64,000 bases of DNA from Marsupella aquatica (Eukaryota > Plantae > Marchantiophyta), in the NCBI GenBank assembly GCA_973895155.1, contig OZ316894.1, positions 10,757,874 to 10,821,873 on the forward strand, given 5' to 3'. Under the pieces are notes generated by a model, which was given only the letters and a program-made list of their open reading frames with translations, ran no database searches and had not been told where the DNA came from. A program made the position numbers and the translations under genes. This document shows positions 1 to 64,000 of the stretch, piece by piece; positions within the stretch are counted from its first letter, which is position 1; each line of letters begins with the position of its first letter.

Positions 1-950
1 TCCTCTTTGGAGACCTCATCTTAACCACATCGACCACAAGCTGGCTAAGTGCTCTAGGAATCCTCCTGGATGGTTGAAGAGAGGAATTGGCCGGTGCTGC
101 AAATAAAATTTGTTGGGAAAAGCGTGTATTTGGTGGTGTTTGAAACTGCGGATCATCGGGACCTTGCTCTGTCATCTGCCCTATGGTTCCTCGAGCGCAA
201 GTTTGTTTATACATTCCCATGGGACCCTTCATTTGACATATATTCGGGTTGAAAAGTTCACTAAGCTTCATGTCTGGATTGAGCTCCCTTTTTGAGCTGT
301 GGTGCTGGAAGGATGTAGAAGTAAGATTGTTGAATCCTTAGGCAAGCTGTTGCACTACATTCAAGGGGAAGAGTACAGTTCTTACCCCCATGACAGAGCT
401 TGTATTCTCTGGGATAGTGAGCGTGAGGTGCCTAAGAGTGCTTGTGTAAGGATAAGGGACGATATAATTATCTGGCAGCCGATACTATTCAAGAACATAC
501 CATATCATTGCTTTAAGTGCAACAGGAAGGGTACGTCACTTGGCTCAGGAGTGCAGGGAAGGGAGAGATGTAGTGGCAGAACATCTTCTACCGCTTCCGC
601 TGCTTCAACATCTTCTATCGCTTCCTGCAATCCATGCCAAGACAAATCTTGGCATGGATTGCAGGAAAAGGGGAATGTGTTGAACCGGTACTGGCATTTG
701 ATAAGGCGAGCTGCAACATGAGAAAGATGTACTGTATTGAAAAGCAAGGGTCACCTAAGAGAAGAGAGGAAGAAATGATGATGCTGCAAAATCAACTTGG
801 GGTGCCGAAGTCGGCAATAATGGAAGAATACTCTGAAAATGAACTTAAGGAATATGTTGATACAGAAGATTTACTACATGCTGCTGAGTTAGAGGAGGCA
901 CACAGGGGAAGAAGACTTGCAAGAATTAAATGGCTGGGAGAGGGAGATGA
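1..950 (+). mobile_element. Decayed L1-type LINE fragment (ORF1 DUF4283/zinc-knuckle region joined to a short ORF2 piece)
   Basis: Broken ORFs 70-252, 110-295 and 299-721 give 'LWFLERKFVYTFPWDPSFD', 'LHVWIELP', 'WQPILFKNIPYHCFKCNRKG' (CCHC knuckle start), typical of plant LINE ORF1. 'ARIKWLGEGDE' (~920-950) is the conserved post-endonuclease ORF2 motif. Stops, frameshifts and an internal deletion; truncated by the window edge. Confidence 0.75.
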
Positions 951-1924
951 AACCACCCAACAAGAACAAACTAGTGAATAAATAATGAAACCACAACATG
1001 GAAAGGATCCAAGATTGAAATTGATCGATGGGTTTATTTGCAAGATCATGAAGCTACAAACGATTTAAAATTAGAGTGAAACAGGATGTGAGTGTTATGG
1101 AGCTCAGATTGGCACATAGGCTCATCCAACATGACACATAACTTTGATACAACACTTAATATATTTCCAGAGACTTGTCCAGGTATGTATGATGGACCCA
1201 CAAAATGAGGTGTGTTACTTGATGGGACCCTGAGTGATTTAGACCATTGATAGACCTTAGATAAAGGTACCAAAGTGTAAGGGGTCCCATTAAGTAACAC
1301 CTTTCATTTTCATTTTGGGGTCCATCAAGCAAATACTTCAAGTCTTGTTTATCATATTGAATTTAAGATCCCCTTTAGGGAGATGGGAGGACGGGGCCCA
1401 CAACTAATTTAACTCTACAAAAGGGCCAAAGGGAGTAAAAAGGGGGAGTAAAAGGGGTCCAAAATGAAACAGGAAATATATATATATATCACAAAAGGGG
1501 GCAAACAAAGTGTACTAAAGAGCAAACAAAAGAAGTCCAAAAAGGACAAACACTAAAGAAGAGCCCATTGCAACACCTAAAATACAGGAAGGGGAAAAAG
1601 TGAGCCCACCACCATCAATGTGCATTTCTGTTCTAACATTTGTATGGGAAACGTCGAGAGAGGGTTATTACCAAAGGAGCATGACCTAAACCCTTGAGAG
1701 AAGCGCAAAGGCCTACGGTACAAATAACTGCTTAGAATCGACCTTCGAAGGCGATGATGATTCGAACGAACTTGGATTTGGATATGGAGGGCGATCGGTT
1801 GACGAAGGGCTTCTTTCCGAACTGAGTATCGATGTTCAGCTCCTTCAGTGTCGAAGCGCAGGCTTGGAACAGTTCTGTGGAGATCAAGGCAGCAGCGGGG
1901 CTTGGAAGCAGCGAGCAGCGGAGT

Positions 1925-1940
1925 TTTAGGGTTTAGGGTT
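1925..1940 (+). promoter_or_regulatory. Telo-box (TTAGGGTTTAGGGTTT) upstream of RAE1 start
   Basis: Two tandem plant telomere-like units ~90 bp before the RAE1 ATG. Telo-boxes are known in leaders of plant housekeeping/RNA-processing genes; function here is inferred. Confidence 0.5.
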
Positions 1941-2028
1941 TGCTAGTACTGTGGAGAAGGAAGCCAATTGGTGAGGTATCAAAAGAGTTTAATCTGAGTG
2001 AAAGCTCGTGGTCTATTCACGCCGGAGC

Positions 2029-5000
2029 ATGGCAAGCTTCGGGACTATTACCAATACCGCACCGCATAACCCCAATAAATCCTTCGAGGTAGGGCTATTC
2101 TCGATTGTCAGTCACTCCGTCTCCTGTTCTCGGCGACTTTTTAAGATTGAAAACTCTTAATTCTATGACAGTTGTTGAATTTATTCACGTGGAGTGAGTT
2201 GGGGTTGTTGCAGGGAACCCATTTATGGGCGTATAGTACAGCATTAAGATCATTTGAGGAGTGCCCCCGTCGGTTTGGTTTTGCAGGTGGTACAGCCTCC
2301 TACAGATGGCATTTCGAGTCTGAACTTCAGCCCGAAGGCCAACTACCTGGTGGCTACGTCTTGGGATAATCAGGTATAGAGGACCAAATGTGCTGATCTG
2401 ACAATCAGCAGGCGAGTTGAATGAATGGCATCCGAACATTTGACACCAACTATGAGGAGATGTGAATTGCGTAGCAAAAAATTACAGGATACTTTTTCAG
2501 CGTCCAATTAATTAACGAGTTCTAGGAGGTGACACGCAGACGGACGCGTCTTGCTTCTTTCAGCCAACCTATGACAATTTGAATGAGACAAGCTGACGGG
2601 ATGTTTGTGATGTTTCCTGAGTCTTAGGTGAGATGTTGGGAGATTCAGCCGAATGGCTCCAGTGTGCCAAAGGCTGCTATGTCACATGATCAACCGGTAC
2701 GTAGCATCTCAGACATATTTGATTAGATGAATGTCGTAGTCGTGCATCTACCGGTGTGTAAATATGTAGTAAAGTGTAGCCATTCCAGCTTGATAGGCCG
2801 GAAGACTTTCCGGGGAGTGAGTACAGATAATGTAATGGAAGCTGTTGTCTACAGTGTTGCAGAGTTATATAAATGGGTCAACCTTATTTACGCGTCGCTC
2901 TTCTATCATAAGGTCATTAAATACCACTTTTCCAGGAATTTGCCTCGGATATTCAGATAGAGGGGTTGCGAACTGCTTGGATAACTGAACGACTCTCATC
3001 ATGTAGGTGCTTTGTTCGGCCTGGAAGGATGATGGCTCCGCTGTATTCTCTGGAGGATGTGACAAGCAAGCTAAAATGTGGCCACTTCTCACCGGTGGGG
3101 CTCCAACAACTGTGGGAATGCATGATGCACCGATTAAAGACATTTCCTGGATACCAGAAATGAGTCTCTTGGTTACAGGGAGCTGGGATAAAACCCTGAA
3201 GTATGATCAATTTTTGACGCTTATCCACTTCCATGTCAGTGGCACTATTTGCGATACTCATACAGAAATGTTATACTATGTTTTGTGACTCGGACCTTTG
3301 GACGCGTCCCTTTGTAATTCTCTCTCAGTTCGAGTCTAGGTCCGAAGTCTGAACGTGTTTCGCGCCGCAACACATGGAACGTTCCTCATGTAGATTGTGG
3401 TGCCATAATGTTTTGATCCGACAGGTCAAGATTATGGGTTGTTATTACTGAAGGTTTGGCTGTTTGAATCTCTTAGAGAAGAAACATTGCAAGGTCCTAC
3501 TTTGCTCAATTTGGAAGTCTCCCTGCTTCTAATGAAAAGTTGTGTTTCGCAGATACTGGGACACAAGGCAGCAGACCCCTGCGCATACACAGCAACTCCC
3601 TGAGCGTGTCTATGCTATGAGTGTACGGCACCCTCTTATGGTGGTAGCCACTGCAGATCGAAACATTCTTGTCTATAATCTTGCCAACCCTCAGGTTCTT
3701 CGCTTACTCCTAAACCCAATGAAACAACCCTAACCGTCGTTGTGTCATCAGCATTCACCCCCGTATATGTTCTCCTCTAGGTTTCCATTGTCCTATATGT
3801 CCATTTACGAGAAAATGTCGTGAGGCTAGGAATTGGAAACGTGCAATGAATCATTGGGCCATTAATTAGAATATTATTTCCTCATGTGTATCACAGACAG
3901 AGTACAAAAGGCTTCCTTCACCTTTGAAGTATCAAACACGATGCGTTGCCACATTTCCAGACAAGCAGGGATTTTTGGTAGGTTTCGCAACTTCTATCTT
4001 GAAGCAGAGTGGTTTCTAAAATGTTGGTCAAAACGTAAGATGGTAAATGCCACATTGTCTATGATCCTGATTTATCGAAGCTGTTCGAATGGGTGCGTTT
4101 GTTCTCACTGGGACTTATTATTTCGTACGAGCTGCTGCAGTTGATGAAAGTGATCGCCTTGCAGGTTGGTTCAATTGAAGGTCGAGTTGCAGTACAGCAC
4201 ATTGACGAATCCCAGCATGCCAAGAATTTTACATTCAAGTGCCATCGAGACAACAATGATATATATGCCGTGAACGCAATCAACTTTCATCCTGTGAGTC
4301 CATTGCAATAGCAGTTCAGCTCTGTTAAAAATAGTTAATAGATTCTTTTTCACGATGTTGTTCGCAAACAATAAGCCATGTAGTATTGATTACAGGTACA
4401 TGCAACATTCGCAACATCTGGATCTGACGGGGCTTACAACTTCTGGGACAAGGACAGTAAACAAAGGCTTAAGGTGCTGTGACTTGCCAACTCGCTGCAC
4501 CCAGCTTTTTGTGCTGGTTGATACTACTTCATGCAAGTTGAAGATTTTTTAGTATTTCAACTGATATATTTACTTATTTTTCAGGCTCTTCAGAGGTGTA
4601 ATCAACCCATTCCGTGTAGTACATTCAACAGTGATGGTACTATCTTTGCATATGGGGTAATAAGCTTCTCAGAGTATTTATCTCCGTACGCTTGACTTTA
4701 AACGTCAACTAGTGCTTCTCGAAGATCTTAAGCTCAAATCCTGAACTTGTGATCCCTGTTGTGGCCATTTTTGCTTATTTCGGGACAAGCAGGGTATTAA
4801 TTTTTATGTCTGATTCTCACTGGCTGCTCAGGTGAGTTATGACTGGAGTAAGGGTGCTGAGAATCACAATCCTGCACAAGCACACAATTACATTCTCCTC
4901 CATCCGACTCAGGTATTTTGCTTTTGGCTTTGTACACTTGTCTATACATTGAATGTCTTTTCCCGCCGTTCACATTCTTTTCACGAGAATCGCACCAGAG

Positions 5001-5129
5001 GACAAGTATGTCATGCGTTTTTATCGAGGAAAGTCGTTTTCAATTTCAAGGCTTCTCATGTAAGATGTACTTATGCAGGACTCAGAAGTGAAAACAAAAC
5101 CACGAGTTACAGGGACAGGGAGGAAGTAG
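2029..5129 (+). CDS. RAE1: mRNA export factor RAE1 (WD40), 11 exons, ~347 aa
   Basis: Exons 2029-2088, 2287-2373, 2628-2696, 3007-3200, 3553-3694, 3897-3977, 4165-4293, 4396-4473, 4585-4656, 4832-4912, 5079-5129; all GT-AG and frame-consistent. Motifs [61 protein letters not shown]. Confidence 0.96.
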
Positions 5130-6475
5130 AGCTGGTGGATTGCAGAACTTGTGACGGCATACTTTACCTATCTTTCCCTTCAGTTTCAAGTTTTGAAGTG
5201 GCTTAGATCACTTATTCAATGATGGGGAGCGACCATTTGTAAAGAGTTATAGTACGCAGAAGGCCTATTTCTAACTGATATAGCATGAGCGAACACTGGG
5301 TTGTGAAACATAAGAACAAAAAGCTTTGAGGCTTTTCTTCTATAGTATATTTCTCAGTGCTCTTGTAAGCAACATGAGGCACAAATCATGCTAGCCCCTA
5401 GCTTGAGGGTCTGAAGTTATCGACAGCGCCCAAGTTGTGGCATATGGTGTCTACCCAGCGGTCTTGTTTGTAGGAGGTTGAATGCAGGTGTACATCAGCT
5501 TCGAGTCCTTTGTACAAATTCTTGAATGGAATATGAGGAGAATCCAATTTCTCTATGGAGATTGACGTGCACTCAATATTGCAATGAGTCGATAAGCAGT
5601 GGACTAAATGGGTAAGCGCACTGAAGTGTAAGTTCGGAGTGGAGCGTTTCCCCTATGTTTAGCAACTGGTGGTCACGTACATTTTCGAATCCAAATTCAT
5701 CTGGGAGCCTCTACAGATGTGGCTTAATCTGAGAATGCTTCAAACAATGGATCCCTTCATCAAGATCAATGCTCAGAGGATGACATTACAGTTGGGTAAT
5801 TCAGATTGTTCTTCAGTGTGCCTAATTTGGTTCTAGAAAAAGTGGAAATCGTGGTTGTGGTTTGTCAGGTATGCTTTTATTCTATTTCTATCAAGGTTAG
5901 AATGTTGGCTAGTGAATTTGGTGTTAGTGCTCTCTTGTCACTGGCTGTAAACTGCGGCATCCATTGACAGGTCCTTTCGAAGTGTATAATGCCCTGTTTG
6001 CTTTTGTCATCGGTTCCAGGAGGTCTCCTTTCTGTGCGCAAAAAATATGAGGAGATCGCCCCTGTCGCCTTTCTCACTCGTAAACGAACCACATTCTGTT
6101 CCTCTTTATCGATATTTTACTTCGATACCCATCTCTGAAGTATGTACTGGATCTATCTAACATAGAAAACCAACTTGATTTTAACAGAGCCTCGCAAATT
6201 TTCTCATAACCTTATATGGACACACAAGGCCCGTGATCTTATGAAAGCTTCTTGCTCGTCTTGCAAGATGAATTTGAGAGATTTTTCGGTAAGTATCTAT
6301 CTATCTATACTGTAATTCATGATCCAAATTTATTGGGCATGATCTCTTCCAGTCATGCCATAGCCCATAATTTCTGTGGGAATAGAAAACTTGGATATTC
6401 GAGTAGGAAGGTCATGGGGAGTCTGGGTGCAGGGGCCTTTTCTTGTGCAAATGCTTGGGTGTTTGGGCTAGTATG

Positions 6476-6630
6476 TACGAGTCCCGGGCCAGTATATATG
6501 AGTCCGGGGCCATGCAATTTGCCTGCTAGAGCCCGGGCCAGTACATATGAGCCCAGAGCCATGCGAACCTTTTCTTGTGTATTCTTGGGTATATATTGGC
6601 TAATACATATGAGCCCGGGGCCATGCAACT
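6476..6630. repeat. Degenerate tandem cluster of CCCGGG(G)CCA / TATATGAG units
   Basis: About six imperfect copies such as 'gagtcccgggccagtatatat', 'gagcccggggccatgcaa'. Confidence 0.6.
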
Positions 6631-7004
6631 TACCTTTTTCCTGAGCTGGCGGAATTCCTTATTTTATAAGAGAAAAATAAAACTCGCTTCAGCAGGCCAC
6701 ACTAAAGGAAACATAGCAAGCATTTTGTCCCAGATATCCTGATTTCTCCTGTCCCCATGGCAATCGAGGACTCCTGAAATATTCACTCAGATTGGCACTT
6801 TAACTACTTATTGGAGAAAGCACATATATGACTTCCAAAACACACAACGAAGGTTTGTCTTTCTTCAAAGATATGGCACTTCAATATTTTGGAGAAAGAA
6901 CATTTATGACACTTCCAAAGTACATAAAAGAGGGTTTCCTTTTCCTCAAGTTGTTTGATGCTGCCGCATTGGAGCTCGAGCATCTAGGGAGTCTGATAAA
7001 GGAC

Positions 7005-7545
7005 AATTTTACAAAAAGTGCCAAACAAAGTATGGAGTAAAAGCAGAAGTGCATTCGAGCGCGAGTATATTACACAAGACTCTGGGAAAAGAGCCAATTT
7101 ACCAAAGAGTGCCAAACAAAGTCTGAAAAAGCGCAGTTTACTAAAACGGGTCAAACAAAGTATAATAGGTAAAAGCAAAAGAGGTCCGGACTACAAAGAG
7201 CAAACTCAAAAGAAGGGAGAATGCAAACCTAGAATGCAAACCTAGAATGTGGAAAATGCAGGGAAAAGTCGGAATGTGCCAACAAAGATGTGTTGTTGAT
7301 TCGGTGGTCTTCAAGACTGCATCCAAATCTCATGAAGGTTTGATCAGTTCTACCAAGATCAGGATCGATGGCATTTCAAGGAATGTCGACGCGTTACTCT
7401 ATGTACTTTCCCACTCTAGGAAGCTTTTTGTGCATCGACCACGTGTGTCATTTGCTTACACCAGTCTTCGACTACGTTTGGAATTTTGGCTTGAGAGCTT
7501 TTGCAACCATTTACTCCATTGTACTTTGTTTGGCTCTTTTCAATA
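7005..7545. repeat. Dispersed repeat with internal direct and inverted GCCAAACAAAGT units (MITE/foldback-like)
   Basis: '(g)ccaaacaaagt' three times at ~7020-7160 and inverted 'actttgtttggc' at ~7523-7534. A related copy lies on the minus strand at ~44550-44600. Confidence 0.55.
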
Positions 7546-10500
7546 ATTGGTCCTTTTTCTCTTTTGCAACCTGCACACTATCGAACTTTGCTCGCCATCA
7601 GGAAATCCAAAATTCCTTTTTGCATTCGTGATATGTTCATCTTGTGCGTTAAAAATGGATCATACAGGTGGTAATGTTTTTTGAAAGAGTTGCAAATTAT
7701 AACCTAACTGTGGGCCACTAAGGAAGATCATCTTTTTGTTGTTGCAAGTTTTGTCAGAAAACTTTTCAAGGAAGTTTTGTCTGAAAAATGTCCATCTTAA
7801 TTAACATGTTACCTGCCATGAGCAAAGAGCAGCTTGGACAGACCACAATGTTTTAAAAACAACCTGAATGGACCTCTCCAACCCAAATGGACCATTTCCA
7901 AATGTCAGTTTGAACTCAAATAGTATCTTTTTATTGTATGCACCGTCACATTTTGGGTCTCAAAACTGCTAGAGATCCATCCCAATTGTAGTGACTAGAT
8001 ATGGTGGCTGTAATGGGACTGAGTGAACCCTTCTACCAGAATAGGTTTGGATTCATTTTATGGTTGTGTAAAGGTGGCTGACCCTGATCCACTCTCAGAC
8101 TTGGGCTGATTTTGGTGGTGTTCTTGGGCCTCCATGTGATTTTGGTGCTGTGATGCTTGGTTGCCATGTGACTTGGTGCTTTGGGCCTGTTTTCTCTTTG
8201 CCACATCGATCTTCTCCCTCGTCTTCTCCACACTGGTGTTTTGAATTTCATTGGGCCCACTGTGGCTTAATTGACTTAAAAAAACAAGGGTGCCACATTG
8301 CTCGAGTAAGGGTCTAGAGGCTTCACTCTAGAATATAGTCATTACAGTCTACCGTGCATAAGTGCATTTCATAGATAACTGCAGGCTGGTAGTCCCCCTA
8401 ATATCACAACAATTTCCTTTGTAAACGCACCAAAAATGCATTATTTGTTAGTGCAGGTTAAAGTCACTAAACACCAAATACATAAGGGTATTTCTGTCTA
8501 TAAGAGTACATGTGCATTTATCAATTACTGCAATGCATACATTAGGAACATTTATTGATAAGTGCGACCGACAATTACATACAGTAGTTTCATGCACTTA
8601 TCCAGTTGAATCGTGCACTATGAGGGTTTGGGTGTGAGGAGTCCAATGTGTATGACCTGACAAGAAACACGAGGAAGTGCATATATAAGCGATTTCCTAT
8701 GCACTTATAATTGGATAGTGGACCATGAAAATAATACGGAGAAGTTTATAAGTGATATCCCTTGCACTTATGACATACTGCATAACAGGGATAAGTGCAG
8801 GTTTGGGGTGTTGTCCCAGGAGCCTGTTCATAGCTAGACATGATAGACTGCACTCTAACCTCTCTTCATGCTTATACGAGTTCAATTTCTGTCGAGATTC
8901 CTGTGCTTTGGGCAGAAGTTGTCATTGTGTAAAACATGTCCTTGCATAAATGATGTTGTTACTCAAATCATGTCGTTGAGTCAAAACCATCATTGCGCAA
9001 AAGATGTCACTTAGTAAAGATATCATCAAGTAAGAGATGCCATTAAATAAAACATGTCATTTACTGAAAGATGATATTGCGCAAAAGATGTCCATGCATA
9101 AAATATATTATTACACAAAAGATAACAACATGAGGTTGGCATGTGAATCTATCTACAGTATCATGGAATGTACTCATTTGATGGTAGTACCAAGGGGAGG
9201 GGCAAGTACACTCTACTTGCATGGCACATGGGGAGTACATTGGAGCAAGAGTGAATACAAAGAAGATGGTGGCAAGGGATTGAACCAATGACTCTACTTG
9301 CAAGTAGAAAGTACAAGTACACTTAGGAGTGTGATAGTGGAGTATCAAGAAGGATACTTCCCCCTCCACTCGTTGCAGTGGTTTGTTTTGTTTATTTTCT
9401 CTTCTAGCTTGCTTTCCTAATTTTCTTTGGCACAGAAAACGCTAAAGTTTGTAAGGCTACCACAATGGGGGGACCTCTAATTATAGTTTTACATTATTAT
9501 GAGATGAGAATTATTAAGTCAACTGTGGTGGTCAAAACATTTGAGTTGGTGACCTAAGTGGAATGTATGAGACTGATATGCATATCAGAATAACAATCAT
9601 GGTTGTGAAGTTGGTCTGACTTCTTGGGTCAACCATGGTGCTACAAGCGTCATACCCTATTTGGTGACCTAAGTAAACCTAAGAGTTCTCATAGACAAAG
9701 ACTTATTCACACTTAAAAATGTTAACAGTCGTGCAAAGTTTTTTTAAAAAAATTTAAATGATATGACCATTTCATTGCAAACTCTAATAAAGGGCAATCA
9801 AAAGCTACCCTGGGCACACTGTCTAGAGTGAAGCCTCTAGACCATGACACTAACCCAGAGCATAACTGAAATAGAGGGTGCGACAAAAAACATGGACAGG
9901 GCTGCAAGCAGGGCCGACATAAACAAGAAATAGTATAGAATCCTTTTTCCTGCAAAGTTATGTTTGGAGGCAGCCAAGGCCACCTGCAAACCAAAAACAC
10001 TAGTCAGGCCAGGACGTCCAAAAGAGTTGCCCCTTGGTGTTGTCCTCAAACATCCAAAGGGGTTCCAATTGGTTACAGAGATGCCAGTGGGCTGGTGTTG
10101 TGTCTACCCAGAAAACTACGGGTGTTGTGTCTATCCAGAAAACTACTCATGTAGTTGTAGTGCTGATTCCTACCCGACTTCCTCATGCTATGGATGAGAA
10201 TCATCCGGTCCGTTCTGGGGAGGACGAAGGTGCATCCAAGCTGGTGGTTAGTGTGGTACATAACATAGCACATTGTCTGTTTTGGGTTGTAGACACCTTT
10301 CTTTACTCCCTACTGCTTACCAAACTATGATATAAACACTATTAAAATATTTATTTTGGATTGCATGTGATGTTTATTTTGTGACAAGGTTGGTTAGTTG
10401 GAGGAGAACATCAATTTGTTTGGAGTTAGAGTAGCAATGGTTATACTCATCTACGTGACTGTAGGGACAGACGGATGGAATGAAATGGAATAGAGGGGAG

Positions 10501-10627
10501 GGCAGGTTTCGGGGGCCAATCAAATCTATTGCTGAAAACTTGGCACGTCTTCCTCTGTACTGATTTTCTTCCCTTTATTGGGACTCTACCCCTTTACTGG
10601 AACTCTATCTCCCAGTTAGGCGCTTTT

Positions 10628-12160
10628 GATATATTCAAAAACTTTTGAGGTCCCTTGCTCATAGTGCCTCAATGAAAAGGACTTGAAGTGAACTTTTGAG
10701 TTCTTTTGCCTTGAAAGGTTTTTTGATTGTCATTCAAAAGACAACATACAACAGGGTAGCCTCCAGGGCAACACGAAAAGGGACCAAAGGTAGGAAGTGC
10801 CAAACAAAACAGTGGGTGGCACCAGGATAGATGTCAGGCCTTCTTAAAGGAAGACAGTAAATCCTGCAATTTAACTACTTGAAATGAGAGAAACAGACTC
10901 CACATGACTGGCCTGTGCTCAGGTACACGCTAGGTACCATTCAACGGTTCCCTGATATATCATACTATCAACTTTTGAGATCTTTGCTTGCAGTGCCTCA
11001 ATGAAAAGGGCTTGCAGTGGGATCCAAGAGGAACTCAGCAATGAATTTCCCAGAACCTTGAGCCTATGCCCTATTAAGCTTATCCAGCATCCCAAATGTC
11101 AATGATTTGTTTTAAAGATTCCCTCAATTTGTCACGTGGAAGTTGACATCAGTTAGAATTATGTCCTGTATTCCTGAATATATTTTTCTGCCCAGATCGA
11201 GTCTACCATTGATGTCCATGTGTACAGAATGATGCACATGGAATAGTACATCTTGCACGATTTGATTCCATTTCCATTTATTGTACATAGACGTGATAAT
11301 CAAAGGTAAGCCAAATCAGTTGCTGTGCTGAAGGCCCGACCATGTTCTACCATATTGTCGGAAGCATCGTATCATCTTATTAACTTTGACTTCCGTGCCA
11401 CAAATCGAGGGAATATTTACGACAATAATTTATATTTGGGTTGCTTGGATAAGCTCTCCATGGAATTCAGGCCGAAGGTGCTTTATGTGCTCCCCTTGGG
11501 CCCCACTTCTAGTTCTTTTCATTGAGGCACATTAAGGACAAAAGGCAATCTCGAGGTCTAGTAATTCAGCTCGTAGGGGCAATTTTGATGCCCATTATGA
11601 GCCTTTCCATACAATGCTGCACTGCTGCCTGAGTCTCGTCCACTGCCCCTCCAATTTTTTTTTTGTCCCTTACTAGAAATGAATGATCCCCACTTTGTAG
11701 GCGAAATTAGTTGCTTGTGATGAAAGGCCCACCATCTCCTACCATATTGTGGGAAGTATTGTATGATGTTATTTTCAATACAGTAATGCATAGTGCTCAG
11801 TCTATTGTAATCACAAACCTTTTGTCACTGGCCTGGCTTCAGATCGACAGCACTTAACTTTGACTTCTACGCCACAAATCGAGGGAATATTTAATACAAT
11901 AATTTACATTTGCGTTGCTGGATAAGCTCTCCACAGAATTCAGGCCGAAGGTGCTGAGAAATTCATGTAAAACCTCCCCCAGGGCCCCACTTCAAGTCCT
12001 TTTCATTGAGGCACTGAGGCACTCTCATAAGTCACAACAGCCAATTCATTTATGAGCTCCACTTGGGCCCCACTCCAAGTTATATTCATTGAGGTACCCT
12101 CGTAACAACGAATTCATTTATGAGCTCCTCTTGGGCCCCACCTTTTCATTGAGGCACTCT
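10628..12160. mobile_element. Foldback/MITE-like element with multiple inverted GTGCCTCAATGAAAAG motifs and internal ~150-bp duplication
   Basis: Perfect 27-bp inverted repeat 10664-10690 vs 11988-12014. A further forward motif at ~10993 and reverse motifs at ~11517, ~12085, ~12143. Direct duplication ~11380-11530 vs ~11855-12015. Element ends not resolved. Confidence 0.6.
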
Positions 12161-14178
12161 CGTAGTCTCGTAACAACCCCAATAGACCTCAACAGTTTTG
12201 GTAAGTATATACCACCCCGTCAATGAAAAAAAGGATTCAAAACAGGATCCCAAAAGCTATAGACCCAATATGGGGACGACGTGTCAAGTTTTCAACAACA
12301 AACTTGATGAACCGGGGAGTGAAAAAGACTAGTGAAAAAGACTCCTGGAGAGGCTGCTCTTTGGAAGGGACTTCACTTAGTCAGACCCCATTCTGTCCCA
12401 TTAGCCAGAATCTAATGGTCTTCCTTAAACCTAGGGAGATCTAGCTGTCAAAAAATTGCTCAAGAAAGTAGATAAGGACTAGGACTATTCTTAGCATCTC
12501 CTTAGTGACAATTCTGCAGCAAAGAGGAGAGATAGACACTACAATTTACTGTAGGAGTCTCATAATTTTGAGCAATCAGCGGATCACATTTTTGTGGAGG
12601 TCAGATTAATGGAAAGAGCCAACGAGGGGTTAACCTCGACAAAATCAAAAAGTCTCTTTAACGATCGTCCAGCTTGATTTAGCCAAAATTAGACATCAGT
12701 AAGGCAATTATATGGCAGTCAGTCATCATTGTTGTTGGGAAATGACCGTGCTGAATTGCTGATGAAATCCACTCCTCTCTCTTCTCATGATTGTGAGAAG
12801 AACAGTCGATGGCAGAAGGCAAAACGCGGAGCACAGTATTAACGGGGATTAAAAAGATATATACAAACAAGAGAGTTCTAAACGTGCTCAAACAAAAGCC
12901 AATACTCAAAGTCAGTCAGATGATGCCTGTGGCAGTGTGGCATGCGTGGTCCTCGTAGTAGAATCCTTCGATTTTCTCTCAATTTTCTATTGTCGTCGAG
13001 GCCCCACACTCATTAATATTCAAGAGGAGCGTCTTTTCATCATCGTGACAGACTGGAATGACCTGCGACATTGCAAATGTCGACTTTTCCCGCAGCCCAT
13101 TCATCTCGTAAGAAACACGTGCAAGATTGCGTAAAAATCATTGGGACGGCCAGATAACACATGTGGACAGACAAACACAAAGATTTGGAGACCATTCTCT
13201 TCTGGGGACTCCTGTTATTAGAATTTCTTCGATCTGGTTCTGATAATGGCGATTCAAGGGTAGAGAAAGCTCTCTCTCGTTGCACTCTTGTTAGTACTAC
13301 TCTTAGAGGTTGCCGTATGTCGATCTCGTGCTTCGGTCTGTCTCGCGTTTAGTGGCTCAGATGTTTGGCTCTGGAAGCCGGGAAGAATCATACAAAGTAT
13401 ATGGGGAGAACTCAACTACAGACAATCTTCAGGTAGTCCCTACTGAGAGCTGGATTCAGAAGTCAAAGCCAGAGTCTTTCTTCGAGTTTTGCAACACGAA
13501 AGGGAAACCCAGTCAAAGCCAGATTTAATGCAGTACGGTATCCAGGTACACTAATTGATATTAACAATCATACTATCTTTATGAATAGCGGCAGTCAGTC
13601 TTGTGGTAATAAACTTACTCTACAGTATGGCTGTCACTCAATTTACTCGAAGATGACTAGAAGTGAACATTTAGTTTCCGGTCAGCTCCCGAATGCAAAG
13701 GACAGAGACTGATAGAGTATTGGAAAAGCAACAGCCGGGCTTGCAGGATGCGACGGAAAGCAGTGAGACATTGTGAGGGAAATGAGTGGACAAACTATAA
13801 GTGCTGAGTGGGTCGTCCGACATGCTGGGTTCTTCTTGAGTTGATTGGAGTTTTACGTTGTCAGTAAAGTGAGGAGAGGATTCATTCCTACTGACTCCCC
13901 GCTTCTGTGCACATGACGCACCAAACTGGGATGGAAACGGAATTCTGTTGAGTGATATCTGTTTCGGTTGGGTTTTATGCTGAGTGACAGTGTTTGCTTC
14001 TTCATGCATATGACTGACCACGCTGGAATGGAAGCAGAGTCCTGTCGAGCTGGTCCGCGGAGGCGGGAAGAAGAAGGAGACCCTTTCGGAGGGACGATTT
14101 GAGCTCTTGAACGAGATGTGCTTGATTTTGGTTTTGTTCTGAGAGTTGTTTGGGTTTCCCGTCAGCTGTGTGTGAAAG

Positions 14179-15540
14179 ATGGGAAAAGACAGTGGTAATG
14201 GGGAAGAAGTGGAAGAGCAAGCTGCTGGTCGGTGGAGAAGATTGGGGGAGCTGGGAATGGAGGAGGGGCTTCGAGAAGCTGGGTTTTCCCAAGCCAGCAT
14301 CACTGCAATTCTCAGCCAGGTGCGCTCGTCTGGTGAGAGGGTCTCCCAACAATTTTGGGAAGGTGTAATTGCGGACAGGTTATCAGAAATCAAAGATGGT
14401 AGAGCAGTGTTGCTGGCTCTGCTCGGTCGTGACCGCTTCTCGTCTGCGACGGAACTCTGGCTGACTCAGAGAAGCATCGGTCATCTGGACTATAATGAGG
14501 CCATTGCTCTGTGTGTGAACTTGAGCTCCAACCCCAGCATCCGAGTGCTGGCCTTGGACGAGCAGACGGTGTTTGGTACCCTGGAGGGATGCTCTCTCTT
14601 GGCCAATGCGTTGTCAAATAATTCCGCACTCCAGTCTCTCTTCTTGAGCAAGGTTGACATGGGAAGTGGAGCTGCGAGATGCCTCATGGATGGATTGCAG
14701 GGCAGCAAGACCCTGGAGGACCTCTCGATTGGATACAACCCTCTGCTGGACGAGGGAATTGAGTCCGTGGCAGAGATGCTGAGCACCAACACGTCTCTCA
14801 AACGGTTATACATGTACGAGACTCACAGTGGCAGAGAGGGTGCCGAACACATGGCGTCAGCAATGGAGCGCAACTCCACTTTGGAGATTTTGTACTTCGG
14901 AGGGAATGCCATATCAAGTGACGGGATGAAGAGGCTGCTGGCTCCGCTTTCCCGGGGACATGGTGCGGATGGCCCCAAGAACACCACACTCAAAGAGCTG
15001 GAGCTCAGCAACATTGCGCGGGACAGCTACTGCGTTGAGGCCATGGCATGGATGATAAGGACCAACAACAGCTTGTCGAGTCTCAGTCTTGCCTCGACCA
15101 CGTTGCTCACGCAAGATTGGGTGGACCAAATATTTCCTGCGCTGAGAGAGAATGAAACTCTCAAGGAACTAGATCTCAGGTCTTGCCAAGGACTCACGAT
15201 AGAAGGTTGCTACGATGCTCTTATGGAGCTTGTACAATCCAGTGACACGGGATTGGAAGAACTCGAGCTGGCTGGAACTGGTTTAGAACCGACGTCTGCA
15301 CAAGTGGAGGAAGAGTTGAGGTTGAACAGCGAGTACCTTGGCAGGCAGAGGGGCCACGCTCATTTGAACTCCACTTCTGGCCGTCTTTATCTGGAATTCA
15401 TATCTGGTTGGCGCATACTAACCATCTCTGCTCTTACTCAAACTCAATTTCACTTTTCAGAAATCAATCATGGTGTCCTTTTTAAAAACAATTTGCCCCG
15501 CGGGTGGATCCTCCAGACACGGTTACTACCAAGGACATGA
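14179..15540 (+). CDS. RI-like leucine-rich-repeat protein (N-terminal part of a TORNADO1-like LRR-Roc-COR gene)
   Basis: 453-aa open ORF with ~28-aa RI-type repeats (LANALSNNSALQSLFL, VAEMLSTNTSLKRLYM, MASAMERNSTLEILYF, ALRENETLKELDL). It ends in 'STSGRLYL', resembling the strand before a Roc P-loop. True coding part probably ends at a donor after 15406. Confidence 0.75.
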   Translation: MGKDSGNGEEVEEQAAGRWRRLGELGMEEGLREAGFSQASITAILSQVRSSGERVSQQFWEGVIADRLSEIKDGRAVLLALLGRDRFSSATELWLTQRSIGHLDYNEAIALCVNLSSNPSIRVLALDEQTVFGTLEGCSLLANALSNNSALQSLFLSKVDMGSGAARCLMDGLQGSKTLEDLSIGYNPLLDEGIESVAEMLSTNTSLKRLYMYETHSGREGAEHMASAMERNSTLEILYFGGNAISSDGMKRLLAPLSRGHGADGPKNTTLKELELSNIARDSYCVEAMAWMIRTNNSLSSLSLASTTLLTQDWVDQIFPALRENETLKELDLRSCQGLTIEGCYDALMELVQSSDTGLEELELAGTGLEPTSAQVEEELRLNSEYLGRQRGHAHLNSTSGRLYLEFISGWRILTISALTQTQFHFSEINHGVLFKNNLPRGWILQTRLLPRT

Positions 15541-15729
15541 TTTGCATAGAGATTCAACTTGCGATTGTGCTTTTAGAGCTGGTTCGCATGATCTGTCCGT
15601 AATTTACAGCTTGTGGTCCTGTCTATGCACCACTAGCTTATTTTAATTCGTGATTTCGATTTGAAGATTTAGTCTGCCAGCAATTTTCCGGCGGACAATC
15701 TAGAGCCTGATCATGAATTTGAATGGCAG

Positions 15730-15981
15730 GTAAAGCCATGTTTCGCAAAGCAAATGAACCCAAGGAGCAGGACACGGGGGACATGGAAACGCGAGTGGAA
15801 ACGGACTCGAACACGTCCACGAGATTTCATTGTGGTCTTCGACGGTTCCTGTGTTGTGGATGTTGGTGCGGATTTTGTTGCCTTCCCAGAGATTGAGAAG
15901 GTTGGACAGTTGCTGAAACGTCCACCAGATTTTAAAGACTGGCATCTGATGGATTCCCGCAAGATACCGGGGCCCGCTTGA
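15730..15981 (+). pseudogene. Degenerate Roc/COR remnant downstream of the LRR ORF
   Basis: After an AG acceptor at 15729 the frame reads G-K-A-M-F-R-K-A (P-loop GK[T/S]-like). A 1-nt shift gives 'RTRG' (Roc switch-I-like). Sequence is then short and fragmented. Confidence 0.45.
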
Positions 15982-18900
15982 CAACAAGCAATCAGGAAAT
16001 GGACAGGGTACGATATGACAATCAGCTTCGGATAGAAGGCAATTTCACCGAATATATTGAACTCTCTTCAACTCACGAGAAAATGATCGGTTGATTGTGT
16101 CGGCACCATGTCTGGTCGGGATGCATCGGAAGATAACACAGTCTATCTATTGACGGAGTAGAATCGCTGATGTAGTCAGCGTATCGCCTAATCTGCGGAT
16201 TCACGCTTCTCAAAATTGTGAGGTCCAAATACTCTTGCCCCTAATTAGAATCTGTGGACTGTGAAATCAGTGCATTCATTCGCATTCAATGTCTTTTTTC
16301 CTCAGCTACGTTCGATCTGGCAGTGCATCGTTATCCTAGCAAAACTCACCCACACTCACCCTGAAGCACTAAGCAATCGAAGCTTTCATGAGCTGCGCAG
16401 GAAACTTGTTGATGGTCAGAAAATTACTAGACTCTCCTCATGGCGAATTGTTTCTTGGAATCGAAAGACTCACCGTACGCCATGATACAGGTAAGAATTG
16501 TATCGTCCGTCAGAGTCTGTCCACACGAGACAATTTCTATCCCAGAATTCTGAGTAGAGCACCTGATTTGTCCAGTTCCGACCCTGAAATTCGTGACAGG
16601 CGTTCTGACTGTGCTTCTGAACGAGAGAAGTTTAGAGAATTGTGATTGTATTTCATTTACTGTACATGAGATTGAGTGCCATGGAGCAGGACGCTTGAGA
16701 AAACGGATCATGCGGCTCTTCGTGTCATCAGGATGCTACTGGAGGCCAAAGGAATGACCGAAGGATCGAGAGGTCCCGAGCTGTGCTGATCGGAAAAGCA
16801 CGGAACAGTCGCATCGCTCATCACTAAGTCGACATTTGTTGCTTTGGACAAATCAATGCGAATTTGAGGAAGACACTCGACAAGTTTGTTGAGAACTATT
16901 CGTAAACTCTGAGTCCGTTATGCGTTGGTACTGTACTATTTCTGTAAAAAGTTGGAAGCTTGGAGCATATATTTGGTACGTGAGGTTTGAAAAGCTTCTC
17001 GGCTCTCTGCCCAGTAGGGTGTTACTCTTCTGGGTCCACTTAGAGCAGTGTTTCCATCAGCCCAAACGGGCCCTCACCCTCCTCCGATCGTGACCCTGTA
17101 AGTGAGTTTGAGGGCTTGACCACAAACCATTCCATGGGCCCTTTGAGAACTGTTTCCCGGGCAGCAGCACCTACGGTGCACCGGCTCCACCGACGATGCT
17201 TTTTGTAGACGCTCTACTATTTTTTACTGTTCTCTTCTCAAGGCTAGCAGTCGCCTCGGTCTCCTCTCATCGCTCGCGCTTGTGCCCGGTCATTCTCCTC
17301 TGACTTGTCCCATTGAATTTCTGCTGCCAATTACGTTTTCAATTTCTTCTGCCGATCTGTGCCGACTCAATTTTGCTGCCAGTTCTTGCAATTTTGCTCC
17401 ATTTTGATTGTGGAAATGAACTTTGAAGACAAGATGGCTGCTGGGGAGCCACAATACCTGTATGTCATCAGATGCACAGGAAGTAGGAATCACATCAATA
17501 ACCTACCTATCTACCCGAGTGACAGGTTCTCTACAATCTGCCAACCCCTTTCGTGCTCGAATGGACGGCTTCACTCCCAGCTGAAGTCCAGCAAATATTT
17601 GCTATCCTGCGAGTGGGAGCCACATCTTCAATTGTACTTCTCCAACAACCACTGGCCGTTCTTCAGCGCTGGATGTACACATAGTCATTCAAGCAGGCAC
17701 AATCGTCTTGGTCACTTGACCAAAAATTCATCTCAATCTGTTTATCGACAGCTCAGATGATATCTATCACAACACTTCTTTCCCTTCATGTAAACATTCC
17801 CAAAGATACACACACGAATTGAACCACTCTTAAGGATTCATCACAGTGAATTTGAATAGTCAGCTTTCCACGGCAAGAACCGGATGAGAACTCTAAATTG
17901 CTTAACTTTAAATTGTTTTCGTCCAGCGATTGCATTTACTGGTTGATTGGGCTTTGGCGATCCGCTGGTTTCAGCCCTCTCTTTTAAGCTTATAACAATA
18001 ATTTAAGGAAATTTGGTAAAAAAACATGATGTCCAGAGGCTCCTGTTCGTAGCCTTGAGTGAAATGAAACTCATCAATGTCAGTAAAATTAAATAGAAAT
18101 TTCTGTCAGACAAATGTCATGAAAAAACTACAGGCATTCTTTACACCCTCATCAACTGCGGGAACATGAATAGCCTTCAGTTCTCAGCCTTTGCATCAAA
18201 GTCACTAACAATCAGTGTGGAATCATCTTCTCCCAACCCAGGCCCCCAGTCGAATGTCTCGTTTCCTTCAAAGCACATTATGCACATAGACGACCACTCT
18301 ATAGTCAGCATTCTCCAATTTTGTCTGAAATTTAAGAACGGGTTCAGGATGATTGATTCATGAGATATCCCTGGCTTTTGCGCATCGGAAGGGTTTCTTG
18401 GTACACAATCCAGGACCAGGAATCATTTTCTCGAGAATTGTCCATCATTGCGATTTGATTTTCTCCCGGAAATTCCTTGACATGTGGGCATTCTCACCAC
18501 GCTCTCACTCGTTTACATCTCTGGATCAGGCTTTGCTGTAGACAATTGCCACAGCCTTTTGTTGCCCAAACCTATGGTCTCCACACAACATTCTGGCCAT
18601 CATTAATTAGCACACATTTCTGTTGCGACCATTCTGGCCATCAATAATCAGCACACATTTCTGTTGCAACCGGGAATAACAAGTCTGCACATTGGCTATC
18701 TTACAAATAAATCGCAAACAGAGCCTAGTGTTGGGGTCTAGGTTTCTAAAGTGAAGTCTGACTTTAACCTTAGGGCCCACCAAATTTATGTACATGGAAA
18801 GAAAAATGGGACATTATGTATCTCAAAAAAGATAAACATGCATGATGAACCTTGTAGTCATGTCTATTCACATTCAAAGAATGGGCATTCAAGTTGTGTA

Positions 18901-19039
18901 ACCTGTAAACACAGGTTTCCGGTTACCTTGAGGGCTTCAAAAGAAGTGTGGTTGGCCTTCCACCCTGTATGTCTAGTTGAGGGTGACCTTGAAACATCCC
19001 TACTTTCTCATTGGCTCCCCAAAACTTGGACATTTGAGG

Positions 19040-19216
19040 GTGTTGCCGTTAGCCCTATTTCCTTCTTTTTTGTTCCTTTGTTGTTGGTGGGGACTCTTAG
19101 ATCTGTTGGGCCTCTTTGGTCTACTTAGGGCCTTTTCTTTCCCTATATTGGGATGCTTTGCCTTCGAGACCCAGCGTTCTGGTTGGCATATATGTCCTTT
19201 GGCATTGTGATAATAA
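19040..19216 (+). repeat. Short dispersed retroposon 3'-end/SINE-like repeat, copy 1
   Basis: Shares 'ttggg.tgctttgcctt.gaga...ggttg.cat.t.t..cc.ttgg.ca' with ~26030-26180 (+) and ~45440-45560 (-). Confidence 0.5.
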
Positions 19217-20224
19217 AGTTTTAGTGTAAAATGCTCTAAGGATTTTAGTTTCATAAAAGTTTGCATGCTTCAATTGTTTTTTTTGGATGCAATTGTTTTA
19301 TTTCAAAGGCACCACAGTAAGGCCTGTTCAAGCTCAGCGTCCTATCATAGATCTCTCACCATCAGGCTTGGCCCCTCAGAGGAGATCCATGTCCCACTTG
19401 TAGATTCAGTGAACTAAATGTAAAAAACCAGTATTGGTGGGAAGCTCTAAATTGTTGGCTTACTAATGAACTTGACAGTGAAATAACAACAGATTTGCTG
19501 CTGGTGCTCTGAATATAATGTGAAGTGATCGAACTGCCGGCAAGTGCTCTATTTGCAGAGCTGAAGATCACCCTTGACAACAAAGAAGTGTCACCGAATA
19601 ATATTACGTTGTCCATTGAAACGGTCAAACCCATTGCTCTACAATTTCATGTACCTTGTCCATTGAAACAGTCAAACTCATTGCTTTACCATTTTTGCAT
19701 GTCCTTCATTGCAAAAGTAGTCTTCTGGATTTCTGATGTCATTTATCGACTCTGATGTCAAAAATTGAGCATACACCTGCCTTCATTCTCTTACAACCAT
19801 TTGCACTACCTACTCTCAGTACATGGTTTCAAAACACGGCTGCATGCAAACATCAGAGCTAGTTACATGACTAGAGACTCCAATTCTCTATCCACGTCTG
19901 CAAGATGTAGGTACATATGTCAAATCATGGACTGGACCGTAAGGATATCTCTGAAGAACAGACTTTCATCTGCAGTGGAGCTATTGTTCTCAGCCTTCGC
20001 ATGTGCATCCATACCTTCAATTCCGGCTGGTACTGTCAAAGTCGCTGATCTGAAGATGACTATCTACCTCCAACTCTACACTTGAGGTGATGAAAAAGGT
20101 TGGACCACTCAATAAACCAAAGTTCTGCCCGGGATTCTGCCATGGAAGGTCTAATATGTGTAGTCAGAACGCTTGCAATTTGCTTGATCCTTGCTGGTTT
20201 CTATTGAAGGTTTCTTGAGACAGT

Positions 20225-23200
20225 TCAATCTTTTTCTCTCTCCCAGATGCAGAAGTCATCTCCTGAAAGGCCAACCTGAAAGCCAGGCGCTGCGACAACA
20301 AAATAAAATCGAGTGAATTTTCTTGAACGACTTCATGTGTAGAATTGAATGAGAGTACTCCTTGCTTCGCCAGTCATCATTAGTAAAGCTTGCACTCCTA
20401 AGAATTCTCCGAGAAGAATGGGTAAGAACATACCAGGTTGAAATCCTCGCAGGTCAAAGCTAGGTCCCAGCTTGACATAAATACCCCGAAATGACGGGGT
20501 ATTTAATTTTGATCCAATCATAGCTATGTAAAGGTCAGGGTCACCTTTGAGGATGCTTATTTGACTCACAGAATGTACATTCCACTGCTTCCTAATGGTA
20601 AGCAATGATTTGATGTGAGACTGTCCATAAATGACAACTTGGGTCAGAGTCTATCAGACGCCTTTCATTCAAGCCATCTAAACGAAAATATAATACCGCA
20701 GAAAGTTTTCACCTGAATTTTGAGAATCATCGATATCATATCAAATTCTGTTATACTACTCCCCTAAAACCATCTCAAAATTATGCTTAATTAAAGGATC
20801 ATTAACCCTTTACCTGAAGTGAAGGATCATTGAAGTCATCTGCAAAGATGCAGGGTGTGCCCGGATGCGTAAGGAGATAAACATATCTGCATTATTCCCA
20901 TCACTCAAATTCAGAGAAATATTTTCCCTTCTGTCACCACAATTTGGTAGAAGAACGTTCGATCTATTGTGCTCCTGCTTTGCAAAACATTCCTTGAGGA
21001 AATGAAGCTTACCCGAGAGCCCGTCGCCAAGCTGGGAACGGCCAAAGTTTGGGAATTGAACCAGTGCTATGGTTCTCCAAGAATGTAATAGCCTGGTTTC
21101 CAAGAAGACATCTGATTCTGAGATTGAGGGTTCCATGAAGCTGCCGATTGATAAGAAAAACCTACTTGCTTTGAAATCCTTTGACTACAGTAGGACAATA
21201 TATTGTAATCGACGATACTCAGTCAGTTGTTCTTCCCAGATGCCGCATTACCATTTCTGACCACCATCCAACTAGACCGGGGGGGTTACCATCTCTGTCC
21301 TTCAGACGCCAGTATTCTGTGTTCTCCACAGCGCTTTGAAGAATGCCCTGCACCCATCGTAAGCTCACTCAATCGTCAGACATTTTCAGGTGAATGCCTA
21401 ATAGCATGATGTAACCTGTCGCGTACCTGCACTGGGTTAAAGCTCTAGGAAGGTTACATCACTCCGGGGAATTCACAAAACATTCTTAGAACCATAGAGA
21501 CCAAATCAAACTTATGACACACCTTCGTGGTGTAGTCAAACACTGCAGTCGAGCGTCCAGACAAGTTAACCCAATCACAGAGCTGTTGTCGATGCTGGTC
21601 TGTTTTAATAGATAGGAAACACAATCCAAGGCTGTTAATGCACTTCTTAGCGACGAAGGACAAATATACAGCGAAGCGTCTCCAGTTAACAGAAGGATAA
21701 GGCCATCAATTACCATTATATTTACCAATTTAAAACTGAAGCTGGAGCTGCAGACGAGACAAGCGAAGCGGAGATGACAGGGTCAAACATCAGTCTAGCA
21801 ATAATAGAATGGAACAGCTCACCTTGATTGTACTCCAGCATAGAACCATTGTACCTGCCATTGAAAAAGGTGCAGGTCTCACAAAGTTACCAACATCGGT
21901 TGGGTGGGCGAAACTACAACTAAACTACAACACACGATTGCAACATCTGCTTTCCGTAATCCGGTATAGAATCTGATCCAGTACTAAAGCTGAGTGTGCG
22001 CCAAGGTCATACCTCATTGGATGCCAGACGTCCCCAATTGTGATGTCAGAAGCGGTTTCTTGAGCATACCTACCAAATCAGAGGGCAGAGTGCAGAACGG
22101 AGAAGTCTTTATCAACATTTGAACACTCTAAAATTGTTTACCTTTCACAGATATGAAGTTTTGTAAGGACAGTAGATTTTGAAGAGAACATGAATGGCCC
22201 TATTATGAACGGGAAAAAACTCATAAAACGACCCGGGAAACCAATTGGGGCATCATTTATTTATAAGTCAGGGTCGTAAGCCCTCGATTCAAGTTGTCAA
22301 TTGGTAATGCCAGAGTTTCAAGAGAGTGTCGAACATTTTTATTTTGTTGGGATCGTAGGACTTGCCAGCGTCAAAGCACCAGCCCTGCCAAAAAGAAGAT
22401 GGAGCAGTTGCCATCGTCGAAAATCAGTCCTTGAGATAGTAATTTCCGGATTCCAGAGAATTCAATGGCCAACTGGAAAGCAAAGACTGGTGGTGTTAAT
22501 TGCAAATCAGGATTGAAATGTACGAATTAAATCATTAACTCTCCCAAGGTTTGACAGTAAATTCCTCCTTCGGAATATTGCCTACATCGCCTACGATTGT
22601 GGGAGCCTCACATCAAAGCCGACGTCCTTTTTCAACCACAGGAGCCATCCTTTCACGTCACTCTGAAACACCGGATTGCTGTGATCGATGCTTGCAGTGC
22701 TTGGTGGTGGCGGGGGATCGCTGTCACTAAAGCCAGCATTGTGCCCATCGACTACAGCATCATCAACCCAGTCGCCCCAATCGAATTCCTGTCCAAACAC
22801 CCAGATATGATGGGACTTCAGCTCCCGTCTGGCTCATGTACATTAGAAACTCAGCGTTGTGCGAACTCCGATCACTCCGTAATTTATTTCGAAGTGCTGG
22901 GTTCTATCCAGTTGGTGGATTGATGCACTCACCGTAACTGAGTCATTACTGGACGAGACTGCATGCAGCCACTGCTAATCCTTTGGGTCCACATTAAAGC
23001 CATGACTTTTATTTAAATATTGTGAACAATTGAAGTACAATGGAAACAAGCACGTGCACTTTTGTTTCTTCTGTAAAGAATCGCAACAGAGGGCAAAGAA
23101 CTTTTAGCATCACCTGAATGATAACCTTTCATGAAAAAGCAGTGCAGCGAGACAAATAGTTTATGTCTCGTGGACTTTGAGAGTCCGCCAGTGGACTAGA

Positions 23201-23887
23201 TCGACCTTTGCAAGCTTATCATGCCGTAAGCTGCGCAGAACAGAGTGGCGGGTACCCAAACTAGAAGAAGGAAAACTAGAGAATGATGCACACCTCATCA
23301 AAGGGGCCCTCCAGATAATCGTTAAAGATTGTGCTCTGATGCTTCTGTTGACACCCCATGTACTGATGTAAAACGACGTCGTGAATCGCGTAGACTCCGT
23401 TTTCGTGCAAAACAGCTAAAACATCTTCAAGTTCTTCGACGGTCCCATATGCCGAATCTAGCGAGTAAAACTCCTCAGGCATAAAGCCTGCAGACGTGAT
23501 AATTATCAAAAGTATTCAGCGATGGCCGCAGTGCCCCGCCAATTCTTCTGTCCACGAGCACTACACGAGGAAACGACCATGCCGGAAGACAAATTGCTAG
23601 AGAAGGAGTGATATACCTTGCCCATCTGCGGCACGTGAAGCCGGAGGGAACAAGACATGCGTGAAGCCTGTGGATTTTAGAGCAGGCACCAAATCCTTCA
23701 GTCTCTGATAAAAAGTCTTTCCATCCACGACTTCATGGGAATCCCACCCAAATGCCTGGAACAAACAAACCGTGTTGGGAGTAAACTCTGCCAAGAATTC
23801 GGTATTCGATAAGGCTCTCGACACTTGCTTCGATAGCTGCCGTGAGAGCTGCCTCGACAGCGACCGGGGCAGTAGAATCTGTGCCAT
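20225..23887 (-). CDS. Alpha-amylase-like protein (GH13, plant AMY type), 12 exons, ~452 aa, predicted catalytically impaired
   Basis: Exons (minus) 23887-23617, 23487-23294, 22788-22612, 22384-22335, 22069-22013, 21854-21823, 21599-21523, 21347-21252, 21092-21013, 20886-20814, 20620-20434, 20289-20225; all GT-AG, 1359 nt, no internal stop. Amylase motifs LFQAFGWDS, SAYGTVEEL, IDHSNP, YNQDQHRQQLCDW, FDYTTKGILQ, GNPPGLVGWW, YLLTHPGTPCIF, DDFCIWE. Confidence 0.9.
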
Positions 23888-26029
23888 TCCGCCCTCCTTT
23901 CTAGTGCTCTTGTCGGCTGAACCAAGTCAAGCTCACAGTAAAAACTCACCGTCTTTTAAATGCAAACTGAAGGTATCTTGCCCACTCACCACCCACCGGC
24001 AATACTTAGCCACAAAAATGCATGCCACAATTCTCCATCATAGCAATGTGAACACACTCCACAGTAGGAGCAAAATCGGCTCATAGAGCTCTAGTGGTCC
24101 CGTAAGAATTCCAGCTGGCAACTTGGCGGAGCTTAATCATCCCTTCAGCGTTGCCAAAGAGAACTCTCCGGGCCTCATCTTCAAAAGAGAATCTCTGGCA
24201 TAGGGAATTACAGACGTCCTATGAATTCTCTGTAGGCTTGCTCATTCAAGAACCTGTTACGAGGAACAATAGCTTACACTTCTTCCCATCTCCAGCCGGA
24301 GTCAAGACATTTGCCTAAACAATCCAGCCGCTTGAGATCTGTCAGTCACAAGAGTCCAGGGTTTAGCCCGTAAGGTTTCAGAACGTACTCGATTACGGAT
24401 TACATCTGTGTTTCCATTTCCACGATGAAGGACATAATTTTTTGACAACAGCCTCTTCGGAACTAACTTCTCCCTCCAGAACGGACGGATTACTGAACTC
24501 ACAATTCACAAAGCCCATCTATGCGAACGCCATTCAACTACAGTAGGCAGTCAATTTCGATTCAACCCACAGCTTCCCTCCAAGACTACATTACCTTTAA
24601 CAACGAGTTACTGAACGTCATCTATGTTTGCACCTAGCTCCTTATCCATTTCAGCTCTGTACACGCAATTGGACTTCCAAACTACTAATCTCATGACGAA
24701 CAGTGAAGAAATGTGCTAGACTTTGTCTCAGCAAACTCCCTCAAGGCGTAACTATGTTGGCTGTATTAAACATTGTACACGGGCAATCATGGTTTCTATT
24801 CAGCTGTATTCAACACTGAAATCTTAACAAATTAGCATCATTCTTTCACACGAATGCCAGTCATGTTGCGACATACACAGCTCCACGTTGTTAAGTCAAT
24901 CTTGTGCAATTCCCGTTCACATTACATGTCAACGGATGGGACAGGACGTTGCAATTAGTCCGACAGATGACTCAAACTCCAAATTTATTTACCTCAGTCA
25001 TCGAAACGGAGCCCAATTAATCCATCCTGCACGCCGACGAGGTGGTCTATGACAGGAAATTCAATGCCACTGCTTATGACTCTCATCAACACATGCTTGA
25101 ATTGTTTAGTTGCAAATCTTGCTCGCTACCATACCCGTGGGATTATTAATTGCCGACGAGACAGAACGCATAATCCGACGGATGCATGAAGATCCGTGAC
25201 TCAGACGGCATCCACACCTTCGTTATCACATTCCATCGGCACTGATTGGACTCAACAAGACCTCAAGACGACCAAGCGAAACGACAACCGACAACCGACA
25301 ACCGCTAAGCAGAGAACCAAATTCTCGATGGCGAACGATCATCTGGCGGACCAGAACCAGACAGATTGCAAAAAGCTTTCACATAGCTCTGCAAAAAGCG
25401 TCTGCACAGTACTCTAGCCCCCGCAAGGCATCCGCCGCAACCGGAGCTGAGCTCGACGCTTTCCAAATCGAGCTGGGCTATGAAATGGAGTTGTCAAAAT
25501 TAATTGAAACTTGAAGACCTCGAGCTGCGTTTGATATTCAATTCGGTTCGTTTCTGACTGTGCGTTCTATTGCTGTGAGACGCAAACATGAAAGATCTAG
25601 TCTTCTATGTCGACAAACAGGAAACGGACTGTTTGTGGTCTTGCGAAGCGGAATAGCCCTGTCTGTACCTTTGTCTGTGTTCCAAATTTCTTCGTGCGCT
25701 TTGCAGATTATACTCTCGGAATCCGACACGCGATCGGGCCCATGACACCGCACATGGAAGACTCCACGTGTCGTCTGTAGATTGCTGTTGGTTCCGTTTT
25801 GCTCATTGGCCAGAAAACTATATTTTGTCTTGAAGGGAAATGAAGCATAACACTTTTAGTAAACTCTTACTACCAACTTTCTGGGCCCTGGCTTTGACCC
25901 TATGAGCACTTGGTTTTAGGGCCTACAGGCGGGTTCCATTTCATGACCCTCCTATGCGATTTACTTCGGAGCTCTACCAGGCTTTTCGCTCAATAGGTGT
26001 TAACCTTCATGGCTCCTTTGTAGGTTACT

Positions 26030-26180
26030 TTTTGGTCCTTGTTCTTTCTTTGGGTGTTGGTCAAGGACCCCTTGGCTTGTTTTTCCGGAGGCCCTTTCCC
26101 CTCTTTTCCTTCCTTTCATTGGGTTGCTTTGCCTTTGAGATCATGTCTCCCGGGTTGACATTTTTCGCCCTTGGGCACTT
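26030..26180 (+). repeat. Short dispersed retroposon 3'-end/SINE-like repeat, copy 2
   Basis: Similar to ~19040-19216 and to the reverse complement of ~45440-45560. Confidence 0.5.
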
Positions 26181-26312
26181 TGAGTTCCAACGGACTGGCT
26201 ACTAGTAAGTTCACTGGCTAATCTTAAAGTTAACAGTGCACTCGATCAGGTGGCAAATGGTAACTTGAATAGTTGCTCTTTTTAATTGAAATTGTTACGC
26301 AAAGGTCACTTG

Positions 26313-26656
26313 TGTTGAGCATAGACGACAATTGTAACGACAAACCCATGAACCATCCAACGCACAAGAGTTGACACAGGGAGATACGTGGTTCACCTCA
26401 CATGAGACTACGTCCATGGGAACACACAAGAGCTTTACTGTACTCTAGGCCGACCGGCTATACCAAGCATCCACAGCACAAGCTCTCCATATCTCTCAAT
26501 TGACTTTGTAACAATGAGCCTGAGTTGCTACTCTCCAAGCAATCACCGCTTAGGTATAGTGTGTGCACAACATGACTAACCTAACCTAGTCTGCGACTAA
26601 GGTTAACCCTAACTAAGATATAGTCATAACTCTAGATCTAAGAGTAAATCCTAACA
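26313..26656 (-). mobile_element. Solo LTR (344 bp) of a copia family related to the element at 27715
   Basis: Reverse complement runs TGTTAGGATTTACTC...CGTCTATGCTCAACA, matching both ends of the copia LTR. Perfect 5-bp TSD ACTTG (26308-26312 / 26657-26661). Confidence 0.88.
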
Positions 26657-27714
26657 ACTTGTGGGTTGTAAGTAGTGAAGGGAGGGAGATGAACTTGCAG
26701 TGAAACTGAAAATTAACTTATATGGGAAAACTTATTGGAGCACCAAACCACTCCACAATTGAGAAGTACAACTGTGTCATTGGAAATTTCACTTGCAGCT
26801 CATCACGATGCCCTTATCTTGCTAGGGCTTGCTGGCAAATGATGCCAGCCCTTGCCCTGGATGTGACAAATGACTCACATTTTTCTAGAATTTAGCCCTA
26901 GTATACTTAGCAAGTCCCCTTTCTAGGTAGGTTTTTGGCAAAATTTTGCCCACCAAAAAATGGCTGGGTCCTCCCATTTATGGGTCCTGTCATTCAAAGT
27001 ATTTAGTGTGATTGACAATCTTGATGTACATGAATGCATAATGCCCTACTGTTTGGTTGACACTGATTGTGATTCATATGTTACCGATATACCAATTCTT
27101 GCCAATGACGATGCTAGAGTTTCTATTAGATGGATTTTGGATAAACTAACAGACTAGGGATGTTGTTGGGGTTGGCCATTGCCCAACCTTGAAATCAATA
27201 CAAGTGCGAGGTGTGAGTGGGGCTAAACATGAAACAAATTTTGGGTGTTGGTAGAGTAGCAAAGTGGAGCCAGGAAGTTGCGATGTTCGAATCAGGTCAG
27301 CTACAACTATTGTTTGACACAAACCCCACCCAAAAATGGAGTTCATTCACTCCTTTTGATAGGTATAAGAATTTGCGGTCGATTTGTTTGTGCGGGCAGC
27401 GGACAAACAGGGCTATTGACACTAAGTGTGCAAGGCTCATTAATGAGTCTTGTCGTGCGCATACACATCCCTACACAACACACGTTGCTTGTCACACACA
27501 TCTAAGCATAGTCACAATCTAACATCACAAACATAAGAGAATGGAGTACAAGTGAAACTCTTGTCCACACATGTCCAAAATCCACAATAATCTTCAAGAG
27601 CAATCAAAGAGGGGTTGGTACCAATCAAACACACGACTCCACCCGATGTGATCACAATCACACAAATGTCAACTAAACCAAATGCACCTTGTGCTTCAAG
27701 GAATCCACATTACG

Positions 27715-30700
27715 TGTTGGGTATTTACTCTTACGTCTAGGTTAGGTATGACGTGGTTGGTACAACAATGTGGGTTGGTACAACTACGTGGTTAGGTACA
27801 ACTACGTGATTAGGTACAACTATGTGGTTAGGTACAACTAAGTTGCACACTATATCATAAGAGGCATGTGTGTTTGGAGAGGTAGAACCAAGGCTCATTG
27901 TTATGGAGCCACTTGAGAGATAGGGAGAGCTTACACTGTGGAGACTCGGTATAGCCGACGGGCTTAGAGTTCAGTAAAGCTCTCTTGTGTGTTCCTGTGG
28001 ACGTAGCCTCAAGGAGGTGAACCACGTATTCCTTGTGTCGACTATTGTGCGTTGGATGGTTCATGGGCTTGCCGTTGCGATCATCGTTTATGCTCAACAA
28101 TTGGTATCAGAGCATGCTTGGGAGGTGACGTGTGTTCGTGACGGGATTTCTTGACGGTTTTTCCAGCGTTGAGTGTCGGTGGATTTCCCGGAGTTCCGTC
28201 GCATGGGACTTGGAGTTTATGGGCTCAACGGATAGATCGGGGCAAGAGCTTTCTAATGGTGTGAAGAAATCGCTGAACGGAGCTCGTGGTGCAGAGAGAT
28301 CTAAGTTTTCGTCGTTCTGGATTTTGTGAAGAAAGTTGGCAATTGACTCGGAGGGAGAAGCATCAAGTGTTTTTGACTCAACGGAGAGATTGAGGCAAGA
28401 CGATTGTTTTGAGTCCGGGATTGGCTCTTTGATGCAAAGAGGAAGGCTAAGCAAAATCAATTACCTTGTTGGACTTGGTGACGGCACCAAGTGCAATTGA
28501 TCAACATTCGTTGTTGACAAGGTACCATTTTTTCTCTTTGAAAAATTGATTCGAAATTGGCTATGGCAATTGAGAGAAATCTGTCATCTTTACCAATTTT
28601 CTCCCTCGTTCTTTCCTCATTTTGGGTGCTTCTTATATCGATCTTCACCGCCTCGGAGTCTAGTTTCCAAATTTGAAATCAGATCTTGATTTCGTCAAAA
28701 CCCGAGTGAGATATCTTGCGTTTGGTGTTGAGGGGTACATTCTGCCGTGTGTATTTTCTGCGCGCGCGACCAGATTTCGACGACGAAGGGTGGTAGGGGG
28801 TTTTGGGGGTTCGAGGACACGTGTCAGCCCCTCGATTGTTCTTCCAAAATTCCCACAGGGCCTGTAGAAGGGTTATAGAATATTCCAAAAAACCAGAGAG
28901 CTATTTTTTGACCGTCCGACAAAAATTTTGTCCGCCGAACGGTAACTTTTTTGGTTCTTTTTCGGCGAGGTCGTAGCCATTGAAGTTGGCAATGCGGCGC
29001 ACCAATCACATCACAATTCCGACAACGGGTTATACTTGGTATTTTGGTTATTCCCTGAGGTGGTCAAAACGGGGGAGTTTCCCAAGGTTTTACCCACCTC
29101 GACCAAAATTTGAAGAACTTTTCCGTCAAATTTTGATTTTGATTCGGTTTCAGTATTGGACTCCTAGCTTTGTGGGCTACGCGGCGGTGTTGAGTTTTGA
29201 GTTTTTTGAGAAGTTGTGAAAAACAACATTTTTTGTGATTTTCTCATATGAGTGATTCGGAGGAGTTTTTCAAAGACGTGGAACTTGAAGCACGAGGATC
29301 ACCCCGGCGGTTTCAGGGGCAGAGAGAGGAGCAGGAGGAAGAGCACGTGACACCGATACCATCACCGGTGCGGTGTGTGGTGGAGGAAGCAGTACTACTA
29401 CCGAAGCTCACGGTAGTGCCAAAGAAGAAGATGGGGACTTTCAAGCTTGGAGGACCCAAGTATGAAGTGACAAAGTATGATGGGCGCTCTGACTACTTGC
29501 TATGGGAGAAGCAAGTGAAGGGAGTGCTCTATGCGTCAGGGATGGGCCAACTGCTGAGCCCTCGTGAAGACGATGTTGATGAGAAACAATGAAACCGCAT
29601 GCAGGAGCAGGGAGTGTGGTGTGTTACACTCTATCTCATACCTCCCATCATCAAACAGTTGGGTGCACATAAGGATTGCATGTCCTTGTTTGCGGAATTG
29701 CAGAGCAAGTATCATCGCAAGGAGTTGTCGAACCGGCTCTACACTTCCTACAAACTGATGAGTTTCAGGATGAAAGAATCCGGTACGAAGTTGCAAGACC
29801 ATGTGGATGCTTTCAATGACATGGTCGTTGACTTGGAAAACCTTGGAGAGACTTTGAATGATGAGACGAAGGCTCTGCAGCTTCTTAGTTCATTGCCTCC
29901 ATCTTACCAGTCCCTATCACGAGTGTTGTTGCATCGTGATAGGGATACCATTTCATACAATGACGTGGTAAGTTCTCTGCTTAGTGATGATCTTCAATAG
30001 AAGATGCACATCACGTCACAGCCTTCATCATCTGGTGCTGCCCTCAATGTTAACCGTGGGAGGAGTATGCAGCGACCAACTGGGGACCGTAGAACCCAGT
30101 TTAGATCTAAATCCAGATCTAAGTCCAAGGGTAAATCCCCTCAGAGGAGGCAGGTGACATGTTGGAAGTGCAACCAAGTTGGACACTCCAAGCGAGACTG
30201 TAAGGGAAAGGCAGCGGAAACTTCATCGGCAAATGTGGCTAGGGCTGATGGAGAAGCTGATTTACTCAATGATGAGTATGTTTTATGAAGTCGGGGGTAT
30301 GCCCTGTGCACGTCATCTAGGAGAGCAGATGATGTGTGGATTATTGATTGTGCTTGCTCTTTTCATATTTGTTACATTCCTGAGTTTTTCAGTTCTTACT
30401 CTGTTTCAAACGGTTTAGTTCTGATGGAAAATGATCACTCCTGTCAAATTGAGGGAATTGGGTCTGTGAAGATTCAAATGTTTGATGGCGCTGTGCGCAC
30501 AGTGTCCGGAGTCAGGTATGTACCTGGCATGCGTAAGAATCTGATTTCACTCGGTGTGTTGGATTCAAATGGTCATCAATGGAGCATTATTGATGGTGAA
30601 CTTCAAGTCAGGTCGGGAGAGACAATGATTTTGAAGGGGAGTAGACAAAAGAATTTGTATGTGTTACAGGGCAATACTGTATGTGGAGAGGCCAATATAA

Positions 30701-33700
30701 CCAAGTCTCACGAGGAGATGACTCAACTGTGGCATTCACGGCTAGGCCACATGAGTGAGAAGGGTTTGGCTATCTTACGGAAGAATGGACTCATTTCTGA
30801 TTTGCAATCTTGCAAATTAGAGTTCTGTGAGCATTACATTCTTGGAAAGCAGCATCGTCGTGCTTTTGGTGTTGGAACTCATCGTTCCAAAGCGGTTCTT
30901 GAGTACATACATAGTGACGTGTGGGGATCATCCCTGACTCCCTCACACTCTGGAAAGTTGTACTATGTATCATTTATTGATGATTACTCAAGATTTATGT
31001 GGATTTATTTCATGACGCACAAGTCTGATGTCTTGTCCATTTTTAAGAAGTGGAAGGCCCAGGTGGAGAATCAGATTGGAAACACGATCAAGTGTTTGGA
31101 TACAAGGGTGAAGAGTCTGAGGTCAGACAACGGCGGGGAGTACACTTCAATGGAATTTGAAGAGTACTGTTCAGAACAGGGGATAACTCGCCATCTCACC
31201 ATAGTTTATACTCCGCAGCAGAATGGTGTCATTGAGAGGCTCAATCGGACATTGTTGGAGCGGTTACGGAGTATATTGAGCCAATCAGGTTTACCACAAG
31301 AATTTTGGGCAGAAGCTGTCAATACCGCAGCTTATTTGGTAAATATTTCTCCTTCTAGTGCTATCAATTTCAAAACGTCGTTTGAGATGCGCTATAAGCG
31401 GCAAGCAGACTATCATGGCTTGGTAGTTTTTGGAAGTGATGCATATGCTCTCACACCGAAGCAGAATAGGACCAAGTTGGATCCTACCTCCAAGAAATGT
31501 GTTTTTCTTGGGTACCAGAGTGGTGTGAAAGCCTATAGGCTATGGGATCCTATTGCCTGTAAGCTCGTTGTCAGTAGGGATGTTTCCTTCAATGAATCCA
31601 GATTATTGAAGGAGGGGGAGAATACTCAGGTCTCCCGTACTGACAAAGGAAAATCTCATATCTTGGATCTCGTTGAGGGGGAGATTGGTTATGAGGTGCA
31701 TGACCGGAGAGAAGGAGTTGCTCCAATTATGGAGCAGGTTCTTGTGCTAGAGGAACCAGAGGAGTTTGTTGATGCTGGTGAGCAGCAAGTGGATGCTGTT
31801 GAGCTTCAAATTGTACCAGCACATGCAGATCAACCGGAGTCATCGGCTAGAAGAGCATCTGGTCGCACTGTACGCGCTCCACCAAGGTATGGACAGTGGG
31901 TTGATTCATCTCAACTGCAAGAGGATGATTTTGCAGCTGATGATGAGGGTGATGCGTTAATTTTGGAAGAAGGGGAACCTTCTTCATTTCATGAGGCAAG
32001 TGCTTCAAAGGAGAAGCAGAAGTGGACTGCAGCAATGCAAACGGAGATGCAGTCACTACAGGACAACAAAACTTGGGAGCTTGTTAAGCTGCCTAAGGGT
32101 CAGCAAGTGGTGGACAGCAAGTGGATTTACAAGCTGAAGGATAATCCCATAGGAGGTGGATCGAAGGTCTACAAGGCTAGGTTGGTAGCAAAGGGATTCA
32201 CACAAGAGAAAGGTGTGGATTACAATGAGGTCTTCTCACCAGTTGCTAAGTACTCTACAATACGACTATTGTGTGTACTTGTTGTAATGTTTGGTCTGCT
32301 GCTAGATCAGATGGATGTTGTCACAACTTTCCTCTATGGCATATTGGAAGAGGTGATCTTCATGAGACAACCGCTAGGTTTTGTGAAGAGAGGACAGGAG
32401 GAATTGGTTTGCAGATTGCTGAAATCCTTGTATGGGTTGAAGCAGTCACCAAGACAGTGGAATAAGCGGTTTGACGATTGGATTCGGTCACAAGGTTTTC
32501 ATAGAAGTGTATTTGACCCTTGTGTGTATTTGAAACCGGTGAAGAATGTTGTCTTTGGGTTCATTGTTTTAGTACTTTATGTGGATGACATGCTAATTGC
32601 AGCCAAGGATAGGTCTGAGATTGTTAAGCTCAAGACACTGCTTAGTGCAGAGTTTAAGATGAAGGACTTAGGGCCAGCTAAGAGGATTTTGGGTATGGAG
32701 ATCACTAGGGACTTGGAGGCTGGCAAGCTATGGTTGACGTAGAGCAGTTATGCGAGGAAGGTAATTGCAAGGTTCAACATGGGGAATAGCAAGCCAGTAA
32801 GTACCCCGTTGGCTCCACACTTCAAGTTATCATCAGCGTTCTGTCCTACGAATGACACAGAGAAGGGGTTGATGTCAAAGGTTCCGTATGACAAGGCAGT
32901 GAGGAGTCTCATGTATTTGATGACTTGCACTAGACCTGATCTTGCCATGGCTATGGGCAAGGTGAGCAGGTACATGTCGAATCCAGGGAAGGTACACTGG
33001 GAAGCAGTGAAGTGGATTTTCAGGTACTTGAAGGGTACCGTGGATCATGGTCTTTTATTTGATGCGACTGCAAAGAATGCTAGATCATTGATTGGCTATG
33101 TAGATTCTGACTATGGACAAGATTTGGACCGAAGGAGATCAACAACAGGATACGTGTTCACACTTGGCGGTGGATGCATAAGTTGGAGGTCTACTTTGCA
33201 GAAGTGTATTGCTCAGTCTACTACAGAAGCGGAGTATGTTGCAGCTGCGAAAGCAGCAAAGGAAGCGATTTGGTGGATAGACTTATCACTGAAATGGGAT
33301 TGCCACAGGGGAATGTGAAGCTCCATTGTGATAGTCAAAGTCCGCTCCACCTTGCTGTGAACCAAGTGATGGACAGCAGAGTGAAGCACATTGACGTCAG
33401 GTACCATTTTATCAGGCAGGCTGTGTCTGATAATTTGTTTGAGCTAGTCAAGATTGATGGTAAACTCAACCCGGCTGACGCATTTACCAAAGTGATTCCT
33501 TTGGAGAGTTTCTCTAGACATCGTGACGTATTGCAGGTTTTGCAATTGCATCACAAGTAGAGTTTTCTTAACATTCATTTAATTACTGATATATGCTCTT
33601 CCTCATTCCTATGTATTAGGCTACGGCTTAGTTCTGGTTTGCTCTAGTTAGAGAGGGAAACCGGTTTGGTTTTTGTCCAGAACTTCCCGCTGAGGGATCA

Positions 33701-34134
33701 TATACATTGGCAGTATTACTCTCCCCTAGACCAGAGTCAAGGGGAAGATTGTTGGGTATTTACTCTTACGTCTAGGTTAGGTATGACGTGGTTGGTACAA
33801 CAACGTGGGTTGGTACAACTACGTGGTTAGGTACAACTACGTGATTAGGTACAACTATGTGGTTAGGTACAACTAAGTTGCACACTATATCATAAGAGGC
33901 ATGTGTGCTTGGAGAGGTAGAACCAAGGCTCATTGTTATGGAGCCACTTGAGAGATAGGGAGAGCTTACACTGTGGAGACTCGGTATAGCCGACGGGCTT
34001 AGAGTTCAGTAAAGCTCTCTTGTGTGTTCCTGTGGACGTAGCCTCAAGGAGGTGAACCACATATCTCTTGTGTCGACTATTGTGCGTTGGATGGTTCATG
34101 GGCTTGCCGTTGCGATCGTCGTCTATGCTCAACA
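27715..34134 (+). mobile_element. Full-length but defective Ty1/copia LTR retrotransposon
   Basis: 5' LTR 27715-28099 and 3' LTR 33750-34134 (385 bp, TG...CA, 7 mismatches by manual count). PBS TGGTATCAGAGC (tRNA-iMet) at 28102-28113; PPT before 33750; TSD TTACG (27710-27714 / 34135-34139). Confidence 0.97.
29248..33560 (+). pseudogene. Copia gag-pol polyprotein (gag-CCHC, protease, integrase, RT, RNase H), interrupted
   Basis: CWKCNQVGHSKRDC knuckle; WIIDCACSFH protease site; WHSRLGH and SDVWG/SDNGGEY/PQQNG integrase; KARLVAKG, LYGLKQSPRQW, LYVDDML RT; SSTTEAEY-like and KHIDVRYHF RNase H. In-frame stops at 29590-92, 29998-30000, 30286-88 and 32740-42, and a frameshift near 33270. Confidence 0.95.
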
Positions 34135-34749
34135 TTACGTACACACAACTTAGACAACCACACCATAGCCGCTAGAGCTTGTGCTCGAAAGGTTCTTCAA
34201 AAGATGAGACCTTTCAGTCTACACAAGGGAGAACTATCCCTCACAAACATACACTAACCCTAAAATACTTAGAAACACACATATGAAAGCATCAAACCTA
34301 CATAGTCCAATACACTATATAGTACCACTCATAATGGTGTGACAGCCTCAATACTATCCTTGGTGCTGAATTTCAATGTTGTTTGTTAAGCATGTTGCCC
34401 GTTAGGGCATCTCAAAGCTGGGCCATATTAAGCAAAATTATAGTCCATATTAAAACTAGGCCTTCTTGGTCACCCGCCACCCCAAATGTAGGAGTTGTTG
34501 CACATCAGGCCTGAAGCCCACGTGCCTTCAATTGCAAAATTGCAAATTGCTGAATTGCAAATTTTTGGATTTACACCTAAGTTTACAGGTTATTATTAGG
34601 TAAATCGCGTTCCTTACGGGACCTAAAGATTGATTTTGAGATGTCAAGTTTTGAGACACTCTCTTGCATACAGAAGGTGAAGACATGAGGGGGTATGTCT
34701 TTTTCACATGTCCAAATGCTACTGACGTGTGTGGATCCATAGCAGGATC

Positions 34750-34940
34750 CATAGATCAAAGTACAGAGTTTGGTTGGAGAGTATTCGTACCAACCAGCAT
34801 AACCGGTGGAAGCAATCTTCATTATGGCATGTGAGGTTTTGAGTTCAAGGTTCATTACCTGAACAACTTTTCCATAACCCCCACTTGCAACTAAAGGCAA
34901 CTCCGAGGCTCATATTGAGCTTCTGTACTTAGCTCCATAA
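34750..34940 (-). pseudogene. Protein-kinase N-lobe-like fragment
   Basis: 'LVASGGYGKVVQV...SHAIMKI' resembles kinase subdomains I-II (Gly-rich loop and invariant Lys). No catalytic loop or DFG motif seen. Confidence 0.4.
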
Positions 34941-35060
34941 ACCCGCATTTGCGACAAAAGACAACTTAAGGCTCATAATACTTAGCTGCTGCCCGTGCTG
35001 GCTGTCCACCATCTCAGATTTTTTCCAAGTATGACTAGAGTATGAATAAACCTTACTTTT

Positions 35061-38000
35061 TTTTCTTCTTTTTTTAAATATCGTTTATTCCGCGTGAACC
35101 CCACGGATGGGGGGACCCAGCAGGCCCAAAGGCAAAAGAGGCCATAAAAGGCATAAAAAAGTAGTTACAGTGAATTCAGGAATCCAAAGAGAACTACCAG
35201 CTGCAAAACGGACTCCCGTGTGGGACAAGAGAGTAAAAAGCCAAGTGTATGCAAGCAGGTCTAAATCATCAGAATCATGACAACAGATCCTAATACACCT
35301 AAGTCAGAGAGTAGGGTCCTAAAACGGTATCTATCAGAATGATACCAGCCTAACTACTCTACATCGCATAATTCTATTGCGCTTAGGCTCCAACAGGACC
35401 CTGGCACCAATCAACCTGGCAAGTTTGCAAGCAGAGCTTGAAGCAGCAGCTACAGTCGAGAGATGGTCAAGAACCTCAGAATGGACAAGCACTTGATCAA
35501 AGACTCTTCTCTTTGATAGATCAAAAGTCTGGCCGTTTCGTGCAAGCCAAATGGTCCAAAGCACCTGATACAAAACAAAGAAATGGAGGATATCTATAGT
35601 TGACCTCCTATCAGAACTCAATATCAGTTCTACCAAGTCCAAGGTACGATGAAAAAGTTGACCTGCTAACCATCCATGAGCCTCAGCCCAGCAGCCTTGT
35701 GCATGCCGACAGAAAGAAAATATATGAGGAATAGTCTCTAGCACATCAGGGCATAGAATACAAAATCCTGAAGACTTCCCAATCTTTCGCGCTTTGGCAC
35801 CAGAGGAGAGTCCCTGTGCAAGGATCCTCCAAAGAAACACCTTAGCCCAGGTGACAGGTCTGAAGTCCACACGGTTTTCCAGACCACCTCCCACTTAGAC
35901 ACCGGATAGCACTTCCCCCAGATTCGATTGAGTCTCTCAAAATCAGACCCTTTTGGTCTAAGCATCTCATATATCCTCTGATTTTGCAGCCCAAATTGTT
36001 TGATCCCCGTCTCACGATCCAGCCATCTCCACATCCCTGCACCAGACTCTGCTCCATCTCCAATGATAACCAGATCTTGAAGAACACAAAAGAAAAGTAA
36101 GCATAAGGTCAAACCAGCAGACTTAGTGAGACCCCGTAGTCGTTGAATCCGCTCTTCAGTGATTGTCCAGTTATTCCTCACACATGACCAGGAATCCCCA
36201 ATCTTCCTGATCCCCAGGCGACCAAAAGCACGTGTGGTCTCAAGGATGCTCTGCTCCGGCAGATCGTAGAAATCTCTCATACAACGTAAGGTATCCTCAA
36301 TACTCCAACGGCCAGGAATGTACCCCCTATCAGGACAGAAGATGAGGTTCTCCCGGATCATCTCCCAGGTCTTCCATAACTGCCCAGTATATACGAGCCT
36401 TCCAAAGGTACGAGGTGTACAGAGCAATAGTTTATCTATCATCGAGTAGAAATTCCTCCGGACCGTTTTATAATTCCTCCATCTGGTCAGTCGAAGATTT
36501 TCTGCAAAAAGCTGAGCCCATTCAGTCTTAGGGTAATCTAGAGCACCTGTAAACCATTTGCAAAGGAGAGCATCAGAATGGCTCTGGAAATCCTTCAGGC
36601 CAAGACCACCTTCAAGCTTAGGTCGAGCAAGCTTGTCCCAGGCCACCAGCGGAATTCATTTCCCACCTAAACGATTTGATCCCCAGAGAAAAACCCGGTT
36701 GAGAAGAGTAAGTTTCTTAGTCAAAATGTGGGGAGAACGTAGGATCATCATGTGATAGATGGGGATAGCCTGAAGGACATGCTTCACCAGCAATAAACGT
36801 CCAGTGAAAGAAAGAAAACAAGTGGACCACAAGGAGAGACTTGCTCCAATGCGGTCCAGACAGAAACCATGAAGCTGAGATTCCGATAGGTCAATCCCAA
36901 AAGGGGCCCCCAGGTATCGCTGCACCTCCCCAGGGCCGCTAACTTTGCAGCCAGTATTCCTCAACCAAGCAGGGATCTCCTCCATCGCAATTGGAATAAT
37001 AATTGACTTCTTAAGGTTGAGCTTAGTCCCTGTGGCACACTCATAGCAATTGATTGCTCCTCTAGTCTGATTGAAAGCCTCTTCAGTAGCAGGAATGAAT
37101 AAACCTAAATCATCAGCAAAAAATCGATCAAAAATATTCAGAGAAGATGAAACTTGAATCCCCTGAAGCCTGTCGGCAGCGATTTGAGCATGGCAGTAAT
37201 CCATAAAAGGTTGTGTTGATAGGGCAAAGAGTAAAGGCGAGAGGGGGCAACCTTGTCTGACCCCCCTCCCCATATGAATATCCGCTGTCCACAAGCCATT
37301 AACCAAAACCTTAGAGCAAGAATTACTCAACAATGCTTTAACCAGAAAAATAAAATGAGAGCCAAGGCCTAGTAGATGCATTGTTTCCCAGATATAGGAA
37401 TGGTCAACGCGGTCGAAAGCCTTCTCAAAATCCAGCAGCAGAAAGAGTGCCGGCTGCAATGTAAAGTTTAGCCAGTCATGCATCAGCCAAGCCAGGGAGA
37501 TGTTTTCTAAAATCTGTCTACCAGGAATAAAACCAGTCACTTGAGGACTAATCATCCTGGGTAGCAGCACCTTAAGTCGAAGCGCTAGTAGCTTAGCAAT
37601 TAGCTAATAGGTAATGGTTAGCATGGTCAGAGGTCTCCAATCCCTCAGGTAGCGATTATCCATTTTCTTGGGTATGAAGCGGATAACACCATCTCGGATA
37701 CCATAGGAAATGTGGCCGGTTCTCCAAAAGTCACAGATCATAGAAAAGAGGTCCTCCTTCATAAAATCCCAACAGGATCTCAACACCTCAGCCGTTATCC
37801 CATCAATTCTTGGAGCTTTATCTCCAGGCAGCAGCAACAGGGTGTCGTGTAGCTCCTTGATAGTCGGGAGCTCTTCCAATTTTTGAATCTCAGGCGCAGA
37901 TAGAGTTTCTACATAGACGTCTACGTGCCTCCAGTCGCTCCAACCGCTCTCCAACATTCAGATCTGGAGTTGAATATAAAACCTAGCAGAAACGTTCAAC

Positions 38001-38644
38001 TTCTTGAACCAAAGCCTTTTCATCTCGAATCTCTTCACCGTCATCATCAATTAGGTACTCCATGTGGTCTCTTTGTCGTTTTGCCTTTACCATTGAGAAG
38101 TAAAACTTAGAGGGCTCCTCCCCTTGGCCCAGCCAACTAACCCTAGCAGTCAGCGCTTGTGATGGGCATCATCCAGCTCCATATCACGAACACATTGGTC
38201 AGTAAATTCAAATTCTTGTACATTGTCAGAGGAAAACTCATCCAAGATCAGGATCTTTAATAACCTGAGCTTATTTTTCATCAATGTCAACTCCTCCTCA
38301 CGAGGCATGGGTGAGGATTGGATCGCCATGTAGCATCGACGGAGACGTTGGTAGGCCTTGGCAAATCTTAAATGAGGATCCACAGAGCTTTCTTCATCGC
38401 CTCTCCAGGCTTCAGCCAACATTTCTAGATTCCCTGAGCCTCTGAGTATAGCAGGATTCGCTTTAAAGTAAGTAGATCTTTTGACATTTGAGTTGGTCAA
38501 GAGTTGAGGATTTAAGCAAAAGGGAAACAGCACAGGATCGTGGTCAGATAGCGCTGAGGAGCCATCATGTTGTAGCTCAAGTACCTCCTCCATCCACTGG
38601 CCCTTTTCACTGAGATAGAAACGATCAAGTCGTGATTGAACAAG
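35061..38644 (-). mobile_element. 5'-truncated L1-type LINE (ORF2: end of endonuclease, RT, zf-RVT), defective
   Basis: QSRLDRF and SDHDPV (APE end); KAPRIDG, WRPLTML, LDFEKAFDRVDH, RQGCPLSP, FADD, RYLG, GGLG; C-terminal CxxC..E.IPHIF..C. AATAAA plus A-rich tail at the low-coordinate end; TSD CCTTACTTTT at 35051-35060 and 38645-38654. Several stops and frameshifts. Confidence 0.93.
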
Positions 38645-39074
38645 CCTTACTTTTGGGTGAGATGAATGTCAAAAGGGGCTTGCGTCACCAGGTGTTGGTC
38701 TAGAGACCTGTCCCTTCCGATTGACTTGCTCTACCACTCAGCTTGGGGGCAGCTGATAACCACAGAGATTTGCACCTAGTATATTACTTTTGATACAAGT
38801 GTCAACACAGGCAGGGAACGAGCAGCTAACCCTTGGTTTGGGCTACTCAATTCTAATTTGCATTGATTAGCCTTGCTCTTAACCCTCATCATCAATTAAA
38901 CCCCCACCCCGAAGTGCTTTAGACATTGTAATGCTACTATACTCGAGGGAGATTTAGAAAAGAATTGAAATTAAAGCTATGTTAACCTCTAGTGAAAGAC
39001 TCTAATGCTCTTCCAGGAAAGTTCCTAAGTCTTTCCTTTGAACCAATAAAATGACTATGTTTTGTCGCACATTT

Positions 39075-39695
39075 TTCCTTAACATCTTTACCTTGCCTTG
39101 ACATATTTTTCTCACATTGACATTTTTATATCACTGCAATATGTTTTTCTCAACCTTAACATCTTTTCTCTCCTCAACCTCTTTTGTCACTTGGTTTGAT
39201 ATCTTTTCTTCACCTTGATATCTTTTCTCACCTTGATATCTTATCTTTCTCTCATCTCGCTATCTTTTCTCACCTTGAAATCTTTATCTCACCGCAACAT
39301 CTTTTCCTCACCCTAAACATCTTTTCCCTCCTTGACATCTTTTCCTCATCTTTACATCTTTTCCTCACTTGACATGTTTTTCTCTCTTCAAGATTTTTTC
39401 TCAATTGATTTGACATTTTTTCTTCACCTCAACATCTTTTTTCACTTGAACATCTTATCTTTTTCTCATCTCATCTTTGTTTTCTCACCTTGACATCTTT
39501 ATCTCATCAGAACATCTTTTCTCATCCTTAACATCGTTTCTCTCCTTGACATCTTTTACTCATCTTTACATCTTTTCTCACATAGTCCTCTTTTAGTTTT
39601 TCAACATCTTTTATCCACCTTTGTCTCTCATCTAAATCTCTTTTCATCTCAACATCTTTTTCTCACCTCAACATCTTTTCTCATCTCAACATCTT
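39075..39695. repeat. Degenerate pyrimidine-rich tandem array (~18-bp ACATCTTTTCTCACCTTG-like unit)
   Basis: Many imperfect copies of 'acatcttttctca'. A shorter, oppositely oriented relative (AAAGATGTC) lies at ~8935-9130. Confidence 0.8.
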
Positions 39696-40825
39696 GTGTG
39701 CAATGCAGATGCATTGAGCTAGTCGCACATAAAATTGCGTGTCACATTATTTGAGGTGTCACACCAATTAGAGTTCACAAGAACTCACACCTTTAATTTG
39801 GTCTCACTAATTGAGGTGATAGCCTTGAATATTTCACAGTGAGAATGGCAGCATAAAAGTGAGACTCAAGCCCACTCTCACTACAAAGTAAATATTCTGA
39901 CCTAACATACTTAATTAGTGTGGGGCTGTTTGTTTCCCCTTTCCTGTGGGGCTTGCACAGTCATGTTAAATAAAGAAAATTCATTCCAAGTAACATATTT
40001 AATTATGTGATTCGTGGGGCTGTTTGTTTCCCTTTCCCATGGGGTGTCATTCGCGACGAAAGGCAATCTCGAGGCTCATAAGAGCCTCGGGTACACACCT
40101 GCCCGCGCCTACTGCCCGCCCCTTCACATTTTTTTTGAATGTAAGTAGCGTGAATGATCCCCACTTTTTGGGTGGGGTGAATGTTAAAAAACATGTTTTA
40201 CGGACCCCACTAGAGGTCCCTTCCCAAACTTCCTGGCACCACAGCGAGCCACATCATCGAGATGCGCTGCAAACAGGTACATATTGGTTTACAAAACAAA
40301 ATTTGCTTCAACATTCGTGTTTGTGGCATGATTTTAGTAAAATCAAAGTCGCCATGCCGTAAAACTTGATGCAAAACTATTTTAAAAGTAATCGTTTTAT
40401 TTACTCTAGGTAACAAAATGTTGAAGTAATCATAGACTCGTAAACATTTTTTTAACCCCGAATAACCGATTGCACACCCTCTGGTGCAATTAAGTAATTA
40501 ATTAATTAATTATATATCCTGTACTCGCTTGTCCTCCGGATCACACAGAGGGTATCCTAGCAACTTCTCGAGTCAATGGCCACAACAGCCATTCAATTCA
40601 AAACAGATGGGGGTCCATGAACTAATTGACACCTCAGTTAGGGGTCAGTTAGTTTAGGGTCCTTAATGGGGTTTTCACGGTCATATTAAATAAAGTAAAG
40701 TTCATTCCAAAGGAACATATTTAATTATCAGTGTGATTCGTGTTAGAAAAAAATGTTCACACACCATGTAGCGTGAGTCGGTCTAATTTTGGTGTCACAC
40801 TATTTAAGCTGTACAGTGTAGATGA

Positions 40826-41120
40826 TTCATTTTTTGCGCTGAAGGTGGTGCCAAGCGCACTAGATTCTGTGGGCTTCATGAGCGGCTGAGCAGATCGAGG
40901 TTGCGGTTCTTCAATTAAAGTGGAGATTTTGCTTTGCTACACTGCATTGCTTTGATTTCATCAACTGGCAGACCTTCATTTTTTGCACTGAAGGTGGTGC
41001 CAAGGGCACCGGATTCTGTGGGCTTCGTGAGCGCCTGAGCAGATCGAGGTTGCGGTTCTTCACTTGAAGTGTAGCTTTTGTGTTGCTACACTGCCTAGCT
41101 TTTTGATTTCATCAACTGGC
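40826..41120. repeat. Tandem duplication of a ~149-bp unit upstream of LOLITA
   Basis: 40826-40969 and 40975-41120 share 'gaaggtggtgccaag...ctgagcagatcgaggttgcggttcttca...gatttcatcaactggc'. Confidence 0.85.
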
Positions 41121-41680
41121 TGAGTAAGGTCGGCTGCAGGGTACACCTCAAGCTGCACTAGAGGAGTCAACGACTGCAATGACACGGGAAATTCTGTGAA
41201 ATTGTTGAAAGTGGAGGAGGATCCGTCAGAAATTGATCACGAACGATTACCACTCTGCCTGGAAGTATTTGGTGGGAACATTGTCCTTTCTTCAAGGTTA
41301 CTCTCAGGAGTTTTGTTGAGATCTGCTTTCTGGACTCTCATTCTCCAGGTTGCTACTGAAGATCTTTCGAGTGGACTAGGACACCTCCTACATCGATTGG
41401 AGTAATTCTAAGATCTTGTCGAAGCTGGAATCGTTGGGATGTCGGCCGTCGAAAGAAGAGGAAGGCATTCTGGCGAGAAATTTTATTAGGTTGGAAGATT
41501 GTGCATCTTCCAAGTTTGGATCAGGAGCTTGTCGAGATCGGTTGATGTCGGGGGAGTTGTGACGTTTATTGTAGATTGACTTGATCGGTGGAGCAGTGAT
41601 TGTATTCATTGAACAGGTTTAGGTAGAGGTTAGGGCGGGGTTGTCGGCTTGTTGTTGACAGCAGCAAGGCCGAGGAAGCG

Positions 41681-42124
41681 ATGTTGTTGAGTGTCCTGAT
41701 CGCCACTCGATCGGGCACTGTCCTGTTAGAGCGGTACCATGGGCTTCCGACGGACGAGCGGCTACAGTGGCGGACCTTTCTTCTGAAGCTCACGGCGGAC
41801 AATCTCAAAAACGCTCGCGACGACGAGCAATTCGTGGCGACTCACAAGGCCGTCTTCGTGGTGTACGCAGCCCTCGGTGAGGTTGCGATCTTCACAGTCG
41901 GCAAGGATGAGTACGACGAGCTGGCGCTGGTTGAGGTCTTAAACGCTATTACTTCTTCGGTTCGAGACGTTTGCAAGAGAGCTCCCAGCGAGCGCTTGTT
42001 TCTGGAGAAATATGGGAAACTGTCGCTGTGCCTGGACGAGATTGTTGTGCAGGGCAGGCTGGAGCAGACGGACAAGGATCGTGTTAGGCGGTTAACGAGG
42101 TTGAAACCTCTACCCGAGTCTTGA
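41681..42124 (+). CDS. LOLITA: LOLITA/TSPOON, longin (sigma-adaptin-like) small subunit of the TPLATE/TSET complex, 147 aa, single coding exon
   Basis: Closely matches my recollection of Arabidopsis LOLITA (ERLxWRxFLxKLxADNLK, VGKDEYDELAL, ERxFLxKYG, LCLDEIV, TDKDR, RLKP) with the same length. Confidence 0.88.
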   Translation: MLLSVLIATRSGTVLLERYHGLPTDERLQWRTFLLKLTADNLKNARDDEQFVATHKAVFVVYAALGEVAIFTVGKDEYDELALVEVLNAITSSVRDVCKRAPSERLFLEKYGKLSLCLDEIVVQGRLEQTDKDRVRRLTRLKPLPES

Positions 42125-43054
42125 TGGAACAAGGACACCAGGACAATTGGAGTTGTCTCATGACTTCTTGAAGGCCGGTTTTCAGAGAGGATGACGGCTG
42201 GAGCTGATGGAGGAATTACAGGATTTTGGGGAACGAAACGGACAGCAATGGTAGGTGAAGTTCCATTGCTATCGAAGTTAAACACTGTATCCTTCCAGAT
42301 TTGCTTCTGTAATGACAGTTGCTCCTTGCGGAGTTCTGGGGGGCAATTGTCTGGGATACTCGTGGGTTGAAGGCACGCTGATTGTTGGTCTTCTCAATTT
42401 GGTTTCCTTGGTTTGCGTAGACTTATGCTAGATAGTGCTGAGTGTCGATGACCAATGGCTGACGATTCCTGCCCGTCTGGCTGTTGATCAATGGAAATAC
42501 ATTCTTCGATTTCTGCTAAAATAATGGTGCTGAGTGCCTATGTCCGGCCCTTCTGGCTCCTGATCGAAGGCAATGCATTGTCTCATTTGGAGATTCTTTG
42601 ATTACGGTAAATGGAATTTCTCTCCCGGTTTTCTTTCTCTTGATCGAAGGCAATGCATAGTCTCATTTTGGAGGTTCTTTGATTACCTGGCTTCGAAACT
42701 CTCTCTCGGTTTCCTGGCTTGACTGCCTATGGTGATTTTGACTGCTGGTGAGACAAAGGATTGGCTTAGGGTTAGAAACTTGATCTGGTTAGAAACGCTT
42801 GGTAGGTTTGTGTAATTGCTCTACTGTACTGAGCCCCTATCAGTTTGAGGTGCTTTAGCGCTGCTGGACGGGTTGTCAAAACGGATGCTGGGAGAAATGG
42901 TCATGTACCATTCCTGGCATCGATTGCATGTCTTAACAATACCTCTCTCTTTCTCTGGCGCTCTTGTTGTAATAAAAATAAATTCGACTCGGCCTCTACC
43001 TACCTGTTCACACCTTTACAGTACAGAACTCAACCCCACACAATGAAAAGTATG

Positions 43055-43103
43055 TCTGTGTTTGTGAGATCTGTGTTTGTGAGATCTGTGTTTGTGAGAT
43101 CTG
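43055..43103. repeat. 15-bp tandem repeat TCTGTGTTTGTGAGA x3
   Basis: Directly visible. Confidence 0.85.
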
Positions 43104-43958
43104 AGTTGGTGGAAGCCGTTGAATCCCGCACCTTTGTGCGAGGGGTGTCCCTTCATCAATTCTAAGGATTCCATTTAGCTAATCCCTTTATTTACTAAAT
43201 TGGACTGATTGGCGAATACTGAAGTCGAAGAATGTCTCCGCAGCCATTGATGGGACTCTTCATCCGGCAAATTTAGTTCCAGTTCCAGTTGCAGTTGCAG
43301 TTGCAGGAACCCTGGAATCTCATCAGTTCTTACATTGACCCTTGCGAACCAAGCAAACAGCTGATGGAGAGGAGACTACTCAGGTTCCAACATCTGAAAG
43401 TCCTGTAGATAAATCAATCGCACTCGCTTTTGCAAACTTTCCTAGAAGATCAATAGTGGACCAGATAAGTGCTTGACGGAGGGGTGTGCCTGCCTTGCAC
43501 TGGGATGCTACACACTCCCAGTTGATCTCTGCACTATTCATGATCATGAATAGAAACGGCTTTCCTGAATCTCAGAGACAGTGAACACTTTGGGTAACCA
43601 CAGGAAGAGAATTTTGCTGTTTTCTGGCGTAAAGTTTGTAGCTCAACATTTCAGTCGACGGAAAGTAGATATGTGCCATTCCAATTTCAGGCCAATCTTT
43701 CCCAAAAAGTTCTGAGATGCATACTCCACTATGTACTTAAATCACTTCAAGATATTTCGCTTTGTATCTTACTCTACTTTGTGGTAGAGAATGTCCATCA
43801 CAGGTGGGCACGGCATTTTGAGATTTGTCAATCGTCTTCTCTTTGTAAAGAAGGTGAAATCTCAACTACGTGATATCTGGGTTTGTCGTCAAGAGTGAAG
43901 AAACGAGAAAAAGAATGAAACGTATCAAACCACAACTGCCCTTCAAAAGCTACGGGGT

Positions 43959-44220
43959 TACTCATAGTTACCATTAAAAGTAGATTTTTCTTGAAATTGT
44001 GGAGCATAGTTACCATTAAAAGTAGATTTTTCTTGAAATTGTGAAACAAACTGGTACTCATAGTTACCATTAAAAGTAGATTTTTCTTGAAATTGTGAAA
44101 CAAACTGGCATGCTAGAAAAAAACAGTGATTGAAAAAGAGGGAGGTCTTGGACACTTCCCCTTATATAGGGCAAGTTGTGGTTTAAGAGTGAAAGGGCAA
44201 GTTGTGGTTTAAGAGTGAAA
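43959..44220. repeat. Tandem repeats: CATAGTTACCATTAAAAGTAGATTTTTCTTGAAATTGTG x3, then GGGCAAGTTGTGGTTTAAGAGTGAAA x2
   Basis: Three identical 39-bp cores separated by very short linkers, then a 26-bp doublet at 44169-44220. Confidence 0.85.
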
Positions 44221-45410
44221 GAGTATTAAAGATTTTTCACTTGGGAGGCATTATGGGTAGTACTAACCCCTCAAAACTTGGGCTAAAGTACTCAACTCTT
44301 TGGGACAATATTTGTGGGTAATAGTATACTCTCTAAATTTGGGCCAAAATCCTCATTTTGGGGGACATTATAGCCCACCATGCTCTGGAAACTGGGTGTT
44401 AAGAACCCTATATACTAAGAACTCTTGGATTGTAGATAGACATTTTGCTAATCACAGTGTTGGAATGGTAGATTGTGATTATATCTTATTTTCCCTCTAG
44501 GTTTCTGGGGTTGGCATTTGCAGTCTTGTTTTGAGCTTGAGTTTGTTCTCTCTGGACCTCTTTTGCTTTTACTCCACCATACTTGTTTGGCCCTTTTCAA
44601 TAAAATAGGTCTATTTTCATACAATCTGCTATGGTGAAACAAAGTCACAAGTGACCTTAGCATCTCGCAAAGCCACCCTAAAATTATAGACAAAAGAAAC
44701 ATTCCACATGAATTTTTACCTGGGCCCACTACTTGATACATAGGATGATTGGCTCCTGAGTTCTTGTAAAGCTAACTGCAGTCTGCAGCAGTTACCCAAA
44801 GGATTTGGAGCGGGAATAAAGGAAGCAATGGCCCCCCACTTCTTCTAAAGCCATATCAATTCCCAGAACATTTTAAAAGTCAAAACTTTTTGGCAATTGT
44901 TTAGTGTATTTAGTGTTCAAATAGCACTAAGGTGACCTGTCTGCCTTTGAGAAAGTAGAGTACAGTGGCGACTATGAGGTTGGCCCAATAGATAAATAAA
45001 TGTTGTTGACATTATTTTCCGAAATCTGGAGGAAAAAACTACAAACGCTTTCTTTAGGAATATTCTGACGAATTTTTTGGGTTAAAACACTGTTCTAATG
45101 ATCAGTGTTTACTTTGTAAACCAAAGAAATTAATAATGGCAAAAGGCTGGATTTTGAAAAGAAAAACACTAGTACTGTTCAGAGCATTTTAGGTAAACAA
45201 CAGTGAGTTATCAGTAGTTACATTTTAAAGGGAAAAAAAAAACCTTTACGAGTAATTTGCAATAGAAACTTTTTTTTTTGAATTTGCGATAAAAATATAC
45301 TGTTCTGGCCTATCTCTAAAGTGAACTCTCTATCACTAGAGCATAACTCCTAAGGGTACAAGGAAAGGGGACAACTGAGTCCCAACAACAAGGAATCTTT
45401 TTCTTACAAG

Positions 45411-45560
45411 TTTTTTTTTAACTCACCATATATATCACAGTGCCCAAGGGCAAAAATGGCCAACCCTGGAGACAAGATTCCAAAGGCAAAGTAACCCCAA
45501 TGAAGGGGAGAAAAAGAGGGGAAAGGGCCCCAAGAAAAGCCAAGGGTCACCTCACCTATA
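45411..45560 (-). repeat. Short dispersed retroposon 3'-end/SINE-like repeat, copy 3, with poly(A) tail
   Basis: Reverse complement of the ~26030-26180 copy, ending in a T-run (poly-A on minus) at ~45411-45419. Confidence 0.5.
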
Positions 45561-46039
45561 TTCACGTTTGAAATAACCGGTAGTGAGGCTATACGTTTAA
45601 AGAATTATTTATTGGAAAGAAAGAAAATTAAGTTTTGGATTAGTGATCGTCGAGAAGCAAGAGCAGCTAATTATAAGCTGCGGAAGAACCCAAGCGCGAG
45701 CTACAGTAGTGGTACACCACTCTACACTACACCCCCTTTCCTTCGGCCGAACTTCGTGATTGTGCTCTCGTCCTCGATCTTGATTGGAATTGACAACGGA
45801 CGATACGATCTCGAGGTCGAGGAGTTGGTGCTGAGGAGGAGGAGGAGGAGGAGAACGAGCTGTAGATCTGGAGCGAGTGACCTCGCGGAAACGCTTTTGT
45901 TGCTCAGGAAGGTGTTCATATTTGAAGGAGAATCGAAAGTGACGCAGACGCAGCTGAAGAGGAGAGACGGAGGTGCAGATTTGCAGCTCGTAACCTAGCA
46001 GATCCAGAGTAGAGCAGAGCAGAGCAGAGTAGAGCAGAG

Positions 46040-48793
<2,754 letters not shown>

Positions 48794-49744
48794 ATCTCCT
48801 TCGTATCTCATCTCATCATCTTAAATTATTTCTATGTTTGAGTAGTCAACAAAGAGAGATTCTGTTGTCTTCAGGAAGTGGATTCCCTAATGAAAAGGGT
48901 GCTAGATTAAGTAAGGAGAGACAGTTTTGAAAAGATGTGACACAGATTTTCAGCCTGCTTAGGTCGTTTTAACCTTTGTTCCAGGCTTCTGTGTCTAGGA
49001 TTTCTTACATTAGTTTCATAATTGAGTGGGGAATATGCCCAATCATTCCAAGTCAGGAATGTCAGCATTTAACTCCTGGTGGACGAGGTGTCGGGCTCAT
49101 GGACTAAATTACTGGCATCAGGATACCGTTCATACAATAACATCTATTGAATTTAGTGCCAGAGCATGATCATGGTGTCTTGTCTCCTATGTTATCAGGC
49201 TTCTTGTCTCCTACTTCAGCCGAAGTTAAATTGATGATCTGAACACGTTTTGACTTTTCCTGAATTCGACCAGATTGTAAGACCTAACCTCATCTTAGTC
49301 GATCAGAGGAATCGTTCATTGGTGAAGTCATTTGGTGTGAGGTTGAGCTGATTACTGAGATATCATTTGGTTCAAAAATGCACTCACACATGAGCAGGAG
49401 TTCCTGGGGAAGTCCTTAAAATGCAGATCTCAAGACATGTGAATCTCTTTTCAGAGGGTTTGGTCCAAAGCCTGATTTGTCTCCCTGCTGCAGACAATCT
49501 CCACTCCGTAGCAGTGGACGAGCTAAAATTTAACTTCCCAGGCTGCGCGACCATAATGCAACACTCCAAGTTATGTAAGTGGGGGATCTTTGGCTCCTAA
49601 ACTGGTTCCCTCTCCTCCCCCTCCCCCCCCCAACTCAACTTAATCAGCTAGACTGTTTTCACCCTGAACACTAACCCTTTCCTGCAAGCATAAAGAAGGT
49701 TTGAAGGTTTCTGTCCATGTCTCGCAGAGCAGCTTGTAACGTAC

Positions 49745-52700
49745 TCATTGGGGGTTTGGTTTGCGACCGTTGGCTGCTGAGACTCGAGAACCCCACTCCA
49801 GCAGCTCTCTGCTTGTATCGTCTTTGTGGCAAATTACCTCAATGAAGCAAAGAGAATCCTCATGTGGACCCATTGCCTCTTTAATAGCGCTAACGAGCTC
49901 CGTCTCAGTTTGGACCTGCATCACATTGGACATAGTTATCAAAACAAGACATTGGATTCAACTGGGTGTCATCCCATTCCTTATATACACAAACATGAAT
50001 TCGAAGGAGCATAGGAAGACTGATGGTTAATCTGAAGACTTATATGCATTCTCGCTCTTTCATTCGGTACCGGACTGTACTGAGATTGAGGATCTCGCGT
50101 TCGGTTAAATGCCTCTTCTTTATTGCAGTTAGCTTTTGAGGTGAGCAAAACAAAGGCCACTCGTATGCACAAATCGAATGTTCAAGCTTAGTAAACCTTG
50201 AGCACAAGCCTGCTTTGGATCTTTTAATTAAGAAAAGCTCATGGCTTGCATTTTTGGCCAGACAATTTAAGCCATGCAAAGAGCGTTGGTAAGACTTAGC
50301 GATTTTTAATCCCACTAATGCCTTGACCCAATCAAAGCTTATATGGCTTCAACCCCTTTAACCCACTCATGCCTTTACCCAATCAAAGCCGGATTGGACT
50401 TAAGGTTCCAAGGTTGTGCTTTTCTGTTGTGCTTTCCTCTTAGATCGTCAGTAGTTTCCCCATAACAATCTTGAATCAAAATGACGAAAGGAGTATTTAT
50501 TTACTTTCCTGGAACAAAACAAAATAAAAACAAGCTAGAGAGGAGTTGTCAGTCACCCTTTTTGTCCAGACCCTCCCTTGGCCATTGTGAATGGCATTTA
50601 TTAATCCACAATAGTCCCAGTTCTTGATGACGTTGTATGGTCCATCGTGAATCTCAACTTCAATTGTGTATCCTCCATTGTTGATAAGAAAAATAATGGG
50701 GTTAAGTTCCTGACGTATCATTGTTGATATATCTTGACATGTCACCTGCAATCCACCCAAAGATTATATTTACAGTTCAAATGGTATCCTAAAACAGGAA
50801 ATTATACTTGATGGCTACATGTCTATGTGCACATAATGCAAAGGAATCAAGGACATACAGAGTGGGAACCTCCAAAGGAAACCCCTCCAACAAATGCTAG
50901 ATAACTACAGTAGTTGGCCATTGAGGAAGAAGAGTGTATGATAGAGTTAGACATCCATTTATGGGTCCAAAATATTAGCAGACCATGGACGCTAGTGAGA
51001 GAGTTTCCACCAGTGGCAAGGAATGCCCAGCCAGGGACTATCTTAGCATTACTGGCTCAGGAAACCAGCTTTTTTTTGTGCCTTGCAAGCTCAAAGCAAG
51101 CCCACCCAAAGAAGATAGATGTCTTGCTCTGGAGCAGACAATTCTATGTAGGGTAGCCACAAGGGGACAATACCGTGGGATCCGACAGGGACCCAGACCA
51201 GGAGGGAGAGAGTATTAATTTAGAGCCTTGAGCCGGCCAGCCAGGGGCTGAGGAGATAATCAATACTCCCACCACTACACCCCACCCCCCACACACACAT
51301 ATACCCTCCACACCCCTTGCGTGTGGAGGGAGGATTGAACCTGGGACCTCTTGGTTCTAGGCTCATCCTCTGGCCAGCTGACCAAAGCCAGTTGGTTAAT
51401 TGGGAAACCAGCTTTTACCCGCAACCAAGCCCTACAAAATTAAAGCACTGGAGCCTGGCCCACCAGAAGTTGCCTCCCGCACACCAGGAACTGGCAAGTA
51501 TGGGTGTGCGGGAGGGTTACACACCCACTCTTGCCAAGCCTTGTGGGCGGCAAACGGGGCGGCAAAGATCAGCCCATTGCGAGACATCTGGACAGCAGTG
51601 GTGCAAATAGAGATTATGTACCATCACACTATATAATCTCATGTTGCCCATTGAGTGTGGGGACGCTGACCCAGGTGTAGTCGGCCACTGACAAGCTAAT
51701 CTGCCAGTCAACTCACAACTCATGGGGTAACCGAGTTGTGAATGGCTCGACCATTGGGAATGCTCTTAGACTGGGAAGACTGATGAGAGAGAAACAAAGG
51801 GAAACAACAGAAAAAGAACTTTGCCATTTTCAAGAAGCATCTCCAATTACACAGGTCTCAAGATAACTGGTCTCCTTACCTGGAAGCTTCCATCCCCGAT
51901 GCAGGCAATTACACGTTGAGGAGCTGTTGCCTGGGCATAACCCAGGGTAGCTCCAACAGCCCAACCAATTGATCCATATTGCATTTGAAACTCATAACTG
52001 TTCAATACAATCAAAGTTGTTCCAATTAAAAAACTACGGACAAGCTCCAGGTTCTGGAAACACTTGGGGGTCACTAATTAATAAGGGATAAATCTTCACA
52101 CAAGCAGTAAAAACTTGGAGCTTACAAAAGTTTGTCCTTGGAAGATGGTTAGACTGCTAAGCATATATTGTACTGAATTGATAATTCTCCAAGACAATGA
52201 ATGACATCCAATATGTTACTTTGCGTGTTACTTGGCTGTGGAAAAGAGCACTAGTCTGAGCTTCGTCTTTGCTCAACTGCAAACAAACTTATAAATTGTA
52301 TGGATTGATTGAATCCCAAAAGCAATCCGAGAAAGGAGAAAGATTTCGAGAGAATTCGGATCAAAACTTTGTTTCGGAACCCCAATAGGAACGGATTCAC
52401 TCACCCACATCCTTCAGGCAGCCTCAGTTTTTGACAATTAAACCATGAGTCTCCCGTCTCAGCAATCACCGCAGTGTCTTTACTAAGCATTTTCTGCAAA
52501 TCACACATCCTGATAAGTTAGTGGCCAGAGCTAGGATCGTAGACAAGTTGCTAGATGCTAGCAGCATAGACATTTGTGCAAAAAAACAGTTCAATGTAAA
52601 CTGTGTACACAATTGTGAAAGAAATAGTAGTGAATGACTATGGCGAGGACGATGGTACCCGACCTAAAGACAGTGAGCAATTGCACCTGGAACATTTAAA

Positions 52701-55700
52701 GCATTGAAACCTCAATTTTGCACTGTCTATAGTTTTACAAGAAATGAACATGGATGTGTACCTGAATGTGAAGGAAGAGTTGGTTCACTTTAATGGGTTC
52801 TGAGCCTTTAGACGGCTCTGGAATTCCAGGAGGCACCCAAATCCGTTTGTAGTTTTCCCAAGCACATTCATTCCTCTTTATTTGCTTGGCAAGGGCGGGG
52901 AGGAAGTCCTTCATGAGGCAGCATCCAAATGAAAGCCCATTACTAATGATCACACGGTCGGGCTGAACGTTTATCATCTTCTCATTCTTTATCAGTAGAG
53001 AGTATCCAACCGAGCTGTAATCGTTAAAGATAGGCCCCACAAAAATATAGGCATCTGCAGATTCCACAATCTCTACAGCAAAAGGAGAGCTCACAGCGCC
53101 CCAATAAGTGCCAATGAATTTGGGATGAGTCTCGGGGAACTGACCCTTGGCTGATGGCATGATTGCAACAGGATATCCACATGCATTGGCAAACTCAACT
53201 AGAGCAGCTTTTGCATTAGCCACTCTTAGTTTTGGACCTGCAACCAGGACCGGTTTAGCACTTGCATTGAGGAAGTTGGCGGCTGCAATCACTGCTGCTT
53301 CCACGCTAGCAGCGTTGCTCACTCTGCTCATCCCAAGTGACGAACGAGCAGTCAAGTTAGAGATTAATCCTACTCAGAGACAAGTTGAAATACAACAAAA
53401 TCCATCACGTAACATCCGGCAGCTGTGGTTCGTGATGTATAACTATTATCTTTTAAATCCAAATTACTAACCTTCATTGTGAGGTTGCCCCCCCCCCCCC
53501 CCATTGTTGTACATGGGTTGGTCTGTTTGCAGACACATGGAGGCTCATTTTTCCTGTGCTAACCCCCTCCAAACATAAATTCACTGTGGACCGGGTTCCC
53601 AAATCAGACACTCACCAGAATGCAGGTGTCGACTATTGTCTATGAGCAAAACCTATATTTTGTCCCCCTCCTTTTCCCCACTTAATTTACGGTCAGAGTG
53701 GGGTTGGTTGGACAGATTATGAGTCTCCATGTGTCGACAAACAAATTATGTTAAGTATGTGGGTTAAGCCAACAGAATGGGGGGCAACCTGAATTAAAAT
53801 AGTTTTGGTGGCAGGTTGGTAATTTTGACCAGTTTGGGGGACATGAAAGTAAAAAATGGCAAGGCACAAATAGAAGATATAGTAAGTGGATGAATGGCAG
53901 AAAAGCACCTCTTCGCAAGAGCAAAGGGAACAGGAGTTGGAATGAAGCTTGAATGGTGAAGGCCGGGCAGGTTGCAACTTATGCTGAGATACACTGGTTT
54001 GCTCTCCTTTAGGCAAGTCAAGATAGCAAAGTCTACCATCTCATATGCATTGTCCAGGTGGTTCACAAGGACCTGCCATAGGTTTACCCTGGCAAGAAAT
54101 TACAAGAAAGTTTTGCAACCTAATTGTGTGCAATTTCATTGTAGGTGCAAGAGGTGATTGTTTAGGAATTTGTTTACAGTAAAAACCAAAAATTAGGCGT
54201 GTTGATAAGTACAGAAATTGCTTCTCAGTGTGTATTTACAAGATGGTAAGCTCAAAAATTGCCTCTCAGGATGGCTTCATGAGAAGTCAGGGCCTCTTTT
54301 CAGTCCCTCTGAGATTAAACATGGACCTTGTAATGAGAGGAAATGGCTGCAGAGTTTGCTAAAAACAAATACAGGCCCACTCAGTTTTGGAGTTATTTTG
54401 TCTAAAAACAATACGGGCCCACTCAACTGCTATTTTGGAATTTTTTTTGTTTACAATTTTAGACTGCCTCCAGAGGTGGTTTTAACATTTCCCAACCTTG
54501 GCTCCCTCATTCAATTGATTTTGCATTTATTGAACTTCACTTCAAAAGGCTTTTGGTCTGGAGTCTAACTTTAGAACAAGAAGCAGCCATCCAGTTTGCC
54601 TAGATGGAAAATGCACAAGTGCCGTGAGTCCCAGTCTTGGAATTCCAAGCACTACTCCCATAGGGCTGGGTGACACACTGAGATAAAGCAAATACATCCT
54701 TTTGGAACAGAGTTTTTAGCTTTGGATGGGTACTTGTAGTGACACATTGACACTAGACCAAATACAAAGTGAACAAGTGTTTTTCTATTCACAGTACTTT
54801 TTCATGCTTGAAGATTTTGTCTAATTACCTTACCATACAATGATAGTGCGCTTACTCCTCAAAGCATATGAGATCGATGCAGAGTTTGAGAAAAAATAGA
54901 TTGCATCCATGCGCAGCAACTGCCAGCAACTATAAATTTCAACTGCAGTTGCATGGCACAGTGTCCCCAAGCAATACGACACTGTAAGCTAACCACTCCC
55001 CTTAAGCTGCAGCTTATCTTTCTGAAAGACAATGTGTATCTAATATGTGTATCTAATAAAGCTTCATCTAAAGCAGGGATAAGGCCTGGCTATGGTCTAG
55101 AGTGCCTCTAAAACTGCAACTCAAGGCATATAAAGCTAGACTAAGCCTCTAAACCGTGACTCAAGGTAACTTAAGCTTGGATAAAGGCCTATGGTCTGGA
55201 GTGCAACCTCTAAGATGTGATTCCAGACACAACTACAGTTGGGGGTGAAATTGGAAAACTGGCACTGAGTACCAACTATTAACGAGCCCACTAGTTTTTT
55301 CGAAGGACAAATCAAATCATGCTTATGTGTGTTTCATCAGTAGAGGGGGGCATTCATTCACATACCTGGCAACACGTGACTGCTTCAAAGCAACGAAGTT
55401 CCTGACTAAAATCCGGTACACCAATTGTGTGGTGAAGAATGCGATCAGTGCCATAGTCATTGGAGTTGGGTCCTCCTACAATACAAATCACTGGAAGATT
55501 TTCGCTGTACGCTCCGGCAATAGCATTGATCACGCTTAGACCTCCCACAGTGAAAGTCACAACGACGGCTCCAACACCTTTGCACCTGGCGTACCCATCG
55601 GCAGCGTATCCAGCATTGAGCTCGTTGCAGCAACCAACCATGTTCAGCCCCGGCTCAGCTAGGAGATGGTCCAAGAGAATGAGGTTGAAATCACCCGGGA

Positions 55701-56838
55701 CGTGGAAAACATCTCTCACTCCAATTTCCACCAGGCGCCGCGATATATGCCTCCCCAATGTCTGTGAATTTTGGCTCGGTAAGTGATATTTTGCAATGTC
55801 AGACAATCTCTCCGCATGCATCTTAGCAATGCGGTCCGTCGGAGCATGTTGTTTTGAATCTGCAAGCAACAGCACGAGAGAAATGAAACGGAAAAATTAA
55901 TCGTCAAAGCGGGACCAACACCAACTGCAGTAACGAGATAGAATTTGATCAACAAAAACGCGAACAGTGTACTCATCGTACATAGTCTAAAAGGAATTCT
56001 CATTATCATTGTGTTTTTCACGTTCATGGATCATATCATTTACAAGACTTGATTTGGCAGGATGATGTTCCTTCAATTGCCCCACCACCAGCGATGCCAG
56101 GATTGACCTATATATGAAAACTCTCCAGTTGCATAAAAGTCTCACCTCAAATGAGAGCAAGTGAACATTCCAAACAAAATCGAAATATAGTGCACACTAC
56201 TTCCCCCTCCCCATCGTCTGAACGAACTCAACTTATTCTGTGTATTCTGTGTATTCTGTCTTCTTCTTCTCACTATCATATGATAGATTAATCATCCATT
56301 AGCTCCGTTTCAACTTAAGTTTTCAACGAGAAAATAAAAGACGCTACAGTAATCAGACCTGAATCCAATATTTGATGTGTTCAAGACGAATACCAGCAGA
56401 AGCTGGCGGACTGGTGCGTGATTTCTGTTCTTTTAATTTATTTGAGGGCAAAAGAGCAGAAGCCGGAGTATTGAACGGTGACTTCTTTTTAGAAGTCATG
56501 TTTGGTGACTTCTTTTTAGAAGTCAGGTTTTTGATGTGTTCAACAGGAATCGCATCAGGTGCTGGAGGACTGATGAATGAAAACTGGCTTTTAAATTTAT
56601 CTGAGGGCAACAGAGCAGAAGGTGGAGTATTAAGCGATTTCTTTCTCTGAGATTTTCGACGAGGAGACGACAAAGAAGGAGGAGAACCGCGAGACTGGAC
56701 TGGGGAACGAGAACCGCCAAAACTTTGTGATGGACGACGGTTCTCGGAGGATGAGGATTTTTCATAAGCGGAGTGCGGCCAAAGGGTGTCTGGTTGTAAT
56801 GGTTCTGTACCGCTCGTCGATGGAGATGAGTCCACCAT
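49745..56838 (-). CDS. PDC: Pyruvate decarboxylase (ThDP-dependent); core ~582 aa from ATG 55821, or ~776 aa with two additional 5' exons
   Basis: Core exons (minus) 55859-55366, 54072-53909, 53323-52762, 52493-52405, 51997-51880, 50745-50557, 49915-49745. Motifs [84 protein letters not shown]. Putative extra exons 56838-56359 and 56107-56044 are less certain than the core. Confidence 0.93.
51150..51400 (-). mobile_element. tRNA-derived SINE-like insertion in a PDC intron
   Basis: Minus strand has an A-box-like TGGCTTTGGTCAGCTGG followed by 'AGAGGTCCCAGGTTCAATCCT' (tRNA T-arm/B-box). No full cloverleaf; boundaries approximate. Confidence 0.5.
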
Positions 56839-59800
56839 CTCTCCTCAATTTCCCTCTCCTTTTTTATATTCTTGTCTCTCTTGGCTTCTTTCTTTCTTCG
56901 TGCTTCCTAACTATCGAGCATTGAAGATCAAATTTACTGTCATTTGCATCAAAGATCAACACTGGATAGCCTTTCTTCTGTCTGATAATCCCGTTGTGCA
57001 TGCCGATAAGAGGTGAACAGTTTTCCTTTGGCAAAGAATACATTCTTTGTGTTTCTGCTTCAATTTCGCCTCGTGATATATGAGTCTATCCTTCTTAAGC
57101 GTTAACAGTTCCTCATTCCCTTTGTTGTGTCGTCGATATACGATTCCATTCGTATTGTTCCATAAACGATTACTCCATTGTTCACATCCATCAAATTCCA
57201 CCTTAGAACAAGGAATCTATCGTTCCATCTAAAACATTCCATTGTTCGCATACGTCAAATTAACCTCACCCTACTACAGGGATTCCATTGTCCTGATGCA
57301 TTTAAAGTTGCCCCCTGAAGAACCAATGTATATTCTTCTGAAGCATAAAATTTCAGTCCGGATGTTAATCTCACTGGTTCATCGATATGCCAGTCTGTAT
57401 CTACATTCATCAAATTCGACCCTAGTCCAAGGAGTCAAAGCTTGTTTCTGACGAATCAATCCACTCTTCTGAGGCATGAGACCCAGCTGTTGATGGCGTT
57501 GCTTTATCGATCACAATTTCAAGTTTTCTCTGAAGTTTTACATCAATGACATTATTTTGCATGATTTTGCTTTTTTGGAGGGAGACGAGGAGCACACAAA
57601 CTAGGTGATCAAAAGAGTTGTGAGTGAGCTCACAGTGAACAGGTGTGATCGTTCACGAAGTACACTTCGTGAGGTTCATTGGTCTGTTTCGCTTCAATCG
57701 TTAAAAGTCAAAAACACTCATCGAATTGTTTGTTTTATTTATTTATTATTCTTTTGTGCACATTCAGTACCATGCGAAAGGGAGAGCAAAATAATGTCAT
57801 CTGTTATTGAATTGTGATACAAGAAATGTTAGGCCTGGCTAGGGCCTCGTTTGGGAGTTGTCTTGCACATGTGGAGTATTGTTGCTCGAGCTTTGTTTGT
57901 AGATAGACGATGGGTATCGTAGTGCCCGTTTTCAGATTCATCCCCTAGAGTCACCATATAGAGGCTTCACTGTATACCATAAGCCCTTACCCTAGCTTTC
58001 TTTCACGGCTTTATTAGAAAGAAGAAAAAATTCTTACGGTAGCCACAAAGTCAGGACAAATTAAGCAAATTCAATAGAAGTCATTCAATAACCAGTTGAA
58101 CTCATTGGGATATTCGGATTGGTTTTTTAGAGAAAATGCACTACAATAATGTAATGTGATGCACTATAGCAGAGGTTTTCTTGAAACCTCTTGAATCTAA
58201 GAGTCTGTGGATGTCAATCAAAATTAAAACAAGATGAAAGCTACGTTGATTTGCCATAGCTTTAAAACATCACATTGAATTGAACTGCCCCACTTTAAGA
58301 AGTTCCGTTGAACTGGAATCTCTCTTTGTAAAGCTTTATAATGGCAATTGAATTGAATTGATCAAACTGTAGATATTGCATTGAATGTGTAGCTATTACA
58401 GCTAAAGCTACAGAAACTGGATTAGATTGCTCTTGTTTGGAAGTCCACATTTCATTAATATCTTTAGCTGTTGCAATCTATTGCTAATCAAATTTAGTAT
58501 CAATGTTTGTGTCTCAACCATATATGCCTTCTGGCTAGATTGGAACGGGGTAGAATCATCAGCAATCTATATTGGATTTTGGCCTGCTGGTTCCCCCGTC
58601 AGTGGGGTTGATGCAGAGTAAAATTTCAAATAAATAAATAATAACAATCTACACTGAAATCTACTCTGAAATTCCTGACTGATGGTAAGTGCAATTTTTT
58701 AATCAGAACAGTCAAATCTGAATGAAATTGCTCAAAAAATCTTTGTGGCACTCAATTGCATGATACCAAACTAGTACGCCAGCTGGGCGTCAAATTTTGT
58801 GATGATTCACACATTTGCTTCAAACCATTCTTTGTGTCCTACCCAAGCATTGCCATTGACATGAATATATTTTCTGCAGTAATTTTGAATTGGCACAAAC
58901 ATTTACTTGATCCTTTTGTTGTGCCCTGGCCAAGTATAATTCATTAACTTAAAGATTACAATTGTGGCATTTTGAAATGGCTTAAACTTATCTAGCTTCC
59001 AGGTCACATCTCCCAATGCACTCCTTGCTTTCACCCATTACCATCGTCTCCCTGCTGTTCATACACTGTCTCTAGATAAGATTTTTGCTGACCACCAGGC
59101 AAATCTCTCGCCCCCACTCTCGCCTCATTGCTCCTCAACGCATTGCAGTTCCAGTCACAGTAGTTCAAAATTTCAAGCTTAAAAGCTTGCTTGATCCATG
59201 AATTCTCTTCTAACTATAAGAGCAACACCCTGCAGACACACATGGGATGGACAGTAAGCAGATTTCCCTTTGTAGAACCCTCCCTAGGCCTCAGAATTGT
59301 AAGCTTGCAAGTGGAGCATCTCTGGTGGTCTTATGTAACTCCAAGCTTAGCTCTTCCTTCACAGCAAAGACAACAATGATTACAATGGTGCGCGTATCAT
59401 TTTGGCCAACTGAACTATCCTGTTAGCGGGAACCCTGGTTCTCCATGCGATGGCTTACTCTCAAGAATTGTTTTTTATTGCCCTAAATCTGGAAGTCTCA
59501 TTTCAAAACGAATGTATCTAGAACCTCTATTTGAAGCCCCATACTTCCTCATGATATCCTACTCTCAAAAGGAATGACTCAAAAAAATTATTGCCCAAAA
59601 TCAGGAAGTCTCATCTCCATTTCCAACTCCAGGCTTGTTGGCTCCCATCCAGGAGTTCCAGACAGTAGCATGGACATGAAGCCAGTACCTGATTCAAGTG
59701 GACTTGGTATTTAAACCAATAAAATTTCTCTCTAACACCAGACCTGTCTATAAAAGTTGTGACTGGTTTAGTGCAATATGTACAAAAGTTTTTTAAAAAT

Positions 59801-62025
59801 GAACCTATGTGCAAACTTGCTTAACTGGTAACTCTTTCTTGAAAACAGTGGCACGAGATGACAAAAGAGCACAAACAAAATACTCTTTTGACAACCAAAC
59901 CCATGTGAAAAAGATTTTCAAAATAAGTACCAATGCATTTGGAAACCAGTAGCTTAGAGATAGGTGTACTGTACAGCCAAGTTGCAGACGCAAGACAATT
60001 CAAGTTAACGACTATGTTTGGCATCAGAGGACCTCTCAGAATTTGGTGGCGGACTCAAAGAGCCCCGTGTTGCTGCAACTTTAGCTTCCATTGTGTTTGT
60101 TCTTGTACAAGACTGTTCTTGTGTGCTCTGGGGAATCTGCTTTCTATTACATAACTGCTCTTGCTACTATCATTGCTCCTGTACTCTCATTGCTCTCTTG
60201 CACTGGAAAGGGCTTATTAACTGGTAGGTACAGTTGGTGCTAGTACGTATTGCAGCTCACCACAAAGAGAAGGTGTTCATGAGTAAAAAGCAGTGTTAGA
60301 GAGAGGTGCATGCGGGTTGCAATAGTCCATGGGAGCATCCTGTTCAAATGTTATGGTTTCTGGGTCCTACCTCCCATCAACATAAATCTAATTTTGTGTT
60401 TCCAAGCAAAAGAAGAAATCTCAGTCTTGTACAATGTTAAAAAATGGGTCTTATGGTCCATTCCAGGGTTCAATAGATTTACTAGAGTGCCACTTTTCTT
60501 TGTCCAAATATATACTTTACCACGCTTTTAGTTTAGTGTGTTTCAGCACATGGATATGGTGCAATTTGATCTTACTCTCCAGGCAGCCTATAACCAAGCA
60601 TCTCTCTCCTGGTACAAGTTTTTCAGCTTACTCTGCAACTGGTTAAGAAAATCAACCAAAGCGTACTTGAAACAATGCAACAGTCACCATCAGATGCTTA
60701 TCCATGCCCTCTGCCCAAGCCCTAAACCATAGGCATTCTACTTCACTTCCGCCATGGCTGTTTATGGCGGAAACGATAGGGTTTTCTATTCTAAGCATAA
60801 GGATTTTATTCAAATAATAAGCCTTGTCATTCTCATTACAGACGAAGTTTTGGACCCATGCTAGGTCATTCTTTGCACACACTTCTCTTTAGGGTGGCTT
60901 TACAAGACTGTGGGGGCCCATTGTTTCTTTTATTCCTTGTAATATTAAGTTCTCTGGTACAATGAGTGGAAACAGTTAAAGATGACTTTATAGGAACTAC
61001 TGCAGGGCCCATTGAATCCTACAAGGCAGGTGTGGGCCCAAGGAAATGCTGCTTATTCTGCATTTTTAGATCACCTGGAGACGTGGTCAGAACAGTTCAC
61101 ACTTAGATCTGCATTTATTGAACTTCATTTCAACAGATTTCTTTGTCTGTCAAGTGTATCTTAGGGAGCTTTACAAGAAGGTGGGGCACTTCAGTGCCTT
61201 TGCATCCAAAATAATGGGGGCCAGTTCCATACGGGAAAGTTTTAATTAAAATGTGCCAGGTGTGGAGATAATAAATGCAAGACCCTGGTTTAAGAGGAGG
61301 TCTAAGTTTTTTACAAAAAAACAAGTACACATCAGCAAAAGCAGGGACCCGAGGGGGGCCAGTAGCAAGTGATTGGGATGGGTAATAGTTTTGCTTGATT
61401 GTGCCCCCAAGTTTATGTAAACTGAAGTTTGTTCCCATGTTTCAATGAATAGGATTGGATCTCAAACATAGAAAAATCAATTGTGTATGACTTCTTGTAA
61501 AGGCCCCCTTATAACAGGAAGTGGCCCTCCAATTTGCTTGAGTGAAAAAAATCAGTGTCTCTTACATCTTGTAAAGCCACCCTTACTCAAACACACTGCC
61601 AACATGAGAACACGAGGCTAGGGATCTCTCCTAGAGAAGGCATTGTATTTGAACAAAAACATTTATGGGGATTCTTGAATTCAAGGCTGGATCCTCTTTT
61701 AAAAATCACTCCATCACCCTAAACCCTAAACTTTATCCAATATTTTTAGCAGCTAACTTTGACATCCAATGTCTCCTTTAATATTTAATGCAGTCTTGTT
61801 TCCTTGGGTTACTAGGAAAGACCTGGAAAGATCTTTCGATTGAGAGTGATATGGTCAAATTCATTGAGAGTTCAGAGATGCAAAATTTCAAAGATACTCG
61901 TCGCCATTTTTGTCCCCAACTCACTATTCCTGTGTAATCTATAACATATGGGCAATTTTAAGGCTGATTTTCTTTCTCATCACGGTGGCAAACGGCCTGT
62001 TGTCAAATTGAATTTGAATGGACCT

Positions 62026-62491
62026 TGTCATGTGCATACACATCGTTACACAACATACATCGCTTGTCACATACATCCAAACATAGTCACACTGCCACAT
62101 CACAAACATAAGATAATGAAATACAAGTGGAACTCATGTTCACACATGTCCAAAACCCACAATAATCTTCACAACAATCGGAACAACGATCGACGCCAAC
62201 AACACCCACTCAATCCCGTCCGATTCGATCACACACTGTATATGTCGAGCCAACGCACTTTGCACTCAAGGAATCCATGCTACATAGAGAGAGCTTTCAG
62301 CCACCATAGCCACCACACAAGCTCTCCTCTCCAAGTCTCAACATTGAAAGATAACCTTTCAATGCCTCACAAGAGAGAACTACCCTCTCGCACAAACCTA
62401 ACAGAACCTTATCGGCTCATATAGCACTCATACTAAACATACGGAATTAGATAGTACTATACACTCTAACACTACCTAGAATGGTGTGACA
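62026..62491. mobile_element. Solo LTR (466 bp), uninterrupted relative of the element split at 27451-34344
   Basis: TGTCA...GTGACA termini; 4-bp TSD ACCT (62022-62025 / 62492-62495); colinear similarity to 27451-27714 + 34140-34344. Confidence 0.78.
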
Positions 62492-63642
62492 ACCTCCACT
62501 CCTCTTAGCAACCTGGATAGACTGCAGCAAAACTCTCTTTCACCTCCTCATATCTTACTAATAAAGTAGTACCAAAATTACTATCTAGAACTGGACCGTG
62601 AGTCTAATGGGATAGCTTAAGGTGTATCCTTGAAAACATAGATATGAATGATATTGAATTTGTTTTAGAATTTTTTTCTTGGGGGGGGGGGGATCTTGTC
62701 TTAGCTAATTAGTTCGTGGACCCCTTGGCTAATAAAATCAGGGGAAAGAGTTGATCTGAGCCATCTCTATTTCTTATCACCGGAAATCTCCATCATAATG
62801 GCCAATCTATGGCTCAAAAGAAAGATCTCAAATAGATCTATGGATGGGTTTTGTCCGTTTTACAAATGAGTTAATATTTTTCAAATTAAAAATTAAACAA
62901 ATCCAAGCCTTCCTAGCCGTCGATTTTGTTAATTTTATGATCTTTGCCGTCCATTTTGTAATGCCTCTGGAAATCTTATTCATCCATGTTAAAAGGCGAT
63001 CTAGGGTGCAAAAGAAAGATCTCAATGAGATGTACGACTGGGTGTTTTTTGTTTTGAGAATGAGTAAATAGTTTTGAGTATAAAATTTGATGAACTTTCA
63101 AGATTCCAGCCATTCCTCTTCCCCGATCCTGGGTTTCTATGTGCTCTTCCCAACATTAATGGTCGTACAATACGAGAGGTCCTTACGTACCGGGAGTTGC
63201 GGTTTAACAAGGAAGTTATCAAGTTAGTTATTAGTCATCATTTATTATATGAAAAATATTTTTTATAAATCTTTGAATTTAAATTTTAAAATTGGAAATG
63301 TAACTAAAACGGTTACATAGTGACAGTTTTAACCGTCTTGCTCTTTGTATTTCCAATGTTTTTACTTTTCTTTTTACGGCACGGCGTCCCAAAATTTACA
63401 CCCAAATTGACACAAACACGAATGAAAACTATAAGTTTGATTCACAAAATCGATGAGTCTTGTTTGTTACGATTGTTGTTGACGTGGCACTCTGTGGTGC
63501 CAGGAATTTTGGAAGGGACCTCTAGTGGGGTCCGTAATTAGGTTAGTAATACACATTACATGTATAAGTGAAATGTGAAAATAGGCTTTTGCTCGGATCG
63601 ATCCTGGATGCAATTTTTTTTATCAAAACCTTGTGGCAAACC

Positions 63643-64000
63643 ATGGTCCGTGAAGGTCACCGTACTTTGGCAGATGTAGTGGTGGCAAACCCATTGCACC
63701 AAGACATCATTGGGACAGCGGCAACAATGGCAGGGGCAGCAGCATCACGAGCAGCAACAACGAAGGAGGCCAAATATGTTGCACGAGCTTCATCTGATAG
63801 CTTCCTGCCCCTTGCTCTTGAGATATTTGGGCGTCTCCATCATCAGTTCGACGGGCTTCTTCGCCAAGCTACTCGGGATGTTCACGGCCGAATGGATCCC
63901 ACCGGGCCCCCGCTATCTGTTTTGACCACGCACTTTCGCCAACGCATTTCAGTCACCTTACAGCGTGCTCAAGTTCGGGCCGTCTATCATCGATCTCTGA
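63643..64000 (+). mobile_element. Restriction-like endonuclease (RLE) domain of a CRE-type non-LTR retrotransposon, running off the window
   Basis: Open frame missed by the ORF track: 'RTLADVVVANP...AAASRAATTKEAKY...FLPLALEIFGRLH...FRQRISVTLQRAQ', the D..v..P / KxxKY / F.P.a.E..G pattern of RLE domains. Confidence 0.75.

Follow-up and report, generated by a model that had tools for sequence, protein, structure and literature searches.

Does an alpha-amylase homolog whose catalytic residues have been replaced still encode a maintained protein, and if so, what might that protein do? We addressed this question for a minus-strand gene of the liverwort Marsupella aquatica that lies in a 64,000-nucleotide stretch of contig OZ316894.1 (the window). 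The gene had been proposed to contain 12 frame-consistent GT-AG exons without a stop. Splicing these exons by their coordinates (Table 1) indeed produced an open frame of 452 residues, closed by a TGA codon at 20227-20225, and all 11 introns have a GT donor and an AG acceptor. It shares 92% identity with a protein annotated in Calypogeia fissa, and two annotated C. fissa proteins match the predicted 12-exon frame. The sole doubtful exon boundary is the weak exon 4 donor at 22334 (AT/GTTCGA). Perhaps an in-frame donor at 22361, which would remove nine residues, is used instead? We rejected this alternative, as the annotated C. fissa proteins carry those residues. The 207-residue longer N-terminus of C. 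fissa P0002 is likely an annotation artifact; it has no in-frame upstream match, and only a 24-residue piece of it matches, 1.8 kb upstream, at 58%. The five sequencing runs examined were DNA-like, with introns covered and no splice joints; one of them, X1, is nearly identical in sequence and may be the source of this DNA. Among the genes neighboring the candidate pseudo-amylase, we found no functional clue.

Table 1. Features of the M. aquatica gene, in window coordinates; residues being replaced or matched are in barley AMY1 numbering
Feature	Position	Strand	Basis
Exon 1: start codon, 40-residue N-terminal extension, barrel strands beta1-beta2	23617..23887	-	start agrees with P0001
Five tandem hydrophobic-x-R/K-x-x-S motifs (S11, S15, S19, S23, S27)	23795..23872	-	predicted kinase motifs
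Exon 2: Y52-to-Phe site, region I, domain B start	23294..23487	-	spliced frame, alignment
Phe replacing Y52	23485-23483	-	frame, AMY1 alignment
Region I, whole DVVLHQ	23380-23363	-	
His131-Gln132 replacing N92-H93 (CAT-CAG)	23368-23363	-	frame, alignment; register ambiguous by one residue
Exon 3: remaining (diverged) domain B, helix alpha3	22612..22788	-	frame, structure model, divergence counts
Exon 4: region II	22335..22384	-	spliced frame, alignment
Cys217 replacing R178 (TGC)	22378-22376	-	frame, AMY1 alignment
Asp219, nucleophile D180, kept (GAC)	22372-22370	-	frame, AMY1 alignment
Exon 5: region III	22013..22069	-	spliced frame, alignment
Asp244 replacing acid/base E205 (GAC)	22032-22030	-	frame, AMY1 alignment
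Exon 6	21823..21854	-	spliced frame
Exon 7: SBS1 helix	21523..21599	-	spliced frame, alignment
Clade-specific Tyr283 for F248	21534-21532	-	exon 7
Exon 8: carries Trp314-Trp315	21252..21347	-	spliced frame, alignment
Trp314-Trp315, barley W278/W279 (SBS1)	21266-21261	-	AMY1 alignment
Exon 9: region IV	21013..21092	-	spliced frame, alignment
His326, H290, kept	exon 9	-	frame, AMY1 alignment
Ser327 replacing D291 (AGC)	21068-21066	-	frame, AMY1 alignment
Clade-specific Trp340	21029-21027	-	exon 9
Exon 10: strand beta8	20814..20886	-	spliced frame
Exon 11: barrel end, domain C with clade-specific insertion	20434..20620	-	spliced frame, alignment
Clade-specific domain C insertion	about 20515-20483	-	exon 11
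Exon 12: domain C end, stop codon	20225..20289	-	spliced frame

Pfam domains PF00128 and PF07821 match the protein above their gathering cut-offs. Its top match to a plant alpha-amylase has an E value of 3e-89; eight plant alpha-amylase chains match at 1e-81 or better, and the next family follows at 1e-12. An AlphaFold2 model of the C. fissa ortholog (pLDDT 85.9) has an intact fold, a (beta/alpha)8 barrel with a domain B insert and a beta-sheet domain C, and Foldseek returned the rice and barley alpha-amylases as its top matches (TM 0.89-0.90 by target). By sequence descent and modeled fold, then, the M. aquatica protein is a GH13 protein of GH13_6. It shares with the plant enzymes of that group (barley AMY1/AMY2, rice AmyI-1) the A/B/C domain order, the two Pfam domains and the retained D180, H290, W207 and W278/W279 positions.

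We assigned residue equivalences by aligning the C. fissa ortholog to barley AMY1. The codons that the original prediction gave for R178, D180, E205, D291 and region I all hold in the sequence and in this alignment; every altered residue that it listed was confirmed, but a fifth change, Y52 to Phe, had been missed. In region I, HMMER can instead pair the His with H93 via a one-residue gap (2qpu alignment). We prefer to place the His at N92, which leaves Gln/Arg at H93; both the register without gaps and the algal proteins favor that reading.

Could these replacements have arisen by chance? Our canonical comparison set comprised 113 relatives, with two rows excluded (one truncated, one independently degenerate), and all 113 have the canonical residue at D180, E205, D291, R178 and H93. 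A survey of plant alpha-amylases describes six subfamilies, AMY1 to AMY6, mentions no charophyte, and gives R178, E205, H290 and D291 as conserved in all six (Ju et al. 2019, PMC6426938, Table S3). The M. aquatica protein departs from AMY1-AMY6 in its replaced E205, D291, R178, H93 and Y52, its separate clade, its relaxed domain B and its domain C insertion. The same five positions, near-totally invariant in the 113 canonical relatives, are changed also in Klebsormidium, Spirogloea, Mesotaenium and Closterium proteins (the Mesotaenium model ends before D291). Counting 17 clade rows, the window protein and 16 related proteins from five lineages, we found Asp at D180 (the beta4 nucleophile), Asp at E205 (the beta5 acid/base, Glu in 113/113 canonical proteins) and Phe at Y52 in all 17. 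H93 is Arg in 16 of them, the window allele being Gln; D291, the beta7 transition-state Asp of canonical enzymes, is Ser in 13, Thr in 3 and uncovered in 1; R178, two residues ahead of the nucleophile, varies among Cys, Ser and Phe. W207 is invariant across the clade (its M. aquatica equivalent lies in exon 5), and H290 is kept in the 16/16 rows that cover it. The original prediction was to be refuted if its close orthologs all proved canonical, and this refutation fails: E205 is Asp in each of the 16 related proteins, and D291 is Ser or Thr in the 15 that span it.

The loss is also targeted. Of the columns conserved at 90% or more in the 113 canonical proteins (105 in all), 5 of the 7 catalytic/-1 subsite columns lack the canonical residue in all 17 clade rows, compared to 5 of the 98 others (Fisher p 5e-5); 69 of the 105 are still canonical in the clade. 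Because H93, R178, E205 and D291 are invariant in 113/113 canonical relatives, the aligned changes in regions I to IV are not chance. We infer that hydrolysis was lost and that the product likely cannot hydrolyze starch.

Perhaps the site was instead remodeled, so that the retained nucleophile Asp, an acid shortened from Glu to Asp, H290 and the new Arg at H93 carry out slow hydrolysis, transglycosylation or chemistry on activated or phosphorylated glucosides? The replacements at E205, Y52 and H93 are fixed rather than scattered, and such an enzyme would also predict the clade-invariant nucleophile, acid/base carboxylate, H290 and W207. Moreover, BmaN1 of Bacillus megaterium, a GH13 protein with an aberrant triad, is reported to be active (PMC5347038). 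The BmaN1 group resembles our protein in being natural GH13 proteins without the third Asp. However, according to the same paper, bacterial BmaN1 retains its Glu acid/base, its nucleophile is shifted and its third position is occupied by His, whereas Glu, third Asp, Arg and His are all replaced here. The drift at R178, the Gln of the window allele at H93 and the relaxed domain B likewise argue against a working site, and since the clade keeps 69 of the 105 conserved columns in any case, the retained Asp may be structural. Hence, we regard a remodeled enzyme as rather unlikely.

How old is this protein? The altered proteins form one clade (9/9 rows; 100/100), which persists without the active-site, domain B and insertion columns (7/7 rows; 100/99). 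Eleven residues are invariant in the clade and rare in canonical proteins. As far as these tests see, column dropping and the shared insertions argue that neither long-branch attraction nor the trait columns caused the grouping. P0053 (Castilleja) and P0178 were rejected as members: their triad changes differ, and they fall outside the clade. Spirogloea has three clade copies alongside one canonical amylase, and C. fissa has two intact copies. Databases hide the clade because its Klebsormidium member (GAQ81605.1) is annotated as a plain alpha-amylase, and the amylase passages of PMC8256493 make no mention of it. The original prediction underestimated the gene's age: the gene is shared with streptophyte algae and is no bryophyte novelty. 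We conclude that the M. aquatica gene belongs to an apparently undescribed subfamily that probably predates land plants. No clade member was seen among the matches listed for Marchantia, Riccia, mosses, lycophytes and seed plants; most of the land plants sampled can thus do without the function.

Tree group labels were assigned in this analysis from names and Pfam, and the tree held no grass AMY1/AMY2 row. Free trees set the clade outside all sampled alpha-amylase groups; joining it with the AtAMY1-type streptophyte group was not rejected (p-AU 0.38), while joining it with the AtAMY2/AtAMY3-type group was (p-AU 0.008). In contrast to the species tree, the free trees also place Calypogeia outside every algal member. 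Might the gene have been acquired from an alga by horizontal transfer? This placement would be in keeping with a transfer, but the vertical arrangement was not rejected (p-AU 0.143), and we consider transfer improbable.

Domain B contributes to the cleft on its glycone side and to the calcium sites. The ratio of domain B to rear-barrel divergence was 2.0-8.1 in four clade pairs, compared to 0.8-1.6 in five canonical pairs. Between M. aquatica and C. fissa, 7/194 positions differ in the rear barrel and 3/65 in domain C, against 17/58 in domain B. Judged by these substitutions, domain B is relaxed and the second barrel half is still constrained. A second haplotype gave a pN/pS of about 0.3-0.5, with 5 nonsynonymous changes in 423 sites versus 32 in 892 synonymous and noncoding sites (p 0.012); all 11 listed gene-body indels are intronic, and no frame-breaking variant was among the variants listed. 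Exons 1-2, for which the variant listing is partial, have 6 nonsynonymous and 2 synonymous changes by themselves; including them raised pN/pS to 0.46, and the nonsynonymous-synonymous difference was then not significant (p 0.15). We conclude that the gene is under selection and is not a local pseudogene. An intact, selected and probably noncatalytic alpha-amylase derivative, as first proposed, is thus strongly supported at the sequence level.

The Calypogeia stem is nevertheless long (0.73-1.04 versus 0.2-0.4 for most algal tips), and the liverwort protein may therefore have departed from the function of the algal members. Could it simply be decaying, an old gene functional in algae and heading for the loss that other land plants show? 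The long stem, the additional changes at N92, F181 and beta8 and the nonsynonymous excess in exons 1-2 would fit. Against decay stand the few rear-barrel and domain C differences relative to domain B, the two intact C. fissa copies and the lack of frame-breaking variants among those listed, making this explanation very improbable.

What might the constrained surfaces bind? The GWW tryptophans had been equated with barley W278/W279, and the alignment agrees. The weight placed on them, like the proposed role in starch regulation, nevertheless lacks support: both tryptophans are missing in Closterium members, and only 23/113 active relatives have the pair. Within the barley SBS1 set (Q227, V230, D234, W278, W279), the window protein keeps Q, W and W, and the remaining two positions hold Cys and Asn. 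The equivalents of aglycone-side W207 and K/R183 and of domain C K375 and D398 are kept. All five N-terminal motifs are kept in C. fissa, and five were reached in 1/100000 shuffles; the last, S27, also fits the full SnRK1/CDPK motif, as defined in PMC4992866. This liverwort extension of about 40 residues compares to 108-164 residues in algal members, where 0-2 of the first 50 residues are acidic; the plastid-type amylases of Marchantia and Sphagnum share this trait. In composition, the N-termini of the algal proteins resemble plastid transit peptides.

Perhaps, then, the protein has a noncatalytic role outside starch metabolism, as a scaffold or small-ligand sensor for a protein or soluble sugar unrelated to granule turnover? 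Eroded glycone-side residues and domain B, an SBS1 that is not clade-wide and a short liverwort N-terminus bearing a kinase-motif array rather than a long extension all point that way. The transit-peptide-like algal N-termini and the retained aglycone-side and domain C residues point back toward starch, and we judge such a role unlikely.

The reading that we favor, and hold to be reasonably probable, is an old streptophyte alpha-amylase paralog kept by selection as a nonhydrolytic glucan- or partner-binding protein. A duplication in the AtAMY1-type lineage, preceding the Klebsormidium/land-plant split, would have given rise to it. Catalysis would have been lost once, in the clade ancestor, leaving domain B to drift while the beta4-beta8 barrel half and domain C stayed constrained and R250, Y283, W340 and the domain C insertion became fixed. 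The constrained surfaces may bind alpha-glucan or malto-oligosaccharide, an active starch enzyme, or both, and such binding could position or tune glucan turnover, by analogy with ISA2 and BAM9. In algae the protein would act in the plastid; in the liverwort it may be cytosolic and phospho-regulated through its array of basophilic kinase motifs. A bolder version, which we offer as doubtful, makes the clade a seventh green-plant subfamily and the first catalytically dead plant alpha-amylase, serving algae as a sensor of, or scaffold for, glucan in the plastid and acting in leafy liverworts as a cytosolic protein under SnRK1/CDPK control via the five-site array. Its purpose-built site would combine Asp-Asp-His with two new arginines and suit an anionic ligand such as phosphorylated glucan, and the protein would have been lost in most land plants but survive, rewired, in leafy liverworts.

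The original prediction knew of no described plant example. We found none for alpha-amylases in our literature searches, but noncatalytic plant GH13 proteins are already known, so the kind is not new. PMC12510319 describes ISA2 (GH13_11) as a noncatalytic isoamylase subunit, proposed to act via glucan-binding sites, whose catalytic residues are replaced in every member and which is kept from algae to land plants. As there portrayed, ISA2 resembles our protein as a GH13 paralog from an old, conserved clade all of whose members have replaced catalytic residues. It differs in belonging to a debranching-enzyme subfamily, in having lost the nucleophile too, in occurring across Chloroplastida and in its known partner, ISA1. 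BAM9, according to PMC12046210, binds AMY3, activates it about threefold and is confined to vascular plants. Like BAM9 and BAM4 (GH14), which are there dead amylase paralogs regulating starch breakdown, ours is a candidate pseudoenzyme; their family and mechanism are unrelated, and BAM9 is restricted to vascular plants, whereas the present clade spans algae and a liverwort. The clade would bring an alpha-amylase into the small group of pseudoenzymes in the starch pathway (ISA2, BAM4/9) and would supply a natural GH13 scaffold that separates binding from cutting. Its retention in lineages ranging from Klebsormidium to a liverwort would suggest that starch control had an ancestral layer, since dropped by most land plants.

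Splicing the 12 predicted exons gave an uninterrupted 452-residue frame with GT-AG borders at all 11 introns, as expected from the original prediction of an intact, stop-free alpha-amylase homolog. Of 297 candidates among longer proteins, an exon 1 query matched one. This protein comes from the leafy liverwort Calypogeia fissa, is 451 aa long and belongs to a cluster with a second member on another contig. It matches the window product over its full length (92% over 398 tree columns) and contains the residues encoded by the longer exon 4; hence, the gene model agrees with an independent annotation. The level of identity suggests Calypogeia or a close relative as the source of the window. Alpha-amylases of barley and rice align to the C. 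fissa protein with E values from 3e-89 to 7e-82 and were also the best Foldseek matches to its predicted AlphaFold2 structure (mean pLDDT 85.9; low at 1-36 and most of 137-177); it has both plant amylase Pfam domains. Many high-depth contigs with loose ends were attracted to one stretch of intron 1, a sign that it is probably a small repeat. The leucine-rich-repeat frame, the malate dehydrogenase-like exon and the thiamine-pyrophosphate enzyme exons in the window showed no link to the amylase-like gene.

Exons of the amylase-like gene and other features in the window
Feature	Position	Strand	Remark
Exon 1	23887-23617	minus	
Exon 2	23487-23294	minus	
Exon 3	22788-22612	minus	
Exon 4	22384-22335	minus	
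Exon 5	22069-22013	minus	
Exon 6	21854-21823	minus	
Exon 7	21599-21523	minus	
Exon 8	21347-21252	minus	
Exon 9	21092-21013	minus	
Exon 10	20886-20814	minus	
Exon 11	20620-20434	minus	
Exon 12	20289-20225	minus	
Five tandem basophilic kinase-type motifs	23795-23872	minus	kept in C. fissa, absent from algal members
Intron 1 stretch	23541-23610		likely small repeated element
Leucine-rich-repeat frame	14176-15537	plus	
Copia-type LTR retrotransposon pol and LINE-type reverse transcriptase	29593-33557; 35337-38668	plus; minus	both in pieces
Clathrin adaptor small chain family match	41627-42121	plus	unbroken 165-codon frame, nearly whole profile
Malate dehydrogenase-like exon	47222-47743	plus	
Thiamine-pyrophosphate enzyme exons	52738-55896	minus	presumably pyruvate decarboxylase-like

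The original prediction also held that the active site was dismantled, with the acid/base Glu, the third Asp, the Arg and region I changed and the nucleophile kept. Alignment to barley AMY1 (numbering taken by eye from a 2qpu alignment) confirmed each point: E205 is replaced by Asp244, D291 by Ser327 and R178 by Cys217, region I, in the favored register, has His131 at N92 and Gln132 at H93, and D180 is kept as Asp219. Y52 is replaced by Phe92; W207, H290 and W278/W279 are kept. We take Y52 and H93 to line subsite -1 and N92 and D149 to bind calcium. Barley AMY1 activity is reported to be abolished by E205Q and by D291N. The roles of the Asp-Glu-Asp triad in GH13 are described in PMC13163881 and PMC5347038, and Table S3 of PMC6426938 gives R178, E205, H290 and D291 as substrate-contacting and conserved across all six plant subfamilies. 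Without the Glu, the leaving group would stay unprotonated, and without the Asp and Arg, the transition state would not be held; the kept nucleophile alone would presumably not complete double displacement at a useful rate. Catalysis may instead have been remodelled, and BmaN1, which is reported to be active (PMC5347038), is a cautionary parallel, but we consider this unlikely.

Do other amylases carry the altered site? Of 3792 candidates in a homologue search with the C. fissa protein, 253 reached E 1e-60 or better. Among the best 120 of the 253, the top three after C. fissa itself were altered-site algal proteins, from Klebsormidium nitens (437 bits), Spirogloea muscicola (429) and Closterium (355); the top canonical amylase scored below them, at 331 bits. 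Of the first 121 proteins screened, 6 had altered motifs and 113 the canonical triad; one was truncated, and one, from Castilleja, was otherwise degenerate. The check for orthologs sharing the E>D and D>S changes thus found altered motifs in algal relatives, so close orthologs are not all canonical. Run unfiltered against cluster representatives, phmmer (1971 matches; 148 new proteins screened from the best 150) added a Mesotaenium endlicherianum model ending before region IV and another Closterium piece. The five other flagged rows comprised three alignment gaps, one protein with Glu at the nucleophile and P0178, whose changes are unrelated. A profile search (310 matches among 6891 candidates) added no member among the best 120 of 310, all 26 new proteins having the triad. 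Marchantia, Riccia, Sphagnum, Diphasiastrum, Selaginella, Mesostigma and seed plants had canonical enzymes only among the matches listed in these word-filtered or clustered searches, which are not a genome-wide survey and did not visibly sample hornworts, Chara or other leafy liverworts.

Two proteins outside the clade also had altered triads. In the Castilleja foliolosa model P0053, the nucleophile is replaced by Ser and the acid/base by Asp, with the third Asp retained; the model lies on a lengthened branch among canonical angiosperm enzymes and is an independent, recent degeneration. In the transcriptome-derived P0178, Asn occupies both the nucleophile and the third position and Asp the acid/base; its branch is long, and it may be a second lineage of dead amylases.

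A maximum-likelihood tree of 55 rows united the 9 altered rows in a single group (support 100/100), and all 7 stayed together (100/99) in a 29-row tree without active-site columns, domain B and the insertion. Clade members share a domain C insertion and 11 invariant residues rare in canonical proteins, including R250, Y283 and W340. Our 17-row set comprised the window protein, 2 C. fissa, 1 Klebsormidium, 3 Spirogloea, 1 Mesotaenium and 9 Closterium rows, that is, five independent lineages with many near-copies; it excluded the fragments P0172 and P0278. All 17 rows lacked the canonical residue at 5 of 7 catalytic/-1 subsite positions, selected by the barley AMY1 residue roles given above, versus 5 of 98 other conserved columns (p 5e-5), with a gap in some row at 2 of the former five and 3 of the latter. 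Grouping the clade with AtAMY1-type streptophyte enzymes was not rejected (p-AU 0.38); grouping it with the AtAMY2/AtAMY3-type group was (p-AU 0.008). Calypogeia fell outside the algal members on a long stem. Its species-tree placement was not rejected (p-AU 0.143). The simplest history is therefore vertical descent followed by losses, and transfer is an unlikely alternative.

Perhaps the gene is decaying within the liverwort? Public DNA runs contain a second haplotype of the locus. Across window positions 19500-24800, runs X2 and X4 carry two haplotypes a few percent apart and X5 only the diverged one, which fits an allopolyploid or a mixed sample. In the two fully listed stretches of X5 (20400-20653 and 20803-21863), we counted 5 nonsynonymous changes over 423 sites, 5 synonymous over 122 and 27 non-coding over 770. 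The resulting pN/pS is 0.29 (p 0.05 versus synonymous, 0.012 versus synonymous plus non-coding), two of the five nonsynonymous changes being supported by one low-depth contig. With the partly listed exons 1-2, which contribute 6 further nonsynonymous changes and 2 synonymous ones, the overall pN/pS becomes 0.46 (p 0.15). All 11 listed gene-body indels are intronic (chance about 0.006 if independent, 0.015 with three within 6 bases counted once), and 9 more lie outside the listing. In comparisons that include some rough algal gene models, the ratio of domain B to rear-barrel (residues 190-383) divergence was 2.0 to 8.1 in 4 of 4 clade pairs versus 0.8 to 1.6 in 5 of 5 canonical pairs; the Klebsormidium and Spirogloea members differ at 28% of the rear barrel, compared with 32% for canonical Marchantia and Mesostigma. 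From pN/pS and the domain pattern, we conclude that the evidence against a selected gene is real yet local: constraint is loose over the front half and tight over the rear half and domain C. Decay is highly improbable.

Three of the five residues of the barley surface starch-binding site SBS1 (Table S3 of PMC6426938) are kept in the window protein. The tryptophan pair W278/W279 is retained, as predicted, but the special weight given to it is not supported: 23 of the 113 active relatives have the pair and Closterium has lost it, so it looks like an ancestral feature and not one that was specially kept. W207, on the aglycone side, and a basic residue at 183 are retained almost throughout the clade. 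The domain C insertion aligns just before the strand with the K375 equivalent of the domain C site and may extend a binding face. A scaffold or sensor outside starch is a further reading of such a protein, and a doubtful one.

The four algal N-termini examined (108-164 residues) have 0-2 acidic residues in the first 50, resembling Marchantia and Sphagnum plastid-type amylases in composition. Five hydrophobic-x-basic-x-x-Ser motifs lie in the liverwort extension of about 40 residues; C. fissa retains all of them despite differing at 7 of 40 positions. Ten other anchored N-termini have 0 or 1 each; five were reached in 1 of 100000 shuffles, a figure that the four-residue repeat inflates. The last motif matches the full SnRK1/CDPK motif, as quoted in PMC4992866, and is a candidate phosphosite. 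Alternatively, the extension may be a short transit peptide.

PMC6426938 sorts plant alpha-amylases into six subfamilies and describes their active site as conserved. Its main text has no occurrence of "inactive" or "charophy", and the supplement text checked (Table S1 species list aside) has none of Klebsormidium. Among the matches listed, no paper described a plant or algal alpha-amylase that is catalytically dead, in a literature with most subscription journals outside coverage. The claim that no plant example is described therefore stands for alpha-amylases in the literature searched; more broadly, ISA2 (PMC12510319) is a known parallel to the clade, as is BAM9 (PMC12046210). The gene is intact, its catalytic residues are replaced, and it belongs to a single old clade under domain-wise constraint. 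We favor a non-catalytic glucan- or partner-binding protein as the probable identity: the constrained rear barrel and domain C would bind glucan or a partner enzyme and so modulate glucan turnover. The clade is a real, selected and apparently undescribed subfamily.
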